A DNA stretch of 64,000 bases from Bacteroidota bacterium (lineage in GTDB: Bacteria > Bacteroidota > Bacteroidia > AKYH767-A > OLB10): assembly GCA_016722525.1 (NCBI GenBank), contig JADKJB010000016.1, positions 25,277 through 89,276 on the forward strand, read 5' to 3'. Of this stretch, positions 1 through 64,000 are shown one piece after another. How positions within the stretch are numbered: position 1 is the stretch's first letter; every line of letters begins with the position of its first letter. Under the pieces are notes generated by a model, which was given only the letters and a program-made list of their open reading frames with translations, was not told the DNA's origin and did no database searches. Both the position numbers and the translations under genes were made by a program.

Positions 1-322
1 ATGCCAGCCAGATTCTTGGCATTTATAGGTCCATTCCGATGGTTTTTTTGCAGCGATTTTATTACGGCTTGTTTAATTCTTCATTCCTATTAGTTCAATT
101 TAAGGTGATAAGCATTTCAAATTCAGTTGAGTTAAATACAACAAAATTTTCTTCTCAAAAATACAGAAAGCCTTGAAGAAAAAATATTCAATACTGAACT
201 TTGGGGCTGATTCCTCATAACCCATTGGAAATAAAATTAAAAAAATTAGTTTGATGTGAGAATTCTCTGACAGGTAATACAAAAAGTATAGCAATTCAGG
301 GATCAATAATTTGGATGAAATG

Positions 323-354
323 AAAAAAACTGCTCAGAAGATGAGCAGTTTTTT
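323..354 (-). terminator. Bidirectional intrinsic terminator downstream of tRNA-Lys
   Basis: Hairpin CTGCTCA-gaaga-TGAGCAG (330-348) is flanked by an A7 run (323-329) and a T6 run (349-354). On the minus strand the T-run directly follows the stem, 8 nt after the tRNA 3' end. Confidence 0.7.
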
Positions 355-355
355 G

Positions 356-428
356 TGATCCCGCTGGGATTCGAACCCAGGACCACTACATTAAAAGTGT
401 AATGCTCTACCAGCTGAGCTACGGAATC
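356..428 (-). tRNA. tRNA-Lys (anticodon UUU)
   Basis: Reverse complement folds as a canonical 73-nt cloverleaf. Acceptor GATTCCG/CGGGATC, D-arm GCTC-AGCTGGTA-GAGC, anticodon arm TTACA-CTTTTAA-TGTAG (anticodon TTT), variable TGGTC, T-arm CTGGG-TTCGAAT-CCCAG, discriminator A. No CCA is encoded. Confidence 0.93.
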
Positions 429-559
429 GGGTATTTGGTTTTTGGCAAGTAGGCCAAACGAGGCTGCAAAAATAGAAACATCCCATCACTAATCAAATGG
501 GTTTATGCATTTTATTAACATTCGCCCAAAGAGGCTGAAATTCATAATTTTAAAGTGAA

Positions 560-1724
560 TTAAACAATGATTTTATGACGTTCAAAAGGCTTTTTTTCAT
601 CAAAAAGCTTCCTGTATGTGACCAAAGTTCGGCATTGTTTGGTGCCAAGCGATATAGATATGTTAATCATTTTAGGATTGAAATCACCAATCCATTGCAA
701 TTCCATAAAATCATACTTTTTACTTTTTCGGATGGCTAATCCACCGGCCCAGATCATTAAACCATCAACTCCTTTGCCTTGATGTTCAGGAACTACACCG
801 AAAACTACCCCGTAAAATTTTCTGCACGACCCGGTCATCTTCAACCACAGAAAATATAATTTCTGTAAAATTCCGAATTTCCCGTTCATATGCTTGAAAT
901 ACTGATTCAATTCAGGAAGATTAATCCAGGCACCAACAGGTTCATCCTTGTAATAGACAAACCAAACCAGTTCTTCATCCATTACCGGTTTCATTTTTTT
1001 GAAAATGGCCATAGCCTGATCAATTGTGATATCTTTTCCGGATCCATGTTTCGACCATGCTTTATTATAAATAATGGTAAAATCAGCTGCGTATTTCTCA
1101 AAGTTGTTTTTTTGAATGTGTTCTGCATGGTATTCTCCTGCAGCTGTTAACCTTTTGTAAGCTTCCTCAAATTTGGGATTTATTGGATCTTTTACATTAA
1201 GTGAATAGCAAAATTGTTTGAAATAAACCTGAAACCCATAGTTTTCAAACAAACCTTGATAATACGGTGGGTTATAATTCATACAATATACCGGTTCATA
1301 AAAACCATCTATCAATAATCCCCACCATCGGTCACGTTCTCCAAAATTGATTGGGCCGTCAACGGCTTCCATACCCTTGGCTTTTAGCCAATCAACACAA
1401 GAATTGAAAAGTAAATTTGCTGCTTTTTTGGTCATCAATGCAATCAAAAAAACCCATTCCTCCAGTAGGTTGCATTTCCCGTTTGGAAGATTTTGTATTT
1501 ACAAAAGCTGCCACTCTGCCTATTACTTCGTCTTTATCATCAAGTAAAAGCCATCTGATTGCATCTCCACTTCTAAAAGTCTTGTTTTTTTTCCGATCAA
1601 AAACTTGCTCAATGTCCTGATCCAACGGACGAATCCATTCCGGGACATTTTTGTAAATTTTAAGCGGTAACTCCAGAAAATTGGCAATATCAGCTGCTGA
1701 TACAACTTCCTTCAATTTCATCAT
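560..1724 (-). CDS. GNAT-fold acyltransferase-like conserved protein (one frameshift in this sequence)
   Basis: ORF 1392-1946, read from the Met at 1724 (MMKLKEVVSAADIANFLELPLKIY...), joins ORF 560-1447 into one ~388-aa protein if one base is restored in the T6 run at 1424-1429. The family assignment is from memory of a conserved Bacteroidota family and is only moderately secure. Confidence 0.55.
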
Positions 1725-2580
1725 GTGCGAAAGTACCCTTTTTGCTAAATTTGTAAATCTAAAAATAACACTATTGAAAGGTAAAACAGTAATTATAACA
1801 GGTGGATCGTCAGGTATCGGAAAAGCATGCGCTTTTAAGTTTGCCACAGAAGGTGCGAATGTGGTGATTTCAGGCAGGAATTCATCAAACCTAGAAATTG
1901 CATTCCAGGAGTTATTGAAAATTTCACCTAATATTCTGGCTGTCAATTCTGATGTTAGTGAATACGAAGATTGTAAAAAAATTATTGATGCTTCTATTAA
2001 CAGATTCGGTCATATTGATGTACTCATTAACAATGCAGGCATTTCTATGCGAGGTCTTTTTGCGGATACCAACATGGAGGTATTAAAGAAAGTTGTTGCC
2101 ATTAATTTCTGGGGTACTGTTTATTGTTCTAAACTTGCTTTGCCATTTATTTTGCAATCTAAAGGTTCCATAGTAGGTATTTCATCTATTGCAGGAAAAA
2201 AAGGATTGCCTGGCCGGACCGCTTACTCAGCCTCTAAATTTGCTATGGAAGGATTTCTTGAAACATTGAGAACCGAAAATCTAAAAACCGGAATTCATGT
2301 ATTAGTTGCTTGCCCGGGCTTTACGGCTTCAGGCATTAGAAATTCATCTATGGGACCCGATGGAATACCCCAAAATGAATCACCACGTGATGAGTCAGGT
2401 ATGATGTCAGCAGCAACTGTTGCTGATCATATTTATATTGCTGTGATACATCGAAAAAGAGATCTGATTCTTACTTTTAATGGCAAAATTACAGTTTGGC
2501 TCAACAAGTTCTTTCCTTCTCTGATGGATAAAATAGTTTTTAATCATATGGCGAAAGAACCAGGCTCACCATTTAAATAA
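1723..2580 (+). CDS. Short-chain dehydrogenase/reductase (SDR)
   Basis: Rossmann motif TGGSSGIGKA, NNAG, and catalytic YSASK. The ATG at 1723 overlaps the divergent neighbour's start; an in-frame TTG at 1774 (LKGKTVIITG) is an alternative start. Confidence 0.85.
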   Translation: MCESTLFAKFVNLKITLLKGKTVIITGGSSGIGKACAFKFATEGANVVISGRNSSNLEIAFQELLKISPNILAVNSDVSEYEDCKKIIDASINRFGHIDVLINNAGISMRGLFADTNMEVLKKVVAINFWGTVYCSKLALPFILQSKGSIVGISSIAGKKGLPGRTAYSASKFAMEGFLETLRTENLKTGIHVLVACPGFTASGIRNSSMGPDGIPQNESPRDESGMMSAATVADHIYIAVIHRKRDLILTFNGKITVWLNKFFPSLMDKIVFNHMAKEPGSPFK

Positions 2581-2606
2581 CAAAACAAATAACTATATAA
2601 ATAAAA

Positions 2607-3173
2607 ATGAAAATAAAATTCAAATCGCTTATTTCAGTTTTCTTACTTGCAATCAGCTTCAATGCCTGCACCTCAGAACAAAAAAAATTAAGTACTCAAA
2701 TAGATCTGCTTGAGAAAAGTATGTATGCTGATTCTTCAATGGTCCCTGATGCAGTCAAAGCAAAGGAAATCATTGGCCTTTACACGGCTTTCGCAGATAA
2801 ATTCCCAGCGGATACCATGAGCGCAAGTTTCTTGTTTAAAGCAGCTGATATTTCATCTAAAATAAACGAAACCGAACAAGCTATCTCACTTTTTGGTAAA
2901 TTGTATAAGTTATATCCACAAAATAAAAACGCCCCTTTCGCTTTGTTTCTTCAGGGATTTATCTACGAAAATCAGGTTGGTGATGCGGTTAAGGCAAAGA
3001 CCCTATTATAATGAATTTCTCAAAAATTTCCCGATCACCCCATTGCCGGTGATGTGGCATTTTCGCTGGAAAATCTGGGCAAATCACCTGAGGAATTGAT
3101 CATGCAGTTTGAAAATCAAATTCAATCCGACAGCTTGAATACTAATGATTCAACAGCTTCAGTAGCAAAATAA
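2607..3173 (+). CDS. TPR-like lipoprotein (two frameshifts near 3000 and 3037)
   Basis: Signal peptide plus lipobox (LLAISFNAC). The C-terminus continues in other frames (PYYNEFLKNFP, then DHPIAGDVAFSLENLGKSPEELIMQFENQ...VAK stop at 3171-3173). Confidence 0.5.
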
Positions 3174-3192
3174 TTTTTATTGTTCGCCGTAA

Positions 3193-5107
3193 ATGGAAAA
3201 GAAGAAGCTTACCCGCAAAGATAAATTCACCAACGAGCCTTTAACAAAATTAAAGGAAAAGTCTTCCGCTCCAATTGCTTCCTGGATACCCGGGTTGATA
3301 ATTGCCATACTTGGATTTATTCTTTACAGTAACACCTTAAATCACAGTTTTACACTGGACGATTATTCCGTTATTCTTGAAAACAGACTGACCAAACAGG
3401 GACCATCGGCCATTCCTGAGATTTTTAAAACCAGTTACAGATATGGCTATTATTTTACCGATGACAACCTGTACAGGCCAATTGTAAAGGCCATGTATGC
3501 AATAGAGTGGGGATGGCACCCAATGATGCCACACCAGGTCATTGGATCAATGTTTTATTGTATGCTTTGACCGGATTTGTTTTATTTTCATCACTTTTAA
3601 AAATCTCTTCTGGTAATATATTATTCTCTTTTATTACCTCGATTTTATTCATTGCGCATCCTGTTCATACCGAAGTGGTAGCAAGTATTAAAAGTCGCGA
3701 CGAAATAATGGCTTTTCTTTTCAGTATTTGGGCTTTAGAACGATATATAAATTATGTACGATCTAAGAAGATTTTGTCACTGGTAATAGCATCTTTTCTC
3801 TTCTTTGTGGCACTGTTATCCAAAGAGTCAGCAATTACTTTTCTTGCAATTTTTCCACTCACAGCCTATTTCTTTACAGATGAAAAAATTGCCGTCTCAC
3901 TTAAAAGTTTGATTCCAATTGCCATTGTGACGGGTATTTTTCTCATAATTAGAAGTTCTATACTTGGAGGTATCTCTTCTGAATCCTTTTCGGTAGCCGA
4001 CAACTTACTGGAAGCCGCTAAAGATCCGATCACGAAATTTTCAACAACTGTGCTGATCATGGGTTTGTATCTGAAAATCTTGCTATTTCCACATCCTCTG
4101 GTATTTGATTATTCCTATAACCAAATACCACTGGTAGGAGCAGGGTCTCCGGGCTTCATTGCCTCCGCATTATTTTACGGTGGCATGCTGATTTTTTCTT
4201 TCTGGAAGTTGAAATCTAAAAATTTATTTGCTTACAGTATTCTTTTTTCCTTGTTACCATATCTGTATCTTCTAATCTTTTCATTACAATAGGTTCATCT
4301 ATGGGTGAACGGTTTCTTTATACCCCTTCGTTGGGTTTCTGTATGGTTGTTGCTTTGCTGGTTGGGAAATTAGCACCTGCTGTAGTTTCAATGGATTGGA
4401 AAAAAGTTCTGGTCCAAAACCAACCGGTGATGCTGCTGGTACTATTTATTACAATCGCCTACTCCATAAAAACCTTCTCCAGAAACCCTGTTTGGAAGGA
4501 TAATTTAACACTTTATTCCAATGATGTATTATTGTCTCCAAACAGTACACGCACCCATTATTACCTGGGAAATTATCTGGTCAAGCCGGAAGCTTGGGAG
4601 GGTAAAAGTGAAGCAGAAAAAAACAGTATGATTAACAGAGGTATTTCTGAATTGAAAAAATCTGTTGCAATATATCCTTCTTTTGCTGACTCCTATACTC
4701 AAATGGGAGTAGCCTATTACAAATTAAACAATTTAGACAGTGCAATGATATGCTATCAAAAAGCACTTGAACTCAATCCTAATTTTGCCACTATTCATAA
4801 TAATATTGGCACCATCTTTTTTACCCAGCAACGCTTTGATGAGGCATTAAAGGCCTTTATTAAAGCCACTCAGCTTGATCCCAAATATGCAGAAGCTTAT
4901 GCTAATGCAGGAAGCGCTTATGGGATGTTGAAGCAATATGACAATGCATTATCCTATCTGTTCAATGCAATTAAATGGGACCCGAACTATGCTCAAGCTT
5001 ACTTTTTTATTGGTTTAACTTATCGCTTTAAAGGTGATGAAAATAATGCCAATGCTTATCTGGAAAAGGCTTACAAGTTGGATCCTGCGTTGAGACCAAA
5101 GCAATAG
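3193..5107 (+). CDS. Multi-pass membrane protein with C-terminal TPR repeats (PMT/TMTC-like glycosyltransferase-type architecture; two frameshifts)
   Basis: Three collinear ORFs (3193-3570, 3507-4292, 4301-5107). There are many hydrophobic helices, then TPR repeats (AYYKLNNLDSAMICYQKALELNPNF, AEAYANAGSAYGML, AQAYFFIGLTY). Confidence 0.55.
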
Positions 5108-5169
5108 TTTTTTTCTAAAGTTTGTTGAATTTAATGCTTTGCATAAACTTTAGCCTAAGCTATAAGTGC

Positions 5170-5962
5170 CTACATTTCTTTAGATAAAAACCGATCCAAT
5201 TCTTCAGGCGAAATATTTGCTTTTAACTCACCATCCCTTGCTACTGAAATAGCTCCTGTTTCTTCTGAAACAATAATAGCGATCGCATCACTTTGTTCAG
5301 TAATCCCTAAGGCTGCTCTGTGCCTCATTCCATATTGCGCCGGAAGATCGGGGTTATCAGTAACTGGCAAAACACAGCGAGCAGCTTTAATCTTATTGTT
5401 CGAAATTATAATGGCTCCATCATGCATTGGACTATTCTTAAAAATATACTTTCGATAAGTCGCTTTGACACTTCCGCATCCATAATATCACCTGTGGAGG
5501 CGTAAAATTTCAGGTCCGAATTTCGCGAAATTACAATAATGGCACCTGTCTTGTTTTTTGCCATATTGGAACAGGCTTTTACAATAGGTGCAATGTTTGT
5601 TGCATCTTGTTTTTGAAATTGGAAATTCCATTTAAATAAGTTCCTGGCAAACGTGTTTTGTGCTAAAAAACTGTTAGTGCCCATAAGAATGAGAAAGCGT
5701 CGAACCTCTTGTTGAAAAACGATAATTAATGCAATAACCCCGACTCCTATAAATTGGCCGAGTAAAGCTCCATTAACTGCATGTCCAAAACTTTTACACA
5801 CAGCCACCAAAGAAGATAAATGGAGATGAGCCCGATAAAAATATTCATCGCAACCCCGCCTTTCAGCAGCTCGTAAAGTTTATAGAGTAGAAACGCTACT
5901 AAAAGGATATCCAGGATATCAAGTAATCGGACACTCAAAAATCCTATGTGAAAGATTTCCAT
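5170..5962 (-). CDS. cdaA: Diadenylate cyclase CdaA (two frameshifts)
   Basis: Three collinear ORFs. The N-terminal TM region is MEIFHIGFLSVRLLDILDILLVAFLLYKLY. DAC-domain motifs are HDGAIII and GMRHRAALGITEQSDAIAIIVSEETG. Confidence 0.85.
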
Positions 5963-6015
5963 GATGTAAAAATAGAAACAATAAAACTATTATTCATAAG
6001 AGACTTTCAATGCAT

Positions 6016-6597
6016 TCAATGAAATTCATCAATTAGGAAACGATAGGGCAGGAGCGCGTCACTTCCTGCGTAATCTACTCCAATTCGCGGAGTGACTTTT
6101 ATTTGTTCTGGACGAAACGAAATTCCTTTGTCTTCTATCCATATTTTATTTCCAAATAAACTTGTACCAGTCAAAGAATAGTCAATTCCTAATGCCTGAC
6201 TTACTTTGCCGGGACCATGAAATGATTTTTTGGTGTAAATAATCTGTTTTCTGCGTTGCAGCATGGTTTCTTCTCCTTCAAACGGCAAAACTGACCTGAT
6301 TAAAACCGCATGAGGTATATTTTCAACATTGGTAACTACATTCAATAAAGAATGCACTCCATAGCATAAGTAAATGTAGGCAACGCCTCCTTGCTGATAC
6401 ATTACAGATGTTCTGGATGTTCTTTTGCCTCCAAAAGCATGAGAAGCGCGGTCAGTTATCCCATTGTAAGCTTCGGTTTCAGTAATTATGCCGGCAGTAA
6501 TTAAGTTATTTTTGCAGGTAAATACAACTTTACCCAACAACAATTGAGCAATAGCAACAACATCATCGCCGCAATAAAAATCACTTTTCAGTTTCAT
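6016..6597 (-). CDS. DNA-3-methyladenine glycosylase (Mpg/AAG family)
   Basis: Intact 193-aa ORF with family-typical ITETEAY...DRASHAFGGKRTSRTSVMYQQGGVAYIYLCYGVHSLLNVV. Confidence 0.85.
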   Translation of the reverse strand: MKLKSDFYCGDDVVAIAQLLLGKVVFTCKNNLITAGIITETEAYNGITDRASHAFGGKRTSRTSVMYQQGGVAYIYLCYGVHSLLNVVTNVENIPHAVLIRSVLPFEGEETMLQRRKQIIYTKKSFHGPGKVSQALGIDYSLTGTSLFGNKIWIEDKGISFRPEQIKVTPRIGVDYAGSDALLPYRFLIDEFH

Positions 6598-8529
6598 TAT
6601 TTAGCTCAATCTCTGCTTTTAGCCTCCAATAACTCACCTTTTTATTATACTTCAGATATTCCTGATCAATCATCCAAGTGATCATTTCAAGTGCCTTTTT
6701 CGAATCATTAATTCCTGAGCGCTCCAACAAAGCCACCACATTCAAAGGTCCTTCATTTTTGAGGATGGAATTTATGTTAGTGCGAAAATTATCTAATTCA
6801 ATTTCATTAAATTCCTGTTTATTCAATTCTCGGCAATAATCGCACACGCCACACCTTGAAGTAGCCTTTTCGCCAAAATAATTCAATAAAATCATGCTTC
6901 TGCATAGGTGCTTTGAAGTCACATAATTTGCAACAGCTTCTGAACGCAGAATATACTTTTCCTTTCTTGCCAGGTATTTCTTTTCATCAATATCAATGTA
7001 TACAGCCTCTTCCCGTGGAGTGGTAAAAGTGAGTTGTGGAGAATCTTTGCGAGGCTCATAACTTAATATGTCATTTTTATGAAGATAGGTAAGCATACTC
7101 ACCACCTGATCATAGGTAATCTTTAACTTATTGGCCAGTTCAGGCTCACTAATTTTCACAAATTCATCAAATACACCTTCAGCTGAACGAAGAATTGTTT
7201 TTATGAGAATATCATACTTAAAATTAGTTACTTGAAAAGTATATAAATCGATATTGTTCACCTTAAAATGTACTCTTGAAGGAATAAAAACCGCATCAGA
7301 AACACTGATTAATCCCTCTGCTTCAAGAACTCTGAGACAACTCAAAGCAGTAATCGGATTGAAATTATAATTGGAAATAAACTTTGTAATTTCAAAATCA
7401 TAGCTGACGCCCATTCCTGAATCAACCGGCACTTGAAGGTAATTTGCTATTGCCTGATAAACATTTCGAATCTCTTTAATTGCCGGAAAAGAAGTTTCTT
7501 GCCGACGTTTCAAATCGGCTATATCTGTTTCATTATACAAAACAATTGCATAGGCAGTCTTTTCATCTCTACCAGCGCGTCCTGCTTCCTGATAGTAAGC
7601 TTCTGGGCTATCAGGCAGATCCATATGAATAACTGTACGCACATCAGGCTTATCAATACCCATCCCAAAAGCATTGGTGCAAACCATCACTCTTGTTTTA
7701 CCTGATTTCCATTGATCTTGCTTTTCATTCCTTAATTGAGCCGATAGTCCGGCATGATAAAAGTCAGCTGATATTTTATATTGTTGCAATAATTGAGCAT
7801 ATTCTCTGGTGCGTTTACGATTTCTGACATAAACTATTCCGGTGCCTCTTACTTTTGAAAAAATTTCAATCATTTTTCGCTGTTTATCTTCCATGTGATA
7901 GCACAAATAATTGAGGTTTTCTCTCGCAAATGACTTTTGAAATAAATGCTCTTTTTTAAAAGCCAGCTGCTTCATAATATCAGTTCTTACTTCAGGCGTG
8001 GCGCTCGCTGTAAGGGCAAGAATTGGTACTGATGGGTGGAGATCCCTAATCTCAGCAATTCGCATGTAGGAAGGTCTAAAATCATATCCCCATTGAGAAA
8101 TACAATGAGCTTCATCAATAGCAAAGAGGCAAACATTCATTTTCTGAATCCTTTCCCGGACTAAATCTGATAAAAGTCGTTCAGGTGAAAGATAAAGGAA
8201 CTTAAGATGTCCATAGATGCAATTATCTAAAGCAATATCTACTTCATCGCGACTCATTCCGGAAAAGACTGCAACCGCCTTTATTCCTTTTGCTTGCAAG
8301 TTCTCTACCTGATCTTTCATGAGGGCTATCAAAGGAGAAACTACTATGCAAATTCCTTCCATAGCCATCGCCGGCACCTGAAAACATACCGATTTTCCAC
8401 CACCTGTAGGTAATAGTGCCAATGTATCAATGCCATTCAGAACAGACTCAATGATATCTTCCTGCAAAGGCCTGGAAACGATCATGATTCCAATATTGCT
8501 TAAGAATACTGGCAGCTTTACTATACATA
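6581..8529 (-). CDS. recQ: RecQ-family ATP-dependent DNA helicase (N-terminal frameshift near 8480)
   Basis: Motifs PTGGGKS, DEAHCISQWGYDFRPSY, and Zn-binding cysteines CRSMILLNYFGE...CGVCDYC. The upstream frame gives MYSKAASILKQYWNHD, which joins FRPLQEDII, so the true start is the ATG at 8529. Confidence 0.85.
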
Positions 8530-8650
8530 TTTAAAAAATTCCCCTTAAAACAGCAATGATGTTCGAAATTACTAAACGGTATTGAGAAAATAGAGCCTCA
8601 CTTTTTTCTCAGAAATTCCTAAATACCGGTACTAATTTTAATAAAACAAG

Positions 8651-8678
8651 AAAGGCCTACCATAGAAGGCAGGCCTTT
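8651..8678 (-). terminator. Intrinsic terminator of the histone-like gene
   Basis: Stem AAAGGCCT (8651-8658) pairs with AGGCCTTT (8671-8678). On the minus strand it is followed by CTTGTTTTAT, 24 nt after the stop codon. Confidence 0.6.
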
Positions 8679-8701
8679 CAGCATAATAGGTGACAAAAGA
8701 A

Positions 8702-9130
8702 TTATTTCTTCTTAGTAGCTTTCTTTTTAGTAGCAGCTTTTTTCCTTGGAGCAGCTTTCTTAGTAGCAGCTTTTTTAGTAGCAGCTTTTTTCTTAGGAGC
8801 AGCTTTCTTAGTAGCAGCCTTCTTCTTAGGAGCAGCTTTCTTAGCAGCAGCTTTCTTCTTAGGAGCAGCCTTTTTAGCTGACATAACTTTTTTAGCAGCT
8901 TTTTTCTTAGTAGCTTTCTTCTTAGTAGCAGCTTTTTTTTTAGGAGCAGCTTTCTTAGTAGCAGCTTTCTTAGTAGCAGCTTTTTTAGTAGCAGCTTTCT
9001 TTTTTGGAGCAGCTTTCTTCTTAGTAGCAGCTTTCTTTTTAGCAGCAGCCTTTTTCTTAGGAGCAGCTTTCTTTGCAGAAACAGACTTCGCTTTTGAAGC
9101 AGATTTCTTTACTGATTTTTTTTTCATCAT
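8702..9130 (-). CDS. Lys/Ala-rich histone H1/Hc2-like basic protein
   Basis: 142-aa ORF made almost entirely of degenerate KKAA(P/T)KKKAATKK repeats. It has its own terminator. The antisense ORF is a low-complexity shadow. Confidence 0.7.
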   Translation of the reverse strand: MMKKKSVKKSASKAKSVSAKKAAPKKKAAAKKKAATKKKAAPKKKAATKKAATKKAATKKAAPKKKAATKKKATKKKAAKKVMSAKKAAPKKKAAAKKAAPKKKAATKKAAPKKKAATKKAATKKAAPRKKAATKKKATKKK

Positions 9131-9302
9131 GATTTTGTTTAATTAATTAATTGGTTAATGCACTTTTTACTTAAATTCTTTTCTAAAGGTTACAATAGGT
9201 TCTAATTCAACTCATTTAATCAACCTTGTTGGATTTGGAATACACTCAATTTTTTATTTATCAATTGCATTCGTTCTCCTTAATTCCATATACACCAGTC
9301 TG

Positions 9303-10546
9303 TCAAACAGGAACAATTTTATCGGCCTGATATTGACCTGCTTTTAATTTTCCATATATTTTGGTAAATGATTCAATAGTATAATTGACATCTTCCAATG
9401 TATGTACCGCAGTCGGAATCAAACGTAAAATGATGATTCCTTTTGGTACCACAGGGTAAACAACCATTGAGCAAAATATATCGTAATTTTCCCTTAAGTC
9501 AATAATCAGGTTGGTGGCTTCTGGAATACTACCATTGAGGTAGACAGGTGTAACGGGTGAATCAGTTTTACCTATTTCAAAGCCTGCATCTTTAAGACCT
9601 TTCTGTAAAGCATGAACAATTTTCCAAAGATTTGCTTTCAGTTCAGGTCTTGTTTTTAAGAGTTCAAGTCTTTTTTGAGCTCCTATCACTAAAGGCATTG
9701 GTAAAGATTTAGCAAAGATTTGCGACCGCATGTTATGTCTTAAATAGTCAATAACCTGTTCGTCGCTGGCAATAAATGCTCCAATTAATGCCATCGATTT
9801 GGCAAATGTTCCAAAATAAATATCAATTTCATTTTGAACACCTTGTTCTTCTCCTGTTCCGGCTCTGTCTTACCCATAGTTCCAAAACCATGAGCGTCAT
9901 CTACAAATAATCGGAACGAAAATTTCTTCTTTAAGGCTACTATTTCTCTTAATTTACCTTGATCACCTGACATTCCAAATACACCTTCAGTAATTACAAG
10001 AATAGCACCTCCAGTTACATTCACAAGTTTGGTAGCCCGCTCCAATTGCTTTTCAAGATTGGTAACATCATTATGAGGAAAAACAAAACGCTTCCCCATA
10101 TGTAGTCGAACCCCATCAATAATGCATGCATGTGATTCAGAATCGTAAACAATTACATCATGACGATCAACAAGGCAATCAATAGCGCTCACCATTCCCT
10201 GGTAACCAAAATTTAAAAGAATCGAAGCAGGTTTGTTTTCAAAAGCTGCTAAATCTCGTTCTAATTGTTCATGATGATTACTATTGCCTGACATCATCCG
10301 GGCACCCATTGGAAGTGCAAATCCAAATTCTGCTGCTGCCTCGGCATCAGTTTTTCTTACTTCAGGATGATTGGCCAGACCAAGATAATTATTTAAACTC
10401 CATACTAATTTTTCTTTTCCGCGAAAAATCATCTTGTTTGAAATAGGACCTTCTAATCTAGGAAACATAAAGTAACCGTAAGATTCTTTTGAATGCATTC
10501 CCAGAGGACCACGGTTCTTTAATAATTTTTCAAACAAATCTATCAT
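9303..10546 (-). CDS. PLP-dependent alpha-oxoamine synthase family (Kbl/BioF/Spt-like; one frameshift near 9860)
   Basis: N-terminal YFMFPRLEG...LNNYLGLANHPEV, then DDAHGFG. The PLP-lysine region GTFAKSMALIGAFIAS is only in frame after correction. Confidence 0.8.
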
Positions 10547-10713
10547 GCGTGCGGCTTAGTATTTTTTTTGCCTTGAAATTATTGCGAAAGATCAGAACTT
10601 TTTTTGTTATACAATCACTAACCTCAATAATGTTTTCAACAACAATTTGTTAATGACGGATTTTGAACAGCTGAGATAAAAAAAGTTTATTTTATATTTT
10701 GTATCTTTGTGTC

Positions 10714-11538
10714 ATGAAGAAAAATAAATTTATATTTATAGTTACAATGTGCATGTTGATGTTCCTTGTTAACTCTTGCAGCAAATTTAGTAAGATTCAA
10801 AAGAGTACTGACATGGAAGCCAAATATACGGCTGCAGTTAATTATTATGATAAGAAATATTATTTTCAAGCTCTTCAGTTATTCGAAGAGTTAATCACTG
10901 TTTTCAGAGGGACCAGCAAAGCTGAGGATACTTACTTTTATTACTGTCAATGTTATTTCGAAACTGGTGAATATACAGTTGCTGCATATCACTTTAATAA
11001 GTTGAATCAAACATTTCCAAACTCATCCCGTGCGGAAGAAGCACTTTTCAAAAACGCTTTTTGTTATTACCTCGATTCACCTGTTTCATCACTCGATCAA
11101 AAAAATACTACAGATGCGATTCGTCAGTTCCAACTTTTTATTAATCGTTATCCGCAAAGCGAAAAAGTTGAAAAGTGTAATGGACTAATCGATGAGCTCC
11201 GCTTAAAACTTGAAACAAAAGATTTTAATAATGCTAAATTGTATTTTAAAACCGGAAACTTTAAAGCATCCATGTTCGCATTTCAAAATGTTTTGAAAAC
11301 GTATCCGGCTACAATATTTAAAGAAGATTGTCTGTATTATATTTTACGCTCTTCTTTTATATATGCAGGTCAGAGTGTGGAAGTGAAGAAGGCTGAGCGT
11401 TACAAAATCACTATTGAAAATTACTATAAATTGCTTGACGCATTTCCTACTGGAAAATATCTCAAAGAATCCGAAAAAATATTCCTCGAAGCCCAATCAC
11501 GCATCAAAAAGCTTGAAAAAGACGCTCAAGTCATATAA
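10714..11538 (+). CDS. bamD: Outer membrane protein assembly factor BamD (TPR lipoprotein)
   Basis: Lipoprotein signal MKKNKFIFIVTMCMLMFLVNSC and TPR-like helices. It sits in the conserved position upstream of rpoZ-coaBC. Confidence 0.75.
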   Translation: MKKNKFIFIVTMCMLMFLVNSCSKFSKIQKSTDMEAKYTAAVNYYDKKYYFQALQLFEELITVFRGTSKAEDTYFYYCQCYFETGEYTVAAYHFNKLNQTFPNSSRAEEALFKNAFCYYLDSPVSSLDQKNTTDAIRQFQLFINRYPQSEKVEKCNGLIDELRLKLETKDFNNAKLYFKTGNFKASMFAFQNVLKTYPATIFKEDCLYYILRSSFIYAGQSVEVKKAERYKITIENYYKLLDAFPTGKYLKESEKIFLEAQSRIKKLEKDAQVI

Positions 11539-11544
11539 TTTTCC

Positions 11545-11552
11545 TATTTTTG
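11545..11552 (+). promoter_or_regulatory. Bacteroidota -7 promoter box TATTTTTG (rpoZ)
   Basis: Matches TAnnTTTG, 39 nt upstream of the rpoZ ATG. Confidence 0.45.
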
Positions 11553-11590
11553 CACCTATATATATATATAAGTATAAATCTGAAGAGATC

Positions 11591-11907
11591 ATGTCGTACA
11601 AAATGCCGCAAATACCACTGTAACCCGTGATTTGTTAAAGTTTGAAAAGGGAACCGGTAATATTTATGAATCACTGGTTGTTATCAGCAAAAGAGCCAAT
11701 CACATTTCAACTGAACTGAAGGAAGAACTCCAAAATAAACTGTCGGAATTCGCCACTGGCACCGATAATCTGGAAGAAGTTTTCGAAAATAGAGAACAAA
11801 TTGAGATTTCAAAGTTCTATGAAAGACTTCCTAAGCCTGTTTTAATTGCCCTTCAGGAATATGTGGATGACAAAATTTACCACAGAAACCCAGCTAAAGA
11901 ACAATAA
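11591..11907 (+). CDS. rpoZ: RNA polymerase omega subunit (frameshift in the A-run at 11600-11603)
   Basis: MSYK, then after a +1 correction NAANTTVTRDLLKFEKGTGNIYESLVVISKRANHISTELKEEL. Conserved bamD-rpoZ-coaBC order. Confidence 0.7.
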
Positions 11908-11916
11908 TCTCAGCCC

Positions 11917-13121
11917 ATGAGGCTTTTCAAAAAGAGAATCCTTTTGGGAGTAACCGGTAGCATTGCCGCTTACAAGTCAGCTGAGTTAATACGTCTTTTC
12001 ATTAAGGAAGGCGCTGAAGTACAGGTTGTTATGACTAAATCGGCGCACGATTTTATTACCCCTCTCACATTAGGAACCCTTTCCAAAAAACCTGTTCTCA
12101 CCGAATTCAGTGAACCAGCATCAGGCACATGGAATAACCATGTGGAATTGGGTCTGTGGGCCGATGCCGTTGTTTTAGCACCCGTTACAGCCAATACCAT
12201 TGCCAAATTGGCAGCAGGACGTTGCGATGACTTACTCTCAGCCATTTATTATCAGCCAGATGCCCTGTTTTTATTGCTCCTGCCATGGATCTGGATATGT
12301 TTGCACATCCTTCAACAACGGAAAATATTTCCCAGCTGATTTCGTTTGGAAACAGGGTAATTGGTCCTGCATCAGGAGAATTGGCCAGCGGGCTAAAAGG
12401 TGCCGGACGGATGCTGGAACCAGATGAAATTTGCTCCTTTATGGTAAAGGCGTTGCATCCAAATCCAGAACTTATAGGCAAAAAAGTATTGATAAGTGCA
12501 GGTCCCACCCGGGAATCCATTGACCCGGTCAGATTCATTTCTAACCACTCATCCGGTAAAATGGGAGTGGCATTGGCTGAAGAATTTGCCCTCAGAGGTG
12601 CCTTGGTAACTCTTGTTGCTGGGCCGGGTGTTGTGATGCCAAAAAATGGAGCTATTAGTGTTTTACAGGTTGTTTCAGCCGATCAAATGCTTGTTCAATG
12701 TATAGCAGAATTTAAAAATTCAGACATTGCAATCATGGCTGCTGCAGTTGCCGATTACACACCAATTGCAGTTGCCGATCAAAAGTTAAAAAAGAAATCA
12801 GATCAGGTACATCTTGAACTTAAACCTACTGTAGACATTCTTGCCAGAATGGGCGAAATGAAAACTAAAAACCAGATATTGGTGGGCTTTGCTCTTGAAA
12901 CCGATAATGAAATTGTAAATGCAATTGGTAAATTAGAGCGTAAAAATTTAGATCTTGTAGTGTTAAATTCAATGCAAGACGCCGGAGCTGGCTTTAATTC
13001 TGATACCAATAAAATAACTATCATTGACAAAAATAAAAATGCTGTTCCTTATAGTCTAAAATCCAAAAAGGAAGTAGCTTCTGATATAGCCGATAAAATT
13101 ATTTCATGTTTCAGCAAATGA
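11917..13121 (+). CDS. coaBC: Bifunctional phosphopantothenoylcysteine decarboxylase / phosphopantothenate-cysteine ligase (one frameshift ~12290)
   Basis: N-terminal flavoprotein domain GVTGSIAAYKSAELIR. C-terminal CoaB domain SNHSSGKMG...AAAVADY. Confidence 0.9.
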
Positions 13122-14020
13122 TAAAAATTACTACCCTGGCATTAGCTCTTCTGCTTGTTGTCAATAGCACCAAAGCACAGGAATTAAATTGTAATGTAAC
13201 AGTTCTGACTGCTCAAATTCAAAGCAGCGATAAAAAAATCTATACCACACTTCAGAATTCAATTTATGAATATATGAATAATACCCGGTGGACGAACGAT
13301 CAATACAAGAACCAGGAACGAATTGAATGTACCATTCAGATTAACATAACAGAAAGAGTATCAAATGACGATTTCAAAGCAACTATCCAGGTTCAATCAC
13401 GAAGACCTATTTATAAAACTTCCTACTACTCACCACTGTTAAATATCAATGATGAGAATTTTCAATTCCGATATATAGAATTCCAAACTATTGAGTTCAA
13501 TGAAAATGGTTCCAATCCAAATTTGGCGGCTGTTTTGGCCTATTATGCTTATTTAATTATTGGAATAGATGATGATACTTTCTCTCCTCTTGGAGGAAGT
13601 TTATATTTACAGAAAGCCCAAAATATCACCGCCAATATGCAGAATAGCCCGGAACGTGGCTGGAGGGCTTTTGAAAGTACAAGAAATAGATATTGGCTGG
13701 CTGAAAATCTCAATAATCCCATATTTAAACCGCTGCGGGAAATGATGTATAATTATCACCGCAAAGGACTTGATGTGATGTCGGACAAAAAAGATGATGC
13801 CATAACAGTTATTGCTGAAAGCATAGACGCATTAAAACCACTTCATAATGATAAGCCGGGCAGCTATCTGATGCAAATTATTCTATTTACCAAAGCAGAT
13901 GAAATTGTAAATATTTTCTCTTCAGCCTTTCCTGAAATAAAAACCAGAATGCTGAATACACTCAATGAAATTGATCCCGCAAATGGAACAAAATACCAGG
14001 GTATCATGAATAAAAATTAA
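13106..14020 (+). CDS. DUF4835-family secreted protein
   Basis: 304-aa intact ORF with a signal peptide, in the conserved position between coaBC and recN. The alternative ATG at 13118 gives an ATGA overlap with the coaBC stop. Confidence 0.6.
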   Translation: MFQQMIKITTLALALLLVVNSTKAQELNCNVTVLTAQIQSSDKKIYTTLQNSIYEYMNNTRWTNDQYKNQERIECTIQINITERVSNDDFKATIQVQSRRPIYKTSYYSPLLNINDENFQFRYIEFQTIEFNENGSNPNLAAVLAYYAYLIIGIDDDTFSPLGGSLYLQKAQNITANMQNSPERGWRAFESTRNRYWLAENLNNPIFKPLREMMYNYHRKGLDVMSDKKDDAITVIAESIDALKPLHNDKPGSYLMQIILFTKADEIVNIFSSAFPEIKTRMLNTLNEIDPANGTKYQGIMNKN

Positions 14021-14055
14021 TAGGATTTTATTCTTATCCGGTCGTTCTATTTTTT

Positions 14056-14063
14056 TATTTTTG
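14056..14063 (+). promoter_or_regulatory. -7 promoter box TATTTTTG (recN)
   Basis: TAnnTTTG, 26 nt upstream of the recN ATG. Confidence 0.45.
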
Positions 14064-14088
14064 TAAAAACAACCAGGCTTTTAATCAT

Positions 14089-15749
14089 ATGTTACAGCGA
14101 CTGACAATAAAAAATTATGCTCTCATTGAAGAACTTGATATCACGTTCTCCAAAGGAATGACCATTATTACCGGTGAAACCGGAGCCGGGAAATCGATCC
14201 TTCTAGGGGCACTTTCCATGCTTATCGGAAGTCGTGCGGATTCATCATCATTGCTTAAAAATGATAGGAAATGTATCATTGAAGGATCATTTAGAATTGA
14301 AGAATATAATCTGCATGATTTTTTGTTTCCCATGATCTCGATTTTGAGGATTTAACAACTATTAGAAGAGAAATTAGTCCGGAAGGAAAATCACGTGCTT
14401 TTGTGAATGATACTCCTGTAAACCTCTCTATTCTTAAGGATCTGGGCTCACGTCTTATCGATATCCATTCTCAGCATGAAACACTCACATTGAATGAATC
14501 CGGTTTCCAAATGTTAGTAGTTGACAGCTTCTCCAAACATAGTGCTATACTCAAAGATTTTCAATCGGTTTACTTGAGATATATTTCAAATATTAACCAT
14601 CTTTCTGATTTGCGTGAAAAGGAGATCAAAGCAAAAACAGATGCTGATTATTACAATTTTTTGTTTAATGAAATTGATGAAGCCCGTTTGTTAGCAGGAG
14701 AGCAGGGTGACCTTGAAAAAGAACTGGAAATTCTTAATAATAGTGAAGAAATAAAATCTGCCTTGGCAAAAGCTGCAGCGGCTTTAAATGGTGATGAAAA
14801 CAATTTGATTACTGCATTATCCAGCTTAGAAACTTCCCTCTTTGGGATTTCAAAATTGTATCCGAAAGCAGCAGAAATGTGGAATCGACTGAAGTCGATT
14901 CGCATCGAATTGAAAGATATTTCTAATGAAATTGAGAATCTGGAATCTGATGTAATTTATGATCCATCCAAAGTGGAAATTATTAACGACCGTTTAGATT
15001 TAATTTATCGTCTTCAACAAAAACACAGGGTAAATTCCGTGGAGGAGTTAATGGCAGTTTATTCTGATTTGCAAACAAAACTTTCAGGTATTAATTCGCT
15101 CGAGACTGAAATAGCCAAAGTTGAAATTGCCATCAATCTGGATAAAGATTCCTTAACAACCCAAGCTAAACTTATTCATAAAAACCGGAAAACAGCAATT
15201 GCGGAAATCGAAAAAATAATTAAAACACTTCTATCCGAAGTTGGTATGAAACATGCCGTATTAAAAATTGAATTAGAACCCCTGCCATTAGGTCATTTCA
15301 GGAATAATGGGACCGATCATATTAAGTTCCTTTTTAGTGCAAACAAAGGAATTGAATACCGTGAACTTCATAAAGTTGCTTCTGGTGGTGAACTTTCAAG
15401 GTTGATGCTTTGCATAAAATCAATGATAGCCCGGCTTACTGGATTGCCAACTATTATTTTTGATGAAATAGATACCGGAATATCAGGTGAAATTGCACAC
15501 AAAGTTGGAAATATTGTCAAAGAAATGGCAATAGAGCGTCAGGTAATAGCAATAACACATCTGCCTCAAATGGCAAGTAAAGGGGAGGAGCATCTGTTCG
15601 TTTTCAAAGAAACTCAAGATAACTCAACAGCTACCCGGATCCGGAAACTCAATAAAAATGAAAGGGTAGAGGAGATAGCCAAAATGTTGAGTGGTGAGCA
15701 ACCTACAAAAGCAGCTATTGCAAATGCTAAGGAATTACTGAATGTTTAA
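14089..15749 (+). CDS. recN: DNA repair protein RecN (frameshift in the T6 run at 14319-14324)
   Basis: Walker A GETGAGKS, a long coiled coil, signature ASGGELSRLMLCIK, Walker B IIFDEIDTGISG. Confidence 0.9.
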
Positions 15750-15767
15750 ATGATCACTAAAATATCC

Positions 15768-15775
15768 TATTTTTG
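15768..15775 (+). promoter_or_regulatory. -7 promoter box TATTTTTG (fabI)
   Basis: TAnnTTTG, 22 nt upstream of the ATG at 15797. Confidence 0.45.
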
Positions 15776-15796
15776 ACCCGACAAAACCACTCAATT

Positions 15797-16612
15797 ATGG
15801 CAAATCAATTACTCAAAGGAAAAAAGGGAATTATTTTTGGCGCACTTGATCCAAATTCAATTGCTTGGAAAGTTGCCTTAAAAGCTCATGCTGAAGGAGC
15901 TGTGTTTACTCTTACAAATGCTCCTGTAGCTATGCGTATGGGTGCTATTAATGAACTGGCAGCAACCACCGGATCACAGGTCATACCTGCTGATGCCACC
16001 ATTAATGAAGATCTTGAAAACCTGTTTAATAAATCCATTGAAATTCTGGGAGGAAAGGTTGATTTTGTGCTTCATTCAATAGGCATGTCTCCCAATGTGA
16101 GAAAGAATATTCCTTATACCCAGACGAATTACGATTTTTTTCATAAAACACTTGATATTTCTGCTCTATCGTTGCACCGAACCTTGCAGACCGCAATGAA
16201 AATAGATGCAATCAATGAATGGGGTAGCGTGGTAGCATTAACTTATATTGCTTCGCAAAGGGTTTTTCCAGATTACAATGATATGGCTGATGCAAAATCA
16301 CTTCTTGAATCCATCACTCGTTCATTTGGATATCAGTACGGAAAAGCCAAAAAAGTTAGAGTAAATACAATTTCTCAATCACCAACAAAAACAACAGCTG
16401 GTAGCGGAGTGAAGGGATTTGATGGATTTTTTAATTATGCCGACCAAATGTCTCCGCTAGGTAATGCATCCGCTGAAAGTTGCGCAGATTATTGTATTTC
16501 TATGTTTTCTGATCTCACTAAAATGGTTACCATGCAAAACCTGTTTCATGATGGTGGGTTTTCCTATACAGGTGTCAGCGCTGAAGTAATTGAAAAATTC
16601 AATACCATTTGA
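15797..16612 (+). CDS. fabI: Enoyl-ACP reductase FabI
   Basis: MANQLLKGKKGIIFGALDPNSIAWKVA... is the typical Bacteroidota FabI N-terminus. The ORF is intact. Confidence 0.85.
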   Translation: MANQLLKGKKGIIFGALDPNSIAWKVALKAHAEGAVFTLTNAPVAMRMGAINELAATTGSQVIPADATINEDLENLFNKSIEILGGKVDFVLHSIGMSPNVRKNIPYTQTNYDFFHKTLDISALSLHRTLQTAMKIDAINEWGSVVALTYIASQRVFPDYNDMADAKSLLESITRSFGYQYGKAKKVRVNTISQSPTKTTAGSGVKGFDGFFNYADQMSPLGNASAESCADYCISMFSDLTKMVTMQNLFHDGGFSYTGVSAEVIEKFNTI

Positions 16613-16670
16613 CATTTTATCCGGAAAACTATTTTCGTTGATAAATATTGATACCAAAAATTAGTAATCA

Positions 16671-16695
16671 AAAAAAGCCTCCCTTTCAGGAGGCT
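16671..16695 (-). terminator. Intrinsic terminator of clpC
   Basis: Stem AGCCTCC/GGAGGCT (16676-16695). On the minus strand it is followed by a T-run (complement of A 16671-16675), 21 nt after the clpC stop. Confidence 0.65.
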
Positions 16696-16715
16696 GTGAT
16701 TAATTAACCAATCAA

Positions 16716-19257
16716 TCAATTTTCTTCTTTCTTTTTTCTTGTTTTAGGAGGAGCCGGTGATTTGTGTACCACAGCTTTGAGAGTATTGTTTTCTGCATCC
16801 AGATCCAAATCTATTTGATCTCCTTCGGTAAGTTCACCTTTTATAATTTCTTCCGCCAATGCATCTTCAACATATTTTTGAATTGCACGCTTGAGTGGAC
16901 GTGCACCAAAGTTGGCATCAAAACCTTTATCAGAAATAAAGTCCTTGGCCTCATCACTTAACTTAAGTTTGTATCCAAGATCAGTAATACGCTTATACAA
17001 ATGCTCCAGTTCAATATCAATAATTCGATGAATTTCAGCTTTACCTAAGGAGTTGAATATAACGACATCATCAATTCTGTTCAAAAATTCAGGAGCAAAT
17101 GCTTTTTTTAATGAATGCTCAATTACAGAACGAGTGTGCTCATCAGCTGCATTCACTTTAGCAGTAGAGCTAAATCCTACACCCGCACCAAAATCTTTCA
17201 ATTGACGTGAACCAATATTTGAGGTCATGATAATAATAGAGTTTTTGAAATCTACTTTACGTCCCAGGCTGTCAGTTAACTGACCATCATCTAAAACCTG
17301 AAGAAGCAAATTAAATACATCCGGATGCGCTTTTTCAATTTCATCAAGCAGAATAACAGAATAAGGTTTTCTTCTGACTTTTTCTGTGAGCTGTCCACCT
17401 TCTTCATAACCCACATATCCCGGAGGTGCTCCGATTAATCTTGAAACGGCAATTTTTCCATGTATTCACTCACATCAATTCTTATGAGTGCATCGGGAGA
17501 ATCAAACAAGTAATGCGCAAGTACCTTTGCTAATTCTGTTTTCCAACACCTGTAGGTCCAAGGAAAATAAAAGAGCCAATGGGCTTGTTAGGATCTTTTA
17601 AGCCTGCACGATTTCTTTGAATAGCTTTGACCACTTTTGAATCGCCTTCATCTTGTCCTATTACCTTACCTTGCAATTCCTCAGGCATTTTAATCAGCCT
17701 TGCAGTTTCTGCTTGAGCAATCCTGTGAACAGGAACACCTGACATCATAGCAACAACAGCTGCTGCGTCTTCGCGGTGACTGCATAACGCTGGTTCTTGG
17801 TTTCTTCTTCCAGGCTTTTTTTGCAATTTCAATTCTTCCAGTAATTGCTTTTCTGTATCTCTTAATCGTGCCGCTTCTTCGTATTTCTGACTACGAACAA
17901 CCTTGTTCTTTTCAACTTTTATATCCTGAATTTTAGATTCCAGTTCAATAATATTTTGAGGAACGTGGATATTGGAAATATGCACGCGACTTCCTGCTTC
18001 ATCTAATGCATCAATGGCTTTATCAGGAAGAAAACGATCGGTAATATATCTGGCAGTCAGTGTGACACAGGCTTTGATTGCTTCATCAGTATAATTTACA
18101 TGATGATGCTCTTCATAACGTTCTTTGATATTGTGAAGAATTTCAACTGTTTCATCAACAGATGTAGGATCTACTAAAACCTTTTGAAAACGACGATCCA
18201 GCGCACCATCTTTTTCAATATACTGACGGTATTCGTCTAAAGTGGTGGCACCAATACATTGAATTTCGCCTCTGGCTAATGCAGGCTTGAACATGTTACT
18301 TGCATCCAAAGAACCGCTAGCCCCACCAGCACCAATTATTGTATGAATTTCATCGATAAATAAGATTACATCCGGCGACTTTTCAAGTTCATTCATTACC
18401 GCTTTCATACGCTCTTCAAATTGGCCGCGGTATTTTGTACCGGCAACTAATGAGGCTAAATCAAGAGTAACAATTCTTTTGTTAAATAAAACTCTGGATA
18501 CTTTTCTTTGAACAATACGCAGAGCAAGTCCTTCAGCTATTGCTGATTTACCAACACCGGGTTCTCCAATAAGAATCGGGTTATTTTTCTTGCGCCTTGA
18601 AAGGATTTGGGAAACACGCTCAATTTCCTTCTCACGACCAACAATAGGATCCAATTTTCCTTCTTCAGCAGCACGTGTTAAATCACGTCCGAAATTATCC
18701 AAAACAGGAGTCTTCGATTTAGAATCCCCTGATTTTTTAGTGGTTCCCATCCCTGGATTGTCATCATCTTTTGAATATGGATCATCATCGGCAGGGTTGG
18801 AGGGTGATTCTGATCTGAAATTAGAACGGAACAATTCCAGTTCTTCTCTCAGAATATCGTAATTCACCCCGTATTGATTTAAAATTTGAGTCGCTATGTT
18901 GTCTTCATCTTTTAAAATTGCCAACAAAAGATGCTCTGTCCCAATAATATCGGACTTAAAAATTTTCGCTTCAAGATAAGTAATCTTTAATGCTTTTTCG
19001 GCTTGTTTTGTAAGTGGTATGTTGCCAATATTCGCATTGTTTCCGGTACTGCCTTTGACAGCCCCTTCAACCGATTTTCTCAATTCTACAAGATTGATAT
19101 TTAATGACTTAAGAATCTTTATTGCCATTCCTTCTCCTTCACGAATGAGGCCCAGCAACAAGTGTTCCGTTCCAATGTATTCATGACCAAGTCGCAAGGC
19201 TTCTTCGCGGCTGTATGAAATTACATCCTTAACACGGGGGGAGAATTTAGCTTCCAT
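16716..19257 (-). CDS. clpC: ATP-dependent Clp protease ATP-binding subunit ClpC (at least 2 breaking and 2 compensating frameshifts)
   Basis: N-terminal Clp repeats, Walker [14 protein letters not shown] and GPTGVGK, and a UVR-like linker. The segment 17415-17530 only reads ([46 protein letters not shown]) after frame corrections. Confidence 0.9.
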
Positions 19258-19626
19258 AGTAAGTTATGAGTATTATTATTGTTTCAAACGATTAAAGGAT
19301 GTAAAATGTTCAGTTTTTTGAGGTCTTTTACTTCCTTGTGACTTATGGCCTTGTATCTGACAAACATAATTAATTATAGTTTGTGACAAATATGAGGAGT
19401 GTTGATATTATTAATGATTTTTCAACATAAAATATGCCAGAGAATTGTTAACTTCGTGAACCGTAAAATAAAGTAAAATAAATAACAAATAAAAGTCCTG
19501 AAACCATAGTATTTACAAGGGTTTAGATAAACTATCCCAACTTAAGTAAATCAACTGACAGATTGTCGTGTCAGCTGATTAAATCAAACCGAACTAAGCT
19601 TCTAAAAATTTATTAACAATAAACAA

Positions 19627-22205
19627 ATGCACGAAGGAGAAAAAATAGTCAGAATCAATATTGAAGAGGAAATGAAAACCGCTTACATTGATTATTCAAT
19701 GTCGGTTATTGTGTCACGCGCACTTCCTGATGTTCGGGATGGTTTAAAGCCCGTTCATCGCCGCGTACTATTCGGAATGCTCGATTTAGGGGTTATGTCA
19801 AACAAAGCTCATAAAAAATCAGCCAGAATAGTAGGGGAGGTTCTTGGTAAAGTATCACCCTCATGGGGATACTTCTGTTTATGATGCAATGGTGAGGATG
19901 GCTCAGGAATGGTCTTTACGATATCCATTGGTAGATGGTCAGGGTAACTTCGGATCGGTTGATGGTGATAGTCCTGCTGCCATGCGTTATACCGAAGCAA
20001 GATTGAAAAAAATTGCGGAAGAAATGTTGTTGGACATTGACAAGGACACTGTAGATTTTAAATTGAATTTTGATGATACCCTCAAAGAACCTACAGTTTT
20101 ACCGGGAAAAATTCCAAATTTATTGGTCAATGGTGCCTCCGGAATTGCAGTAGGTATGGCTACCAATATGGCTCCTCATAACCTTACTGAAGTTTTGGAT
20201 GCCGTTATTGCCTATATCAATGACAGGGAAATTTCTGTTGAAGATCTGATTCGTTATGTGAAAGCTCCTGATTTTCCAACTGGAGGGATTATTTATGGAT
20301 TTAATGGGGTTAAAGAAGCTCTCCTTACCGGTAGAGGCAGAGTAATGATGAGGGCAAAAGCCAACATTGAAACAATGGAAAATGGCAGAGAGCGAATTAT
20401 CGTTACTGAAATTCCTTACCAAACCAATAAGGCCGAAATGATTAAAAAGACGGTCGACCTTATTAATGATAAAAAACTTGAAGGTATTTCTGATATCCGC
20501 GATGAATCTGATAGGGATGGAATGAGGGTTGTTTATGAAATTAAACGTGATTCTCAGGCTAATGTAGTATTAAATAACCTATATAAATACACTGCTTTAC
20601 AAACTTCATTCAGTGTAAATAATATCGCATTAGTAGGCGGACGACCTATGATGTTGAATCTGAAAGATCTCATTCATCATTATGTTGAACATCGTCATGA
20701 AGTGTTGATTCGTAAGACAAGATACGAGCTGGCTGAAGCCGAAAAACGTGCTCACATTTTAGAGGGTTTGCTTATTGCTCTTGATCATCTTGACGAAGTA
20801 ATTGCCTTGATCAGAAAATCACAAACCCCTGATGAAGCAAAAACCGGATTGATGTCCTCGTTTGCCCTTTCTGAAATCCAATCAAAGGCAATCCTTGAAA
20901 TGAGATTGCAGCGTTTGACAGGACTGGAAAGAGATAAAATCAAGGATGAATATGCAGAGTTAATGAAAGTAATTGATTATTATAAAGATCTGCTGACAAA
21001 TGAAACTCTTCGGATGGAAATCCTGAAGGATGAAATGGTAGAAATGCGATCTAAATATGGTGATGAACGACGGACGGAAATTGTATATGCAGCAGATGAA
21101 ATCTCTATGGAGGATATCATTGCTGATGAAGCAGTTGTAGTGACTATTTCTCATCTTGGATATATCAAACGTACTTTGCTGACAGAATATCGCCTGCAAT
21201 CGAGAGGTGGTCGTGGTGCTAAAGGCACTGTTACCAGAGATGAAGATTTTGTGGAGCACATGTTTGTTGCTACGAATCATAATTATATTCTTTGTTTACC
21301 GAAAAAGGGCGCTGTTTCTGGCTGCGTACCTATGAAATTCCTGAAGGTAATAAAACCTCTAAAGGAAGAGCCATTCAGAATATTGTAAATATTCCGCCTG
21401 ATGATAAGGTAAAGCTTTTATCAACGTTACAAGTCTTACGGATGAAGATTATTTGAATACTAATTTTATCATCTTATGTACTAAGGACGGCACCATTAAA
21501 AAGACCTCACTGGAAGCTTACTCCAGGGTTCGTCAGAATGGTATTAACGCTGTAACCATTCGTGAAGGGGATCAACTTTTGGAAGCAAGACTGACAGATG
21601 GAACATCTGAAATTTTGCTGGCATTGCGCTCCGGACGAGCCATTCGTTTTAATGAAGCGAAAGTGCGGCCGATGGGCAGAAATGCTACAGGAGTTAGAGG
21701 TGTTACTTTAGGGCACGAAAAAGATGAAGTAATCGGTATGGTGTGTGTAAAAGATGCTTCTAAAGAGACTATTCTGGTTGTTTCCGAAAATGGGTATGGA
21801 AAAAGATCCGATTTGGAAGATTATAGAGTTACCAACAGAGGTGGAAAAGGTGTTAAAACCTTAAACATAACTGATAAAACTGGTGACCTCATCGCAATTA
21901 AAGCTGTTACCGAAAATGATGAACTTATGATTATTAACAAATCAGGAGTAGCCATTCGAATGTCGGTAGGTGATTTAAGAGTTATGGGAAGAGCTACCCA
22001 GGGAGTTCGTTTAATAAGGTTAGATGAAGCAGATCAAATTGCATCGGTAGCCAAAATTGATGAAATTGTTGTTGAAGTAGATGAGTTAGAAAATAGTGTT
22101 AATGCAGATGGACTAGCTGCTTCGGAACTTCCAATCAATCCTGATGGAGAAGAAAATAATCAAACAGAAGGGACTGGAGAAACAACGGATGAAACTCCTG
22201 AATAA
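19627..22205 (+). CDS. gyrA: DNA gyrase subunit A (at least 2 frameshifts)
   Basis: [21 protein letters not shown], the HPHGD region split by a 1-nt insertion near 19847, the active-site region [10 protein letters not shown], a C-terminal beta-pinwheel and an acidic tail. Confidence 0.95.
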
Positions 22206-22259
22206 GTGGTAAATTTAAGTTAAAGAAAATCTTTATATAAATTCATAAAATCCTTAAAA

Positions 22260-23328
22260 TGAAAAAGTTACTAATTTTAATTGTAGCAATGGTTTTAGTG
22301 GTTTCCGGAACTTTTGCTCAAAAAAGTAAGATCCAAACAGCTTGGAATTATTACAAATATGATGAGCTGGACAAAGCAAAAACTGCTATTGATGAGGCAT
22401 TCAGTAAATGAAACGACTATCGGAATGGCAAAGACCTGGTATTACAAAGGGTTAATTTACCAAAAGATGTACAAGCATGAAAATGGGGAGCGCTTGATCC
22501 AAATTCCTTATCAATAGCTTATCAAGCCTACAATAAAGCACTTGAAATTGAGCCCAAGTATGAGTTTTCAGAAGAAATAAATCAAAACAAGCTCGTGATT
22601 GGAAATCAAATGTTTGGTCAAGGGGTTGAATTTTTAATGCCAAGGAATACAACAAAGCCTTAGCCTCTTTTGAAAATGTTTTGTCCACCTCACCAAATGA
22701 TACTCTAGCCACCCTTAATGCTGCTTACAGCGCTGAGAGATCAGGGAATAAAATTAAGTCAAAGGAGTATTATAACAAATTGATTTCCATGAAGTATAAG
22801 GATCCAAAAATCTATATTTTTCTTGGAAATATTTACAAATCAGAAGGTGATTCCGCAATGGCATTGTCAACAATTGAAAAAGGTCGTCAAATGTTTCCTT
22901 CAGATAATAGCCTGGTTATTGAAGAGTTAAACATGTACCTGGCCAGTGGTAGAGATAAAGAAGCCTTAGAGTCATTAAATGTTGCTATTCAAGGAGATCC
23001 TAACAACAGCAGCCTGTTTTTTGCGCAAGGAACTGTTTATGATAAATTAAACCGTAAAAACGAAGCCGCTGTATCGTATAAAAAAGCCATTGAAATCAAG
23101 AGTGACTATTTTGATGCTTATTACAATTTAGGAGCTATGTATTTTAACGAAGCCGCTGAAATGGCAAATAAGGCAAACGATATTAAGTCGAATACGGAAT
23201 ATGGTAAAGCCAAAGAGAAATTTGATGCTAAATTTAAAGAATCAATGCCTTATCTTGAAAAAGCACTGGAGTTGAGTCCAAATGATTCCAATACAATGCT
23301 TTCTTTTATTGACGGGGGTACAGGCTGA
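22260..23328 (+). CDS. TPR-repeat lipoprotein/secreted protein (about 3 frameshifts)
   Basis: ATG at 22260 gives MKKLLILIVAMVLVVSGTFAQ. Fragments in three frames join into TPR repeats (WYYKGLIYQKMY, AYQAYNKALEIEPKY, FFAQGTVYDKLNRKNEAAVSYKKAIEIKSDYFDAYYNLG). Confidence 0.5.
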
Positions 23329-23414
23329 TTTATTCTATTTAACATAATTAATTATAAGACAATGAATAATTTTGTTTATTTTTACGGGCATTCAAAGTCT
23401 TATAATTAACCGTT

Positions 23415-23594
23415 ATGTTAAATACTTGCCCAAAGGAAAGTGTTGCCGATCAGGTCCATATTACTTTACTGTTAATGAGTGAAATCAAAGCATCAAATGG
23501 TATTGACCTTTTTAGTTGGGAAAATTACTTTGCAATGCCTGGCCATTTAGAAGTTGACTACACACTCCTCGACCAATTGATTAAATTAATCTAA
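23415..23594 (+). CDS. Hypothetical 59-aa ORF (below the ORF-track cutoff)
   Basis: ATG..TAA ORF MLNTCPKESVADQVHITLLLMSEIKASNGIDLFSWENYFAMPGHLEVDYTLLDQLIKLI. It is the only open frame in an otherwise ORF-free 790-bp gap, and I recognise no family. Confidence 0.2.
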   Translation: MLNTCPKESVADQVHITLLLMSEIKASNGIDLFSWENYFAMPGHLEVDYTLLDQLIKLI

Positions 23595-23971
23595 AGATTT
23601 TTTTTATTGATATAGACTTTGACGCTAATGATATCTGATTGTTCACATGGGGATGTTTGGTTGGGTAAGTCAAAACGACAGGAACCCCTGCAATTTTCAA
23701 TACTTGTTATTCTCCCAATACCTATTGCAACATAAAAAGAACTTTTAGAGCCTCATGTGGCGACAATTGAATTTCCAAAGTGTCTCAAAAAAGACGATAA
23801 TATCATTTGAAGTAAATACTTAGTTAACATAATTTTTTGCAAATGAGACAATCACTTATTTTTCAAACAAAGAAGAGTTTTTAGTCTTCCTTTAAGGCAA
23901 AGGATATAGCTAATAAGACAACGACTTGGCAATGGGGAATCGTTTCAATGATAATTTATTGAGACATTCCT

Positions 23972-24053
23972 AATTCACCGACGAATTCATCTGATTCACC
24001 GATTCTGATCCCTGTATCACCTATTTGCCCTTTTCCAGCTGTGATCACCGATA
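23972..24053 (+). promoter_or_regulatory. Phased direct repeats (A/T)TCACC(G/T)A: candidate LytTR response-regulator binding sites
   Basis: TCACC cores start at 23975, 23996, 24017 (21-bp spacing) and 24045. They lie directly upstream of a TACTTTTG -7 box and the liaF-like/lytS/lytTR genes. Confidence 0.45.
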
Positions 24054-24061
24054 TACTTTTG
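24054..24061 (+). promoter_or_regulatory. -7 promoter box TACTTTTG (liaF-like gene)
   Basis: TAnnTTTG match, 56 nt upstream of the ATG at 24117. Confidence 0.4.
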
Positions 24062-24116
24062 CTTCATTATAAATAACTAATTCATCATTTAACCAATTCA
24101 CTAAATCAATATCAAA

Positions 24117-24701
24117 ATGGAAATCATTGATCCAGAACAAAAAAAAACATTTGAAGAGCGCCGTCTAAATCAGGAGCCTCTTCAAAATGATTCAACCGGT
24201 AGAATTATGGCCGGATTAATTGTAATTCTAATTGGAGGTTTATTACTAGCCCGTAAAATGGGAGTATATTTTCCTGAATGGCTGTTCTCATGGCAAATGT
24301 TGATAATTGGCAACCGTAATTCCCGAAGAGGTTGGGCATCAGGAAAAATAAGTGAATCTAATGAAGAATTGATGGAATCAGTTGCTGTATTCGGAGGAAT
24401 TAAGAAAAATGTGATTTCAAAAAACTTTAAAGGTGGTGAAGCGGTGAGCATTTTTGGTGGAACAGAAATTAACCTTTCTCAAGCTGATATCAATGGCAAT
24501 GTGGAATTGGAATTGGTTCAAATTTTTGGAGGGACGAAAATAATATTACCTCCCCATTGGCAAGTTAAATCTGAAATGGTGTCAATTTTTGGCGGAATTG
24601 AGGATACCAGAATAGTACAAAAAGAGGTTGTTGATTTCAACAAAACACTCATTTTGAAAGGTGTTTCATTATTTGGCTCCATACATATCAAGAGCTTTTA
24701 A
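24117..24701 (+). CDS. LiaF-like / cell-wall-active antibiotic response protein (DUF2154-type C-terminus)
   Basis: N-terminal TM segments, then repeated (V/I)FGG(I/T) beta-strand motifs (VAVFGGIKKN, VSIFGGTEINL, VQIFGGTKIILP, VSIFGGIEDT). The odd middle segment may hide compensating indels. Confidence 0.55.
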   Translation: MEIIDPEQKKTFEERRLNQEPLQNDSTGRIMAGLIVILIGGLLLARKMGVYFPEWLFSWQMLIIGNRNSRRGWASGKISESNEELMESVAVFGGIKKNVISKNFKGGEAVSIFGGTEINLSQADINGNVELELVQIFGGTKIILPPHWQVKSEMVSIFGGIEDTRIVQKEVVDFNKTLILKGVSLFGSIHIKSF

Positions 24702-24720
24702 ATCATAAATTAAAAAGTTG

Positions 24721-24763
24721 CCTCCAGGAGAACTGTTTTTCTTAAACATAGTTCTCCCGGAGG
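24721..24763 (+). terminator. Strong hairpin (terminator/attenuator) between the liaF-like and kinase genes
   Basis: CCTCCAGGAGAACT (24721-24734) pairs with AGTTCTCCCGGAGG (24750-24763), with one mismatch. It is followed by a T-rich tract and starts 20 nt after the liaF-like stop. Confidence 0.55.
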
Positions 24764-24773
24764 TGGCTTATTT

Positions 24774-24781
24774 TATCTTTG
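24774..24781 (+). promoter_or_regulatory. -7 promoter box TATCTTTG (sensor kinase)
   Basis: TAnnTTTG immediately after the hairpin. It implies the kinase start lies downstream, for example the TTG at 24823. Confidence 0.4.
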
Positions 24782-24822
24782 CAGGAAAGTGGTCGGTTAT
24801 CTCTTCTAAAATCTTTGAATAC

Positions 24823-25855
24823 TTGTCAAATTTCCCTTTACAAAAGCAATTTTGGCTCATTCCAGTAATTTGGTGGTTGGGTAATGTGGTGTTTATTTAT
24901 TGGCTAGCCCAAGATGCTGGGTTCGATACGGTCATTGCTTCCACTGACAGCCTTGTAAATAATATTCTATTAGCAGCATTTTGCACGGGAGCAGCTTTTG
25001 CTGTCAGGTATTACAGACCTCGCCCTGAACAATCACTCTATTTGCTGATAGGGATCATAGTTTTAGCATTCCTTTGGAATTGGATAAGCAATCAGGTTTT
25101 GTCAGAAGTCCTTAAAAATGAAAACGGATATAGTGACTTCCTGTTAAAAACAACTGCAATCAGACTTTTTAACAGCATACTGCTGATTTCACTTTTTGTG
25201 CTGATAGGTTGGGTTTCATTTTATATTGAGGAACAATTTGAAGAGAAAAACCGAAATCAGGAAATTGCTAAAATGTCTAAAGAAGCTGAATTAAATAATC
25301 TGAGACAACAACTTCAACCTCATTTTTTATTCAACACACTGAATTCAATAAGTGCATTAGCTGGAACACAACCTGAAATGGCAAAAAAAATGATTCATCA
25401 GCTATCAGATTTTTTAAGAAGAACCATCAACCAAACCAACGAAAAAGAATACTTTGCAAGAAAGAAATTGAACACTTATCACTTTATCTTTCAATTGAAA
25501 AGGTCCGATTTGGAGATAGGCTCAATACCATTGTAAAGATCGAAGATGCAGCAGGAACAAAAATTACCCTCACTACTGTTGCAGCCTTTAGTCGAAAATG
25601 CTATCAAATTCGGTCTTTACGATACTTTGGAAGAGGTCATTGAAATTAATGCCATTCTGGATAAACAGTACTTAAAAATATTAAGTTATCAATCCATTTG
25701 ATCACCAAACCAGTCGAAAAGCGCCAGGTACCGGTTTTGGTCTCAATGCTGTAAATCGTCGATTGTATCTCATTTATGGTAGAAACGATTTACTGGAAAC
25801 ACATGATGAAAACGGCAAATATATAGCTTCATTAAAAATCCCGGTTGAAGGATGA
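24823..25855 (+). CDS. LytS/YehU-type sensor histidine kinase (at least 2 frameshifts in the C-terminal half)
   Basis: Multi-TM N-terminus and a His_kinase motif LRQQLQPHFLFNTLNSISAL. The HATPase part (LLQPLVENAIKFG...GTGFGLNAVNRRLYLIYG) is readable only in other frames at 25540-25855. The stop overlaps the regulator ATG (ATGA). Confidence 0.8.
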
Positions 25856-26571
25856 ATAAAGTGATTATCATTGATGACGAGCCCTTAGCCATTTCCGTCA
25901 TAAGCGGGTATCTGGCTGCGTATTCAGATTTCGAAATCGTAGCGTCATGCTTGAATGGTTTTGAAGGGCTAAAAGCTATACAGACACATCAACCGGACCT
26001 TATTTTTCTGGATATCCAAATGCCTAAAATTTCAGGATTTGAAATGCTAGAATTAATTGAAAATCCTCCTTCGGTTATTTTCTCCACAGCATTTGATGAA
26101 TTTGCAATTAAGGCCTTCGAAGCAAATGCTATCGATTACTTACTTAAACCTTTTACAAAGGAACGATTTGATAAAGCAGTTCTGAAATGGCTGGATTTGA
26201 AGTCCCATTCCGGCTCCTTCTCCAACACAAAAAAAGCAGTGTCACAAATTCCATTTCCTTCAGAAGAAAATCAGAGAATAGTAGTTAAAAGTGGAAACAA
26301 TATTAGAATTATTCCTTTCGACGAAATAATTTATATAGAAGCATATGATGATTATGTGAAAATTCATATTGACCATGATTGTTTTCTGAAAAAACAAACA
26401 ATGCAAAAAGTTGAAGAGCTTCTTGGTGAAGAAAAGTTTTTAAGGGTACATCGTTCCTATATCATTAAACTGACTGAGATCACACGATTGAACTCATGGA
26501 AAGAGTCTTTTCTAGCCATTTTGCGAGATGATACAAAGATTCCTTTGAGTAAAACAGGGTATTCAAATTGA
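25852..26571 (+). CDS. LytTR-family response regulator
   Basis: Receiver domain (IIIDDEP...DLIFLDIQMP) plus a C-terminal LytTR domain (FLRVHRSYIIKL). Confidence 0.9.
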   Translation: MNKVIIIDDEPLAISVISGYLAAYSDFEIVASCLNGFEGLKAIQTHQPDLIFLDIQMPKISGFEMLELIENPPSVIFSTAFDEFAIKAFEANAIDYLLKPFTKERFDKAVLKWLDLKSHSGSFSNTKKAVSQIPFPSEENQRIVVKSGNNIRIIPFDEIIYIEAYDDYVKIHIDHDCFLKKQTMQKVEELLGEEKFLRVHRSYIIKLTEITRLNSWKESFLAILRDDTKIPLSKTGYSN

Positions 26572-26694
26572 AAGCTGTTTTAGGAATTTAAAATTGCAGC
26601 GATTCTTGGCTTGATTATGCTATTCGCTAAATCGAATTAAAATCAGAAAATGCACTTATTCTGCTGCCATTCAAAAATTCTGTTAAAATCAACC

Positions 26695-27945
26695 TCAGTT
26701 GTTGAAATGGGAGTTGATGCTGAAGATCAATTTTTTTGAGAATTCCTGAATGGCTTTTGCCGGCGGGGCGTTTTTGAAATTGGAAGGCTGTTTGTTCTTT
26801 ATGGGATCGTATGAAACCCCTTGAGATATCCCCTCAGGATTTGGGAGTTTTTCAACTGTTCTACCTATCAGACTTTCAATTCTGGCAAATTTGCCTGATC
26901 GATTGCGTTAATAAAAGTAATAGCTGTTCCGGTTTTTTCAGCTCTGGCAGTTCTTCCTATTCTGTGAACATAATCTTCAGGATCCGGAGGAGCATCAAAA
27001 TTTACGACAAGATCAATTCCTTCAACATCAATACCCTGGAAAACACATCCGTTCCAATGAGAACTGGCAGTTTTTATTCTTGAATTCACGCATAATTTCT
27101 TCGCGTTCTGATTGTACTAAATCAGAGTGAAATGCTTTGCACTGAAACCCGGTCTTTCTTAGGGTACTATCCAGCTTTTTTACGTTTTCTTTAGTTGAAG
27201 CGAAAATTAGGATGCTAGAATAAGAACCGCTCTTGAGTATCGTAGTCAATAAATCTAACTTTTGTTCATTGTGAACCAAATAAGCTTGCTGAATTATGCC
27301 TTCAGCAGGTTTAGAAATAGCGATACTTATTTGTTCCGGTTCATTTAATATTTTTGAAGCTAATGTCCTGATTTTAGGTGGCATGGTAGCTGAAAAAAGG
27401 AGCGTTTGCCGCTTTTTGGGAAGATATCCAATGATTCTAAGAATATCGTCATAAAAACCCATATCCAGCATTCGATCCGCTTCATCCAAAACCAGATGTT
27501 GCAAATGTTCCATCTTTAAATCCCCTGATGACATGTGAGAAATGAGTCGGCCGGGAGTTGCAATCACCAAATCAATTCCCTCTTTAATGGCCTTTTTTTG
27601 TTGTTCCCAGGTAACCCCATCACCCCCACCATAAACTGGCATAGAACTGATTCCGGTAAAATATCCAAATGCTTCCACCTGCTGATCGATTTGTTGCGCA
27701 AGCTCCCTGGTAGGAGCAAGAACCAGCGTATTGACATGTCGCCGGTCGGAAAGTAAAATTTTCTGCATAATAGGCAATATGTAAGCAGCCGTTTTTCCGG
27801 TACCGGTCTGCGCACAGGCAATAAGATCCTTATTATGGAGAATTGCAGGAACTGCCTTTTCCTGAATTGGGGTGGGTTTATCGTAACCCATTGACAAAAT
27901 ACCCTCCAATAGGCGGGAATCAAAATTAAAATCGTGGAAATTCAA
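26695..27945 (-). CDS. DEAD-box ATP-dependent RNA helicase (at least 2 frameshifts)
   Basis: [40 protein letters not shown]. The C-terminal tail is readable to the TGA at 26695-26697. The start is revised to the TTG at 27945 ([16 protein letters not shown]) because a -7 box lies inside the longer ORF. Confidence 0.88.
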
Positions 27946-27966
27946 ATGTGTGTTAATTAATTGTAA

Positions 27967-27974
27967 CAAAGATA
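27967..27974 (-). promoter_or_regulatory. -7 promoter box TATCTTTG (DEAD-box helicase)
   Basis: TAnnTTTG on the minus strand, 22 nt upstream of the proposed TTG start. Confidence 0.4.
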
Positions 27975-28095
27975 AGGATTTTACTGCCCACAAGAACCAG
28001 TCTCAGAATTTACATGGCAAACTGCTGCCCTGAAGTGGTAAAAATCAATAACTTAAATATTTTACTGATTCTCATCAGATTACCGTAATAGTTCG

Positions 28096-28103
28096 TACCT
28101 TTG
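28096..28103 (+). promoter_or_regulatory. -7 promoter box TACCTTTG (cold-shock gene)
   Basis: TAnnTTTG, 31 nt upstream of the ATG at 28134. Confidence 0.45.
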
Positions 28104-28133
28104 CAGCAAATTAAATTAAAATTATAAGACATC

Positions 28134-28331
28134 ATGCAAACAGGAACAGTAAAATTCTTCAATGACACTAAAGGTTTTGGATTCATAAAGCCAGATAATT
28201 CAGGTGAAGATATCTTTGTCCACTCATCTGGACTGGTTGACCACATTCGTGAAAACGACAGGGTTACTCTCGACGTACAAAAAGGAAGAAAAGGATTAAA
28301 CGCAGTTAACGTAAAAGTTGTTCAGGAATAA
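28134..28331 (+). CDS. Cold-shock protein (CspA family)
   Basis: [34 protein letters not shown] carries the RNP1/RNP2 motifs. Confidence 0.92.
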
Positions 28332-28351
28332 TCCACTCCTTGAAAAAAAAA

Positions 28352-28379
28352 ACACGTCAGAAATGACGTGTTTTTTTTT
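28352..28379 (+). terminator. Intrinsic terminator of the cold-shock gene
   Basis: ACACGTCA-gaaa-TGACGTGT stem followed by T9. An upstream A-run makes it potentially bidirectional. Confidence 0.8.
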
Positions 28380-28576
28380 GCCTTTTTTTTACCCCCTACC
28401 CGATAAAATGAGTGCCTGATCAGTGAAGCTCTATCAACTATATATTGCCTTTAATGACTAAATCATAACCAGAGGCTTTTCTATGTTTAACATAATTATT
28501 CACAAATGAGACAATGAAATAGGATATATGTCATAGTACCAGCTTTTAAGAATGTTTACCTTTCACAGCAGAAAAA

Positions 28577-30226
28577 TTGGAAGCAGCAGAAACAAATATT
28601 TGGCAAATACTTGCTGGAATAGGATTATTCCTGTTTGGCATGCAATTGATGGAACAAGCCATCCGTCTTTTGGCGGGAAGGACTTTTAAAGTATTTTTAA
28701 GAAATCAAACTTCTCACCCATTCAAAGCCATACTTGCAGGATTACTGGTGACATCTTTGCTTCAAAGCAGTTCAATAGTCAATTTACTTATACTTGCATT
28801 TGTAGGGGCGCGGGTACTTTCATTAAGGAATGCTATAGCGATACTTTTAGGATCTAATTTAGGAAGTACGGTTTATAATTGGATAGTAGTTTATCTTGGT
28901 TTTAAATTCGACATCCAATCTTTCGCCTTTCCTATTATGGCAATTGGTGCAATTGGCCTCATATTTTTTCAGGGCAAGAAAAAAGTAATGCAATGGACAA
29001 CTTTACTATTTGGAATTTCACTCCTATTTATAGGACTTTCTAATATAAAAAGTGGAGTTGAAACCGTAGTTGCAACAGTCGATTTATCAGGTTACAGTCA
29101 ATATGGAAACTTCGTTTTTGTACTGGTGGGATTTGCAATTACCGCTATTGTTCAATCAAGTGCCACAACGGTAGTTATTACATTGGCTGCGCTAAACGCA
29201 GGTGCAGTGCAATTTGAAGCTGCTGCATGTCTGGTGATTGGATCAGAATCAGGCACAGCCATGAAAACTGTTATAGGTTCCATAGGGAAAGTAGCCGACA
29301 AAAAACGGGTTGCATTGAGTAATTTTTTGATCAATATAACATCGTCCCTGGTAGCCTTTATTTTTCTTTCAGCTCTTATCACACTTATAAAAGACATTTT
29401 GGGAGTCAAAGATCCGCTGATTGCGTTAGTGTCATTTCAGAGTATCATAAACCTAATTGGTATCATCCTTTTATATCCTTTTCTTGATAAATTTTCAAAA
29501 TGGATGGAGAATCGCTTTTCAGATGAAAGTGACAAAATTGCAATAAATATAAGCACATTGATAGTTAATGAACCTGAAGAAGCACTTAAAGGGATTCAAA
29601 AAGAGTATATAAGATTACTGCACAATATTATTTCCGTAAACCGGCAGGCACTTGAAATTCACCCTCAAAAAACAGTTTCAAAAACGACTCTTAATTTTAT
29701 TATTCCTCAGTCAAATGGTAAATCCTATTCAGAATATTACGAGTTGGTAAAACATCTGAATGGTGAAATTATTGATTTTTGTCTGGAGCTTCAAAGTAAA
29801 GAGCTGGCAGCTTTTGAAAGCAAAAAACTGGAGGAGTTAATAGTAATGTTACGAAGCACCATGAATGCAGCAAAATCAGTTAAGGATATCAGACATAACA
29901 TCAAGCAATTTCGTGATTCCGGAAATGATACATTGCATAATTTTTACCTACTCATCAAAAAAAACGAAGAACCCTTTTATCTTAAATTGGAGGAACTGAT
30001 TTCAGGGGAAAATGGGAATAATTTGTCGTACTTATCAGCTTTTCTTCAAGAAACGAAAAACAACCATGATAATTTCATCAAGCAAATTTATAACTTATCC
30101 ACTTCTCACAAAATTAAGGATCTTGAATTAGCAACACTCATTAATGTTTTTGGTGAACTTCAATACTCCCATGAATCCCTGATTCATGCAATGAACAATC
30201 ATTTAATAATAAAAAAAGTTTCTTAA
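28577..30226 (+). CDS. Na/Pi cotransporter family protein with a PhoU-like C-terminal region
   Basis: Two Na_Pi_cotrans-type repeats with QSSS motifs (LLQSSSIVNLL and IVQSSATTVVITL), then a helical soluble C-terminus. TTG start. Confidence 0.75.
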   Translation: MEAAETNIWQILAGIGLFLFGMQLMEQAIRLLAGRTFKVFLRNQTSHPFKAILAGLLVTSLLQSSSIVNLLILAFVGARVLSLRNAIAILLGSNLGSTVYNWIVVYLGFKFDIQSFAFPIMAIGAIGLIFFQGKKKVMQWTTLLFGISLLFIGLSNIKSGVETVVATVDLSGYSQYGNFVFVLVGFAITAIVQSSATTVVITLAALNAGAVQFEAAACLVIGSESGTAMKTVIGSIGKVADKKRVALSNFLINITSSLVAFIFLSALITLIKDILGVKDPLIALVSFQSIINLIGIILLYPFLDKFSKWMENRFSDESDKIAINISTLIVNEPEEALKGIQKEYIRLLHNIISVNRQALEIHPQKTVSKTTLNFIIPQSNGKSYSEYYELVKHLNGEIIDFCLELQSKELAAFESKKLEELIVMLRSTMNAAKSVKDIRHNIKQFRDSGNDTLHNFYLLIKKNEEPFYLKLEELISGENGNNLSYLSAFLQETKNNHDNFIKQIYNLSTSHKIKDLELATLINVFGELQYSHESLIHAMNNHLIIKKVS

Positions 30227-30582
30227 TTTTCTGAACTGGCTTCATCGATATGAAGTGCATGTAAAAAACGATGAATTATTGGCGCAAACAAAACTGCCGA
30301 AGTCGATAAAAATGCTACTCCACTGTATAAGGCAAAAAACGAAGTAAATAATTTTCCGGCAACTGTAGTCATCCGGTCCACGGGCCCCATTCCAGTTAAG
30401 ATCATGGCTGCATTAACCAAAGCATCCATCCAGCTCAGATTTCCCAAAAAGTGATATCCAAAAATGCCTATCAGAAGCGACAAAAGCAAGATTGCAGAAG
30501 CGTAGAATGAAAAAAGCAATACCCGATTTAAGAAAGTTTTTACTGGCAACAACTTTTTCTTTTTATGTTCAAATTGTATCAT
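30223..30582 (-). CDS. Small 2-TM pore-loop (K+ channel-like) membrane protein
   Basis: Start at MIQFEHKKKK. The pattern SWMDALVNAAMILTGMGPVDRMTTVAGKLFTSFFALYSGVAFL resembles a pore helix plus filter plus inner helix, but with TGMGP in place of TVGYG. Confidence 0.4.
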   Translation of the reverse strand: MIQFEHKKKKLLPVKTFLNRVLLFSFYASAILLLSLLIGIFGYHFLGNLSWMDALVNAAMILTGMGPVDRMTTVAGKLFTSFFALYSGVAFLSTSAVLFAPIIHRFLHALHIDEASSEN

Positions 30583-30589
30583 GCTGATT

Positions 30590-32544
30590 TTATTTAAGAT
30601 TGTTTTCAGGAGGAAATTCAATAAAGATAAACATATTCATATTATCAAGTTGGCCTCTTGTTTTGCCGGGTATAAATTGTTTCCAATTTTTTATCACTCG
30701 CAAGGCTTCCTGATCGCATCCAAATCCTATTTTTGAAAATGAATCAGCTTTCAATAATTCTCCATTTTTACCTATGGTTAGCTGAACAATGGCCCTTCCG
30801 TAAAATGAATTTTTTTGTGCAGCTTCAGGATAATTCAATTCAGCTGTGAGATATTGCTTCAGTGCTGAATCACCACCATAAATAGTCGGCAATTCTGTAA
30901 TGTTAGTATAAAAATAACTGTTCCCAATACTATCATAGCTGATGCCTTGAATGAGTTTGCCATTCTCATATTTTTCTTTATAAATGGCAATTCCTGAATT
31001 CGAATATCCCATCCAGTTTCCGACTTTCAATCCTTTTGAAATAAAACCTTCCTCCAACAAAGAACCACCCGGATGAAAGCTTTGCCATGGCCCTCCTCCT
31101 CTATCACGCCTTGAATTCCGACATGACTCCAGGAATTATTAATTACTTCTCCTCTTTCAGTGTAAGTAATTTCACTGATTTTGTTCCCCTGATCATCAAA
31201 ATAAAACCAATCGCCGGCTTTACTTCCATAAACATATTTTCCATAAGCACTGTAAGACCCATCACTGTTATAATAAAAGAACAGCCCGTCTTCTAAATTT
31301 TTCACATAGGTACCTTTCATTTGAAGCTGACCAGAAAGGTAATAGTCTTTTACAATTCCATGTGTATTTCCCAGCTCATCATAGTGTCCGTTCCTATAAA
31401 ATGAGGCTTTCTCCTTAACAGTTTCTTTCCAGTTGCTATCATACCAAAGAGTACCTGGTTTTGTTCGAATGGTATCAGCATGATCGTCACTTTTCTGAGA
31501 TTGTTGATCAAAAACTAACCAATATTTGAGAGGAGGCAAATTTTTGATTGTTTCATTTTGAATTTGAATACTATCTATGTAAACAAGATCACCGGAAGCA
31601 ACATACTTTTTCATTTGTAAAAGACTATTATTACGTAGTTCAAAAATTCTTTTCAAAATGGCTATGTCCTGAGACAGTTGCTTTGGAGGTTCACTAAAAA
31701 GCAACAACATCTCCATATTTTTATTCCAAACATCTGTGGCCTCATTAACACCTGCCATAGACACAAGAGGGTTATCGGGGCCGGCGTTGCTATTCAACAG
31801 TTCCACAGTTTGAGCGTCGTTGCTAATAAAGGAATTGAACATAGTATAATACCAGTATCTGTAGGGTTGATTCTTATAAATAAAAATAAAAAAAATTGAA
31901 GTAGTCAGCAGCAGAATCGAAAGTAGCCTGGCTGCATGAATTAGTTTTGAGTTAATATTGCCAGGAAAAACAATCAAACCGAAAATTACACCCCATAAAA
32001 TTCCTGATATATGTGCCGCATTATCAATAAATGGAAGATATAAACCCAGACCAATATTAATTAGTATTGCCAAAAAAAGTTGAGTGAAAGCTTTAATTCT
32101 GCTTTGCTGATCGTAATCACTTACAAAAATCAAACCTGCTAATTGCGCACCGGCAATTGCCATTATTGCTCCTGATGCTCCAGTGCTCACAGTAAAAAGG
32201 TTCCAATAAAAACTTCCGATTCCGGAAATCAAAATACCCGAGATGTAAAGCACAACAAACAACTTACTTCCATAACGTCGTTCAAATTCGCGGCCCAGAA
32301 CAAAAAGTGAGAAAATATTCACTGCAAGGTGAAAAACTCCAAAATGTATTGCTGATGCAGAAAAAAGTCGCCACCATTCTCCTTTTTCAATAAAAGGAGC
32401 GAAATTAGCACCCCAATTCAATAACTCAATTATAGAAGGATCAGTAAAAGAAACGCCCTGAACCACCATAATAGCAAATACCGCCGCCAAAATGGAACTC
32501 AAGATTATTGTAGCAGGGAAAAAAGATTGTGGCTTCACCATCAT
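30590..32544 (-). CDS. Rhomboid intramembrane serine protease fused to MORN/YwqK-like repeats and a TonB-C-like domain (one frameshift ~31040)
   Basis: Rhomboid core with GASGAIMAIAG (Ser) and AHISGILWG (His). Then repeats of the type GxWxxYyxnG. The C-terminal segment ALKQYLTAELNYPEAAQKNSFYGRAIVQLTIGKNGEL is TonB_C-like. Confidence 0.7.
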
Positions 32545-32581
32545 GTAGCCACAAAATAAGCAAATGTAATCCTAATAGAAG

Positions 32582-32790
32582 TTATTTCTTCTTACTTTTT
32601 AATGAGGGTTTCGGTGCTGCCTTCTTTTTAGTTTCCTTAAATAAAGTAGCTTTTCTACCTGAGGGCGTCTCATTTTTTTAATTCTGTTTGATACCTCTTC
32701 TCCTTTTCAATCAATAAGTTTTCAGCACCACTAATCATTTCCAGATCAGCTTTGGTTTTAATCGAACTGTTTTCCTTTTTTGCTATTCAT
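32582..32790 (-). CDS. Possible small basic protein (~68 aa) disrupted by two homopolymer indels
   Basis: ATG at 32790. After correcting the A6 and A7 runs it reads MNSKKENSSIKTKADLEMISGAENLLIEKEKRYQTELKNETPSGRKATLFKETKKKAAPKPSLKSKKK. This is speculative. Confidence 0.2.
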
Positions 32791-32840
32791 GATTTTTAAA
32801 ATTATTTTATGTAAAATTAATAGATAGTAGTAAAATTTCA

Positions 32841-32856
32841 ACTGATAAATATCAGT
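32841..32856 (+). promoter_or_regulatory. FNR/CRP-like palindrome ACTGATAAATATCAGT
   Basis: Perfect 7-2-7 palindrome containing TGAT-N4-ATCA. It is centred about 42 bp upstream of the TSS predicted from the -7 box at 32879-32886, directly upstream of the Crp/Fnr-family gene. Confidence 0.45.
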
Positions 32857-32878
32857 AATTGTATAATTTTAGTATTTT

Positions 32879-32886
32879 TATCTTTG
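32879..32886 (+). promoter_or_regulatory. -7 promoter box TATCTTTG (crp/fnr-family gene)
   Basis: TAnnTTTG, 23 nt upstream of the ATG at 32909. Confidence 0.45.
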
Positions 32887-32908
32887 TTAATATTAATCAG
32901 AAACAGCC

Positions 32909-33541
32909 ATGAATGACTTACTTATTGAAAAATTCAGGAATATATTCGAGAAAGATTTATTAGAAGAATTGGGGGCTATTGGAAAAATAGTTCATTTAGA
33001 TGCCGGTGAAACTATTATTGACACCGGCCAATACATTAAATTCATTCCTATTTTATTGTCAGGTAATATTAAAATTATTCGTCAGGATGACGACGGTGGT
33101 GAAATACTTCTTTACTATGTAGGAAGTAATGAAACTTGTGCTATGTCGTTAACTTGCTGTATGGCGCATCAAAAAAGCAGGATTAAAGCGGTTACAGAAG
33201 AAGCTACAAGTATGATTACAATTCCTGTTGCTAAAATGGAAGAATGGATGATTAAATATCCTTCCTGGAAAAACTTTGTTATGCAAACCTACAGCGCCCG
33301 TTTTGATGAACTTCTGAAGACCATCGATAGTATTGCTTTTCATAAAGTTGATGAACGCCTGGAAAAATACCTGAAAGACAAAGCAGCCTTAAATGGAAAT
33401 ACTACATTAATTGTAAGTCATCAGCAAATCGCTGAAGAACTGAATTCTTCAAGGGAAGTTATTTCCAGACTATTAAAACAATTGGAACATAATGGTGGAA
33501 TAAAATTGGGAAGGAACAAAATAGAATTGCTAAATAATTGA
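32909..33541 (+). CDS. Crp/Fnr-family transcriptional regulator
   Basis: cNMP-binding-type beta-roll plus a C-terminal HTH (SHQQIAEELNSSREVISRLLKQLE). Confidence 0.85.
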   Translation: MNDLLIEKFRNIFEKDLLEELGAIGKIVHLDAGETIIDTGQYIKFIPILLSGNIKIIRQDDDGGEILLYYVGSNETCAMSLTCCMAHQKSRIKAVTEEATSMITIPVAKMEEWMIKYPSWKNFVMQTYSARFDELLKTIDSIAFHKVDERLEKYLKDKAALNGNTTLIVSHQQIAEELNSSREVISRLLKQLEHNGGIKLGRNKIELLNN

Positions 33542-33660
33542 TTATCAATTTAGTGAAATTGTATTTTATGTATTTCAGGAAGCATTTTTTTGAAAGCAAG
33601 AGAAACAACATCAACTATTTTAAACTATATTTACATTGTAAAAAATTAAACCTCAAAATC

Positions 33661-34056
33661 ATGAAATTATCCTTTGTTACGCTGCTGCTATTTGTATATA
33701 CGCTTACTGCTTGTGGTCAACCTGCTTCTAAACAAGAAGGACAAATAGCTAAAGATATCTCTGTATTGGAATTCAATAGACTATTAAAATCAAAGCCGGG
33801 GCAATTAATTGATGTACGAACAGCCGGTGAAGTTTCAAAAGGAGCTATTGAAGGTTCAACCAATATCGATTTGTTTGATGAAAATTTTGAATCAAAAATT
33901 GATAAACTTGACAAAAACAAACCCGTATATGTGTATTGTGCATCAGGTGGACGCAGTGGTGAGGCTATGGAGATGATGACTAAAAAAGGGTTTAAGGAGG
34001 TGTATAATTTGGATGGTGGCTATAGCGCCTGGAAAAAAGCATCAGAAAAACAATAA
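33661..34056 (+). CDS. Rhodanese-domain lipoprotein
   Basis: Start at MKLSFVTLLLFVYTLTAC (lipobox). Active-site loop VYCASGGRSG. Confidence 0.8.
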   Translation: MKLSFVTLLLFVYTLTACGQPASKQEGQIAKDISVLEFNRLLKSKPGQLIDVRTAGEVSKGAIEGSTNIDLFDENFESKIDKLDKNKPVYVYCASGGRSGEAMEMMTKKGFKEVYNLDGGYSAWKKASEKQ

Positions 34057-34065
34057 TTTGATTTT

Positions 34066-34521
34066 ATGATCAAAGCAAAAGACTTTTTGCTGGTCACCAT
34101 TCAGTTTTTGTTATTGATTGCTTTTGGATTGATGCCTCCGGGATTCGGGGCTCCTTTTCTTCTGCCTTTCCTAGATTTCAGTTTAACAGTTTCAGGTATA
34201 CTGGTGCTGGGATTTGCTTTTTTAAAATTGAGTTCTAATCTCACCCCTTTCCCTACTCCCAAACAAAAAGGCACACTGGAAATTAATGGAATTTATAAAT
34301 ATATACGTCATCCTATTTATACGGGAATTCTCCTTACAGCATTAGGAATAGCACTCTATTCGGCCAGTTATGGAAGATTAATAATTACTGCTTTGCTTTA
34401 TTTCCTTTTTTTATACAAATCGAAATATGAAGAAATGATGCTTTTAGAAAAGTTCGAAGATTATGCCGATTACAAAAAAAGGACAGGAAGATTCTTTCCT
34501 CGATGGGTGTTTAATAAATAA
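34066..34521 (+). CDS. ICMT/PEMT-type membrane methyltransferase
   Basis: Four hydrophobic helices and the family motif GIYKYIRHPIYTG. Confidence 0.7.
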   Translation: MIKAKDFLLVTIQFLLLIAFGLMPPGFGAPFLLPFLDFSLTVSGILVLGFAFLKLSSNLTPFPTPKQKGTLEINGIYKYIRHPIYTGILLTALGIALYSASYGRLIITALLYFLFLYKSKYEEMMLLEKFEDYADYKKRTGRFFPRWVFNK

Positions 34522-34643
34522 GATGGTGTAATTTCTGCTTGAATTACTTGTTGTGGCCACTGATCAATGTAGCCACCAAAAAGCAGCCCATTGCAAATTA
34601 TTTGTATTATTGTCAAACATTTCAATTAAATAAAACTACTAGT

Positions 34644-35171
34644 ATGCAAAACGAATTTGGGGTAGTGGTACCTGACTGGTACAAAGGTTATGTGGCAGCT
34701 TTGGATGGTGCCGATTTTATAGAAGTGCTAAAAAAGCAAAGGGATGCTACACCTGAATTCATGAATAAAATAAATGCCGAACTTTGGGATTTTGCTTATG
34801 CTCCAGGTAAATGGACAATCAAAGAAGTACTCATGCATCTGATCGATTGCGAACGCATTTTTTGTTATCGTGCCTTATGTTTTGCCCGTGGTGACAAATC
34901 AGAATTACCGGGCTTCGATGAAAATAGCTATGCTGTAAACAGTGGATGTAAAAACAGAACAGCTGATTCGATACAAAGAGAATATGTAGCATTGAGAAAT
35001 TCAACCCTGGAATTATTCAGCAATTTTGATCAGGAAATGCTGTACCAAACAGGCACAGCAAATGGGAAGTTGTTTTCTGTTAAGTTATCGGGAGTGATTA
35101 TTGCCGGACATGAAAAACACCACATAAACATCATAAAAGAACGATATCTATCTTCAGAAAAAAGTATCTAA
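34644..35171 (+). CDS. DinB-family protein
   Basis: Start at MQNEFGVV. His-triad pattern (HLIDCERIF ... GHEKHH) typical of DinB_2 four-helix bundles. Confidence 0.7.
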   Translation: MQNEFGVVVPDWYKGYVAALDGADFIEVLKKQRDATPEFMNKINAELWDFAYAPGKWTIKEVLMHLIDCERIFCYRALCFARGDKSELPGFDENSYAVNSGCKNRTADSIQREYVALRNSTLELFSNFDQEMLYQTGTANGKLFSVKLSGVIIAGHEKHHINIIKERYLSSEKSI

Positions 35172-35286
35172 CGGAAAGACTTAAATAATTTTCTTATCTT
35201 AAGTCCTATTTATAGTTCATTTGAAAACGAAGTGAATGGTCACAATAATTCCCTTCACTTATTGAAATTTCTTTAGAATCCGGTTT

Positions 35287-37104
35287 TTAGATTTTCTCAG
35301 GTAAAGTATAGTTGCGGCCTTTATTTTGCTCTTTAAGGTATTTCATGAGCGGACTAAAATAATCAAGCATAGCTTTTGCACTCATTTCACTTCCAAGATG
35401 TTTCTTTAGATGGGTTCTCCAATCCTCAGTCGCACCTGTTTCCATCAATGATTTAAGAAAATCACCTGTAGCTTTACTGCCCCAATAATTGGTGTTATGA
35501 GAATCCTGCTTCAAAATTTTATCGGAAATATGTTTATGAAACATAAACAGCAATACATTTGAAATAGAATAATCATAATACTGAGCAGGATCGTTTACGA
35601 TGTGGGTTTTTGTAGCAGCATCGCAATACTTATCATCACGGTTGGAAGGCGGAACAATGCCTTGATATTTTTTTACCAGGCTCCACCATTCCTGATTCAT
35701 TAAATCAGGAGATAGGTTTTTTGCATATAACTCATTCTCAAAATGAGTCATAACTCCGGCACCCCATGGAATGTGCACAATATAATCCAATGCTTCGCGC
35801 ATCAGTAATTGAGCTTCATCCACTTTTGCATTTTTATCTACCATTCCTCTTCCTTGTAAAAAAGATTTTTGTAACGAAGCCAACCCTATCAAACTTCCCA
35901 TTGCTTCATGATATCCTCTGTTAGCACCATTTCTAAGTATAAGAGGGATTTGAGGAGTGGAATAGGTGGAATAATAATAAATATGTCCTAACTCGTGTAA
36001 AACAGTCCCCCACCACTCTGTATTGGGTTCTACACTCATTAACGAACGTACATCCTTATCGTAATCCATGTGCCAGGCCGATGCGTGGTTATTTTTTTTA
36101 TAGCCGGCATCAGCATCAACAGGGTAAAGACTTGATTTAACATAAAATGTTTCTGGGAGTTGAGGGAAACCTAAAGAGATATAAAACTCTTCACCTTGTT
36201 TAACAATAAACTCTGGACCTTTTTCTTTCAGATAGCCATCAATATTAAGCCCTTCAACATCCACTAAAGCGGTCCAATCTTGCCCCCATCTGTTAGGTAG
36301 CCAATGAGCAGGCAAAAATTCGGAACTTCTTCATTATATTTTTCGCCAAAGTATATCTGGCCCAAGTATGCAATTCGCGATACAATGGCCAAATATCAGA
36401 AATCATTGTTTGCACAATTGTATCATTTCATCACTTTTCATTCCATAATCAGAAACCTGGTAAGCAAAATAATTTTCAAATCCCAATTTCTCCACAGAGG
36501 CATTACGGAGATCGCGAAGTTGAACAACACCCTCTTTTAAATCAACACCTACTTCTTTAGAAGCACTCCAAACCTTTAACCTCTGTTCAGTTTTGGTATA
36601 CAGTTTCAAATTTTCATCAATTTGATTAGCAGAAATGGGAACTCCTTCAATGTTATATTTGAAACCAAAAAGTTTTTCTGTTTGCTCGGCCTCTAATGCT
36701 ATTTTCTTCGAAATAATATCCCCTGCTGATTCAGGGTTTGCTCCCGCAGCATAAAGAATGAATTCAAGCTGTTTAACTTCAATGGGAGCCAATTGATCTT
36801 TGATAGCTAAAAATCCACGAGCTCGTTGAATGTTTTCATTACTGCCGGTAAAGCGAGCGAAATCCGCATTGGCTATTTTGGCCATGTCTGCATTTTTAGT
36901 ATCCCCATCAACAATGTGTGTGTTCAGTTCCCATTCAGCATCATTTGAAAGTATGAGCAATTTCTGGTATTCGATGTTATAATTTTTAAGAAATTCTGTC
37001 ACTTCCGGATTGGTAGTACTATTCAAAACAGTAGGAGAATTTTTCCAACTAAGGGTTAACAAAAGAATAAAGAAGGAACTTAATGCAACAAGAATGGTTT
37101 TCAT
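35287..37104 (-). CDS. Peptidase M2 (angiotensin-converting-enzyme-like peptidyl-dipeptidase; one frameshift ~36315-36400)
   Basis: LHELGHIYYYSTYSTPQIPLILRNGANRGYHEAMGSLIGLAS closely parallels the ACE HEMGH...GANPGFHEAIGD zinc site. N-terminal signal peptide. Confidence 0.82.
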
Positions 37105-37266
37105 GGTATATGTTTTAAAAAGATAAAAATACCAATTTAATGCATGATAAATCCATTCATATACTAATTTAACCGATACCCTAAATATGTGACAGGTGCT
37201 CTATTTATTTATAAATAGTGGTCATAAACAGCTCTCCAAATACCCGCTAAAACACCCATTTTTAGG

Positions 37267-37274
37267 TACATTTG
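37267..37274 (+). promoter_or_regulatory. -7 promoter box TACATTTG (prfC)
   Basis: TAnnTTTG, 41 nt upstream of the ATG at 37315. Confidence 0.45.
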
Positions 37275-37314
37275 CACTCCTGTTTTAACCCTATTAAACA
37301 CAATTCCCTTTTAA

Positions 37315-38897
37315 ATGCCATTTACGAAAGAAATAAAAAAACGACGCACCTTTGCTATTATCAGTCACCCGGATGCCGGAAAAACAACATTAACTGAAAA
37401 ATTCTTGCTTTTTGGAGGTGCAATTCAAGTTGCAGGTGCCGTAAAATCTAACAAGATTAAGAAAACTGCCACTTCTGACTTTATGGAAATAGAGAAACAA
37501 AGGGGTATCTCGGTGGCTACCTCAGTCATGAATTTTGAATACAAAGGTTTGAACATCAATTTACTTGATACTCCTGGACACAAAGATTTTGCTGAAGATA
37601 CTTACAGAACTCTGACAGCAGTAGATAGTGTTATTCTGGTAGTGGATTGTGTAAAAGGCGTTGAAGAGCAAACAGAAAAATTGATGGGTGTTTGTAGAAT
37701 GAGAAATACACCGGTTATTGTTTTTGTAAACAAACTAGATAGAGAAGGCAAAAATCCTTTCGATTTATTGGATGAAATCGAAGAGAAGTTGAACATTAAA
37801 GTGAGACCTTTAAGCTGGCCTATCAGTATGGGTTCCACATTCAAAGGCGTTTATAATATTTATAACAAGAGTCTGATGCTTTTTTCACCTAACAAAAAGG
37901 CAACTGATGAGGATGTACTTCGATGAAAAATTCAGAAGATCCTATTCTTGAAGAAAAAGTAGGCAAATATGCGAAACAACTACACGAAGATATCCATCTG
38001 ATTGATGGCGTATATGATCCATTTAATCGTGAAAAATATTTGGCCGGAGAAGTAGCACCTGTGTTTTTTGGAAGTGCTATTAACAACTTTGGTGTAAAGG
38101 AATTACTTGACACATTTACCGAAATTGCCCCTCCTCCCGGCGACCGCCCTGCTGTTTCCAGAATTGTTCATCCCAATGAAAAGCCATTTTCAGGATTTGT
38201 ATTTAAAATACATGCTAATCTCGATCCCAAACACCGCGACAGAATTGCCTTTTTAAGAATATGCTCAGGGAAATTTGAAAGAGGGAAATTTTTTCACCAT
38301 GTAAGACTCAACAAAGATCTACGATTCAACAGTCCTGCTCAATTTATGGCTCAGGCAAAAAGCATTATTGATTAAGCTTACCCGGGCGATGTTATTGGAT
38401 TATACGATACCGGTAATTTTAAAATTGGCGATACTTTAACTGAAGGGGAAGAATTAGCTTTCAAAGGAATTCCCAGATTTTCTCCCGAAATTTTTAAGGA
38501 ACTGATCAACACCGATCCAATGAAAAGCAAACAGCTCGACAAAGGAATTATGCAATTGACCGATGAGGGAGTTGCACAGTTATTTCTTCAACATGGTGGA
38601 TCAAAAAAAGTGATTGGAACAGTTGGTGAACTCCAGTTTGAGGTTATTCAACACAGGCTTTTAAATGAGTATGGTGCCTCCTGTAAGTTTGTGCCTCTTT
38701 CCGTTTATAAAGCTTGTTGGCTTACCTCCGATGATAAAGTTAAACTGGAAGAGTTTACCAGATTTAAATCAGGTCAAATTGCGTTCGACAAAGATCAGAA
38801 TGTGGTTTACTTTGCCGATTCGCAATGGATGCTGGATCAGATGATCAAAAATAATCCGGAAATTGAGTTTCACTTTTTATCGGACACAGTTAAATAG
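37315..38897 (+). CDS. prfC: Peptide chain release factor 3 (at least 2 frameshifts)
   Basis: G-domain motifs [29 protein letters not shown]. Three collinear ORFs plus a 38376-38519 segment readable in another frame. Confidence 0.92.
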
Positions 38898-38975
38898 TAA
38901 CAAGTGCAAAGTGACAAGTGCAAAGTAAAAAGTAACTAGTAATCTATGACAAGTTGACTAGTGACCAGTGACAAG
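38896..38975. repeat. Degenerate 7-nt tandem repeat (AGTRNMA)n
   Basis: AGTAACA AGTGCAA AGTGACA AGTGCAA AGTAAAA AGTAACT AGTAATC TATGACA AGTTGAC TAGTGAC CAGTGAC, overlapping the prfC stop codon by 2 nt. Related GTGACAAGT/ACTAGTGA words recur at 39001-39045. Confidence 0.7.
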
Positions 38976-39164
38976 CCTGCCCGGATCCGAAGGAGACGGG
39001 TGACAAGTATCAAGTTCTCAGTTTTCAGTGACTAGTGAACCAGTACATAAACAAAATGATCAGAGATCATAAATGTTTTTTTTTACCCTTCATCAATTTC
39101 AGAGATTAGAGGATTATTGACATTGATTTTGTATTTTTCGATGAAATTTTAAGTCTAAAACAAA

Positions 39165-39608
39165 ATGATTGCATACAATAAAACCATCATTGTTTCTATT
39201 CTCCTATTATTTTCCCTTCACCAAAATATTTCAGCACAAACCGTGGCGGCTGCTGCCAAAACTACTAAAGGATGGGGCTATATTAAACTAGATCAAACCT
39301 GGATTATTGAACCTTATTATGACAGGTTTTGCAGGATGGAGAATGTTATTGCTGAAGATAAAGGCGAATCCGTTTTGTGTGAATATCATGAAGGACTTGC
39401 AAGTTTTCGGAGAGGTTAAAGGTGGGGATTCTTTGATGAAAAAGGAAAGATGGCAATTAAAAATACTTTTCATGAAGTCCGGGACTTTCATGATTCAGTT
39501 GCAGCAGTTAAAACAAAAGGCAAATGGGGTTATTTTGATACAAATGGAAATATCATTATAACTCCTCAATTTGAAAACTGCCTGAATTTTACTTTAATTG
39601 GTAAATAA
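39165..39608 (+). CDS. WG-repeat (KWG) protein with an in-frame TAA at 39417-39419
   Basis: Signal peptide, then repeats KGWGYIKLD, (stop)RWGFFDEKGKMAIKNTF, KGKWGYFDTNGNIIITPQFENC. The same frame runs on both sides of the stop. Confidence 0.65.
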
Positions 39609-39617
39609 AAAAGTAAA

Positions 39618-40487
39618 TTATTTTTCTTTCCTATGCTTCCACCTTCTGTGGGTCCACAACCAATACTGAGGAGCTTTTAAAATTTGTTGCTCCAAAATAC
39701 GTGTTGTTTTTTCAGTAATAGCACCGTAGGGAGAATATACCGGGTCATTTTCTACAACAGTAAAATTCAAAGTATAGTAACCTCTTTTCACTTTATCAAT
39801 AGATCCAAACAAAACAGGGTAATTGTAATCCTTAGCATATTTTTCTGTACCAAAAAGAACAGCAGTGTCCTGGTTAAGGAAAGTTGTCCAGTAATTATTT
39901 TCCGATTTTCTGGGTGACTGATCGTTAGCGAATATGGTTGCGGTTAGTTGATGTTTATATTCTTCAAAATTTCCTTCACTCTTGGTACTAATCATCATCA
40001 AGCCATAACGACTTCTGGTAGAACGCATTTTTTCATCAAAAAACTTATTGGCCAGTGTTTTATATATAGCAATAGACTGATGTTTAATTTGCTGATCAAG
40101 GGCAATGGCAATCCATTCCCAGTTGTTATAATGTCCCCCGGAAAGGATAATACTCTTACCCTGATCATAATAACTGTTTAACAACTCTGGATTTTTCAAC
40201 ACCATTCGTTTCAGAATTTCTTCTTCCGATACAGTAAAAGACTTTAGACTTTCCACAACTAAATCGCAGAAATGATGATAAAAAAGGCGTGCAATTCTAT
40301 TAATTTCCTCTTCAGATTTTTCCGGAAAGGAGTTCCTCAAATTGGTAAAAACAACTTTTTTTCGATAACCAAAAATTACATAAATAAAAAAATATAAAAA
40401 ATCTGAAAAAGCATACAACATAGGAAAAGGCAAAAATGAAATCGGAATGATAACCAGGTAATAGAGTAAATAAATTAAGATAATCAT
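39618..40487 (-). CDS. Lipid A biosynthesis (LpxL/HtrB-type) lysophospholipid acyltransferase family protein
   Basis: Intact 289-aa ORF with an N-terminal TM anchor and a GGHYNNWEW-type HX4-like region. Confidence 0.7.
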   Translation of the reverse strand: MIILIYLLYYLVIIPISFLPFPMLYAFSDFLYFFIYVIFGYRKKVVFTNLRNSFPEKSEEEINRIARLFYHHFCDLVVESLKSFTVSEEEILKRMVLKNPELLNSYYDQGKSIILSGGHYNNWEWIAIALDQQIKHQSIAIYKTLANKFFDEKMRSTRSRYGLMMISTKSEGNFEEYKHQLTATIFANDQSPRKSENNYWTTFLNQDTAVLFGTEKYAKDYNYPVLFGSIDKVKRGYYTLNFTVVENDPVYSPYGAITEKTTRILEQQILKAPQYWLWTHRRWKHRKEK

Positions 40488-40595
40488 CGGGTTTTTTTTC
40501 AGTGCATGAATCTTAACACAAAGAAATTACTTTTGAATGAAAATAAAACAGCGCCATTACATCAGGACGCTTGATTATGGAACTTTATTTAAAGG

Positions 40596-42654
40596 TTACC
40601 AGATAGCAGCTCTTTGTTTTCCTCACGATACATAGGATCACCAGGTTTAACATTAAACGCCTTATAGAATTCCGCATATTACTCACCACACCATTGCAAC
40701 GGTAATTTGTTGGAGAATGAGGGTCGGTGATAATTCTTTGCGCAGCAGCTTCAGGTCTTATAGTACTTCTCCACACTGTTCCGAATCCCATGAAAAACCT
40801 TGCTCCGCAGTGAAGCCATCAATTTTAGCAGGCACCGGTTTACCTTCCATAGATTTTTGAAATGCATAATAGGCTATTGTAAGACCACCAAGATCTGCTA
40901 TGTTTTCGCCAAGGGTAATTGGCCATTTACACGAAGCGAATCGTTTACTACAAAACTGTTATATTGATCGACTAATAAATTTGCCTTAGACATACCTGGA
41001 TGAATCAGCTGCAGTCCACCAGCTTTTTAAGATTGCCTTCAGAGTCAAACTGCCGTCCTTCATCATCAAAACCATGAGTCATTTCATGACCAATTACAGC
41101 ACCAATGCCACCGTAGTTAACGGCATCGTCCGCATTAGGGTTAAAAAAAGGAGGTTGAAGAATGCCTGCAGGGAAAACTATTTCATTCATTGATGGATTA
41201 TAATAGGCATTCACAGTTGGTGGAGAAATACCCCATTCAGTTCGATCCACCGGTTTACCTATTTTAGTTATCATTCTATTAAATTCAAATTCCGATGCAC
41301 GAACAGCATTAGTATAATAGGAATCACGACTAATTTGAAGTGCTGTATAGTCGCGCCATTTATCGGGATAACCAATTTTTTTCATGATTGTACTTAGCTT
41401 CAATTGAGCTTGCTCTTTAGTTGCATCGCTCATCCACGCCAACTTCTGGATACGGTCCTTAAATGCTAATCCAAGATTGTCAACTAATTCCATCATTCGC
41501 TTCTTGGTTGCAGGAGTAAATGCTTTTTCACAATAGACTTCTCCTAAAGCTTCACCCATTTTATTATCGATAGTTTCCTGTACCAGTTTCCATCTTTCTT
41601 TCATTTGTTTGGTACCGGTGAGTACACCTTGGCGGAAACGAAAATCTTCCCTACTGAAAGAGCTACTTAGCATAGGTGCTGCTTCCCGAACAACTCGCCA
41701 TTTTAAATAACTTTTCCAGTTATCAATTGAATACTGGCCAATCATCACATTTAGTTCCGTAAAAAATGCCGGATTATTTGTCACTAATTCCATCTGATTA
41801 ACAATTCCCAGTTTTGCTAAGTGATTCTTCCATTTAATGGCAGGAGCCAATTTATCCATTTCTTCAATAGATTTGAGATTGTATGTTTTCTCTGGATTTC
41901 TCATTTCTACCCTGCTCATGGATACTTTTGCGAAACGGGTTTCCATTTCCAATATTTTATCAGCTTGTTGAGCTGCCAAAGTTGGATCCTCTCCTATCAG
42001 AACCAACATTTTGGCAATATGCTTTACGAACTCAGCTCTTATTTCACTGGAACGGCTGTCGTCTTTAATATAATAATCACGATCGGGCAAACTAGTTCCT
42101 CCTTGATTTACATAAGCGATTACCCTCGAACTATTTTTCAAATCTTGTTCAGCAAATACATTGAACATGGCAAAATTGAAACGTGACTGCAAGTGAGCTA
42201 CAAAATCAAGGACCTGGCTGGATTCTTTCAAATTGCTAATTGCTTTCAAATCTTGCATTATGGGATTATATCCCTGTTGTTCCAGTTTTAGTGAATCCAT
42301 ACCAGAGGCATAAAAATCACCAATTTTACGACGATTACTGCCTTGAGCAGCTCTTGTATCAGCTGCAGCTGAAATTAAAACCTCTTTAAGAATTGCAAAA
42401 TTAGATTCGCGCACTTCATTAAAGCTTGCCCAACGACTCTCAGAGGGAGGAACAGGGTTGTTTTTAATCCAATTTCCATTCACAAAAGCAAAAAAATCAA
42501 CTGCCGGATTGATAGTAGTATCCAAATCAGAAAGCAAAATACCGGTATTTTTTATCGCCTTTTCAGTTGTTGGTTGATTTTTAAAGGATAAAAAACCAGT
42601 TAGCAGCACAGCTGATGTAGCAACAACAAGTGCCTTAGGAATAAATGTACTCAT
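40596..42654 (-). CDS. M13 family metallopeptidase (PepO/endothelin-converting-enzyme-like; at least 2 frameshifts in the C-terminal third)
   Basis: HEMTHGFDDEG zinc motif. The C-terminal end QRAAIW-stop (40596-40598) is readable only after frame correction. Confidence 0.9.
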
Positions 42655-42763
42655 GAAATTATGGTATTAGTAGTTAATTCAACGAAATTGGGAAATACTT
42701 TTAATAAAACAACTACCACCACATGGAAATGCAGGCAGAATTTATTTCAATAATCTATAAAAA

Positions 42764-43897
42764 TCATGCTTTTTGAAGACAAAATTCTTTCAGTTTAAGA
42801 ATGCAATAATCTATCTCTTCTTTAGTGTTGAATCTCGAAAAAGAAAATCGCACAGCTGGCCTTTCTGGGTCAGTTTTCATAGCACTCAGCACATGCGAAC
42901 CAACACTGCTACCACTGGAACAAGCGCTTCCACCGGAGGCCGCAATTCCGGCAATATCAAGATTAAACAACATCATTTCAGCCATATCAGAAGGAGGCAA
43001 AGAAACATTCAATACAGTAAAAAGATTGCCATCTGATACATCGCCATTAAACTCTACTCCTGGAATCTCTTCCTTTAAACGAGTGGCCATATATTTTTTC
43101 AATTCTGTTATCTGCGCTGTATCATGATCCAAATCGCGATAAGCAATTTCAAGTGCTTTTGCTAATCCTATGATTCCATACACATTTTCAGTTCCGCCTC
43201 TCATATTTCTCTCTTGGGCCCCTCCTGTAATAAAAGGATGAATTTTTATTCGCTTATTGATGTACAGGAACCCGACACCTTTAGGACCATGAAATTTATG
43301 TGCGGCACAAGTAATAAAATCAACCGGTAAGGTGGAAAGATCATAGTGCATGTGAGCCATTGTTTGTACGGTGTCGGAATGGAAGACTGCATTATACTTT
43401 CTGCAAAGCTCCCCTACCTTTTCTATGGGAGTTAATGTGCCTGTTTCATTATTGGCATGCATCAATGAAACGAATGAGCCCGGATGCTCCTGTAACAACT
43501 TTTCAAGATGAACTAAATCGATATGCCCTTGCTTATCGATATGGACCATACTTAATCCAATGGTACCTTTATTTTGAGTTCTTCAAGCGTATGGGTAACA
43601 GCATGGTGTTCGATTTCAGAACTACGGCATGAGTGATTTTGAGATCACTGATGCCAACAACGAATGGCTGTATTATTGGCTTCCGGTACCACCGGAAGTA
43701 AAAAAAATCTCAGCTGGAGAAACGTTTAGCAATTTAGCAACTGTTTTCCTGGCCGCTTCAATCAAAGATCTTGTTTCTCTACCGAATGAATGAATTGAAG
43801 AAGGGTTTCCATACTGATTTTCAAGCACAGGGATCATTGCCTGCAGGACTTCAGGATGGATTCTTGTGGTTGCTGCGTTGTCGAGATATATTTTCAT
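42764..43897 (-). CDS. Cysteine desulfurase (IscS/NifS-like; frameshifts ~43550-43670)
   Basis: MKIYLDNAATT, PLP-lysine motif HKFHGPKGVGFLY, active-site SGGSACSSG. Confidence 0.85.
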
Positions 43898-43901
43898 AGA
43901 A

Positions 43902-45308
43902 TTAGGCCTTAACCATTGACTGACTGATAATATCCTTTATATCACTAATTATTTTTTCAGCAAGATTTTGTGCTGTTGTTGCCGATTGACTTTCAGAGTA
44001 AATTCGAATAATTGGTTCAGTATTCGATTTCCTGAGGTGTACCCATTCGTTATCAAATTCAATTTTAACTCCATCAATGTCGTTCACCGGTTGCTTTTTA
44101 TATTTTTCCTTTATAGCCAGCAAAATTTTATCTACATCTATTTCAGGGGTCAGTTCAATTTTGTTTTTTGAGATATGGTAATCCGGGTATTTAGCTCTTA
44201 GCATGGATGCTGATTTTCCAAATTTAGCCAAATGAGTAAGAAAAAGAGCGATACCGGCTAGTGCATCTCTTCCATAGTGCAAATCAGGAACTATCACGCC
44301 ACCATTTCCTTCGCCACCGATCACTGCATTGCGGATTTTCATCATATCAACCACATTCACTTCGCCAACTGCAGATGCAAAATATTTTCCTCCTGCAGCT
44401 TCAGTAACATCGCGCAAAGCACGTGTTGAAGATAAATTTGAAACGGTATTGCCTTTTTTATTTTGTAAGATATAATCTGCAACAGCTACCAAAGTATATT
44501 CTTCTCCAAACATTTCTCCATCTTCACAAACCAAGGCAAGACGATCAACATCAGGATCCACAACAATTCCCAAAACAGCCTTTTTCTTAACTACCTGCTT
44601 TGAAATTTCAGTAAGGTGTTCCGGTAAAGGCTCAGGATTATGTGGAAACAGACCTGTAGGTTCGTCATAAATTTCTATAATATTGGTGAACTCCTAAGGC
44701 TCTTAATAATTGCGGAACAGCGATTCCTCCGTTGCTGTTCACGCCATCCACTGCGATCCTGAAATTGCATTTACCAATAGCATCAACGTCAACGCGTGGC
44801 ATGGCTAATATGGCATCAATATGTTTTTGCAGCGCATCAGTATCAGGTATAACAACACCTAGCTTACTTACTTCTTTGAACTCAACTTTTCCAGCATCAG
44901 CGATCCGAAGTATTTGCTCACCATCAGCAGCGCTTAAAAACTCACCTTTCTGATTCAGTAATTTAAGAGCATTCCATTGTTTTGGATTATGGCTGGCAGT
45001 GAGAAATTATGCCACCATGTGCCTTATGGAAAACAACTGCCATTTCAACTGTTGGTCGTAGAAAGGCCAACATCAATAATATCTATCCCCATTCCCATAA
45101 GAGTACCCGTCACCAGGTGGGCCATTGGACCTGAAATACGGGCATCGCGGCCAAGAACTACCTTTTTGGGTTCATTAGAGGGGGTATTGTTATTGATCCA
45201 GGCACCATAGGCAGCGGTAAATTTAACGATATCAAAAGGTGTAAGACCTTCACCAACAGGACCGCCTATGGTTCCTCGGATGCCTGAAATAGATTTAATT
45301 AGTGTCAA
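43902..45308 (-). CDS. glmM: Phosphoglucosamine mutase (at least 3 frameshifts)
   Basis: N-terminal (M)TLIKSISGIRGTIGG with a TTG start at 45308. The TASHNP phosphoserine loop is readable at ~44985-45002. The C-terminal domain is intact. Confidence 0.82.
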
Positions 45309-45498
45309 GGGAGGGGATTTAAAATAAAGATGCAAAGATACAATTTTGCCTGCTTTCCTTTGAAATTAACCCTTTTAAAGATATTAACCGCTGCAATAAT
45401 TAATTTTCAGCATGTTAGATAATTTGGTTAAAATTGTAAGAAATAGAAAAATCGAACAAAAAAGATACTAAAGGGTTTCTTTGTATGGTGAAAAAGAC

Positions 45499-45506
45499 TA
45501 TTTTTG
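45499..45506 (+). promoter_or_regulatory. -7 promoter box TATTTTTG (TPR-ribH operon)
   Basis: TAnnTTTG, 29 nt upstream of the ATG at 45535. Confidence 0.45.
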
Positions 45507-45534
45507 CACCTCTAAAATTAAAACTAAACTTTCC

Positions 45535-46227
45535 ATGGCGGATAAAGAAAAAAACCAATCTGGTGAAATTCTGGAAATAGGTGAAACTATCAATAAAGCA
45601 GAAAGTTATGTTTCTGAAAACAAGAAAAGTATTTCCATTATAGGTGGTGCCATTGTGGTAGTCATTTTAGGTTATTTTGGTTATAACAATCTTATTGTTC
45701 AGCCTCAGGAAGTAAATGCTCAAAAAGAAATGTTTATGGCTGAGCGCTATTTCCAGCAAGATTCTGTCGAAAAAGCTATCAATGGTGATGGTCAGTTTAT
45801 GGGATTTTTGGAGATAATTGATAATTACGGCTCTTCAAATTCAGCAAACTTAGCCCATTACTACCTAGGCATGAGTTATATGAAAAAAGGACAATGGGAC
45901 AGTGCCATTGAATTTCTTTCAAAATATGATGCTGAAGATGACGTAACTGGTGCACTTGCACTTGGAGCAATTGGTGATGCGAATTTGGAATTGGGTAAAA
46001 AAGACGAAGCTGAGAAATTTTATATGAAGGCTGTTGATTGGGATAAAAACCAATTTACTGCTGCTATTTTCCTTATGAAAGCTGCTTTTGTAAAAGAAAA
46101 GCTCAACGATTACAAAGGTGCCTCTGTTCTTTATGAAAGAATAAAAAAAGATTATCCTCAAAGCACAGAAGCCAGAGATATTGAAAAATATATAGTCAGG
46201 GCCAATGCAATGACTGTCCAGAGTTAA
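45535..46227 (+). CDS. Membrane-anchored TPR protein (YfgM-like)
   Basis: Start at MADKEKNQ, one TM helix (ISIIGGAIVVVILGYFGY), then TPR-like helices. Conserved position upstream of ribH. Confidence 0.5.
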   Translation: MADKEKNQSGEILEIGETINKAESYVSENKKSISIIGGAIVVVILGYFGYNNLIVQPQEVNAQKEMFMAERYFQQDSVEKAINGDGQFMGFLEIIDNYGSSNSANLAHYYLGMSYMKKGQWDSAIEFLSKYDAEDDVTGALALGAIGDANLELGKKDEAEKFYMKAVDWDKNQFTAAIFLMKAAFVKEKLNDYKGASVLYERIKKDYPQSTEARDIEKYIVRANAMTVQS

Positions 46228-46232
46228 TTTTC

Positions 46233-46751
46233 ATGGCTTCTGTACAACAAAACTTATCTGTTTTTGACAAAAGCAATCTTCCTGATGCCAGTAAAATGCG
46301 TATCGGGATTGTTGTTGCTGAATGGAATGCAGCAATTACAGGCGCATTATATAAAGGAGCTTACGACACTTTAATCTCCTGCAGTGTAGAGGAATCAAAT
46401 ATTCATACCATTGATGTCCCAGGTACTTTTGAACTTACAGCAGGAGCAAAATTTTTAGCTTCTCAATCCAAGTTAGATGCTGTTATATGTTTAGGCTGTG
46501 TAATACAAGGAGAAACAAGGCACTTTGAATTCATTTGTCAAGCAGTGGCTCAGGGGTTAACTAACCTCACCATAATGGCATCCATCCCTTTTGTTTTTGG
46601 AGTGCTTACTACCGATAACCTCGAACAAGCTCAGTAAAGAGCCGGTGGCAAACATGGTAATAAAGGAATTGAAGCAGCTATTACTGCAATAAAAATGGCG
46701 GCTTTGAAAAACCAAAAAGCCAAAAAAGAAAAGAAAATCGGTTTTAATTGA
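46233..46751 (+). CDS. ribH: 6,7-dimethyl-8-ribityllumazine synthase (C-terminal frameshift ~46635)
   Basis: VPGTFELTAGAKFL, GCVIQGETRHFEFI. The tail RAGGKHGNKGIEAAITAIKMAAL... continues in another frame to the TGA at 46749-46751. Confidence 0.85.
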
Positions 46752-46764
46752 TTTATTTCAACTC

Positions 46765-46808
46765 CTAATATCCATCAACTTGCATACAAGCAAGTTGATG
46801 GATATTAG
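46765..46808. terminator. 19-bp perfect hairpin between convergent ribH and the SET gene
   Basis: CTAATATCCATCAACTTGC (46765-46783), loop ATACAA, GCAAGTTGATGGATATTAG (46790-46808). Neither side has a clear U-tract. Confidence 0.45.
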
Positions 46809-46863
46809 ATTAAAAGCGTACAATTTAGGTTTAAAACTTAAATTAGGATAAAAAACTTCCCCC

Positions 46864-47298
46864 TTATTTCCTGCTTTTTTTCTTCTTCTTCTTAGCTTCT
46901 TTTTCTGCCATTTCTTCTTTCATAATATTCCAATAGGCACGGCCATAACTTACAAAAACTTCGGACCCTGCCTGAATATTACGAGTGGCGCGGATAAAGA
47001 CTTTTTTTCCTTTTTCATGATAAACCGCATTGTTACGATGCCCATTAACTCTACCCACACCTGCGGCATCATTGGCATATCGCCCAAAGGTTTCTTTAAA
47101 ATCAAATGCATCAATACAGGCATTTTTGTTAATATAATACACATATCCCCCTTTTCCAACATCATTTCTTTCAATAGCGTCAGCCCAGGTAATCAGTTCG
47201 CCTTCGTATTCACAAACATTTTTACCTTTTTTAATGTCCTTTTCAGTGAACAAACCTTTACCTGCTCCAGGCAATGTCGACTTTTTTACAAATACCAT
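46864..47298 (-). CDS. SET-domain protein-lysine methyltransferase-like protein
   Basis: GAGKGLFTEKDIKKGKNVCEYEGELI, YANDAAG...NNAVY, EVFVSYGRAYW, and a poly-Lys C-terminal tail. Confidence 0.78.
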   Translation of the reverse strand: MVFVKKSTLPGAGKGLFTEKDIKKGKNVCEYEGELITWADAIERNDVGKGGYVYYINKNACIDAFDFKETFGRYANDAAGVGRVNGHRNNAVYHEKGKKVFIRATRNIQAGSEVFVSYGRAYWNIMKEEMAEKEAKKKKKKSRK

Positions 47299-47611
47299 AT
47301 TTAATAAATTTCTTTTTTGAAGGGTGCAATATTACAGTATTGAAACGTCAAACACAAGACATTAAAAAAACGACTTACAAACAATTTTTGCTTCATCTAA
47401 AATAGAATTCTATACAAGCACAAAAAAAGTCGAAATCAAGCCTATTCTTCAAAAACTGCTTGAATGCACCTCTTCTGTTTTCGTTTTGTTAGTTCAGCTA
47501 TTCTATTGACTATTTGGAAGATCAATTTTTCTTATTCAGCTATAATTTATTTTATATTAAATAATTGGACTACATATTTGAAGTCCAAACCAACTTTAAA
47601 TAAATTCTAAA

Positions 47612-48461
47612 ATGAAAAACAAATTTCTAATCTTAACGCTTATTGTTGCTGCGGGTGCCCTCTCATGGGTCCAAAGTGATAATGGAAAAGCGGGCTACAC
47701 GGCTTCACCAGGTGAATCGTCGTGTAATGCATCAGGTTGCCATACAGGTAACACTATTAATGCGGCAGGTGGTTCTATAACTATCACAGCTCCAACAATG
47801 CCAGGCTGGCAATATAATTCCGGGCCAGGTTTATCCTATTAGCGTTACTATTGAAAGATCTGGCAAACCCCTGTTTGGGATCGGCTTCGAAGCATTAAGG
47901 AGTTCAGGTGCAAATGGAGGAACTTTAACTATAACCAATACGTCTCAAACGCAAATCAAATCTAAAACAATTAATGGGAATTCAAGAGCCAATGTTGTTC
48001 ACCAACAAAATGGTGGTGCATCGGCAAACTCCCATACATTCACATTTAACTGGACTGCACCAACAGCTTCAATCGGAAATGTCACATTCTATGCTTCGGG
48101 AAATGCTGCGAATGGCGATGGTAATGAATCAGGTGACTATATTTACAAAATAGCTCAGGTAGTCACTCCAATTACAACCGGACTTGAAAACCTGGAAGGA
48201 GTCGGTGCTACCATAAAGATATTTCCAAATCCTGTAGCAGACAAATTCACAGTTAATTTCTCACTCCCTGAAGCAGGGAATGTGCAAATGAATTTAATTT
48301 CCATGGAGGGGAAATTATGTTCCACTATCATGTCTGAAACTATGTCACCCGGACAGCATGAAATTAGCTATCAGGTGCCTGATCAGCTCAGAAAAGGAAA
48401 TTACCTGCTTCAAATCAAAAATGACAAAATAACTCAATACAGGAAGATCGCTCTGCTATAG
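47612..48461 (+). CDS. Secreted protein with a T9SS C-terminal sorting domain (one frameshift ~47820)
   Basis: Signal peptide and an N-terminal GESSCNASGCHTG motif. The long second frame (no start codon, so absent from the ORF track) ends in IKIFPNPVADKFTVNF...GNYLLQIKNDKITQYRKIALL, a Por_Secre_tail-type CTD. Confidence 0.7.
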
Positions 48462-48495
48462 GGTGTGGGGTATCTTAAGTGATTCTTTCTTTCAC

Positions 48496-48520
48496 CCGGG
48501 CCTGTAAGCCCGGTTTTTTT
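48496..48520 (+). terminator. Intrinsic terminator
   Basis: CCGGGC-ctgtaa-GCCCGG followed by T7. Confidence 0.75.
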
Positions 48521-48718
48521 ATAAAAAAATGTAAACAAAACCTGTTAAGAGACTGTTTAAGAATTCAGAAAACAACGATTTCAATTTAAATATTTAGAAA
48601 TCTATGTTTTTAAAAGATAAATTGATTGCCCAAAAAAGCAAAAAATTTATTCTTATTTAAACTTTATTATTTGTAACTTCGGGTTACTAAATTAAATCTG
48701 ATATTAAAAACCTTACTC

Positions 48719-49498
48719 ATGAAAAAATACATCCTTCTAGCCTTGCTATCCTCAATTGGCTTTACAGTACAATCTCAATCCCGATGGAATGTGGGGATTC
48801 AAACGGGTTGTGTTACCAACTTATCCAGATTCGATTCAGGAAATGAAGAAGCAAATGCCTTATTTAGCAACAACCCTTACAAATCGGCTCTGCTAGGTGT
48901 CAATTTCAGATATAAAATCAGTGACAAATTTTCATTTCAATCCGGATTTCACTTTACAGAATTCGGCTTCAGCTATGGAATGGCTAAAAACTACTCCTTG
49001 TTAAAACCGGAAAGCCGTTATTCAGATCTTTCTTCAAGCACATGCATTTCAAGTATTCCAGCATTAGTTGTTTTAAATACTCCTGTTAATTGTAATAATG
49101 TACGTTTCATTTTTGGAGCAGGGTTTGCAATTCGGGGAATTGATGATAAATGGGAAAGCGACAGCGAAGCTGAAATACCTGCTAACGAGGGAGCAAATGC
49201 CAAAACAACGTACATGAAGGCCCAATCCAAAACTGTAAATGGAGTTTCACCTGCCGCTACCTGGATAATAGGGTTTGAAAAAGTACTTTCAAGAGGAAAC
49301 ACTATGAGTTTTACCTTTCAGGGAACCCAAGGCTTCACTACAATAGCAGAATCAACCGTAAGTTATACTGCAGGCAATCAGGAGTATTCACATACGTTTA
49401 TTAATAGAGGCAGCTATGCAACTATGGCATTTGCTTACAATTTCAGTTCATTTGGAACTCGAAAAGCAAACAAATTGCTTAAAAATGCAATCAAGTAA
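48719..49498 (+). CDS. Outer-membrane beta-barrel (porin-family-like) protein
   Basis: Signal peptide MKKYILLALLSSIGFTVQSQ, alternating beta-strand pattern, aromatic-rich C-terminal strand (MAFAYNF). Confidence 0.5.
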   Translation: MKKYILLALLSSIGFTVQSQSRWNVGIQTGCVTNLSRFDSGNEEANALFSNNPYKSALLGVNFRYKISDKFSFQSGFHFTEFGFSYGMAKNYSLLKPESRYSDLSSSTCISSIPALVVLNTPVNCNNVRFIFGAGFAIRGIDDKWESDSEAEIPANEGANAKTTYMKAQSKTVNGVSPAATWIIGFEKVLSRGNTMSFTFQGTQGFTTIAESTVSYTAGNQEYSHTFINRGSYATMAFAYNFSSFGTRKANKLLKNAIK

Positions 49499-49525
49499 GA
49501 ATTAGTTTTTACTAATTATTAAAAA

Positions 49526-49561
49526 AGAGGAAGAACCAAAATAAATTTTGATTCTTCCTCT
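49526..49561 (+). terminator. Intrinsic terminator; last feature of the conserved region
   Basis: AGAGGAAGAA...TTCTTCCTCT stem followed by a T-rich tract. Confidence 0.6.
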
Positions 49562-49684
49562 TTCTGTTTCGATTCAATTTTTTTTTACACTTTTTATTCA
49601 TTTTGAACAGGGAACTTCCACCAAAGAGCATAAGAATGAAAAAGAGGCATTAATTGTACAAAGCTATGCCCTGTTATTCAAAAG

Positions 49685-49731
49685 TGATTCCGAAGCGACT
49701 CGAACGCTTGACCTTCTGCTTTTCAGGCAAT
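49685..49731 (-). other. 3' half of tRNA-Phe(GAA) (positions 27-73): att-like remnant
   Basis: Reverse complement reads ATTGC-CTGAAAA-GCAGA-AGGTC-AAGCG-TTCGAGT-CGCTT-CGGAATC-A. That is an anticodon arm, a 5-nt variable loop, a canonical T-arm, a 3' acceptor strand and a discriminator. No D-arm or 5' acceptor strand lies upstream. Confidence 0.75.
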
Positions 49732-49739
49732 CCACCAAA

Positions 49740-49934
49740 ATGGGAGTCAAAGGCACTTCACAGGCTTATATTCTTGGAAACGGTAGGAAGCACTTTAGAG
49801 TGCAATTTTGGGCTATGTTCTGCAGAATATTTAATATTGAAGCTGGGGTGTTGAATGGGGTGGATTTGAGGGAAACATTATTATTCCAAGAAAAAATACT
49901 AAAAACAGACGAATTGTCCGCATTTTTCATCTGA
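49740..49934 (+). CDS. Conserved small ORF (64 aa) in cassette leader A
   Basis: MGVKGTSQAYILGNGRKHFRVQFWAMFCRIFNIEAGVLNGVDLRETLLFQEKILKTDELSAFFI. Comparison with copy B shows coding-like substitutions (synonymous AGA/CGG and TTG/CTA). The stop is followed 14 nt later by a hairpin terminator. Confidence 0.45.
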   Translation: MGVKGTSQAYILGNGRKHFRVQFWAMFCRIFNIEAGVLNGVDLRETLLFQEKILKTDELSAFFI

Positions 49935-49948
49935 ATGCCATTTTGTCT

Positions 49949-49990
49949 CAGGGTTTACCCCTAGGGGGAAACCTGTGTTTTGTGATTTTT
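49949..49990 (+). terminator. Intrinsic terminator inside the leader (copies also at 54476-54517 and 60364-60405)
   Basis: CAGGGTTT(A)CCCC / GGGGAAACCTG stem followed by TGTTTTGTGATTTTTTG. It is conserved in all three leaders. Confidence 0.65.
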
Positions 49991-50081
49991 TGTAATAGTT
50001 ATGAATTTCATGTTTACAATTACATGTAGCTATTTTTCAATCAGCTAATTTCAGTTAAAATTAACCTTTAATCCGTGTAAT

Positions 50082-52009
50082 ATGAAAACAACTTATTCCA
50101 AATTAATCATGTTGGTTGCCTTTTTGATATTTTTTCAAATGGAAGGCTTCTCCCAAACATTAACTTTAACACCCTCCAACTTTAATGGTTATAATATCAG
50201 TTGCTTTGGTAGCGCAACAGGAAGTGTTAATCTGACTATTTCAGGAGGCACACCACCATACACTATTGAATGGAGTAATGCGGCCACCAGCGAGGATCTC
50301 AGTAATGTCCCTGCGGGCTATTATCGTGTCAGCGTTGATGATGCTGACACCTTAACAGAGGCCGTGGATGCAGAAATAACTTTAACAGAACCTGAGCCAC
50401 TCCAAATCGGGGAAGCCTATCCTTATGTTTATCAGAACGGTTACAATGTTAGCTCTTATGGAGCATGTAATGGAAGTATTATTCTTGATGTTAAAGGGGT
50501 GTTGCCCCATATACTTATTTATGGGAACCGGGTCAGCAAACTATTGCGAACCCGTCTAATTTATGCTCTAATGAAAATCAAGTAATTGTTACAGATGCAA
50601 ACGGCTGTGCTATTGCAAACGGAATAGGATTGAATGAACCTCAAAGAGATGACTGGACCATGAATGGAAATTACAATTCTGATCCTGCGACACAGTTTAT
50701 TGGTACAATAGATAATAAAGACGTCTCATTTCGGACAAATAATTTAGAGAGATTCAGAATAAAATCAGATGGCAAAATTTCAATGAGTACGTTCAGTGGT
50801 GCAGGATCTAAAATAGTGTATGCAGATAGTTTGGGAGTATTAAGATCATTTTCTTTTCTTTTATCTACTTGTTTGCCTCGGTCTCCAATTATCGCTTGGC
50901 AGGCGAATCCTGCAATTCAAAATAAAGTATTTGCATGTGGAATTGATTTTGGAATTGGAACATATAGCCCCAGAGAAAAACTGGAAGTAAAAGGAACCGT
51001 ATTAGTTACTTCATGGGATAATTCCCTAAATAATATGTCAGATTACCTCCAACTTAAACACGATGGTGTAAATGCACGAATAGAAAGCTTTGGTACAGGC
51101 GATTTATTGTTGAATAATGGAAATCCAAGAAATGTGAAAGTTAATTTGGGCAATGGGTCAGGATATTTTGAAACAGGAAATAATACATATTTGGCCACAG
51201 AAAGTGGAAATGTTGGAATTGGTATAAGTACACCTAATTACAAATTGGATGTAAATGGTAATATAAATTATACGGGAGAATTATATAAAAACGGAACATT
51301 AATATCAGATGCTTTTTGGTCTACTACCACTACCGGTATTAATTTTGGTTTAGGAAATGTGGGTGTAGGGACATCTAATCCTATAGAAAAATTTCAAGTC
51401 AATGAAGGAGCAATTTCTGCTGTAATTGGATCTGCAGAAGGTCAAGGCCTAGATTATGGAACATGCTATTTTGGAATGAACGCCATTCGAACAGGTATGA
51501 ATAGTTGGATAAGCTCAACTGATGGCATACATAACGGAGGTACAATACTTTTTGGAAGTATTAGCGGTGATTTTAATATTGCAACTATCCCGAGTTGTGA
51601 ACCCAATTGCAATACGGATTTAATTTACGATAACAACTTTATTCAAGACAATACTAGCTTTAAAATCAGAGCTTCAGACGGTCATATTTCTATGGGAGGA
51701 AACCCTCATAATGATTATAAACTAAATGTATGTGGAGGTATAATAACTAATAAAGTTAGAGTACCTGCAATCTGGTGTGATTATGTCTTTGAAAAAGGTT
51801 ATGAATTAATGTCAATTGATAATTTGAGGCAATTTGTAGAAACTAACAAACGTTTACCAGAAATACCATCACAGAAGGAGATTGAGAGCAATGGTGTGGA
51901 TGTCGGTTCTATGCTGACATTACATATGAAGAAAATCGAAGAATTAACTTTATATGTTCTTGAGTTAGAGAAAAGAATTAATGAGTTAAAAAATATATCA
52001 AATGAATAG
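50082..52009 (+). CDS. Secreted SprB-repeat / tail-fibre-like protein A1 (one frameshift in the G-run at 50496-50499)
   Basis: Signal peptide, two SprB-type repeats (NISCFGSATGSVNLTISGGTPPYTIEW and NVSSYGACNGSIILDVKGG.APYTYLW), fibre-like GNVGIG..NP..KL.V.G motifs, and a C-terminal WCDYVFEKGYELMSIDNLRQFVETNKRLPEIPS module with a coiled coil. Confidence 0.65.
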
Positions 52010-52637
52010 TCTGAAACTTAACTTTATTCCAATTTTTGTCATCTTTTTGTATTCTAGCCAAACTTACAGCCAAGACTCAACTTCATCAATAATAAATTCA
52101 AGTAAGTACAAAATATCAGCTAATGTTTCATTTGAAAGAAGCGGAACTGAAAGTTATGAAGCTCCTCGAGATTTCCAAATTGTAAATAATTTTGGAATCG
52201 CTATTAGTAAGAAAATTTCTAAGCGTTTTTGGATTGAATTTAATCCTCAGTTAATTAAACACAAAACTAAGATTTTCTTGGACTTATATGGGGATTATCT
52301 TGAGTATTCTTTTATATCGGATAATATTAGAATTCCAATTAATTTAGAAATGTATTTAAAATCTTTTTATTTTAAGGTTGGGCCATTTTGCGATTTCTTA
52401 ATAGATATAAGATCTGATTCAAATACTAATTTTAATGCTTATAATGTTAATGATTTTACTTATGGAATTGCTGCTGCCACTGGAATGGAGAATCGAATTT
52501 ATAAAAATCTTTATTTGTTTGTTGAAGTGAGATATAATCAAGTATTAAACACCTCCATTTACCCAAAAAATAATAAGAGTTATGAAGGTCGATTTGTTAA
52601 TTACGGGTTTAATATAGGTTTGTGTATTTATTTATAA
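52002..52637 (+). CDS. Small outer-membrane beta-barrel-like protein A2
   Basis: 211 aa with a signal peptide and an alternating-strand pattern ending NYGFNIGLCIYL. Its start overlaps the A1 stop by 8 nt. Confidence 0.45.
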   Translation: MNSLKLNFIPIFVIFLYSSQTYSQDSTSSIINSSKYKISANVSFERSGTESYEAPRDFQIVNNFGIAISKKISKRFWIEFNPQLIKHKTKIFLDLYGDYLEYSFISDNIRIPINLEMYLKSFYFKVGPFCDFLIDIRSDSNTNFNAYNVNDFTYGIAAATGMENRIYKNLYLFVEVRYNQVLNTSIYPKNNKSYEGRFVNYGFNIGLCIYL

Positions 52638-52648
52638 AAAAATCAAAT

Positions 52649-54135
52649 ATGAAAAAATGGATTTTTGTTTTATTAATTTTTGTGGCTGGTAAGCAAGGGT
52701 ATTCACAATGGAATCTTATTAGGAATTCTAGCTTTGAACATTTAATCCCAGGACAATCATTAAATAATAATTGCCTAGGGGTGTTACAGAAGATGTTTTA
52801 TTATGGAAACAGGCAAATGACAATCATGATTTTAAATTTGGAACACCAGATTATATGGATGAACAATGCAATGAAAAAGAACCAGGTATAATTTATTCAG
52901 GTGAATCTTCTAAATTTATTTATTTGGAGGTTCAACACGATGGTAATGGGACCCATCCTTCGCATAATGATAAAAATGATGCAATCCAAGCAGGTTTGAT
53001 TTCTACTCTATATCAAATCCATAACTATGTATTTAAAATCATGTATATTGGAGTGCCTCCCAAATATGGTTCAAATATTTCATATGGAGATACACGAATG
53101 AGAATGTGGCTGTCAAAATATAGCGAACATTGGAATAGTTCATGGGGGAATGTCATTTATTCTCGTGTTATGTATCCCCCTCATATGATTAATCCGCAAG
53201 AATGGATTGAACACACTCTTTTTATTGATGGTCCAAATGATGGTGCTAATTTTTCACAGCTTAAAAATTTAACAATAGGTGCAGAAGAAGGTCAATTTTA
53301 TGTTGAATCAGTTGAATTAAGTGAAATTTGTGCACCAATACATTATATCCAAGATCAACATTTCTTTAATGCTCAAGATGGAATTCCACATAAGGCAGCA
53401 AATGTGTTAATTGCAGGAAGTAATACAGGAGCCCCTCATCTTATCGGTGATGTGGTTATCCACCCAGGTGCAAATGTTACTTTTAAAGCGGGGATTGGAC
53501 CTTTTGATTTTATTGATATTTTAGGTGTTGATATACAGGCAGGTGCTAATTTTGAAACTTTTTTTGAACCTTGCGATAATTCTGTAGTAAGACAGGAATA
53601 TGACACCACAGAAGTTTTTCGAATGGATGATTCGATAGAATATATGGAGTGTGGTGACACTTTAATTATTAACGGTTTAGATGGTGATACAACCACGAAC
53701 ATAAATTATTTTTGGGATTTGGGTAATGGAGATACATTATCTTCACCTACAGTAAATTATATTTATCCAACAAGTGGAACATATTTAGTAACCCTTGTAC
53801 TTACTGATTCTCTAAATCATAAAGACACACTTTCCAAAACATACGTTGTGCCTTCTTGTAGGATTTCAGGATCTCAAATAATTGCAGAATATCAGCCTGA
53901 AATAAAAGTATTTCCAAATCCTTCAATCGGTTTAGTAAATATAAATTATACGCTGAAAGATAAAAATTATTTGTCTTATAGTGTATATGACCCAACTGGA
54001 CGGGTAATAATAAATAAATCAAGAGAATACTTTAGTGATTTTCAAATTCAATTGGCAGACGAAGGAGTATATTTCATAAAATTTGAATTTGAGGATAAAA
54101 GTATTTACTTCAAAAGGATTGTAATAACAAAATAA
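52649..54135 (+). CDS. Secreted PKD-domain protein with a T9SS sorting domain, A3 (one frameshift ~52770)
   Basis: Signal peptide MKKWIFVLLIFVAG, PKD motif YFWDLGNGDTLSSPTVNYIYPTSGTYLVTLVLTD, and CTD IKVFPNPSIGLVNINY...GVYFIKFEFEDKSIYFKRIVITK. Confidence 0.65.
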
Positions 54136-54245
54136 TTAATTAGGAATAGACCCCAAATACTGGATTCTGTAAGATCCTTAACATGAATCTACTACATAAA
54201 ATATCTCAGTTTTTTTGAGATATAGACGTGATCAGTATGAGAGAA

Positions 54246-54608
54246 CTTTTCAGGCAGACCACCAGAATGGGGATCAAAGGCAAATCACAGGCATTTTTGC
54301 AAGAGAATGGTAGGAAACATTGTATTTTGCTATATCTAACTATGTTTAGCCGGATATTTAACATTGAACCTGGGATGCTAATAGGGGTTGATTTGCGGGA
54401 GATTTTTTAATCCCAAGAAAAAATACTAAAAACAAACAAATTGTCCGCATTTTTCATCTGAATACCATTTTGTCTCAGGGTTTCCCCTTAGAGGGAAACC
54501 TGTGTTTTGTGATTTTTTGTAATAGTTATGCATTTCATGTTTACAATTACATGTAGCTATTTTTCAATCAGCTAATTTCAGTTAAAATTAACCTTTAATC
54601 CGTGTAAT
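54246..54608 (+). repeat. Cassette leader, copy B
   Basis: Collinear with 49719-50081 without indels. It lacks the T-arm/acceptor part of the tRNA remnant; homology starts at CTTTTCAGGCA, the anticodon-loop sequence. Confidence 0.85.
54267..54461 (+). pseudogene. Small leader ORF, copy B, with an in-frame TAA at 54408-54410
   Basis: MGIKGKSQAFLQENGRKHCILLYLTMFSRIFNIEPGMLIGVDLREIF(stop)SQEKILKTNKLSAFFI. Same length and frame as copies A and C. Confidence 0.4.
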
Positions 54609-56325
54609 ATGAAAACAACTTATTCCAAATTAATCATGTTGGTTGCCTTTTTGATATTTTTTCAAATGGAAGGCTTCTCCCAAACATTAACTTTAACACC
54701 CTCCAACTTTAATGGTTATAATATCAGTTGCTTTGGTAGCGCAACAGGAAGTGTAAATCTGACTATTTCAGGAGGCACACCACCATACACTTTCGAGTGG
54801 AGTAATGCGGCCACCACTGAAGATCTTACCAATGTCCCTGCGGGCTATTATCGTGTCAGCGTTGATGATGCTGATACTTTGACATCCATTGTCGAAGCCG
54901 AAATCACGCTAACACAACCGGAACCACTTGAGATCGGAGAGGTTCAGCCGTACGTATATCCAAACAATTATAATGTTAGCCAGTTTGGTGCTTGCCATGG
55001 TACTATCCAAATCAATGTTTCAGGTGGAGTTGTTCCCTATGACTATGCTTGGAGTCCAGGACAACAAACGGTTTCTAATCCAACTAATTTGTGTTCCCCG
55101 CCAAAACACAGTGTTGCTAACCGATGCCATCGGATGTAAGACCTCTGCAAGTGTGCTTTTAAGTGAGCCGGAGCGCGACGACTGGATTATGAATGGTAAT
55201 TTCAGTTCTAATCCCGCCACACAATTTATTGGCACCAGAGACAGCGTGAAACTACTTTTCAAAACCAACAATCAGGAGCGCATGAGTATTGCTGCAGATG
55301 GGCAGTTTAGGATTAACAAACTGGGTGGCACGGGATCTCGTTCGTTGATGGTTGATTCACTAGGGAAGTTGATTGCAGCTCCTGCTCTTAGTTGGATGAC
55401 AAATGGTAATTTTCTCGGTGGTAATGAGTTTATCGGATCCACCAATAGTAAAGATCTGGTTTTTAAAACTTCCGGCATGACAAGAATGAAAATAAAATCA
55501 AATGGCAAAATATCAATATCAGAATTTGAAACTACTGCTAATGGAATTCTTTACACCGACTACTTAGGAGAAATTTGGAAACTTGATTTTGACCCATCAC
55601 AACCAGCATTATTCTTAGATGCTTCAGGAAATTTCACAGCATTACCAACAGGTAGCAATGCCTGGAGTTTGAGTGGACAAACCGTTTACAACCTGCATTC
55701 AGGAAATACAGGAATTGGAATAGCGAACCCTGCTTACAAATTTCATGTTGTGCATGATCCGGGAACTTCTTCAAGTGGAGGAATTATAGTGGAAAGCAAT
55801 AATGCGAACAATGCCAATAGTGAAATTAAGTTTAAGCATGCGGGAAATGATCAATGGTCAATAGGGAGTAATGTTCAACACAACTCTACAAGAAACTTTT
55901 TCATTTATGATAATTCCATTTCACCGGTGGGCGAGACTCGTTTTTATATTGATGGTGATGGACGGATTGGCATTGGTGTGATCCCACCCACAACTTGGCC
56001 TTCACAGAGTGCAGAGTATCGATTGTATGTTGAAGGAGGCATAATGACCCGTGATGTTAAAGTTACTGCCCAAAATCCCTTTCCAGATTATGTGTTCGAA
56101 GGTGACTATGATTTAATGACCATTACAGAGTACGGTAATTACTTAAAAAAACACAAGCATTTACCCGGCATTCCAACAGCTGCCGAAATTGAGGAGCAAA
56201 AAGGATTTGAAGTAGGTGATATGCAAGTAAAACTCCTCGAAAAAGTAGAGGAACAAGCACTATACATTGTGGACTTGCAGTGGCAATTAAATGAAATAAA
56301 GGCTCAACTTAACATCAAAAAATAG
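54609..56325 (+). CDS. SprB-repeat / tail-fibre-like protein B1 (one frameshift; C4 run at 55096-55099 versus C3 in copy C)
   Basis: Same architecture as A1. The C-terminal module is FPDYVFEGDYDLMTITEYGNYLKKHKHLPGIPTAAEIEEQKGFEVGDMQVKLLEKVEEQALYIVDLQWQLNEIKAQL. Confidence 0.65.
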
Positions 56326-56330
56326 TAGCT

Positions 56331-58538
56331 ATGAAAACATACATACTTTTAAGTGTTTTGTGTATCTTTATACTAAATACGCAAGGCCAAACACCACCTC
56401 AAGGTTTTGTGACTCTGAAGGGCAGACAGTTTTATGATGGAAATGGATTGCCGTTTTATCCGTTGTTGATGAATTATTCTCTAGAATATCAACATGATAA
56501 TGCACAAAATGGTACACATTGGCTTAATAAATCATGGGAATATGGAACAGATGATGATGGTTTGAGACTAATAATTTTTGGCAGCTCAAATTGAAATCAT
56601 GAATGATTTGCATCAAATAAAATTGATGGGATTTAATATGGTCCGGCCTGATTTTACTGCGGAGTGGGATACTGATGTAAATCAGTTTTATTTAAAAGGT
56701 CGAACATACGGAATCCAAACAACCCGGCAGATCCGAATAACCATTCCAGTCAAGAAAGGAGAATTTGGTTTGATCAACCATCATTGGCAACAGACCCTAA
56801 TTTCATTGAGTATTTATATTATTTAGATTGGTTTATATCAATGGCTGGCAATGAGAACATGTACACTATGCTTAATGGTGCATTAGGGGACGTTTCAGAT
56901 CCACTGGCATATAATAGATATTTGGAATTTCTGGATTTGTTAGGAAAAAGATTCAAGGATAACAAGTGGTTGGCATTTTACGATATTTTAAACGAACCAT
57001 TATATAAATATAAATATGCGCATGCTGATGGAGATATAAATTTTTATACTAAAAAGCAAGCATGTGAATTGGTTGAAGATTTTTATAATGCCCTTAAAAA
57101 TCCAAATGCAGACCCCAACCACCTCGTTTCTGGCGGAAATTTAGTTACAGAAGATGTCATTTTGTTTGACCCTTCTTTAATGAAACTGGATTTTAGTCAA
57201 CCACACCTATATTCTGAAAAATTTATTTCATACGATGGCATGAACCTGACTAACAAGATTAACAGAGTGAATGGAAGCACATATTGGGTCTACAAAAACA
57301 TACCAATGCCATGGATAAACGGCGAAACCGGTTTTCCTTCATCGGATGTATTTCCAATAGGAGTTAATCTCGTTGCAGGAACAAATCAGGACCAAAAAAC
57401 TTATGCTGATAATATTCTTTCCTCCACACGTGATCATGGAGGAAGTGGATTTACATGGTGGAATTTCCAGGATGGAGCATGGGAAGAATATGGAACCGAA
57501 ATATTTGGATATGGTTTATTAATCTTAGAATCAGGAATTGATAAACCTGCAGTGAATTCATTTCAAAGCTATCTTGATCCATCAACAAACCAACCTCCCC
57601 AATGAGTACAATCGTTCCCAGTGAACCACCTAATTTCCAGGGATCCTTATGTGAACAAATTGTACAATCCAAATGAAACAGGAGCTGTTACAGGCACAGT
57701 TTTAGATGAAAACGGAAACGGAATTGAGAATGCCTGGATTGTGGCAAAGAATTATTTAAAAATAAACCAAACTACTAGTTATGCTGATTGTAGTTGGATT
57801 TACACCTATACAAAAATAATGGCAATTTTAAATTGATACCATTTAATAATGAACCAACAAATGATCACAGAATCACTTATTTAATAGGTTCTGCAATGGG
57901 AGTTGAAAGCTTTCACTCGGGTATAAATGATGGGACTCAGATGGCAAACCCTCCTCCTTTCACACTTAAGCAAAATAAATTTGAATACGATGCGATTGTT
58001 GAATCTGATGTACCCATTTCAGAAGAGATAAATTTTAAAGGCTGGAATTCTCTTACCATGAATAATTCAAAACTGGAAGGAATTTCAACATTAAATGCAA
58101 GAGAAGTCATTAATTTACATGATGGTTTTCATGCAACGCAAACAAGCGAAGTGCATATCTTTCCTGCCGAAACATTTGCAGTTTGTAACGATTACACTGA
58201 TTATACGATTCATTTTGCAACGTGAATCTCAAACCAATCATTCAAATTCAAATATTGTAGACACAAAAAATATTGAGATAAAATTTTCAAAGGCCAAAAT
58301 TTCAATTTTTATTCAACCGAATCCTACCACTGGTTGTGTTACTGTAAAATTAACAAATGATGAAAATCTTGACAACAAAAAATTGATAGTAAGAAACATG
58401 ATTGGTGAAAATTTGAAAGAAATTATTTTCATTGGAAATGAAACCGTATTTAATTTAACAAATTTACCCAAAGGAATTTATTTAATTGAAATGAATTCGG
58501 ACCAAAAACAACTTATTAGCAAACTAATTTTAAACTAA
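56331..58538 (+). CDS. GH5-like (clan GH-A) glycoside hydrolase with a CarboxypepD_reg-like domain and a T9SS sorting domain, B2 (about 5 frameshifts)
   Basis: Six collinear ORF fragments. Motifs GFNMVRP, YDILNEP (acid/base NEP), WINGETGFP (nucleophile). CTD IFIQPNPTTGCVTVKL...GIYLIEMNSDQKQLISKLILN. Confidence 0.6.
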
Positions 58539-58543
58539 TCAAA

Positions 58544-59971
58544 ATGAAAAAAATAATTCAAATAGTTATGGCACTATGTCTATTGCCTTTATTTTCGCTA
58601 TCACAATGGCAATGGGGCAAACAATTTGGTGGAAATTCATTTAATGCTCCTCATGATGTACCTTTAAGTCTTTTAACTGATGGTAATAATTCATTTACAA
58701 TTGGATTTTATGGCGGCCCCTTACACATGCCCGATGACACATTGCCCTCAAATGGAATTAATCAAATATTTATTACAAAATTTAATACATCTGGCACCCA
58801 AATATGGGCTCAATCATTAGGTGGTAACTATAATCAATTTCTGGATTATGAATACGGTGAAGGAGTTATTGATAATAATTCGAATTCAATATTTCTTACA
58901 GGCATTGTAATAGGCGATGTTTCGTTTGGTGGAATTACTTCTTATAGCAGTTCCGGACTTGGAGATATTTTTTTAACAAAAATGGATTTGAATGGAAACT
59001 ATGTTTGGGTTGATCGAATAATAACATCAGGGAAGATCTATCCAAAATATTTATCAGTCCTTTGGAAAATATATCTCATCACTCAAACGGAAGATTCTTC
59101 TCAATTTGGAAATTTTAATTTGCCACCCGAGGTGGGAATAATACAATATGATACTGCAGGAAATTGTTTGTCTGCTGAGTATTATACACCTTCACAGCAA
59201 CCCAGTTTAATAATAAAATATGTAAGATTTATTAGAAAGTGACATATTTTATTTTGGAAGATTTCAAACCACTTCTTTCCAACTTGACACCTTCAACCTA
59301 ACAAACCTCGGCACCTCCGATGCCTTTCTTGCCCGGGCCGATTCTAATGGAAATGTTAAATGGGTAAAGCAATTTGGTAATGCAGGAGCCGATTACATTG
59401 AAGATATGGCCATCAGTAATAATTATCTGTATGCCATCGGTGGCTTTCAGGATTCCATTAATTTTGGCGGAACTTCTTTGTTCAACAATGGAAAAGATGT
59501 ATTTATACAAAGTTTGACACTTCAGGTAACACCATTTGGGCACGCAACTTATTTTGCACCGGTGCCACAAGTTCAGGCAACAAAATAGTGGTCGATAATG
59601 ATGGCAACACATATGTTACTGGTTCCTTTTCAGGAACAGCCTCGTTTGGTAATTTTCAACTCACTACCACCAACCCATCCGATATGTTCCTTGCCAGATA
59701 CGATTCGGCAGGAAACTGCCTGGGAGTGAAAAATTTCGGGCATGCCAGCGGAAATTGTCTGGCAACCGATAGCAACGGAGATGTGGTTGTAGCAGGAACA
59801 TTTAACAATACCGTTACCATTGGTTCCAACACCTTAACCAGCTATGGCGGCAGATTGGAAATGAATGATGGAACTATCAAAGTTGAATTAGAGGCTCAGG
59901 CGAAGGGTGTTTATAGTATTACTCTGGGGAATGGGAAGAGGGTGTTTTCTGGGAAGATGGTTATTGAATGA
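58544..59971 (+). CDS. SBBP-type beta-propeller repeat protein B3 with a truncated sorting domain (about 3 frameshifts)
   Basis: Signal peptide. Repeats of the type DIFLTKMDLNGNYVW, DAFLARADSNGNVKWVKQFG, DMFLARYDSAGNCLGVKNFG. Only the distal half of a CTD remains (GVYSITLGNGKRVFSGKMVIE). Confidence 0.6.
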
Positions 59972-60099
59972 TGTCATATTGTTTAAAAAGCATAATAATC
60001 AGGATGAATTTACAATCAAAAACACTACTTGTTTAAACCATTGATTATACCAAGCTAAAAAAATAATTGAAAATGGTTGTCACTATTTGAAAATAAAAG

Positions 60100-60146
60100 T
60101 GATTCCGAAGCGACTCGAACGCTTGACCTTCTGCTTTTCAGGCAAT
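60100..60146 (-). other. Second copy of the tRNA-Phe(GAA) 3' half remnant
   Basis: Identical 47-nt sequence to 49685-49731, in the same orientation. Confidence 0.75.
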
Positions 60147-60154
60147 CCACCAAA

Positions 60155-60349
60155 ATGGGAGTCAAAGGCACTTCACAGGCTTATATCCTTGGAAACGGTA
60201 GGAAGCATTTTAGAGTGCAAATTTGGGCGATGTTCTGCAGAATATTTAATATTGAAGCTGGGGTGTTGAATGGGGTGGATTTGAGGGAAATATTATTATT
60301 CCAAGAAAAAATACTAAAAACAGACGAATTGTCCGCATTTTTCATCTGA
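60155..60349 (+). CDS. Conserved small ORF (64 aa), copy C
   Basis: Differs from copy A at a handful of positions and keeps the same stop and terminator. Confidence 0.45.
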   Translation: MGVKGTSQAYILGNGRKHFRVQIWAMFCRIFNIEAGVLNGVDLREILLFQEKILKTDELSAFFI

Positions 60350-60496
60350 ATGCCATTTTGTCTCAGGGTTTACCCTTAGAGGGAAACCTGTGTTTTGTGA
60401 TCTTTTGTAATAGTTATGCATTTCATGTTTACAATTACATGTAGCTATTTTTCAATCAGCTAATTTCAGTTAAAATTAACCTTTAATCCGTGTAAT

Positions 60497-62209
60497 ATGA
60501 AAACAACTTATTCCAAATTAATTATGTTGGGTGCCATTTTGATATTGTTTCAAATGGAAGGATTCACACAAACATTAACTTTAACACCCTCCAACTTTAA
60601 TGGTTATAATATCAGTTGCTTTGGTAGCGCAACGGGAAGTGTAAATCTGACTATTTCAGGAGGCACACCACCATACACTATTGAATGGAGTAATGCGGCC
60701 ACCAGCGAAGATCTCAGTAATGTACCTGCGGGCTATTATCGTGTCAGCGTTGATGATGCTGATACTTTGACATCCATTGTCGAAGCCGAAATCACGCTAA
60801 CACAACCTGAACCACTTGAGATCGGAGAGGTTCAGCCGTACGTATATCCAAACAATTATAATGTTAGCCAGTTTGGTGCTTGCAATGGAACTATCCAAAT
60901 CAATGTTTCAGGTGGAGTTGTTCCCTATGACTATGCTTGGAGTCCAGGACAACAAACGGTTTCTAATCCAACTAATTTGTGTTCCCGCCAAAACACAGTG
61001 TTGCTAACCGATGCCAACGGATGTATGACCTCTGCAAGTGTGCTTTTAAGTGAGCCGGAGCGCGACGACTGGATTATGAATGGTAATTTCAGTTCTAATC
61101 CCGCCACACAATTTATTGGCACCAGAGACAGCGTGAAACTGCTTTTTAAAACCAACAATCAGGAGCGCATGAGTATTGCTGCAGATGGGCAGTTTAGGAT
61201 TAACAAACTGGGTGGCAGGATCTCGTGCGTTGATGGTTGATTCACTTGGGAAGTTGATTGCAGCGCCTTCTCTTAGCTGGATGACAAATGGTAATTTTCT
61301 CGGTGGTAATGAGTTTATCGGATCAACCAATAGTAAAGATCTGGTTTTTAAAACTTCCGGCCTGACAAGAATGAAATTAAAATCAAATGGTAAAATTTCA
61401 ATATCAGAATTTGAAACTACTGCTAATGGAATTCTTTACACCGACTACTTAGGAGAAATTTGGAAACTTGATTTTGACCCATCACAACCAGCATTATTCT
61501 TAGATGCTTCAGGAAATTTCACAGCATTACCAACAGGTAGCAATGCCTGGAGTTTGAGTGGACAAACTGTTTACAACCTGCATTCAGGAAATACAGGAAT
61601 TGGAATAGCGAACCCTGCTTACAAATTTCATGTTGTGCATGATCCAGGAACTTCTTCAAGTGGAGGAGTTATAGTGGAAAGCAATAATGCGAACAATGCC
61701 AATAGTGAAATTAAGTTTAAGCATGCGGGAAATGATCAATGGTCAATAGGGAGTAATGTTCAACACAATACACAATGAAACTTTTTCATTTATGATAATT
61801 CCATTTCACCGGTGGGCGAGAACCGTTTTTATATTGATGGTGAAGGACGGATTGGGATTGGTGCGATCCCACCCACAACTTGGCTTCACAGAGTGCAGAG
61901 TACCGATTGTATGTTGAAGGTGGCATAATGACCCGTGATGTTAAAGTTACCGCTCAAAATCCCTTTCCAGATTATGTGTTCGAAGGTGACTATGATTTAA
62001 TGACCATTACAGAGTACGGCAATTACTTTGAAAAACACAAACACTTGCCCGGCATTCCAACAGCAGCAGAAATTGAAGAGCAACAAGGATTTGAAGTAGG
62101 TGATATGCAGATAAAGCTACTTGAAAAAGTTGAGGAACAAGCAAGGTATATTGTAGATTTACAACGGCAATTAAATGAAATAAAGGCTCAACTTAACATC
62201 AAAAAATAG
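60497..62209 (+). CDS. SprB-repeat / tail-fibre-like protein C1 (2-nt deletion ~61217, in-frame TGA at 61776-61778, 1-nt deletion ~61893); possibly a true pseudogene
   Basis: Collinear and highly similar to B1 over its whole length. The lesions were identified by direct comparison with B1. Confidence 0.6.
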
Positions 62210-62214
62210 TAGCT

Positions 62215-64000
62215 ATGAAAACATACATACTTTTAAGTGTTTTGTGTATCTTTATACTAAATACGCAAGGACAAACACCACCTCAAGGCTATGTGACTCT
62301 GAAGGGCAGACAGTTTTATGATGGAAATGGAAATCCGTTTTATCCGTTGATGATGAATTATGAAATGGAATATCAGTATGACAATAGTTTTACCAATCAC
62401 TGGTTGAATAAATACTGGGAATATGGTATAGAAAATGATGGATTTGAAAATACTAATTCTATTGATGCTGAGAATGAAATAATTTCAGATCTTACTATTA
62501 TAAGAAATATAGGATTCAATATGGTAAGACCTGAATTTACACCGAAATGGGATCCAGTTTTGAAAGAATTTTATTTACGAGGTCGTACATATGGTGATCC
62601 GTCAGTTCAATATAACCTAGATAGTGACGATGCCAGAACCTATTTTGATCAACCTTATGCAACGAATCAAGCTGTTTTAGAATATTTTACATATATGGAC
62701 TGGTTCATTGATCAGGCAGGACAAAATAATATGTACACCATGTTGAATGGTGTTTTAGGTGATGTTACCGATCCTGATGCATTTATTCCTTATAAAGAAT
62801 ATCTTGACTTATTAGGCAAACATTTTAAATTTAATACTTGGCTCGCGTTTTATGATATTATAAATGAACCACAATATGTATATAATTATGCCTATTCAAC
62901 ACCTCAATATAGTAAAATGCAAGCATGTGAATTGGTTGCTGAATATTACGATGCCTTAAAAGATGACAATGCAGATCCAAATCATCTCGTCTCGGGAGGG
63001 AATTTGGTCACTGAAGATGTTACTTTGTTTGACCCTTCATTATTAAAATTAGATTTTAGTCAGCCACATTTATATTCTGAAAGTTATACTACTTATGATA
63101 ATTGCAACTTAACAAATAAAATTAATAGAATAAAAGGAAGTACCTACTGGTTTTCAAAAAATATTCCAATGCCATGGATAAATGGCGAAACAGGATTTCC
63201 TTCTTCTGATGACCCGCAATATCCCAAATGTAATGATTTAGTTTGTTTAGTTGCCGGATCAAATGCCGATCAACAATCCTATGCGGAACAAATTTTACAA
63301 AATACACGAGATAGCAAAGGCAGCGGTTTTGTATGGTGGGTTTTTCAGGATGGAGCCTGGCCCGATCATGGAAATGCGCTTAATGGGTATGGATTGTTGA
63401 CCCTTGAAACTGGAGCGCCCAAACAAGCTGTAACCACTTTTGCAAATTATTTGGACCCAAATAATAATTATCAGCCTCCTCCTGCAAGTGCTACCTTGCC
63501 AGCAGAACCAGATAACTATAGGGACCCATATGTTAACAAACAATTCAACCCAAATGAAATTGGAGCCGTTACTGGAAGAGTCTTGGATGAGACCGGAAAC
63601 GGAGTTGATAATGCTTGGGTAACAGCAAAAAATTATTTGTACGTTGATTATAGTCTTCCACAACCTGAAATTGTTTGTTCATGGATAAATACGTATACAG
63701 ATCCAGATGGGTATTTTAAAATTATTCCATTGAACACTACAGATTTCATGGATCCATAGAATCACCTTATATAAGAGGTTCAGCAATGGGGCAGAAAGTT
63801 TTCATGCAGGAATTAATGATGGTACACAAATGGTAAACCCGTCTGATGTCACGCTTAAAAATATTAAATTTGAATATGATGCTTTTGAGGAAGTAGCTGT
63901 TGCAATTTTAGACCAGAGAAATTTTAAAGGTTGGAATTCTTTAACAATAGCAACTCAAAATTGGAAGGAGAATCACAATTAAATGCCAGAGAGAAATTAA
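62215..64000 (+). CDS. GH5-like glycoside hydrolase paralogue C2 (intact for 514 codons, frameshift ~63755, continues past the window end)
   Basis: Motifs GFNMVRPEF, YDIINEP, WINGETGFP and GAVTGRVLDETGNGVDNAW. The first ~125 nt are near-identical to B2, then the sequences diverge. Confidence 0.65.

Follow-up and report, generated by a model that had tools for sequence, protein, structure and literature searches.

The last 14.3 kb of the window, the 64,000-nucleotide stretch of a MAG contig that was analysed here, raises the question of what a block of repeated leaders and fibre-like genes at positions 49681-64000 represents, and how it arose. The block consists of three neighbouring related operons, each encoding a phage-tail-fibre-like surface protein and secreted partner enzymes. 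These operons probably form a tandem array of paralogues from a chromosomal gene family found across Bacteroidota, which was duplicated and later recombined patchwise, with a putative role as adhesion modules. A sequence-only reading had described an accessory, multi-copy fibre-operon block with a conserved 5' handle, formed either by accretion of islands at a tRNA-Phe gene or as a cassette family for surface variation. Its repeats, partner genes and handle stood up to analysis, while a small ORF, the tRNA-Phe, the extent of similarity between cassettes B and C and the accretion of islands did not.

Three direct copies of a region of about 0.4 kb were confirmed (49681-50081 in cassette A, 54246-54608 in B, 60096-60496 in C), and no fourth copy was found across the 64-kb window. 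Each leader is followed on the same strand by a single fibre gene (571-642 codons) and then by partner genes with gaps of 5-11 nt; the tight packing that had been described holds, with junctions of -8, 11, 5, 5 and 5 nt. An abrupt change had been placed at 49,681, but it is not seen in composition, G+C content being 0.28-0.41 in the block and 0.35-0.39 to its left, with no shift at the block edge.

47612-48530: frameshifted T9SS-CTD gene adjoining the block on the left, beside a hypothetical gene
49681-49823, + strand: distal leader A, 96-98% identical to the C copy; the B copy is strongly diverged
49824-50081, + strand: proximal leader A, a conserved non-coding region 5' of the fibre gene
54246-54608, + strand: leader B, 85.6% identical to leader A over 363 nt; the distal part has decayed, the tRNA-like piece with it, and has a 17-nt gap; the proximal part shows 98-100% identity to A and C
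60096-60496, + strand: leader C, 97.8% identical to leader A over 401 nt; contains pseudo-tRNA copy C

What had been reported as a separate small ORF after each leader is, in every cassette, the beginning of the fibre gene and no gene of its own; a frameshift, at a different place in each copy, splits it off. In cassette A the two pieces are the ORFs 50082-50585 and 50630-52009; in cassette C, 2 nt are missing at 61218 and 1 nt at 61884, and a TGA lies at 61776-61778.

50082-52009, + strand: fibre gene A, 642 codons after restoring 1 nt near 50497/50498
54609-56325, + strand: fibre gene B, 571 codons after removing an extra C at 55096
60497-62209, + strand: fibre gene C, 571 codons, with two frameshifts and an in-frame TGA

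Across the 14.3 kb the reading frames are disrupted at least 13 times, in almost every block gene, and seven of these disruptions lie in the partner genes of cassette B, which are not high-identity repeats within the window. On a MAG contig, such damage is what would be seen if the block were mostly dead DNA or an assembly product, whether by mis-assembly or consensus errors at a locus that varies between strains, or by decay of a pseudogene array, and the block could be non-functional in this genome. We consider this account quite unlikely, however. The copies are diverged (60-98%) and carry unique partner genes and are therefore not a duplication artefact; essential genes on the same contig are disrupted as well (a frameshift in coaBC and an in-frame TAA in ribH), indicating a generally error-prone consensus; and homologues in other assemblies are intact with the same operon layout. 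Tandem fibre copies also occur in other loci (L031, L075, L064 and L052), the array in L031 arguing against an artefact. The disruptions may be explained by strain heterogeneity in the MAG or remaining indel errors, by genuine decay, or by a combination of the two.

The fibre protein comprises, in order from its N terminus, a signal peptide, two SprB (Ig-like) repeats, a neck, a shaft and a helical C-terminal domain, and it is predicted to be Sec-exported. Fibre A matches the SprB repeat PF13573 (E 2.7e-12) and has weak PHROG tail-fibre matches; fibre B contains two SprB repeats (E 2.7e-20). The neck carries the conserved motif EPERDDW...GN...FIGT.DNKDL.FKTNN.ER, the shaft is hypervariable and beta-rich with G.VGIGT..P...L.V motifs, and the conserved helical domain of about 100 residues, which closes in a long helix, had no match in Pfam, NCBIfam or the PDB. 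No T9SS CTD was recognisable in the fibre protein in Pfam and NCBIfam searches. A structure model of fibre B reached moderate confidence (pLDDT 68), and its best structural matches in Foldseek were 8onc (the beta-helix of the Bd3182 fibre, E 2.9e-5), 8ojn and 8onb; a weak sequence match was also obtained to 8ojn, the same Bdellovibrio protein as 8onc (E 0.032). As modelled, the variable shaft would thus resemble the trimeric beta-helix of Bdellovibrio mosaic adhesive trimer (MAT) fibres.

The partner genes agreed with their first description, namely a 211-aa protein and a PKD/Por_Secre_tail protein in cassette A, GH5-like and SBBP-like proteins in B, and a GH5-like protein in C.

52002-52637, + strand: 211-aa protein with signal peptide, overlapping fibre gene A by 8 nt
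52649-54135, + strand: PKD and T9SS type-A CTD gene, frameshifted near 52770-52780
56331-58538, + strand: GH5-like T9SS partner B, with at least four frameshifts and one in-frame stop; CTD at the 3' end
58544-59971, + strand: SBBP beta-propeller-like T9SS partner B, two frameshifts, NF047494 SBBP matches
62215-64000, + strand: GH5-like T9SS partner C, open frame of 514 codons to 63759

The 211-aa protein, which may be an outer-membrane beta-barrel, had no Pfam or NCBIfam match and no homologue in related loci, and its neighbour matches PKD (E 1.9e-12), Por_Secre_tail (E 3.8e-9) and TIGR04183. GH5-like partner B was followed by tblastn through frames 0>1>0>2>0 to a Por_Secre_tail domain (E 1.6e-10), and in 44 loci a homologue of it is encoded 3' of the fibre gene. 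Partner C contains NEP and GETG motifs in its translation, and past 63759 its homology to B continues in another frame, beyond the window end. The GH5-like copy of this window stays below the Pfam GH5 threshold; intact homologues match Cellulase (PF00150), CarboxypepD_reg and Por_Secre_tail.

Searches of related genomes show that the fibre operons belong to a widespread, undescribed Bacteroidota gene family, with 324 fibre protein homologues and 421 confirmed fibre loci among GTDB species genomes that span many orders of Bacteroidota. A GH5-like homologue lies directly downstream of 32 of the 72 fibre genes in related loci, an SBBP-like gene follows the GH5-like gene in 27 of 29 loci, and genes with Por_Secre_tail stand directly 3' of the fibre gene in L002, L005, L007 and L009. 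The canonical pair is a GH5-like glycosidase with CarboxypepD_reg and type-A CTD, followed by an SBBP beta-propeller with CTD. Cassette B is a canonical operon, and cassette C has the same form as far as the window end; in cassette A, a variant, their place is taken by a small putative outer-membrane protein and a PKD-CTD protein. In the literature searched, no account of this operon layout, no studied family member and no mention of the fixed order fibre, GH5-like, SBBP was found, as the sequence-only reading had suspected.

Comparison of the three cassettes bears on how the array arose. Near-identity of B and C had been assigned to about 2 kb comprising the distal leader, the fibre gene and the start of the next gene. 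The near-identical tract is real (97-100%), but what it spans is the proximal leader, the fibre gene and some 125 nt at the start of the gene that follows; in the distal leader B and C are only 52-67% identical, against 96-98% for A and C. Homology between B and C extends over the whole cassette (54246-58104 versus 60134-63992), with identity down to 60-76% in the gene after the fibre, and this end-to-end homology fits tandem duplication. At informative sites, A equals C at 72 of 76 in 49681-49880, A equals B at 9 of 19 in 50082-50330 (eight of them consecutive, 50108-50219), and B equals C at 126 of 130 from 50331 to 50700. The distal leader thus groups A with C, the signal-peptide region A with B and the fibre body B with C, and fibre gene C is itself a mosaic, A-like in its 5' part and B-like from about codon 90. 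Such a mosaic suggests that the tandem duplication is old and that gene conversion came after it. Judging from the identity pattern, homologous recombination or gene conversion would have homogenised several tracts: in all three copies the leader with the 5' coding sequence, in A and C the distal leader, and in B and C the body of the fibre gene.

Exchange at the conserved 5' handle, which had been proposed from this window, has left clear marks in the A/B/C mosaic and in relatives. Locus L006 equals L002 up to a 940-nt handle and L005 beyond it, although L006 could be a chimeric metagenome assembly instead of a recombinant; L001 and L007 have 95%-identical flanks and different fibre bodies beyond an 869-nt handle. 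A dedicated phase- or antigenic-variation system, with programmed recombination among cassettes or inversion of the leader, would also account for the sharp breakpoints of the mosaic, for the conserved handle and variable shaft, for the chimeric or allelic exchanges in relatives, and for a 16-nt AT-rich inverted repeat (14/16 complementary) that flanks 215 nt including the start codon in A and B. We nevertheless regard such a system as very unlikely, the least probable of the accounts weighed here. The full leader, a start codon and a signal peptide are present in each of the three copies, which leaves no layout of silent cassettes and an expression site. No recombinase or invertase was detected in the block, and the window contains no long and no convincing inverted repeats: the short one is of low complexity, broken in C and, by eye, poorly matched in L010. 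Nor do the frameshifts fall in long homopolymers or repeat tracts.

The leader itself is of two kinds. The distal part of leader A is specific to this genome, its 53% identity to the L010 leader amounting to no homology. Proximal leader A is 79% identical to L010:7860-8115, compared with 72-73% in the flanking coding sequence and 59% at third codon positions; in this one cross-species pair, the 257-nt proximal leader appears better conserved than coding sequence. It presumably holds the promoter and 5' UTR. It had no Rfam match, a folding z-score of about 0 and no covariation. Each copy contains a short hairpin.

49951-49974, + strand: G+C-rich hairpin, then U-rich tract, about 110 nt 5' of the start codon
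54478-54501, + strand: copy B of the same hairpin and U tract
60366-60389, + strand: copy C of the same hairpin and U tract

From its sequence, this element looks terminator- or attenuator-like, and the hairpin is kept in L010 too, where the gene on the 5' side lies in divergent orientation. Including this hairpin and U tract, the 257-nt leader would be a selected regulatory region.

At the upstream edge of the repeat lies a tRNA-like fragment.

49685-49742, - strand: pseudo-tRNA copy A, 58 nt, with anticodon arm, T arm and 3' acceptor strand and without D arm
60100-60157, - strand: pseudo-tRNA copy C, within leader C, read from the leader alignment

Its anticodon loop reads GAA, and it had been called tRNA-Phe. 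ARAGORN calls no tRNA there, copy A reaches 19.2 bits with the Rfam tRNA model, under the gathering score (29), at E 0.24 with 501 nt searched, and the 3' part matches tRNA-Arg(UCU) genes, the last 30 nt being identical to the tRNA-Arg(TCT) genes L093-L098. Copy A lies at most 5 nt from where the A-C repeat begins on the left. A pseudo-tRNA placed exactly at the repeat edge would not be expected from plain duplication, and this counts against our preferred explanation.

The fragment invites a reading of the cassettes as small genomic islets, serially integrated or amplified at a tRNA gene, with the fragment as attachment-site repeat and the intact tRNA and integrase lying to the right of the window or acting in trans. 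A genuine tRNA-derived 3' end does stand at the A-C repeat edge, recurs at the opening of C and, decayed, opens B; its orientation fits an intact minus-strand tRNA to the right; the last gene of a cassette stops about 110-125 nt short of the next fragment; and the operon is found in different genomic contexts in different organisms. We hold this reading to be unlikely, although less so than the two other alternatives. Domain searches (Pfam, NCBIfam) of all block ORFs gave no integrase, recombinase or phage gene within the 14.3 kb, upholding the earlier impression that no recombinase is present, and no GC shift accompanies the block. The fragment resembles tRNA-Arg with a changed anticodon loop and not tRNA-Phe; L010 lacks it in the homologous leader, and viral contigs contain no match to it. 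Among sixty related loci there are only five genes for tRNAs, tRNA-Phe not among them, and one for tmRNA, none consistently adjacent to a fibre gene. Homology between B and C runs from one end to the other, their diverged partner genes included, as tandem duplication predicts. Within the window, island accretion found no positive evidence. Under tandem duplication, the identity pattern suggests that the duplicated unit would already have carried the pseudo-tRNA remnant at its upstream edge.

In the duplicated and recombined array, the fibre would trimerise and be shown at the cell surface with the T9SS-attached enzyme and propeller, the three together forming a module for glycan recognition and adhesion. 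With a different shaft in each of several operons, specificities would differ. Recombination would be anchored by the 5' handle, made up of the 257-nt leader, the signal peptide and the SprB repeats, and by the 3' domain, which is conserved too, so that shafts and partner genes could pass between loci and strains.

Several known systems share parts of this organisation. tRNA-targeting genomic islands carry partial-tRNA direct repeats, and a partial tRNA 3' end is likewise directly repeated at the cassette boundary here; unlike in such islands, no integrase, compositional shift or intact tRNA is in view, the repeat runs hundreds of nt beyond the tRNA piece, and the cassettes belong, as paralogues, to an operon family of the chromosome. 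Neisseria opa and pilE/pilS are multigene surface-protein families kept similar by gene conversion, and the conserved 5' regions, variable bodies and patchwork identity among paralogues are alike; here, however, silent cassettes are absent, as are dedicated signals and enzymes for recombination, and every copy is, as far as the window shows, a complete operon with its own leader. The PKD, GH5-like and SBBP-like partners end in a type-A CTD like other T9SS type-A cargo (Por_Secre_tail, TIGR04183), whereas the fibre has none. SprB, from the sprCDBF operon of Flavobacterium johnsoniae, shares the PF13573 repeats, the predicted surface location and T9SS-linked neighbour genes, but is far larger, with many repeats and a type-B CTD that needs SprF; the fibres here are 571-642 aa with two repeats, and Pfam and NCBIfam searches found neither a CHU_C or type-B CTD nor a neighbour resembling SprF/PorP. 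With S74-type phage tail fibres (the T5 L-shaped tail fibre, K1F endosialidase), as with MAT fibres, the protein would share a trimeric beta-helix shaft, going by the structure model, but the S74 chaperone-protease domain is missing (no Pfam match and no profile match to PDB S74 chains). The MAT fibres of Bdellovibrio bacteriovorus, which their description (PMC10769870) relates to phage tail fibres, begin with a signal peptide and then a conserved N-terminal module, as do the fibres described here. In this phylum, Bacteroidota, that module consists of SprB repeats, the middle is variable, the C terminus is a conserved helical domain without PDB match, and the gene stands in an operon with T9SS cargo, all in contrast to MAT. 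The G.VGIGT..P-type shaft motif is common to MAT, phage fibres and this fibre, and like MAT the family comprises paralogues that diversify by swapping domains or shafts.

Three direct copies of the leader lie in the block at 49681-64000, as the sequence-only reading had it, at 49681-50081 (cassette A), 54246-54608 (cassette B) and 60096-60496 (cassette C), with no fourth copy elsewhere in the window. Leader identity is 97.8% between A and C and 85.6% between A and B, and the gene junctions in the block are -8, 11, 5, 5 and 5 nt. A separate small ORF gene had been proposed ahead of each fibre gene. Three-way alignment did not bear this out: ORFs of 167-247 codons and the fibre ORFs form a single reading frame, interrupted at sites that differ among the copies. 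A lacks 1 nt near 50497/50498, B carries a surplus C at 55096, and C lacks 2 nt at 61218, has a TGA at 61776 and lacks 1 nt at 61884. The frame-repaired fibre proteins comprise 642 (A), 571 (B) and 571 (C) residues. In metagenome-assembled genomes with many frame disruptions, a small ORF next to a large one is best taken, in the first instance, as a single gene with a frameshift.

Partner genes were similarly affected. The PKD gene of cassette A is broken near 52775, the GH5-like gene of B runs through frames 0>1>0>2>0 with one in-frame stop, the SBBP gene of B runs through frames 2>0>2, and the open frame of the GH5-like gene of C stops at 63759 while homology to B carries on in another frame. 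At least 13 frame disruptions fall in the block; its apparent enrichment over the left 49.7 kb is qualitative only. To the left of the block, coaBC is split across 11917-12339 and 12285-13121, its Flavoprotein domain ending at profile position 86 of 162 and its DFP domain going on in another frame; ribH (46233-46637) has an in-frame TAA at 46635-46637 within the conserved 'EQA..RAG'; and a T9SS-CTD gene of about 300 aa (47612-48530) is frameshifted. These genes suggest that the consensus is rich in erroneous indels and substitutions, or else that the genome is decaying. The contig belongs to a metagenome-assembled genome (locus tags IPP71_), perhaps built from long reads of activated sludge. 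Because housekeeping genes on the contig are also disrupted, the broken frames of the window are not readable as biology without read-level data. A short way left of the block a 144-aa SET-domain protein is encoded (46864-47298, reverse strand; PF00856, E 1.6e-15). A near-perfect 19-nt palindrome at 49524-49563, just past the gene at 48719-49498 and about 120 nt ahead of the pseudo-tRNA in the leader, is likely a terminator marking the end of the left-hand flank.

Sliding identity and informative sites were compared among A, B and C. The likeness of B and C had been put at about 2 kb; the near-identical fibre tract was confirmed, but homology spans the whole cassette (54246-58104 against 60134-63992). 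Of 76 informative sites at 49681-49880, 72 have A equal to C; eight consecutive informative sites across the signal-peptide region (50108-50219) have A equal to B; and from about 50348 onward B equals C at 126 of 130. From there B-C identity is 97-100% until about 125 nt inside the next gene, then falls to 60-76%. This pattern does not fit a simple tree. The simplest reading is that the whole B/C cassette was duplicated long ago, its age being gauged by the partner genes at about 60-76% identity, and that recent gene conversion or recombination would then have homogenised the leader and fibre tracts. Read in this way, cassette C appears to be a recombinant of A-like and B-like sequence. A trivial assembly duplication is unlikely, since the copies have diverged and the neighbours of each are unique. 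The repeat architecture is genuine, with a clear signature of recombination.

Pfam searches of the fibre returned SprB repeats only (46.5 and 72.1 bits, against a PF13573 gathering cut-off of 28), and PF13573 was present in all close homologues; NCBIfam returned no match to the fibre proteins. Neither the type-A T9SS sorting domain (CTD; Por_Secre_tail, TIGR04183) nor the type-B domain (CHU_C; PF13585, TIGR04131) was found in them with Pfam or NCBIfam. Among 5.8 billion proteins searched, 324 relatives were recovered, all from Bacteroidota MAGs or metagenomes and the best 54% identical; those with names bear only 'SprB repeat-containing protein' or 'hypothetical protein'. Alignment gave a common layout of signal peptide, two to six SprB repeats, conserved neck, indel-rich middle carrying G.VGIGT..P...L.V motifs, and conserved C-terminal domain. 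Structure prediction, which the sequence-only reading had suggested, was run on the B fibre without its SprB repeats and gave an AlphaFold model (pLDDT 68) with a beta-helix shaft. The PDB structures that it matched best were beta-helix domains from three Bdellovibrio fibres (Bd3182, Bd1334 and Bd2439), headed by the Foldseek match 8onc_B (E 2.9e-5, probability 1.0, TM (target) 0.51). A weak phmmer match, 8ojn_C (E 0.032), is to the same Bdellovibrio protein as 8onc and runs through common GT.D..L.F.TNN..RM.I and G.VGIGT..P motifs, and fibre A gave weak PHROG tail-fibre matches. The Bdellovibrio mosaic adhesive trimer (MAT) proteins are trimeric cell-surface adhesins, kin to the S74 fibres of phages; their N-terminal domain is conserved and their tips can be swapped (PMC10769870). 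With moderate confidence, the fibre is predicted to share the beta-helix shaft fold of MAT and S74-type fibres.

The C-terminal domain of the fibre, about 100 residues, follows the pattern YKLYV.GGI..RDVKVT...FPDYVF...Y.LMS..EL..FI..NKHLPG.PSA.EV...G.E.G.....LL.K.EEQ.LYII.LQ. Modelled alone (pLDDT 86, pTM 0.71) it forms a pair of short helices plus a terminal helix 36 residues long. Against the PDB, Foldseek gave no fold match and profile searches no chain below E 0.25. Assignment as an S74 intramolecular chaperone-protease (PF13884) was rejected for want of a Pfam match or a PDB match by profile or Foldseek, and assignment as a T9SS CTD for want of Pfam or NCBIfam support. The domain also stands alone, in proteins of about 90-165 aa, in cultured Bacteroidota including Fulvivirga, Imperialibacter and Rasiella (P0142, P0153 and P0180 among others). 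No Pfam annotation was found in 65 short relatives, some of them stand-alone at about 154 aa, and one stand-alone relative is mislabelled 'bZIP transcription factor'. Structural matches in BFVD were to a 719-aa 'Megaviridae environmental' protein (A0A5J6VKV2, E 8.5e-4) and a 503-aa Caudovirales protein (A0A6J5S1T8, E 0.06), both uncharacterised. Having no Pfam, NCBIfam or PDB counterpart, the C-terminal domain is a candidate to be defined as a new domain.

Among GTDB species genomes, 421 fibre loci were confirmed, with hosts in Flavobacteriales, Chitinophagaceae (Niastella), Saprospiraceae, Prolixibacteraceae, Cyclobacteriaceae, Tenacibaculum and others. For a neighbourhood survey, ORFs were called in 92 loci and searched with custom HMMs, one of the fibre C-terminus and one of the CTD. 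The prevailing order is fibre, a CTD protein of about 730-830 aa, then a CTD protein of about 540-555 aa. BLAST showed a homologue of the window's GH5-like protein as first partner in 44 loci, and one of its SBBP protein as second partner in 33-35. A GH5-like gene lies directly downstream of 32 of 72 non-redundant fibre genes, and an SBBP-like gene follows next in 27 of 29 such loci. By this partner order, cassette B has the canonical operon form, C starts in the same way and A departs from it as a variant.

Intact first partners match GH5 (PF00150) above threshold, CarboxypepD_reg and Por_Secre_tail in Pfam; the second partner has a weak SBBP match plus Por_Secre_tail. The type-A CTD was found in the window partner genes at 52771-54135 and 58095-58538 and in homologous partners. 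The GH5-like window copy has only an Apiosidase-like Pfam match (16.8 bits, below the cut-off of 26.5), whereas its homologues in the related loci L009 and L014 score 33 and 30 bits with PF00150 (cut-off 23.5); 'INEP' and 'NGETGF', candidates for the catalytic NEP and nucleophile Glu motifs of GH5, were read by eye in the window translation. In L009 an 815-aa Cellulase, CarboxypepD_reg and Por_Secre_tail protein overlaps the fibre stop by 4 nt. Six Por_Secre_tail genes in a row, 1-12 nt apart, directly follow the fibre gene in L002, and Por_Secre_tail genes likewise directly follow it in L005 and L007/8. Three tandem genes for CTD proteins of about 507 aa, 94-96% identical, were observed at L007:17033-21467, and a 1.4-kb tandem duplication at 99% at L048:11520-14567. 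Tandem operon copies also occur in L031, L075, L064 and L052. In L011, a fibre with the window's leader and 5' handle (the conserved segment of leader, signal peptide and SprB repeats) is followed by a 2105-aa SpvB/FG-GAP/TcdB_toxin_midN/RHS protein (L011:3897-10214; also L010:9979-13917), then an ORF of 180 aa and a gene for a small Por_Secre_tail protein; the fibre can evidently pair with a polymorphic-toxin-like partner. The three cassettes are members of a widespread, conserved Bacteroidota operon family. It is apparently unstudied: the literature searched gave no description of a fibre, GH5-like and SBBP arrangement, and the sequence-only reading had not recognised its leader, small-ORF and fibre organisation as a described system. 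From domain content, fold similarity and gene order, we infer a surface fibre working with T9SS-attached enzymes.

Exchange between fibre loci is suggested by the relatives also. L002 and L005, different contexts of one metagenome, are 95.8% identical over a shared 940-nt handle, of which 284 nt belong to the leader and 656 nt are coding. A contig from another sample, L006, is the same as L002 as far as the handle end and as L005 from the handle start (handle 9717-10656). Either two fibre loci recombined naturally to give L006, or its metagenome assembly is chimeric. Between L001 and L007 the flanks are 95% identical and an 869-nt handle 86%, past which fibre bodies and downstream genes differ; L007 has an extra upstream gene relative to L001. 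At the other end, paralogues share the 3' end of the fibre gene in L031, L035/L044 and L051/L060. Conserved ends around a variable middle, with exchange via the ends, seem to be a family trait.

The leader consists of a distal part of about 140 nt (49681-49823), which is specific to this genome and holds a tRNA-like piece, and a proximal part of 257 nt (49824-50081). The proximal part is homologous to the region upstream of the fibre gene in L010, a short-read assembly of a related organism in which the upstream neighbour is a divergent UbiA gene. Identity to L010 is 79% in the proximal leader, compared with 72-73% in coding sequence and 59% at third codon positions, which in this one comparison argues for purifying selection on the proximal leader. 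At 49951-49974 this part has a conserved hairpin that ends in a U-rich tail; two further features are given below.

Features of the leader region
50010-50048, 54537-54575 and 60425-60463: 12-codon upstream ORF (MFTITCSYFSIS), between the hairpin and the fibre start codon
49890-49905 / 50121-50136 (A) and 54417-54432 / 54648-54663 (B): AT-rich 16-nt inverted repeat, 14/16 complementary, around 215 nt including the fibre start codon

The ATG of the upstream ORF is kept in L010, where a 1-nt deletion alters the remaining peptide. The inverted repeat is not intact in copy C, and inspection of the alignment by eye shows a poor match in L010; it is probably a chance occurrence, the sequence being AT-rich. 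No Rfam family was found at E<=1 in 47000-64000, the folding energy of the leader is ordinary (z-scores -0.01 and -0.14), and no covariation was detected, the RNAalifold term being +1.06 from four sequences with little power. A coding ORF across the leader (49548-49934) was rejected on codon-position substitutions between A and B of 13/14/20, the lack of a family match and a stop in the same frame of B. With nhmmer the leader was recovered only in L010-L013; alignments with L001 and L002 shared nothing, and neither a leader pattern in JGI metagenomes nor a leader 26-mer in GTDB genomes gave a match. The median upstream gap is 261 nt for fibre genes and 31 nt for the rest, a contrast exaggerated by within-operon genes in the control. 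A 126-nt tandem repeat was observed in the leader at L002:9489-9714.

The only tRNA gene of the window called by ARAGORN is a tRNA-Lys at 355-428; the tRNA-like piece was not called. It scores 19.2 bits with the Rfam tRNA model, below the gathering score of 29, lacks the D arm and has GAA in the anticodon loop. A metagenome search with its T arm and acceptor strand returned six loci, all intact tRNA-Arg(TCT) genes, which match its last 30 nt exactly and, after one mismatch, 6 more nt; it differs from them mainly at three consecutive anticodon-loop bases. The fragment, previously assigned to tRNA-Phe, derives by this 3'-end match from a tRNA-Arg(UCU) gene. No match to it was found in viral contigs. 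Its 3' end lies at most 5 nt from the start of A-C homology, so placed that it looks as an attachment-site remnant would, and this cannot be explained away. The cassettes could then have an island or att-derived origin, compatible with later tandem duplication through att-like repeats. The pseudo-tRNA does recur, bordering both A and C and present in decayed form at B, and the operon occupies different genomic contexts in different organisms. However, no GC discontinuity marks the block, and the earlier observation that no recombinase, transposase or phage gene is visible agrees with Pfam and NCBIfam searches, which found no integrase, recombinase or phage gene there. Pfam gene tables of the L001-L013 contexts likewise showed no recombinase or integrase family, and 60 related loci contained only five tRNA genes and one tmRNA gene. 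We consider such an origin improbable.

A joint reading of the cassettes is put forward tentatively, as a possible account rather than a probable one. The operon of fibre, GH5-like and SBBP genes would encode an undescribed T9SS-linked surface apparatus across Bacteroidota, driven by a selected leader of about 257 nt with an attenuator-like hairpin. The binding shaft and enzyme partners would be swapped between loci or strains by recombination at two conserved anchors, one at the 5' end (leader and SprB region) and one at the 3' end (helical domain), and the C-terminal domain may be a new fibre-assembly or anchoring module common to some viral proteins. T9SS cargo and surface adhesins shape the attachment of environmental Bacteroidota to particles, polysaccharides and other cells. 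If real, the system would be a widespread, conserved and unstudied module of three genes (phage-like fibre, GH5-type enzyme and beta-propeller), a new handle on surface recognition in Bacteroidota, and a natural example of modular specificity exchange via conserved recombination anchors.

The cassettes were compared with several known systems. Genomic islands integrated at tRNA genes have partial-tRNA repeats at their boundaries; here a tRNA-derived fragment lies at the cassette edges, and the repeat runs far beyond it. Such islands also have an integrase and an intact target tRNA at one end; no integrase was found in the block, and no tRNA gene other than tRNA-Lys in the window. Invertible-promoter and shufflon systems have conserved inverted repeats and a site-specific recombinase, and neither was found in the block; a search for inverted repeats of at least 40 nt returned none. 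The SprB gliding adhesin proper has a type-B CTD and an adjacent SprF/PorP-like gene, whereas the fibre here is without a type-B CTD and its neighbours are type-A CTD proteins. MAT and S74 fibres carry a C-terminal S74 chaperone-protease (PF13884) that was not found here, but the beta-helix shaft predicted for the fibre resembles theirs. If the joint reading is true, the cassettes would be for Bacteroidota what swapped tail fibres are for phages and tailocins, and what MAT diversification is for Bdellovibrio.

Follow-up and report, generated by a model that had tools for sequence, protein, structure and literature searches.

Williams is said to have recognized in 2002 that displaced 3′ fragments of tRNA genes (tDNA) lie at the distal ends of islands and prophages that are integrated into tRNA genes. 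In enterobacteria, tRNA-Arg(UCU) genes serve as prophage attachment sites, an example being argU, which is used by DLP12. Tandem island arrays, including the accretion of integrase-less cis-mobilizable elements (CIMEs) beside integrative elements, have been described in streptococci. The Islander algorithm rests on the displaced-fragment principle, according to which displaced 3′ tDNA fragments mark the ends of islands, with both anticodon-centered and T-stem sites being common (PMC4383910). A tandem array in the Islander sense is one in which each member has its own integrase (PMC4383910). An example from the Bacteroidota is the flavobacterium Riemerella, in which an island adjoins an Arg-tRNA gene and carries a working tyrosine integrase (PMC6764341).

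The locus considered here belongs to an uncultured Bacteroidota bacterium and was analyzed within a stretch of 64,000 nt, hereafter called the window. It contains a 47-nt piece of tRNA gene sequence and an identical second copy, both located in an array of genes for type IX secretion system (T9SS) cargo proteins (Table 1). The fragment is a further example of a well-known kind of feature, that is, an ordinary recombination scar. If its parent is tRNA-Arg(TCT), as argued below, the integration target is the same isoacceptor as for argU and DLP12, although the phylum is unrelated. The 10K genomic island of Riemerella anatipestifer is another parallel, being likewise from the Bacteroidota and at an Arg-tRNA locus, with direct repeats that flank the inserted DNA; it differs from the window array in having a demonstrated tyrosine integrase and different cargo, while its 53-bp repeat adjoins the tRNA downstream and is unrelated in sequence to the window 47-mer (PMC6764341).

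Table 1. Positions, within the window, of the tRNA fragments, the left flank and the cassette array
Feature	Position	Strand	Description
Last gene syntenic with relatives	48719..49498	+	259-aa protein, possibly an outer-membrane beta-barrel
Hairpin, 19-nt arms	49524..49563		Between the 259-aa gene and the fragment
CTTTT trailer	49680..49684	-	Directly 3′ of the discriminator; 60095-60099 beside copy 2
tRNA fragment, copy 1	49685..49731	-	tRNA positions 27-73; probably derived from tRNA-Arg(TCT)
Leader A	49732..50081	+	Upstream of the ATG of a SprB-repeat gene
Cassette A	50082..54135	+	SprB-repeat N-terminus, then PKD, then T9SS C-terminal sorting domain; frame split into four ORFs
Partial fragment, cassette B	54246..54256	-	Only tRNA positions 29-39 (TGCCTGAAAAG)
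Leaders B and C	54257-54608 (B), 60147-60496 (C)	+	Equivalents of leader A
Cassette B	54609..59971	+	SprB-repeat N-terminus; T9SS sorting domain at 58095-58538
SBBP beta-propeller T9SS cargo gene fragments	58544-59971	+	After the cassette B sorting domain
tRNA fragment, copy 2	60100..60146	-	Heads cassette C; 47/47 identical to copy 1
Cassette C	60497..64000	+	A/B mosaic; runs past the end of the window

The plus strand at copy 1 reads TGATTCCGAAGCGACTCGAACGCTTGACCTTCTGCTTTTCAGGCAAT, and its reverse complement, ATTGCCTGAAAAGCAGAAGGTCAAGCGTTCGAGTCGCTTCGGAATCA, agrees exactly with that given in a preliminary description of this DNA. In terms of tRNA structure, the reverse complement is divided as ATTGC-CTGAAAA-GCAGA-AGGTC-AAGCG-TTCGAGT-CGCTT-CGGAATC-A. 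The anticodon arm is diverged, with the pseudo-anticodon GAA and an A27-A43 mismatch, and it is followed by a variable loop, T-arm, 3′ acceptor strand and discriminator that are all intact. ARAGORN calls no complete tRNA gene at either copy, the Rfam tRNA model gives 49685-49742 a score of 19.2 bits (E = 0.24, local E-value search), which is below the gathering score of 29, and there is no tRNA 5′ half beside the fragment, where the 27 nt upstream match at only 7/27 positions. The 47-mer is therefore a fragment of a tRNA gene rather than a gene, and it is non-functional as a tRNA; the preliminary description was right to regard it as a 3′ remnant. It was also right about the identical second copy at the start of cassette C. 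Over the whole window, the sole tRNA found by ARAGORN is a tRNA-Lys at 355-428, and Rfam at its gathering threshold gives the same single gene. A search of the entire window for a tRNA-Arg 5′ half, allowing up to three mismatches, found none, and a split or permuted tRNA was rejected on this ground.

The sequence of the 47-mer is trustworthy because it is identical in the two copies of the window and in an independent assembly of the same species (L006). When a 21-nt sub-pattern was searched with up to three mismatches, it occurred exactly twice in the window compared to an expectation of 0. Elsewhere, the viral, genome and metagenome collections yielded only true tRNA-Arg genes for the 47-mer, and both window copies lie in the array. 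When compared with intact tRNA genes by blastn, the 47-mer is 91% identical over 46-47 nt (E ~1e-13). A chance resemblance to tRNA, for which one might cite the sub-gathering score of the global Rfam alignment, deserves almost no credence, since it is refuted by this E-value and by the matches to real tRNA-Arg(TCT) genes in genomes and metagenomes, which reach 42/47 overall and 30/30 at the 3′ end.

The parent of the fragment was taken in the preliminary description to be tRNA-Phe, on account of the GAA in the anticodon position. Intact tRNAs with the same 3′ half indicate a different parent. A 25-nt pattern comprising the T-arm, acceptor strand and discriminator was searched in one genome per species (185,579 species) and gave three matches, all in Bacteroidaceae MAGs and all identified by ARAGORN as intact tRNA-Arg(TCT). 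A 43-nt pattern, in which the anticodon and position 43 were left free, was searched in metagenomes and gave five matches, each of them an intact tRNA-Arg(TCT) and none having GAA. The intact tRNAs with the fragment's T-arm and acceptor strand are thus tRNA-Arg(TCT) in 8/8 cases from the genome and metagenome collections, and the Phe isotype has to be abandoned. A BLAST search of PLSDB with the fragment is in agreement, the best Bacteroidota matches being on Prevotella and Phocaeicola replicons, where ARAGORN identifies tRNA-Arg(TCT) at both. In addition, the acceptor strand CGGAATCA and the C that comes next are invariant in tRNA-Arg(TCT) genes from five Bacteroidota lineages; the T-stems and anticodon stems of these genes vary by compensatory changes. 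On the strength of the intact matches, the PLSDB matches and the invariant acceptor strand, tRNA-Arg(TCT) appears to be the parent.

The differences between the fragment and its apparent parent are confined to one end. Compared to the Bacteroidaceae tRNA-Arg(TCT), the fragment is identical at 42/47 positions and at 30/30 of positions 44-73. The five differences are C28T, the three bases of the anticodon (TCT to GAA, positions 34-36) and T43A, so that all five mismatches fall within positions 27-43 and none within 44-73, a clustering that has a chance of 0.004. T43A disrupts the 27-43 pair, and the changes at 28 and 43 together weaken the anticodon stem. The pattern looks like that of an att-type junction, with an identical core and a diverged arm, rather than that of uniform decay, and we read the GAA as part of the diverged arm and not as a pointer to another parent. 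The match is lower, at 35/47, to the tRNA-Arg(TCT) of a syntenic relative (L005), from whose T-stem that of the fragment (AAGCG/CGCTT) differs; the T-stem differences are compensatory.

It is highly improbable that an integrase crossing over in the anticodon loop nevertheless left the fragment as the 3′ half of a tRNA-Phe(GAA), with the intact tRNA-Phe located to the right. The pseudo-anticodon loop CTGAAAA does have U33 and a purine at position 37, the fragment begins at position 27, which is the usual start of anticodon-centered att sites, the remnant in cassette B is limited to the bases around that loop, and there are weak matches (E = 0.4) between the anticodon arm and a few tRNA-Phe genes of phages. 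Nevertheless, the searches of the two collections turned up no tRNA-Phe that has such a 3′ half, although the metagenome pattern placed no constraint on the anticodon. The acceptor strand, the variable loop and 4/5 bases of the 3′ strand of the anticodon stem are those of the L005 tRNA-Arg(TCT), and the syntenic tRNA of L005 is likewise Arg and not Phe. Finally, one would not expect a copy of a working tRNA to have a broken 27-43 pair.

The fragment lies where conserved DNA gives way to variable DNA, which is one of the Islander criteria for a displaced fragment. Through homologues of the 259-aa protein encoded to its left, we reached the corresponding contigs of relatives (L004, L005, L006 and L012-L017). 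Synteny stops just after the 259-aa gene, as judged by tblastx for L004 and L005 and by gene order for L012-L017. The right-hand neighbor is TPR/OmpA, folD and ffh in L004 and L014-L017, a TonB-dependent receptor in L012, and an ATPase with T9SS cargo genes in L013. The hairpin that follows the 259-aa gene is in a position that fits a bidirectional terminator for this gene and a former tRNA locus. Because gene order is shared with all the relatives compared up to a point just left of the fragment and no further, the core/accessory boundary that the preliminary description placed there is real.

Among the relatives, L005 is the informative one. In L005, whose flank protein is 76% identical, the 259-aa gene ortholog is followed by a Kelch T9SS cargo gene and then by tRNA-Arg(TCT), tRNA-Pro(TGG) and tRNA-Ser(GCT), all on the minus strand. 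The intact tRNA-Arg(TCT) is thus in the same orientation as the fragment and lies ~2.8 kb to the right of the flank-gene ortholog; this agrees with the expectation, already drawn from the orientation, that the parent gene would be found on the right. The trailer CTTTT also follows the intact L005 gene, and the same 5 nt end the repeat shared by cassettes A and C. In L006, the independent assembly of the same species, the flank protein is 99% identical and the identical 47-mer is in the same place, followed by a fourth leader variant and then by a cassette that is A-like but diverged. The locus differs from strain to strain, with the fragment as its fixed landmark.

To the right of the fragment are paralogous cassettes, each consisting of a leader and an ORF that opens with SprB repeats (ATG at 50082 in A, 54609 in B and 60497 in C) and closing with PKD and/or Por_Secre_tail (type IX secretion sorting) domains. 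The product of 54609-55139 is identical to a public protein (P0027). The broken ORFs of the cassettes are probably due to assembly indels and not to pseudogene formation, since housekeeping genes of the window (phosphoglucomutase, an aminotransferase, RF3 and ribH) are also split by frameshifts relative to their L004 orthologues. The domains of the cassettes point to a genome from the Bacteroidota, with ~36% G+C. In G+C content the array does not differ from the core, so that its composition gives no hint of foreign DNA. Searches of 49.7-64 kb with Pfam, NCBIfam and PHROGs detected only T9SS cargo genes and no integrase, transposase or other gene for mobility; the interval between the two fragments (49732-60099) accordingly has no integrase, and the two fragments differ in this respect from an Islander tandem array. 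Outside this species the conserved leader was not found. A SprB gene with 66% identity in another genome (P0033; L018/L019) is without the shared leader, a tRNA or the fragment, and it adjoins an IS66 element.

The leaders record how the cassettes are related. Identity between A and C begins with AAAAG at 49680/60095, which is 5 nt left of the 47-mer and forms its outer limit, and it continues past the 47-mer through a leader of ~400 nt and the start of the coding region at 94-100%, the two leader copies being 98% identical. For leader B, the identity is 60-86% in the distal part and 92-100% close to the ATG. Its homology to the other leaders begins at 54246 (CTTTTCAGGCA), a limit that the preliminary description placed inside the anticodon-loop sequence; on its left this remnant abuts unrelated DNA just after the terminator hairpin of the last gene of cassette A. 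The remnant fits the idea that the part 5′ of about position 40 belongs to a cassette-side arm. Sliding identity reveals a switch in cassette C, which resembles A between 60095 and ~60736 and B (96-100%) from ~60737 onward; B-C identity then falls from 98% to 76% along the gene. The mosaic structure and the decaying identity indicate that the cassettes exchange their 5′ ends.

The explanation that we favor, and consider probable to a modest degree, is that the 47-mer is a 3′ fragment of tRNA-Arg(TCT) displaced by recombination at the 3′ part of the tRNA gene, and that the second copy arose through recombination at or through the repeat. Originally, the 259-aa gene would have had a minus-strand tRNA-Arg(TCT) gene as its immediate neighbor on the right, and this ancestral gene probably stood at the head of an Arg-Pro-Ser tRNA cluster such as that of L005. 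The DNA that now bears the tandem paralogous T9SS cargo cassettes would have entered by recombination at the 3′ part of the gene, possibly mediated by an integrase. The left, or distal, junction would then have retained a fragment made of tRNA-identical 3′ sequence and a diverged anticodon arm derived from the element, while the regenerated tRNA-Arg gene would have been displaced rightward, to a position past the window.

What is seen at the fragment is the signature of displacement: 3′ tDNA from the anticodon stem onward, an identical core with a diverged arm, a break in synteny, and an orientation that places the parent on the right. As in islands of the Islander type, the fragment begins at the anticodon stem, stands at the synteny break, is oriented toward an intact gene on the far side, and combines an identical 3′ core with a diverged arm. 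It is unlike them in that the variable DNA has so far shown no mobility genes and has host-like G+C, and in that the fragment's loop is different from that of the parent, which makes an anticodon-centered crossover doubtful.

The point of crossover can be considered further. Tyrosine recombinases require identity in the overlap region, and the loop of the fragment (CTGAAAA) differs from that of the parent (CTTCTAA) at 3/7 positions. The preliminary description had placed the crossover in the anticodon loop, and for these two reasons that proposal is weakened; a crossover 3′ of position 43 would better fit the mismatch pattern. We note that the host-like G+C, the lack of the 3′ part in cassette B, the T-stem that differs from that of L005, the nearest relative with data, and the change of all three anticodon bases, which the displaced-fragment model leaves unexplained, run contrary to this model. 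Neither an integrase nor an intact tRNA-Arg(TCT) was found at 49.7-64 kb of the window; the end of an island that is proximal to the integrase, beside the intact tRNA, would lie past the window. In viral contigs, three scans for an attP (with the 25-mer, a 21-mer of the GAA arm and a pattern for the leader start) gave 0 matches, so that no viral or provirus contig with the fragment or the leader start was found; when phage genomes were searched by BLAST, the only matches were weak ones to tRNAs of various isotypes (E of at least 0.01).

The second copy, under the displaced-fragment model, would be a later product of recombination at or through the repeat within the array. There are two possible routes: (i) an unequal exchange between direct tRNA-fragment repeats, or with another copy of the tRNA 3′ part, that duplicated a unit of the array; and (ii) a second site-specific event. 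Either would have been followed by exchange among the conserved 5′ ends of the cassettes. Recombination at or through the repeat best explains the second copy as the simplest account, because the limit of A/C identity is only 5 nt past the tRNA end, which would be an unlikely endpoint for a random duplication. In addition, gene conversion alone could not have given cassette C the 40 nt that are missing in B, because there is no homology further left. As with CIMEs, two direct att-like copies bracket an integrase-less segment (A and B), and related DNA is present past the second copy. Unlike in CIMEs and tandem arrays, however, the repeat in the window runs more than 400 nt into a common leader, so that homologous exchange can explain the second copy without an integrase.

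That last point leads to the alternative with the most in its favor, which we regard as unlikely but still worth weighing. A single old scar, or a truncated native tRNA-Arg, could have been carried along by segmental duplication and gene conversion, in which case copy 2 would involve no site-specific event and no mobile element would be needed. Cassettes A, B and C are indeed paralogues with a common leader and N-terminus, C is a clean mosaic of A and B, and the decay of B-C identity from 98% to 76% is typical of 5′-biased gene conversion. The lack of an integrase or mobility gene at 49.7-64 kb and a G+C content that is the same as the core are in accord with this scenario, as is the variety of right-hand neighbors of the flank gene among lineages, which could indicate a general rearrangement hotspot. 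The same facts about the repeat that favor recombination at its boundary are difficult to accommodate, however: an endpoint placed at random would seldom lie as close as 5 nt to where the tRNA sequence ends, and conversion could not import the 40 nt missing from B when homology further left is lacking. Moreover, a plain truncation of a native gene leaves unexplained why there are five changes in 17 nt beside none in 30 nt.

The identity of the 47-mer might also be attributed to selection, if the tRNA-like piece were a working part of the leader, for example a site at which integrase-less, cis-mobilizable cassettes recombine, an element with promoter or regulatory function, or the sequence context ahead of a small ORF. 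Each of the four leaders does have an ATG-initiated ORF of 47-64 codons that begins 9 nt past the fragment, third-position changes being weakly in excess, and the direct repeats bracket A and B as att sites bracket a cis-mobilizable element. The 47-mer is 47/47 in A, C and L006, while the adjoining leader falls to 62-86%. We consider a role of this sort improbable, and markedly so, because cassette B manages without the 3′ 34 nt, the excess of third-position changes is not significant, and the perfect conservation in L006 fits equally with a position beside a core flank that is 99% identical. The small ORF matches no Pfam or PHROG family and its only homologues are this species' own copies, which also speaks against its being the relic of a mobility gene. 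One public protein (P0146), which we take to be the 90-aa ORF at 60077-60349, is 97% identical to the query from the leader ORF of copy A. A structured minus-strand RNA at 49680-49935 was likewise rejected, since its fold is no better than that of shuffled controls (z = -0.05) and Rfam gives only sub-threshold noise there.

Another possibility, which we hold to be improbable, is that the fragments are live attachment sites, at which an integrase encoded beyond the window or elsewhere excises, captures and reorders integrase-less T9SS surface-protein cassettes at the tRNA-Arg locus. In that event, the changed pseudo-anticodon would belong to the site of the element itself. The array would be somewhat like an integron or an array of cis-mobilizable elements, and it would bring about strain-level variation in surface adhesins.

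Finally, the analysis has several implications under the displaced-fragment model. It illustrates that one can be misled when the isotype of a tRNA fragment is assigned from what looks like its anticodon; in this case follow-up would have been aimed at the wrong gene. The corrected reading predicts that a minus-strand tRNA-Arg(TCT) is present on the remainder of the 99,104-nt contig, with tRNA-Pro and tRNA-Ser probably coming after it, whether or not there is an integrase. For the organism itself, the strain-variable array of T9SS surface-protein genes now has a fixed left edge. Although nothing so far requires such activity, fragments that proved to be active would provide an example of cassette-style diversification of secreted adhesins.

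The leader that separates the tRNA fragment from each cassette contains a small open reading frame of 47-64 codons, which begins 9 nt past the tRNA fragment and is found in all four copies of the leader, namely those of cassettes A, B and C and that of L006, an independent assembly of the same species. Its predicted peptide follows the pattern MGVKG...NGRKH...RIFNIE.G.L.GVDLR. The copies are free of indels, and the changes among them fall on the three codon positions in the numbers 11/11/20, a weak excess at the third position; no match to a known family was obtained for the peptide, nor any homologue beyond the source species.

Features of the leader and of the adjoining spacer
Feature	Window	L006	Remarks
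Small leader ORF	49740-49934, 54267-54410, 60155-60349	940-1083	ATG start
Terminator-like hairpin with T-run	49905-49921		minus strand
Palindromic hairpin GGTTTACCCCTAGGGGGAAACC	49952-49973		
Extra spacer sequence	49607-49656	~855	~50 nt longer in window
9-mer TCCACCAAA	49617-49625, 49731-49739		

Two hairpins lie within the same leader: one that resembles a terminator; and a second, palindromic one, which stands ~100 nt ahead of the ATG, is followed by T-rich sequence on the plus strand, and varies slightly in its stem among copies A, B, C and L006. The palindromic hairpin may act as an attenuator or bind a protein. On the other side of the tRNA fragment, the spacer that follows the terminator of the flank gene is longer in the window than in L006, and the 9-mer TCCACCAAA occurs both within this insert and immediately past the fragment.

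Many genes at 37900-46700, as well as the cassettes (50082-64000), are divided by frameshifts when compared with their orthologues in L004, a relative's contig that carries the flank-gene orthologue. The divided genes include those for phosphoglucomutase (469 aa in L004), an aminotransferase, RF3 and ribH, and cassette A has a 2-nt shift relative to the unbroken reading frame of L006. The sequence derives from an NCBI metagenome-assembled genome (locus tag IPP71_18325, on a contig of 99,104 nt), and indel errors of assembly seem more likely than true pseudogenes as the cause of the split genes.

Two further observations concern other places. At 8657-9097, the repeat search recovered ~18 overlapping copies with a 15/18-nt periodicity (family D1), probably a short peptide repeat within a coding region. 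Contig L001, from a Bacteroidaceae metagenome-assembled genome, ends (1-110) in a perfect palindrome that has its centre at the terminator behind tRNA-Arg(TCT), so that the 3′ end of this tRNA recurs there inverted; this resembles a fold-back artefact of assembly rather than biology.

The syntenic relative L005 carries partial tRNA copies in its tRNA cluster (5780-5861 and 5960-6098, minus strand). About 30 nt after tRNA-Pro(TGG) there is a partial copy of that tRNA, in which the end of the D-arm and positions 44-76 are kept and a different stem-loop takes the place of the anticodon stem-loop. Likewise, ~80 nt after tRNA-Ser(GCT), the 3′ end of this gene is repeated together with ~10 nt of trailer. 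With these copies, the entire Arg-Pro-Ser cluster looks like a hotspot for scars of tRNA-directed recombination.

Other relatives have different arrangements. Directly after the flank-gene orthologue of L004, where cassettes or tRNAs would otherwise stand, a G+C-rich unit of ~60 nt (…AAAAACCGGCCTCCGTAATCATCGACACACGCTGACCCGAAAAGCGCCTAAG…) occurs about seven times in tandem (10800-11200). At L018, a locus in another genome, a complete IS66 element with TnpB and a DDE transposase (4774-6980) immediately precedes a SprB-repeat gene whose product is related to the cassette protein at 66% identity, and a second, partial IS66 (271-981) lies close by amid T9SS cargo genes. IS66 at L018 is an alternative route to the variability of such loci.

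Follow-up and report, generated by a model that had tools for sequence, protein, structure and literature searches.

A small open reading frame repeated in SprB cassette leaders is probably the decaying 3' relic of a mobile-island gene

Several described systems resemble the locus studied here, a 195-nt open reading frame (ORF) that occurs three times, as copies A, B and C, in the 64,000-nucleotide stretch of DNA analysed (the window). Genomic islands that insert into the 3' half of tRNA genes, leave direct repeats as att remnants, accrete in tandem and later suffer decay of their backbones find their counterpart in a matching tRNA 3' half and an array of units at a single site; unlike such islands, the window lacks an integrase, a second repeat with an intact tRNA and any other backbone genes, and copy B has no remnant. 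Bona fide small-protein genes (<70 aa) are alike in length, in their ATG, in a frame that is open in several copies and in a pairwise dN/dS below 1, whereas the ORF differs from them in the variable position of its stop, in a constraint that has recently been relaxed and in a conservation that comes through descent from a larger gene. A family of island proteins, exemplified by the protein P0007, shares with the window copies the reading frame, the end point and the FSRIFNIE core motif. The window copies differ from it in being truncated and altered at invariant positions, in the stop carried by B and in the lack of flanking backbone genes. XRE/Cro-CI regulators such as lambda cI, C.BclI, SinR, SaPI Stl and Neisseria NHTF (Pfam HTH_3 clan) come closest to the predicted fold of the C-terminal ~75 residues of this parent protein, whose gene likewise belongs to the backbone of a mobile element; the parent differs from these regulators by an extra ~60-residue N-terminal region of low confidence and has no sequence-profile match to them.

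We conclude, with a probability of roughly 0.8, that the 195-nt ORF is a 5'-truncated, decaying relic of a protein-coding gene and not an independent gene. A relic beside an att scar, duplicated together with a cassette leader, is ordinary and will not surprise a specialist. The case carries a caution, namely that a strong pairwise codon signature (dN/dS ~0.15, including double synonymous substitutions within codons) can be inherited by a gene fragment and is on its own no proof of a live small gene. As a by-product, the analysis brought up a rare unannotated family, probably XRE-like, that belongs to tRNA-integrating islands with defence cargo in T9SS-bearing (Bacteroidota-type) bacteria. The data also suggest that the repeated SprB/T9SS cassettes of the window occupy a tRNA-Phe site where such islands have left a scar, and an island scar under the cassettes could mean that mobile islands deliver surface-protein cassettes.

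Copies of the reading frame and their homology

A preliminary description of this DNA had reported three collinear copies, and these are indeed present in direct orientation at 49740-49934 (A), 54267-54461 (B) and 60155-60349 (C), with B and C offset from A by +4527 and +10415 nt and no indels between them. Copies A and C differ at 5/195 nt, and A and B at 46/195 nt, again without an indel. Copy B had been called one-third diverged, which is about right for codons 1-47 (42/141 nt, 30%, no indel) but too high for the ORF as a whole (~24%); the divergent stretch between A and B stops at the end of the ancestral gene, at about codon 47. The ATG is kept in A, B and C, as had been stated. Copies A and C stop at codon 65, while in B the previously reported change of TTA to TAA at 54408 is present and places a TAA at 54408-54410, which is codon 48.

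In the plus-strand frame, A and B are separated by 12 synonymous and 19 non-synonymous codon differences, and the former include the doubly substituted pairs AGA/CGG at codon 29 and TTG/CTA at codon 38; the dozen or so synonymous differences counted earlier, these two pairs among them, are therefore real and exceed chance at P≈0.002. The null distribution was obtained by placing the same A/B substitutions at random, which yielded 4.8±2.0 synonymous codons, with P(≥12) = 0.002 and P = 0.0003 for at least 12 synonymous codons in a frame with no stop. Nei-Gojobori estimates for A vs B in the plus frame were pS 0.66, pN 0.20 and dN/dS 0.15, as compared to a dN/dS of 1.1-2.4 in other frames and of 0.44-0.47 in the antisense frame with common third positions. 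In a comparison that included family members, A and B were mutual closest relatives at a nucleotide identity of 73%, with pS 0.59 and omega 0.18. The coding signal of the plus frame is statistically real, and the view that protein-coding selection shaped this frame stands on both the dN/dS of 0.15 and the synonymous excess.

The 64-aa product had been described as having no recognisable family. Scans of this product, of the antisense ORF and of a 128-aa extended ORF against Pfam and NCBIfam gave no match, and a word-indexed protein search with the product returned nothing beyond the protein of the window itself and a single 47-aa call from a metagenome. In an exhaustive phmmer search of 1.84 billion representative proteins, residues 1-44 of the ORF matched residues 101-144 of the 151-aa protein P0003 at 61% identity (E 8.8e-8). 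P0004, third among the phmmer matches, is 1161 aa long and repetitive and was dismissed as spurious. P0003 belongs to a family of proteins 143-163 aa long, and codons 1-47 are homologous to the C-terminal third of these proteins, so that the product is not without relatives. Using full-length members as tblastn queries, only the three copies matched within the window, over 52-69 residues of the family C-terminus and at 40-65% identity: A at 49719-49880 (E 5e-16 to 1e-12), B at 54210-54416 (family residues 76-144, E 1e-20 to 1e-14) and C at 60134-60295. The family profile scored 66 bits on copy A, covering profile positions 81-147 of 153. The window copies carry the core motif in the same frame as the family, and the ATG at 49740 aligns with a Lys in most family members and with a Met in P0003.

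Homology reaches upstream of the ATG by 7 codons in A and C and by ~19 codons in B, that is, it begins ~12 residues earlier in B than in A and C. The gene relic accordingly spans 49719-49880 on the plus strand in copy A, where it corresponds to the last ~55 residues of the family (~88-143), and 54210-54410 on the plus strand in copy B (family residues ~76-144, with the ATG at 54267); in copy C, relic and read-through tail together occupy 60134-60349 of the plus strand, with the ATG at 60155 and the stop at 60347-60349. All window copies are without the first 75-87 residues of the family, and both the N-terminal KPHxNRRKVFPNAH motif and the invariant LQSLFKNNILFLCD block are missing, homology starting at residue ~88 in A and C and at ~76 in B. 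A possible upstream extension of the homology in copy A (49602-49718) was rejected, as it scored 0.2 bits against the family profile and lay within the range of shuffled sequences; part of this stretch is deleted in L001, a JGI metagenome contig.

L001, from which the 47-aa call derives, is the orthologue of the copy-A locus; its frame is shifted by a +1 insertion near codon 45 and, farther downstream, by a -1 deletion. Family members all end 3-18 residues past a DLR/DFK motif, which is the position of the TAA of B and of the frameshift of L001. Because the family ends there, the last 17 codons of A and C (codons 48-64; 49881-49934 on the plus strand in copy A) are, judged from the sequence, read-through into the spacer. 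This tail lies past the family C-terminus, has no homology to any member and is 37% diverged with indels between A and L001, as compared to 7% for the relic part. The ORF can thus not be upheld as a full 64-aa gene. The TAA of B, since it sits at the natural stop of the family, is not a disabling mutation.

Parent protein, its islands and the tRNA remnant

The family is rare and unannotated, with about eight full-length members, all of them metagenomic. The members considered are P0003 and P0005-P0011, found by searches with P0003 and with the family profile, plus L011 from a metagenome scan; the searches recovered eight proteins, of which one is a 98-aa fragment and the other seven are full-length (143-163 aa), and one further locus. 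There is no Pfam, NCBIfam or PHROG model of the family, and a search of PHROGs gave no meaningful match. Family scans of GTDB genomes and of viral contigs found none, and the metagenome scan yielded two loci only. Functional members are under strong purifying selection: L011 vs L013 showed nd 7.5 and sd 30.5 over 52 codons, omega was 0.15 for L002 vs L010, and functional family pairs generally had omega ≤0.15.

In L002-L006, L008 and L010 the family gene occupies a constant place in an island backbone, which runs from a tyrosine integrase through a 257-aa protein, HTH_17, AAA_25, DUF6965 and a 204-aa protein to the family gene, followed by 2-3 small genes and then by cargo. The cargo varies, with CTD10/MC6/MC7/DUF2326, a type III restriction-modification system and SocA_Panacea among its components. 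No papers on DUF6965 came up in a literature search. The boundaries of the L002 island are an intact tRNA-Arg and a 46-nt direct repeat of the tRNA 3' half; this repeat covers the anticodon loop plus 3 nt of the 5' stem and is separated from the start of the integrase by 35 nt. As a unit, the element at 569-12330 of L002 (also seen in L005) is an ~11.7-kb island with the tRNA-Arg(ACG) repeat, the integrase backbone and the CTD10/MC6/MC7/DUF2326 cargo, and related backbones carry type III restriction-modification in L010 and SocA_Panacea in L007; these are a small family of defence-carrying islands. One source (JGI) names P0007 (6420-6854 of L002) a hydroxymethylpyrimidine/phosphomethylpyrimidine kinase, which looks like an annotation error, as the name is unsupported by Pfam, NCBIfam and the predicted fold.

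A second setting was seen at L011 (786-2397), at L013 (2234-6017) and on the P0003 contig, where the full-length family gene is solitary and convergent with T9SS-sorting-domain or SprB-repeat genes. No integrase backbone is visible around the gene on these short contigs, which give a partial context. Since these solitary full-length members lie next to T9SS-sorted genes, there may also be a looser association of the family gene with secreted-protein loci.

An AlphaFold model was computed for the parent protein P0007 (not for the relic) from a six-sequence alignment. The model is all-helical, with a mean pLDDT of 60 and values of 68-78 across residues 60-140. When the model was compared with the PDB in Foldseek, nearly all of the 50 best matches were XRE/Cro-CI helix-turn-helix (HTH) domains, among them NHTF, EspR, lambda cI, C.BclI, SinR, BldD and Stl; target TM-scores were 0.6-0.73, but the E-values of 0.4-3 are not significant and the model is of medium confidence. 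No Pfam HTH match was obtained at E≤10 for the 64-aa ORF or for P0003, and a profile search of PDB sequences with the family gave no HTH match. A PDB sequence match to SaPI CpmB (E 0.37) was treated as noise. On the basis of the model, the parent protein is probably an XRE/Cro-CI-like HTH regulator of the island. Predicted helices 1-2 lie before the start of the relic, which retains just the last three (~3-5) and is therefore unlikely to fold or bind DNA alone. A regulatory or excision role had been put forward for the ORF. Its regulatory half gains plausibility as ancestry through the XRE-like HTH model, while the excisionase half is unsupported: in intact islands the HTH_17 excisionase-like protein is a separate gene, and the 64-aa product has no match to excisionase families in Pfam or NCBIfam.

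An att-like remnant had been noticed next to the ORF, and it is confirmed as the 3' half of a tRNA-Phe-like gene with the anticodon GAA. It lies on the minus strand directly left of the relic, at 49685-49735 in copy A and 60100-60150 in copy C (60099-60165 is identical to 49684-49750), and is also adjacent to the relic and identical in L001; there is no tRNA remnant left of B. Of the 5' anticodon stem the remnant keeps 3 nt; these are followed by the loop CTGAAAA, the 3' stem, a variable loop with the sequence AGGTC, the T arm, and the acceptor 3' strand with the discriminator. The Rfam tRNA model matched 49685-49742 of the minus strand with 19.2 bits, which is below the gathering score of 29 because the 5' half of the tRNA is missing; the cmscan alignment covers model positions ~27-71 with high posterior probability and the anticodon GAA, and the D arm is absent. 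ARAGORN did not call the remnant as a tRNA. Its T arm and variable loop match those of a real tRNA-Arg in a metagenome-assembled genome (MAG), the T arm being identical, and its extent and its polarity relative to the gene are the same as those of the L002 att repeat. On these sequence features, the tRNA 3' half is to be read as an att-type remnant.

In A and C remnant and relic meet in the 11-nt CTTTTCAGGCA, a stretch that reads as the L-F-R-Q codons of the gene and at the same time, in reverse complement, as anticodon loop and stem of the tRNA. The same site reads CTTTTCAGGCAG in B, without tRNA sequence, and CTGTTCAGACA in L011 and L013. A search of the window with ARAGORN and with tblastn of the backbone proteins found no intact tRNA-Phe, no integrase and no other backbone gene.

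Constraint on the fragment and alternative explanations

The state of the fragment was assessed at 18 positions that are unchanged in seven full-length members with a mean pairwise identity of 64%. Copies A and C keep 13/18 of these invariant residues, L001 14/18 and B 15/18, and B additionally has an in-frame TGA (54216-54218) at a family-invariant Cys codon. Mean identity to full-length members is 52% for A and 62% for B, and A is further than B from every member. Since the split from L001, nd 8 and sd 4 were counted for A and nd 9 and sd 3 for C, corresponding to omega ~0.5-0.8 (Fisher P 0.28 and 0.72 vs neutrality, on 12 substitutions only). Over this split the relic pN is 0.065-0.073, as compared to pN 0.009 and pS 0.234 (dN/dS 0.04) for the adjacent intact gene at 48719-49498. 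The relics now evolve under relaxed constraint. With A and B as nearest relatives at omega 0.18, most of their divergence therefore arose under a purifying regime; the codon-level conservation is inherited from the parent gene and is not the sign of a new small gene.

The best of the alternatives, which we consider unlikely, is that the fragment is still a functional small protein, with translation starting at the conserved ATG and a product of ~47 aa, or of 64 aa in A and C. Such a helix-3-to-5 remnant could interfere with the full-length regulators of related islands or regulate the downstream cassette. It would account for the ATG and the frame that is open, without indels, over 47 homologous codons in A, B, C and L001, i.e. 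in both lineages, and for a dN/dS of 0.15-0.18 between A and B although both copies are truncated; a terminator-like hairpin lies downstream, and the changes between A and C are 3 synonymous and 1 non-synonymous. If A and B had already been truncated when they split, a dN/dS of 0.15-0.18 would indeed indicate selection on the fragment itself. Further points against the relic are the absence of an integrase, of any other backbone gene and of an intact tRNA-Phe from the window, the sub-threshold Rfam score of the tRNA remnant, and the coincidence of two independent truncations within 12 codons, which is explained by argument alone: for a deletion to take out the backbone and spare the promoter of the cargo, it has to end within or close to the last backbone gene. 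What weighs against a functional fragment is the loss of the most conserved block of the family and of predicted helices 1-2, the 3-5 of 18 invariant residues lost in each relic, and the recent omega of 0.5-0.8 with a pN 7-8 times that of the neighbouring gene. Furthermore, the C-termini are of three kinds: A and C run to a stop at codon 65, B has its stop at codon 48, and in L001 a frameshift gives a product of 47 aa. The upstream sequences of A/C and B are unrelated and there is therefore no shared promoter, copy A is preceded by the strong terminator hairpin of the upstream gene, and outside the window there is one gene-caller record only. A more specific proposal would have the ~47-residue fragment kept and expressed as a truncated HTH protein that titrates the regulators of incoming islands (a domesticated immunity or anti-repressor function), with the junction produced by integrase recombination at a secondary att core, CTTTTCAGGCA, within the coding sequence; we regard this as a long shot.

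It is very improbable that the ORF is instead a structured non-coding RNA or a cis-regulatory leader that would control the SprB-type cassette gene, for instance an attenuator with the hairpin at its end. Each of the three paralogous cassettes does have the element upstream of it, the hairpin and T tract at the end of the element are conserved, and RNAalifold gives seven pairs with double-sided change, but covariation contributes only -1.8 kcal/mol, calculated from four sequences that amount to three lineages, and the folding energy is close to that of shuffled sequences (z = +0.22 on the plus and -0.73 on the minus strand). Apart from the partial tRNA, no Rfam family was found at the gathering and E-value thresholds, and the sole robust structure in the region is the hairpin at 49949-49975 with its T-rich tail. 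The substitutions are codon-periodic in one frame, and the element has its homologues in a protein-coding gene family, the functional members of which show strong purifying selection. A structured RNA is thus a worse explanation than coding. The antisense ORF at 49766-49930 (minus strand, 54 aa), which has its third codon positions in common with the plus frame, is refuted as a gene by the early stop that interrupts it in copy B and by the homology that ties the plus frame to full-length proteins, and it has no homologues and, as had been noted, scores worse (dN/dS 0.44 vs 0.15).

Cassette leaders and a proposed history

The stop of copy A is followed ~14 nt later by an imperfect, terminator-like hairpin of ~10 bp with one bulge and a 3-nt loop (49949-49975), which together with its T-rich tail spans 49949-49996 on the plus strand of the cassette leader; conserved copies with a T tract lie on the plus strand at 54476-54523 (B) and 60364-60411 (C). 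The pattern occurs in three copies in the window, with none expected by chance, and is also conserved in L001; one compensatory change affects the loop-closing pair. A scan for consensus terminators did not call the leader hairpin, probably due to the bulge in its stem. The hairpin is absent downstream of every full-length homologue, and the pattern was not found in viral contigs. The conserved hairpin and T tract had been described as the ORF's own terminator; their presence and spacing hold, but they are part of a homogenised leader. Past the ancestral stop, the copies are ~98-100% identical through the spacer, the hairpin, a promoter-like region and the start of the SprB gene.

Another strong hairpin, likewise followed by a T tract, is located at 49524-49563, just 3' of the 259-aa gene at 48719-49498, where spurious sub-threshold Rfam matches (e.g. 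Plastid-psbA-1) were obtained. It is probably the terminator of the 259-aa gene and would block read-through into the relic of copy A.

For the origin of the relics we propose the following history. Related islands, at least two or one together with a diverged duplicate, would once have occupied the tRNA-Phe site, with SprB/T9SS cassettes downstream of them as cargo or neighbours. The A-type and B-type genes would have diverged while full-length and under purifying selection, which would explain both the synonymous excess and the lack of indels. The island backbones would later have been deleted. In the lineage of A, C and L001, a deletion of ~6 kb may have fused the att remnant with mid-gene sequence at CTTTTCAGGCA, either by integrase-mediated recombination at a secondary site or by a microhomology deletion, and in B a separate deletion would have left ~12 more residues. 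The cassette leader 3' of the ancestral stop would have been homogenised by gene conversion or duplication, and the divergence would end abruptly at codon ~47 because of this homogenisation.

Cassettes B and C (54246-58059 vs 60134-63948) are paralogous throughout, and their identity falls from 97-98% near the leader to 74-76% at ~3.5 kb downstream, a gradient that suggests gene conversion spreading from the leader. Cassette A has only its first ~1 kb in common with B and C. The SprB-repeat genes (50082-52009, 54609-56325 and 60497-61778) are each split into at least two overlapping or adjacent ORFs, for example 50082-50585 and 50630-52009, and the break points differ between the paralogous cassettes; the split ORFs are either real pseudogenes or frameshift errors of the assembly. 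At 42764-44573, two ORFs of 261 aa and 223 aa resemble, from their translations by eye, N-terminally short fragments of a cysteine desulfurase-like and a phosphoglucosamine mutase-like protein, and their shortness hints at assembly frameshifts. Finally, a dense tandem array with an alternating spacing of 15 and 18 nt is located at 8657-9097; its 18 in-register copies are 61-82% identical and probably represent a short peptide repeat within a gene.
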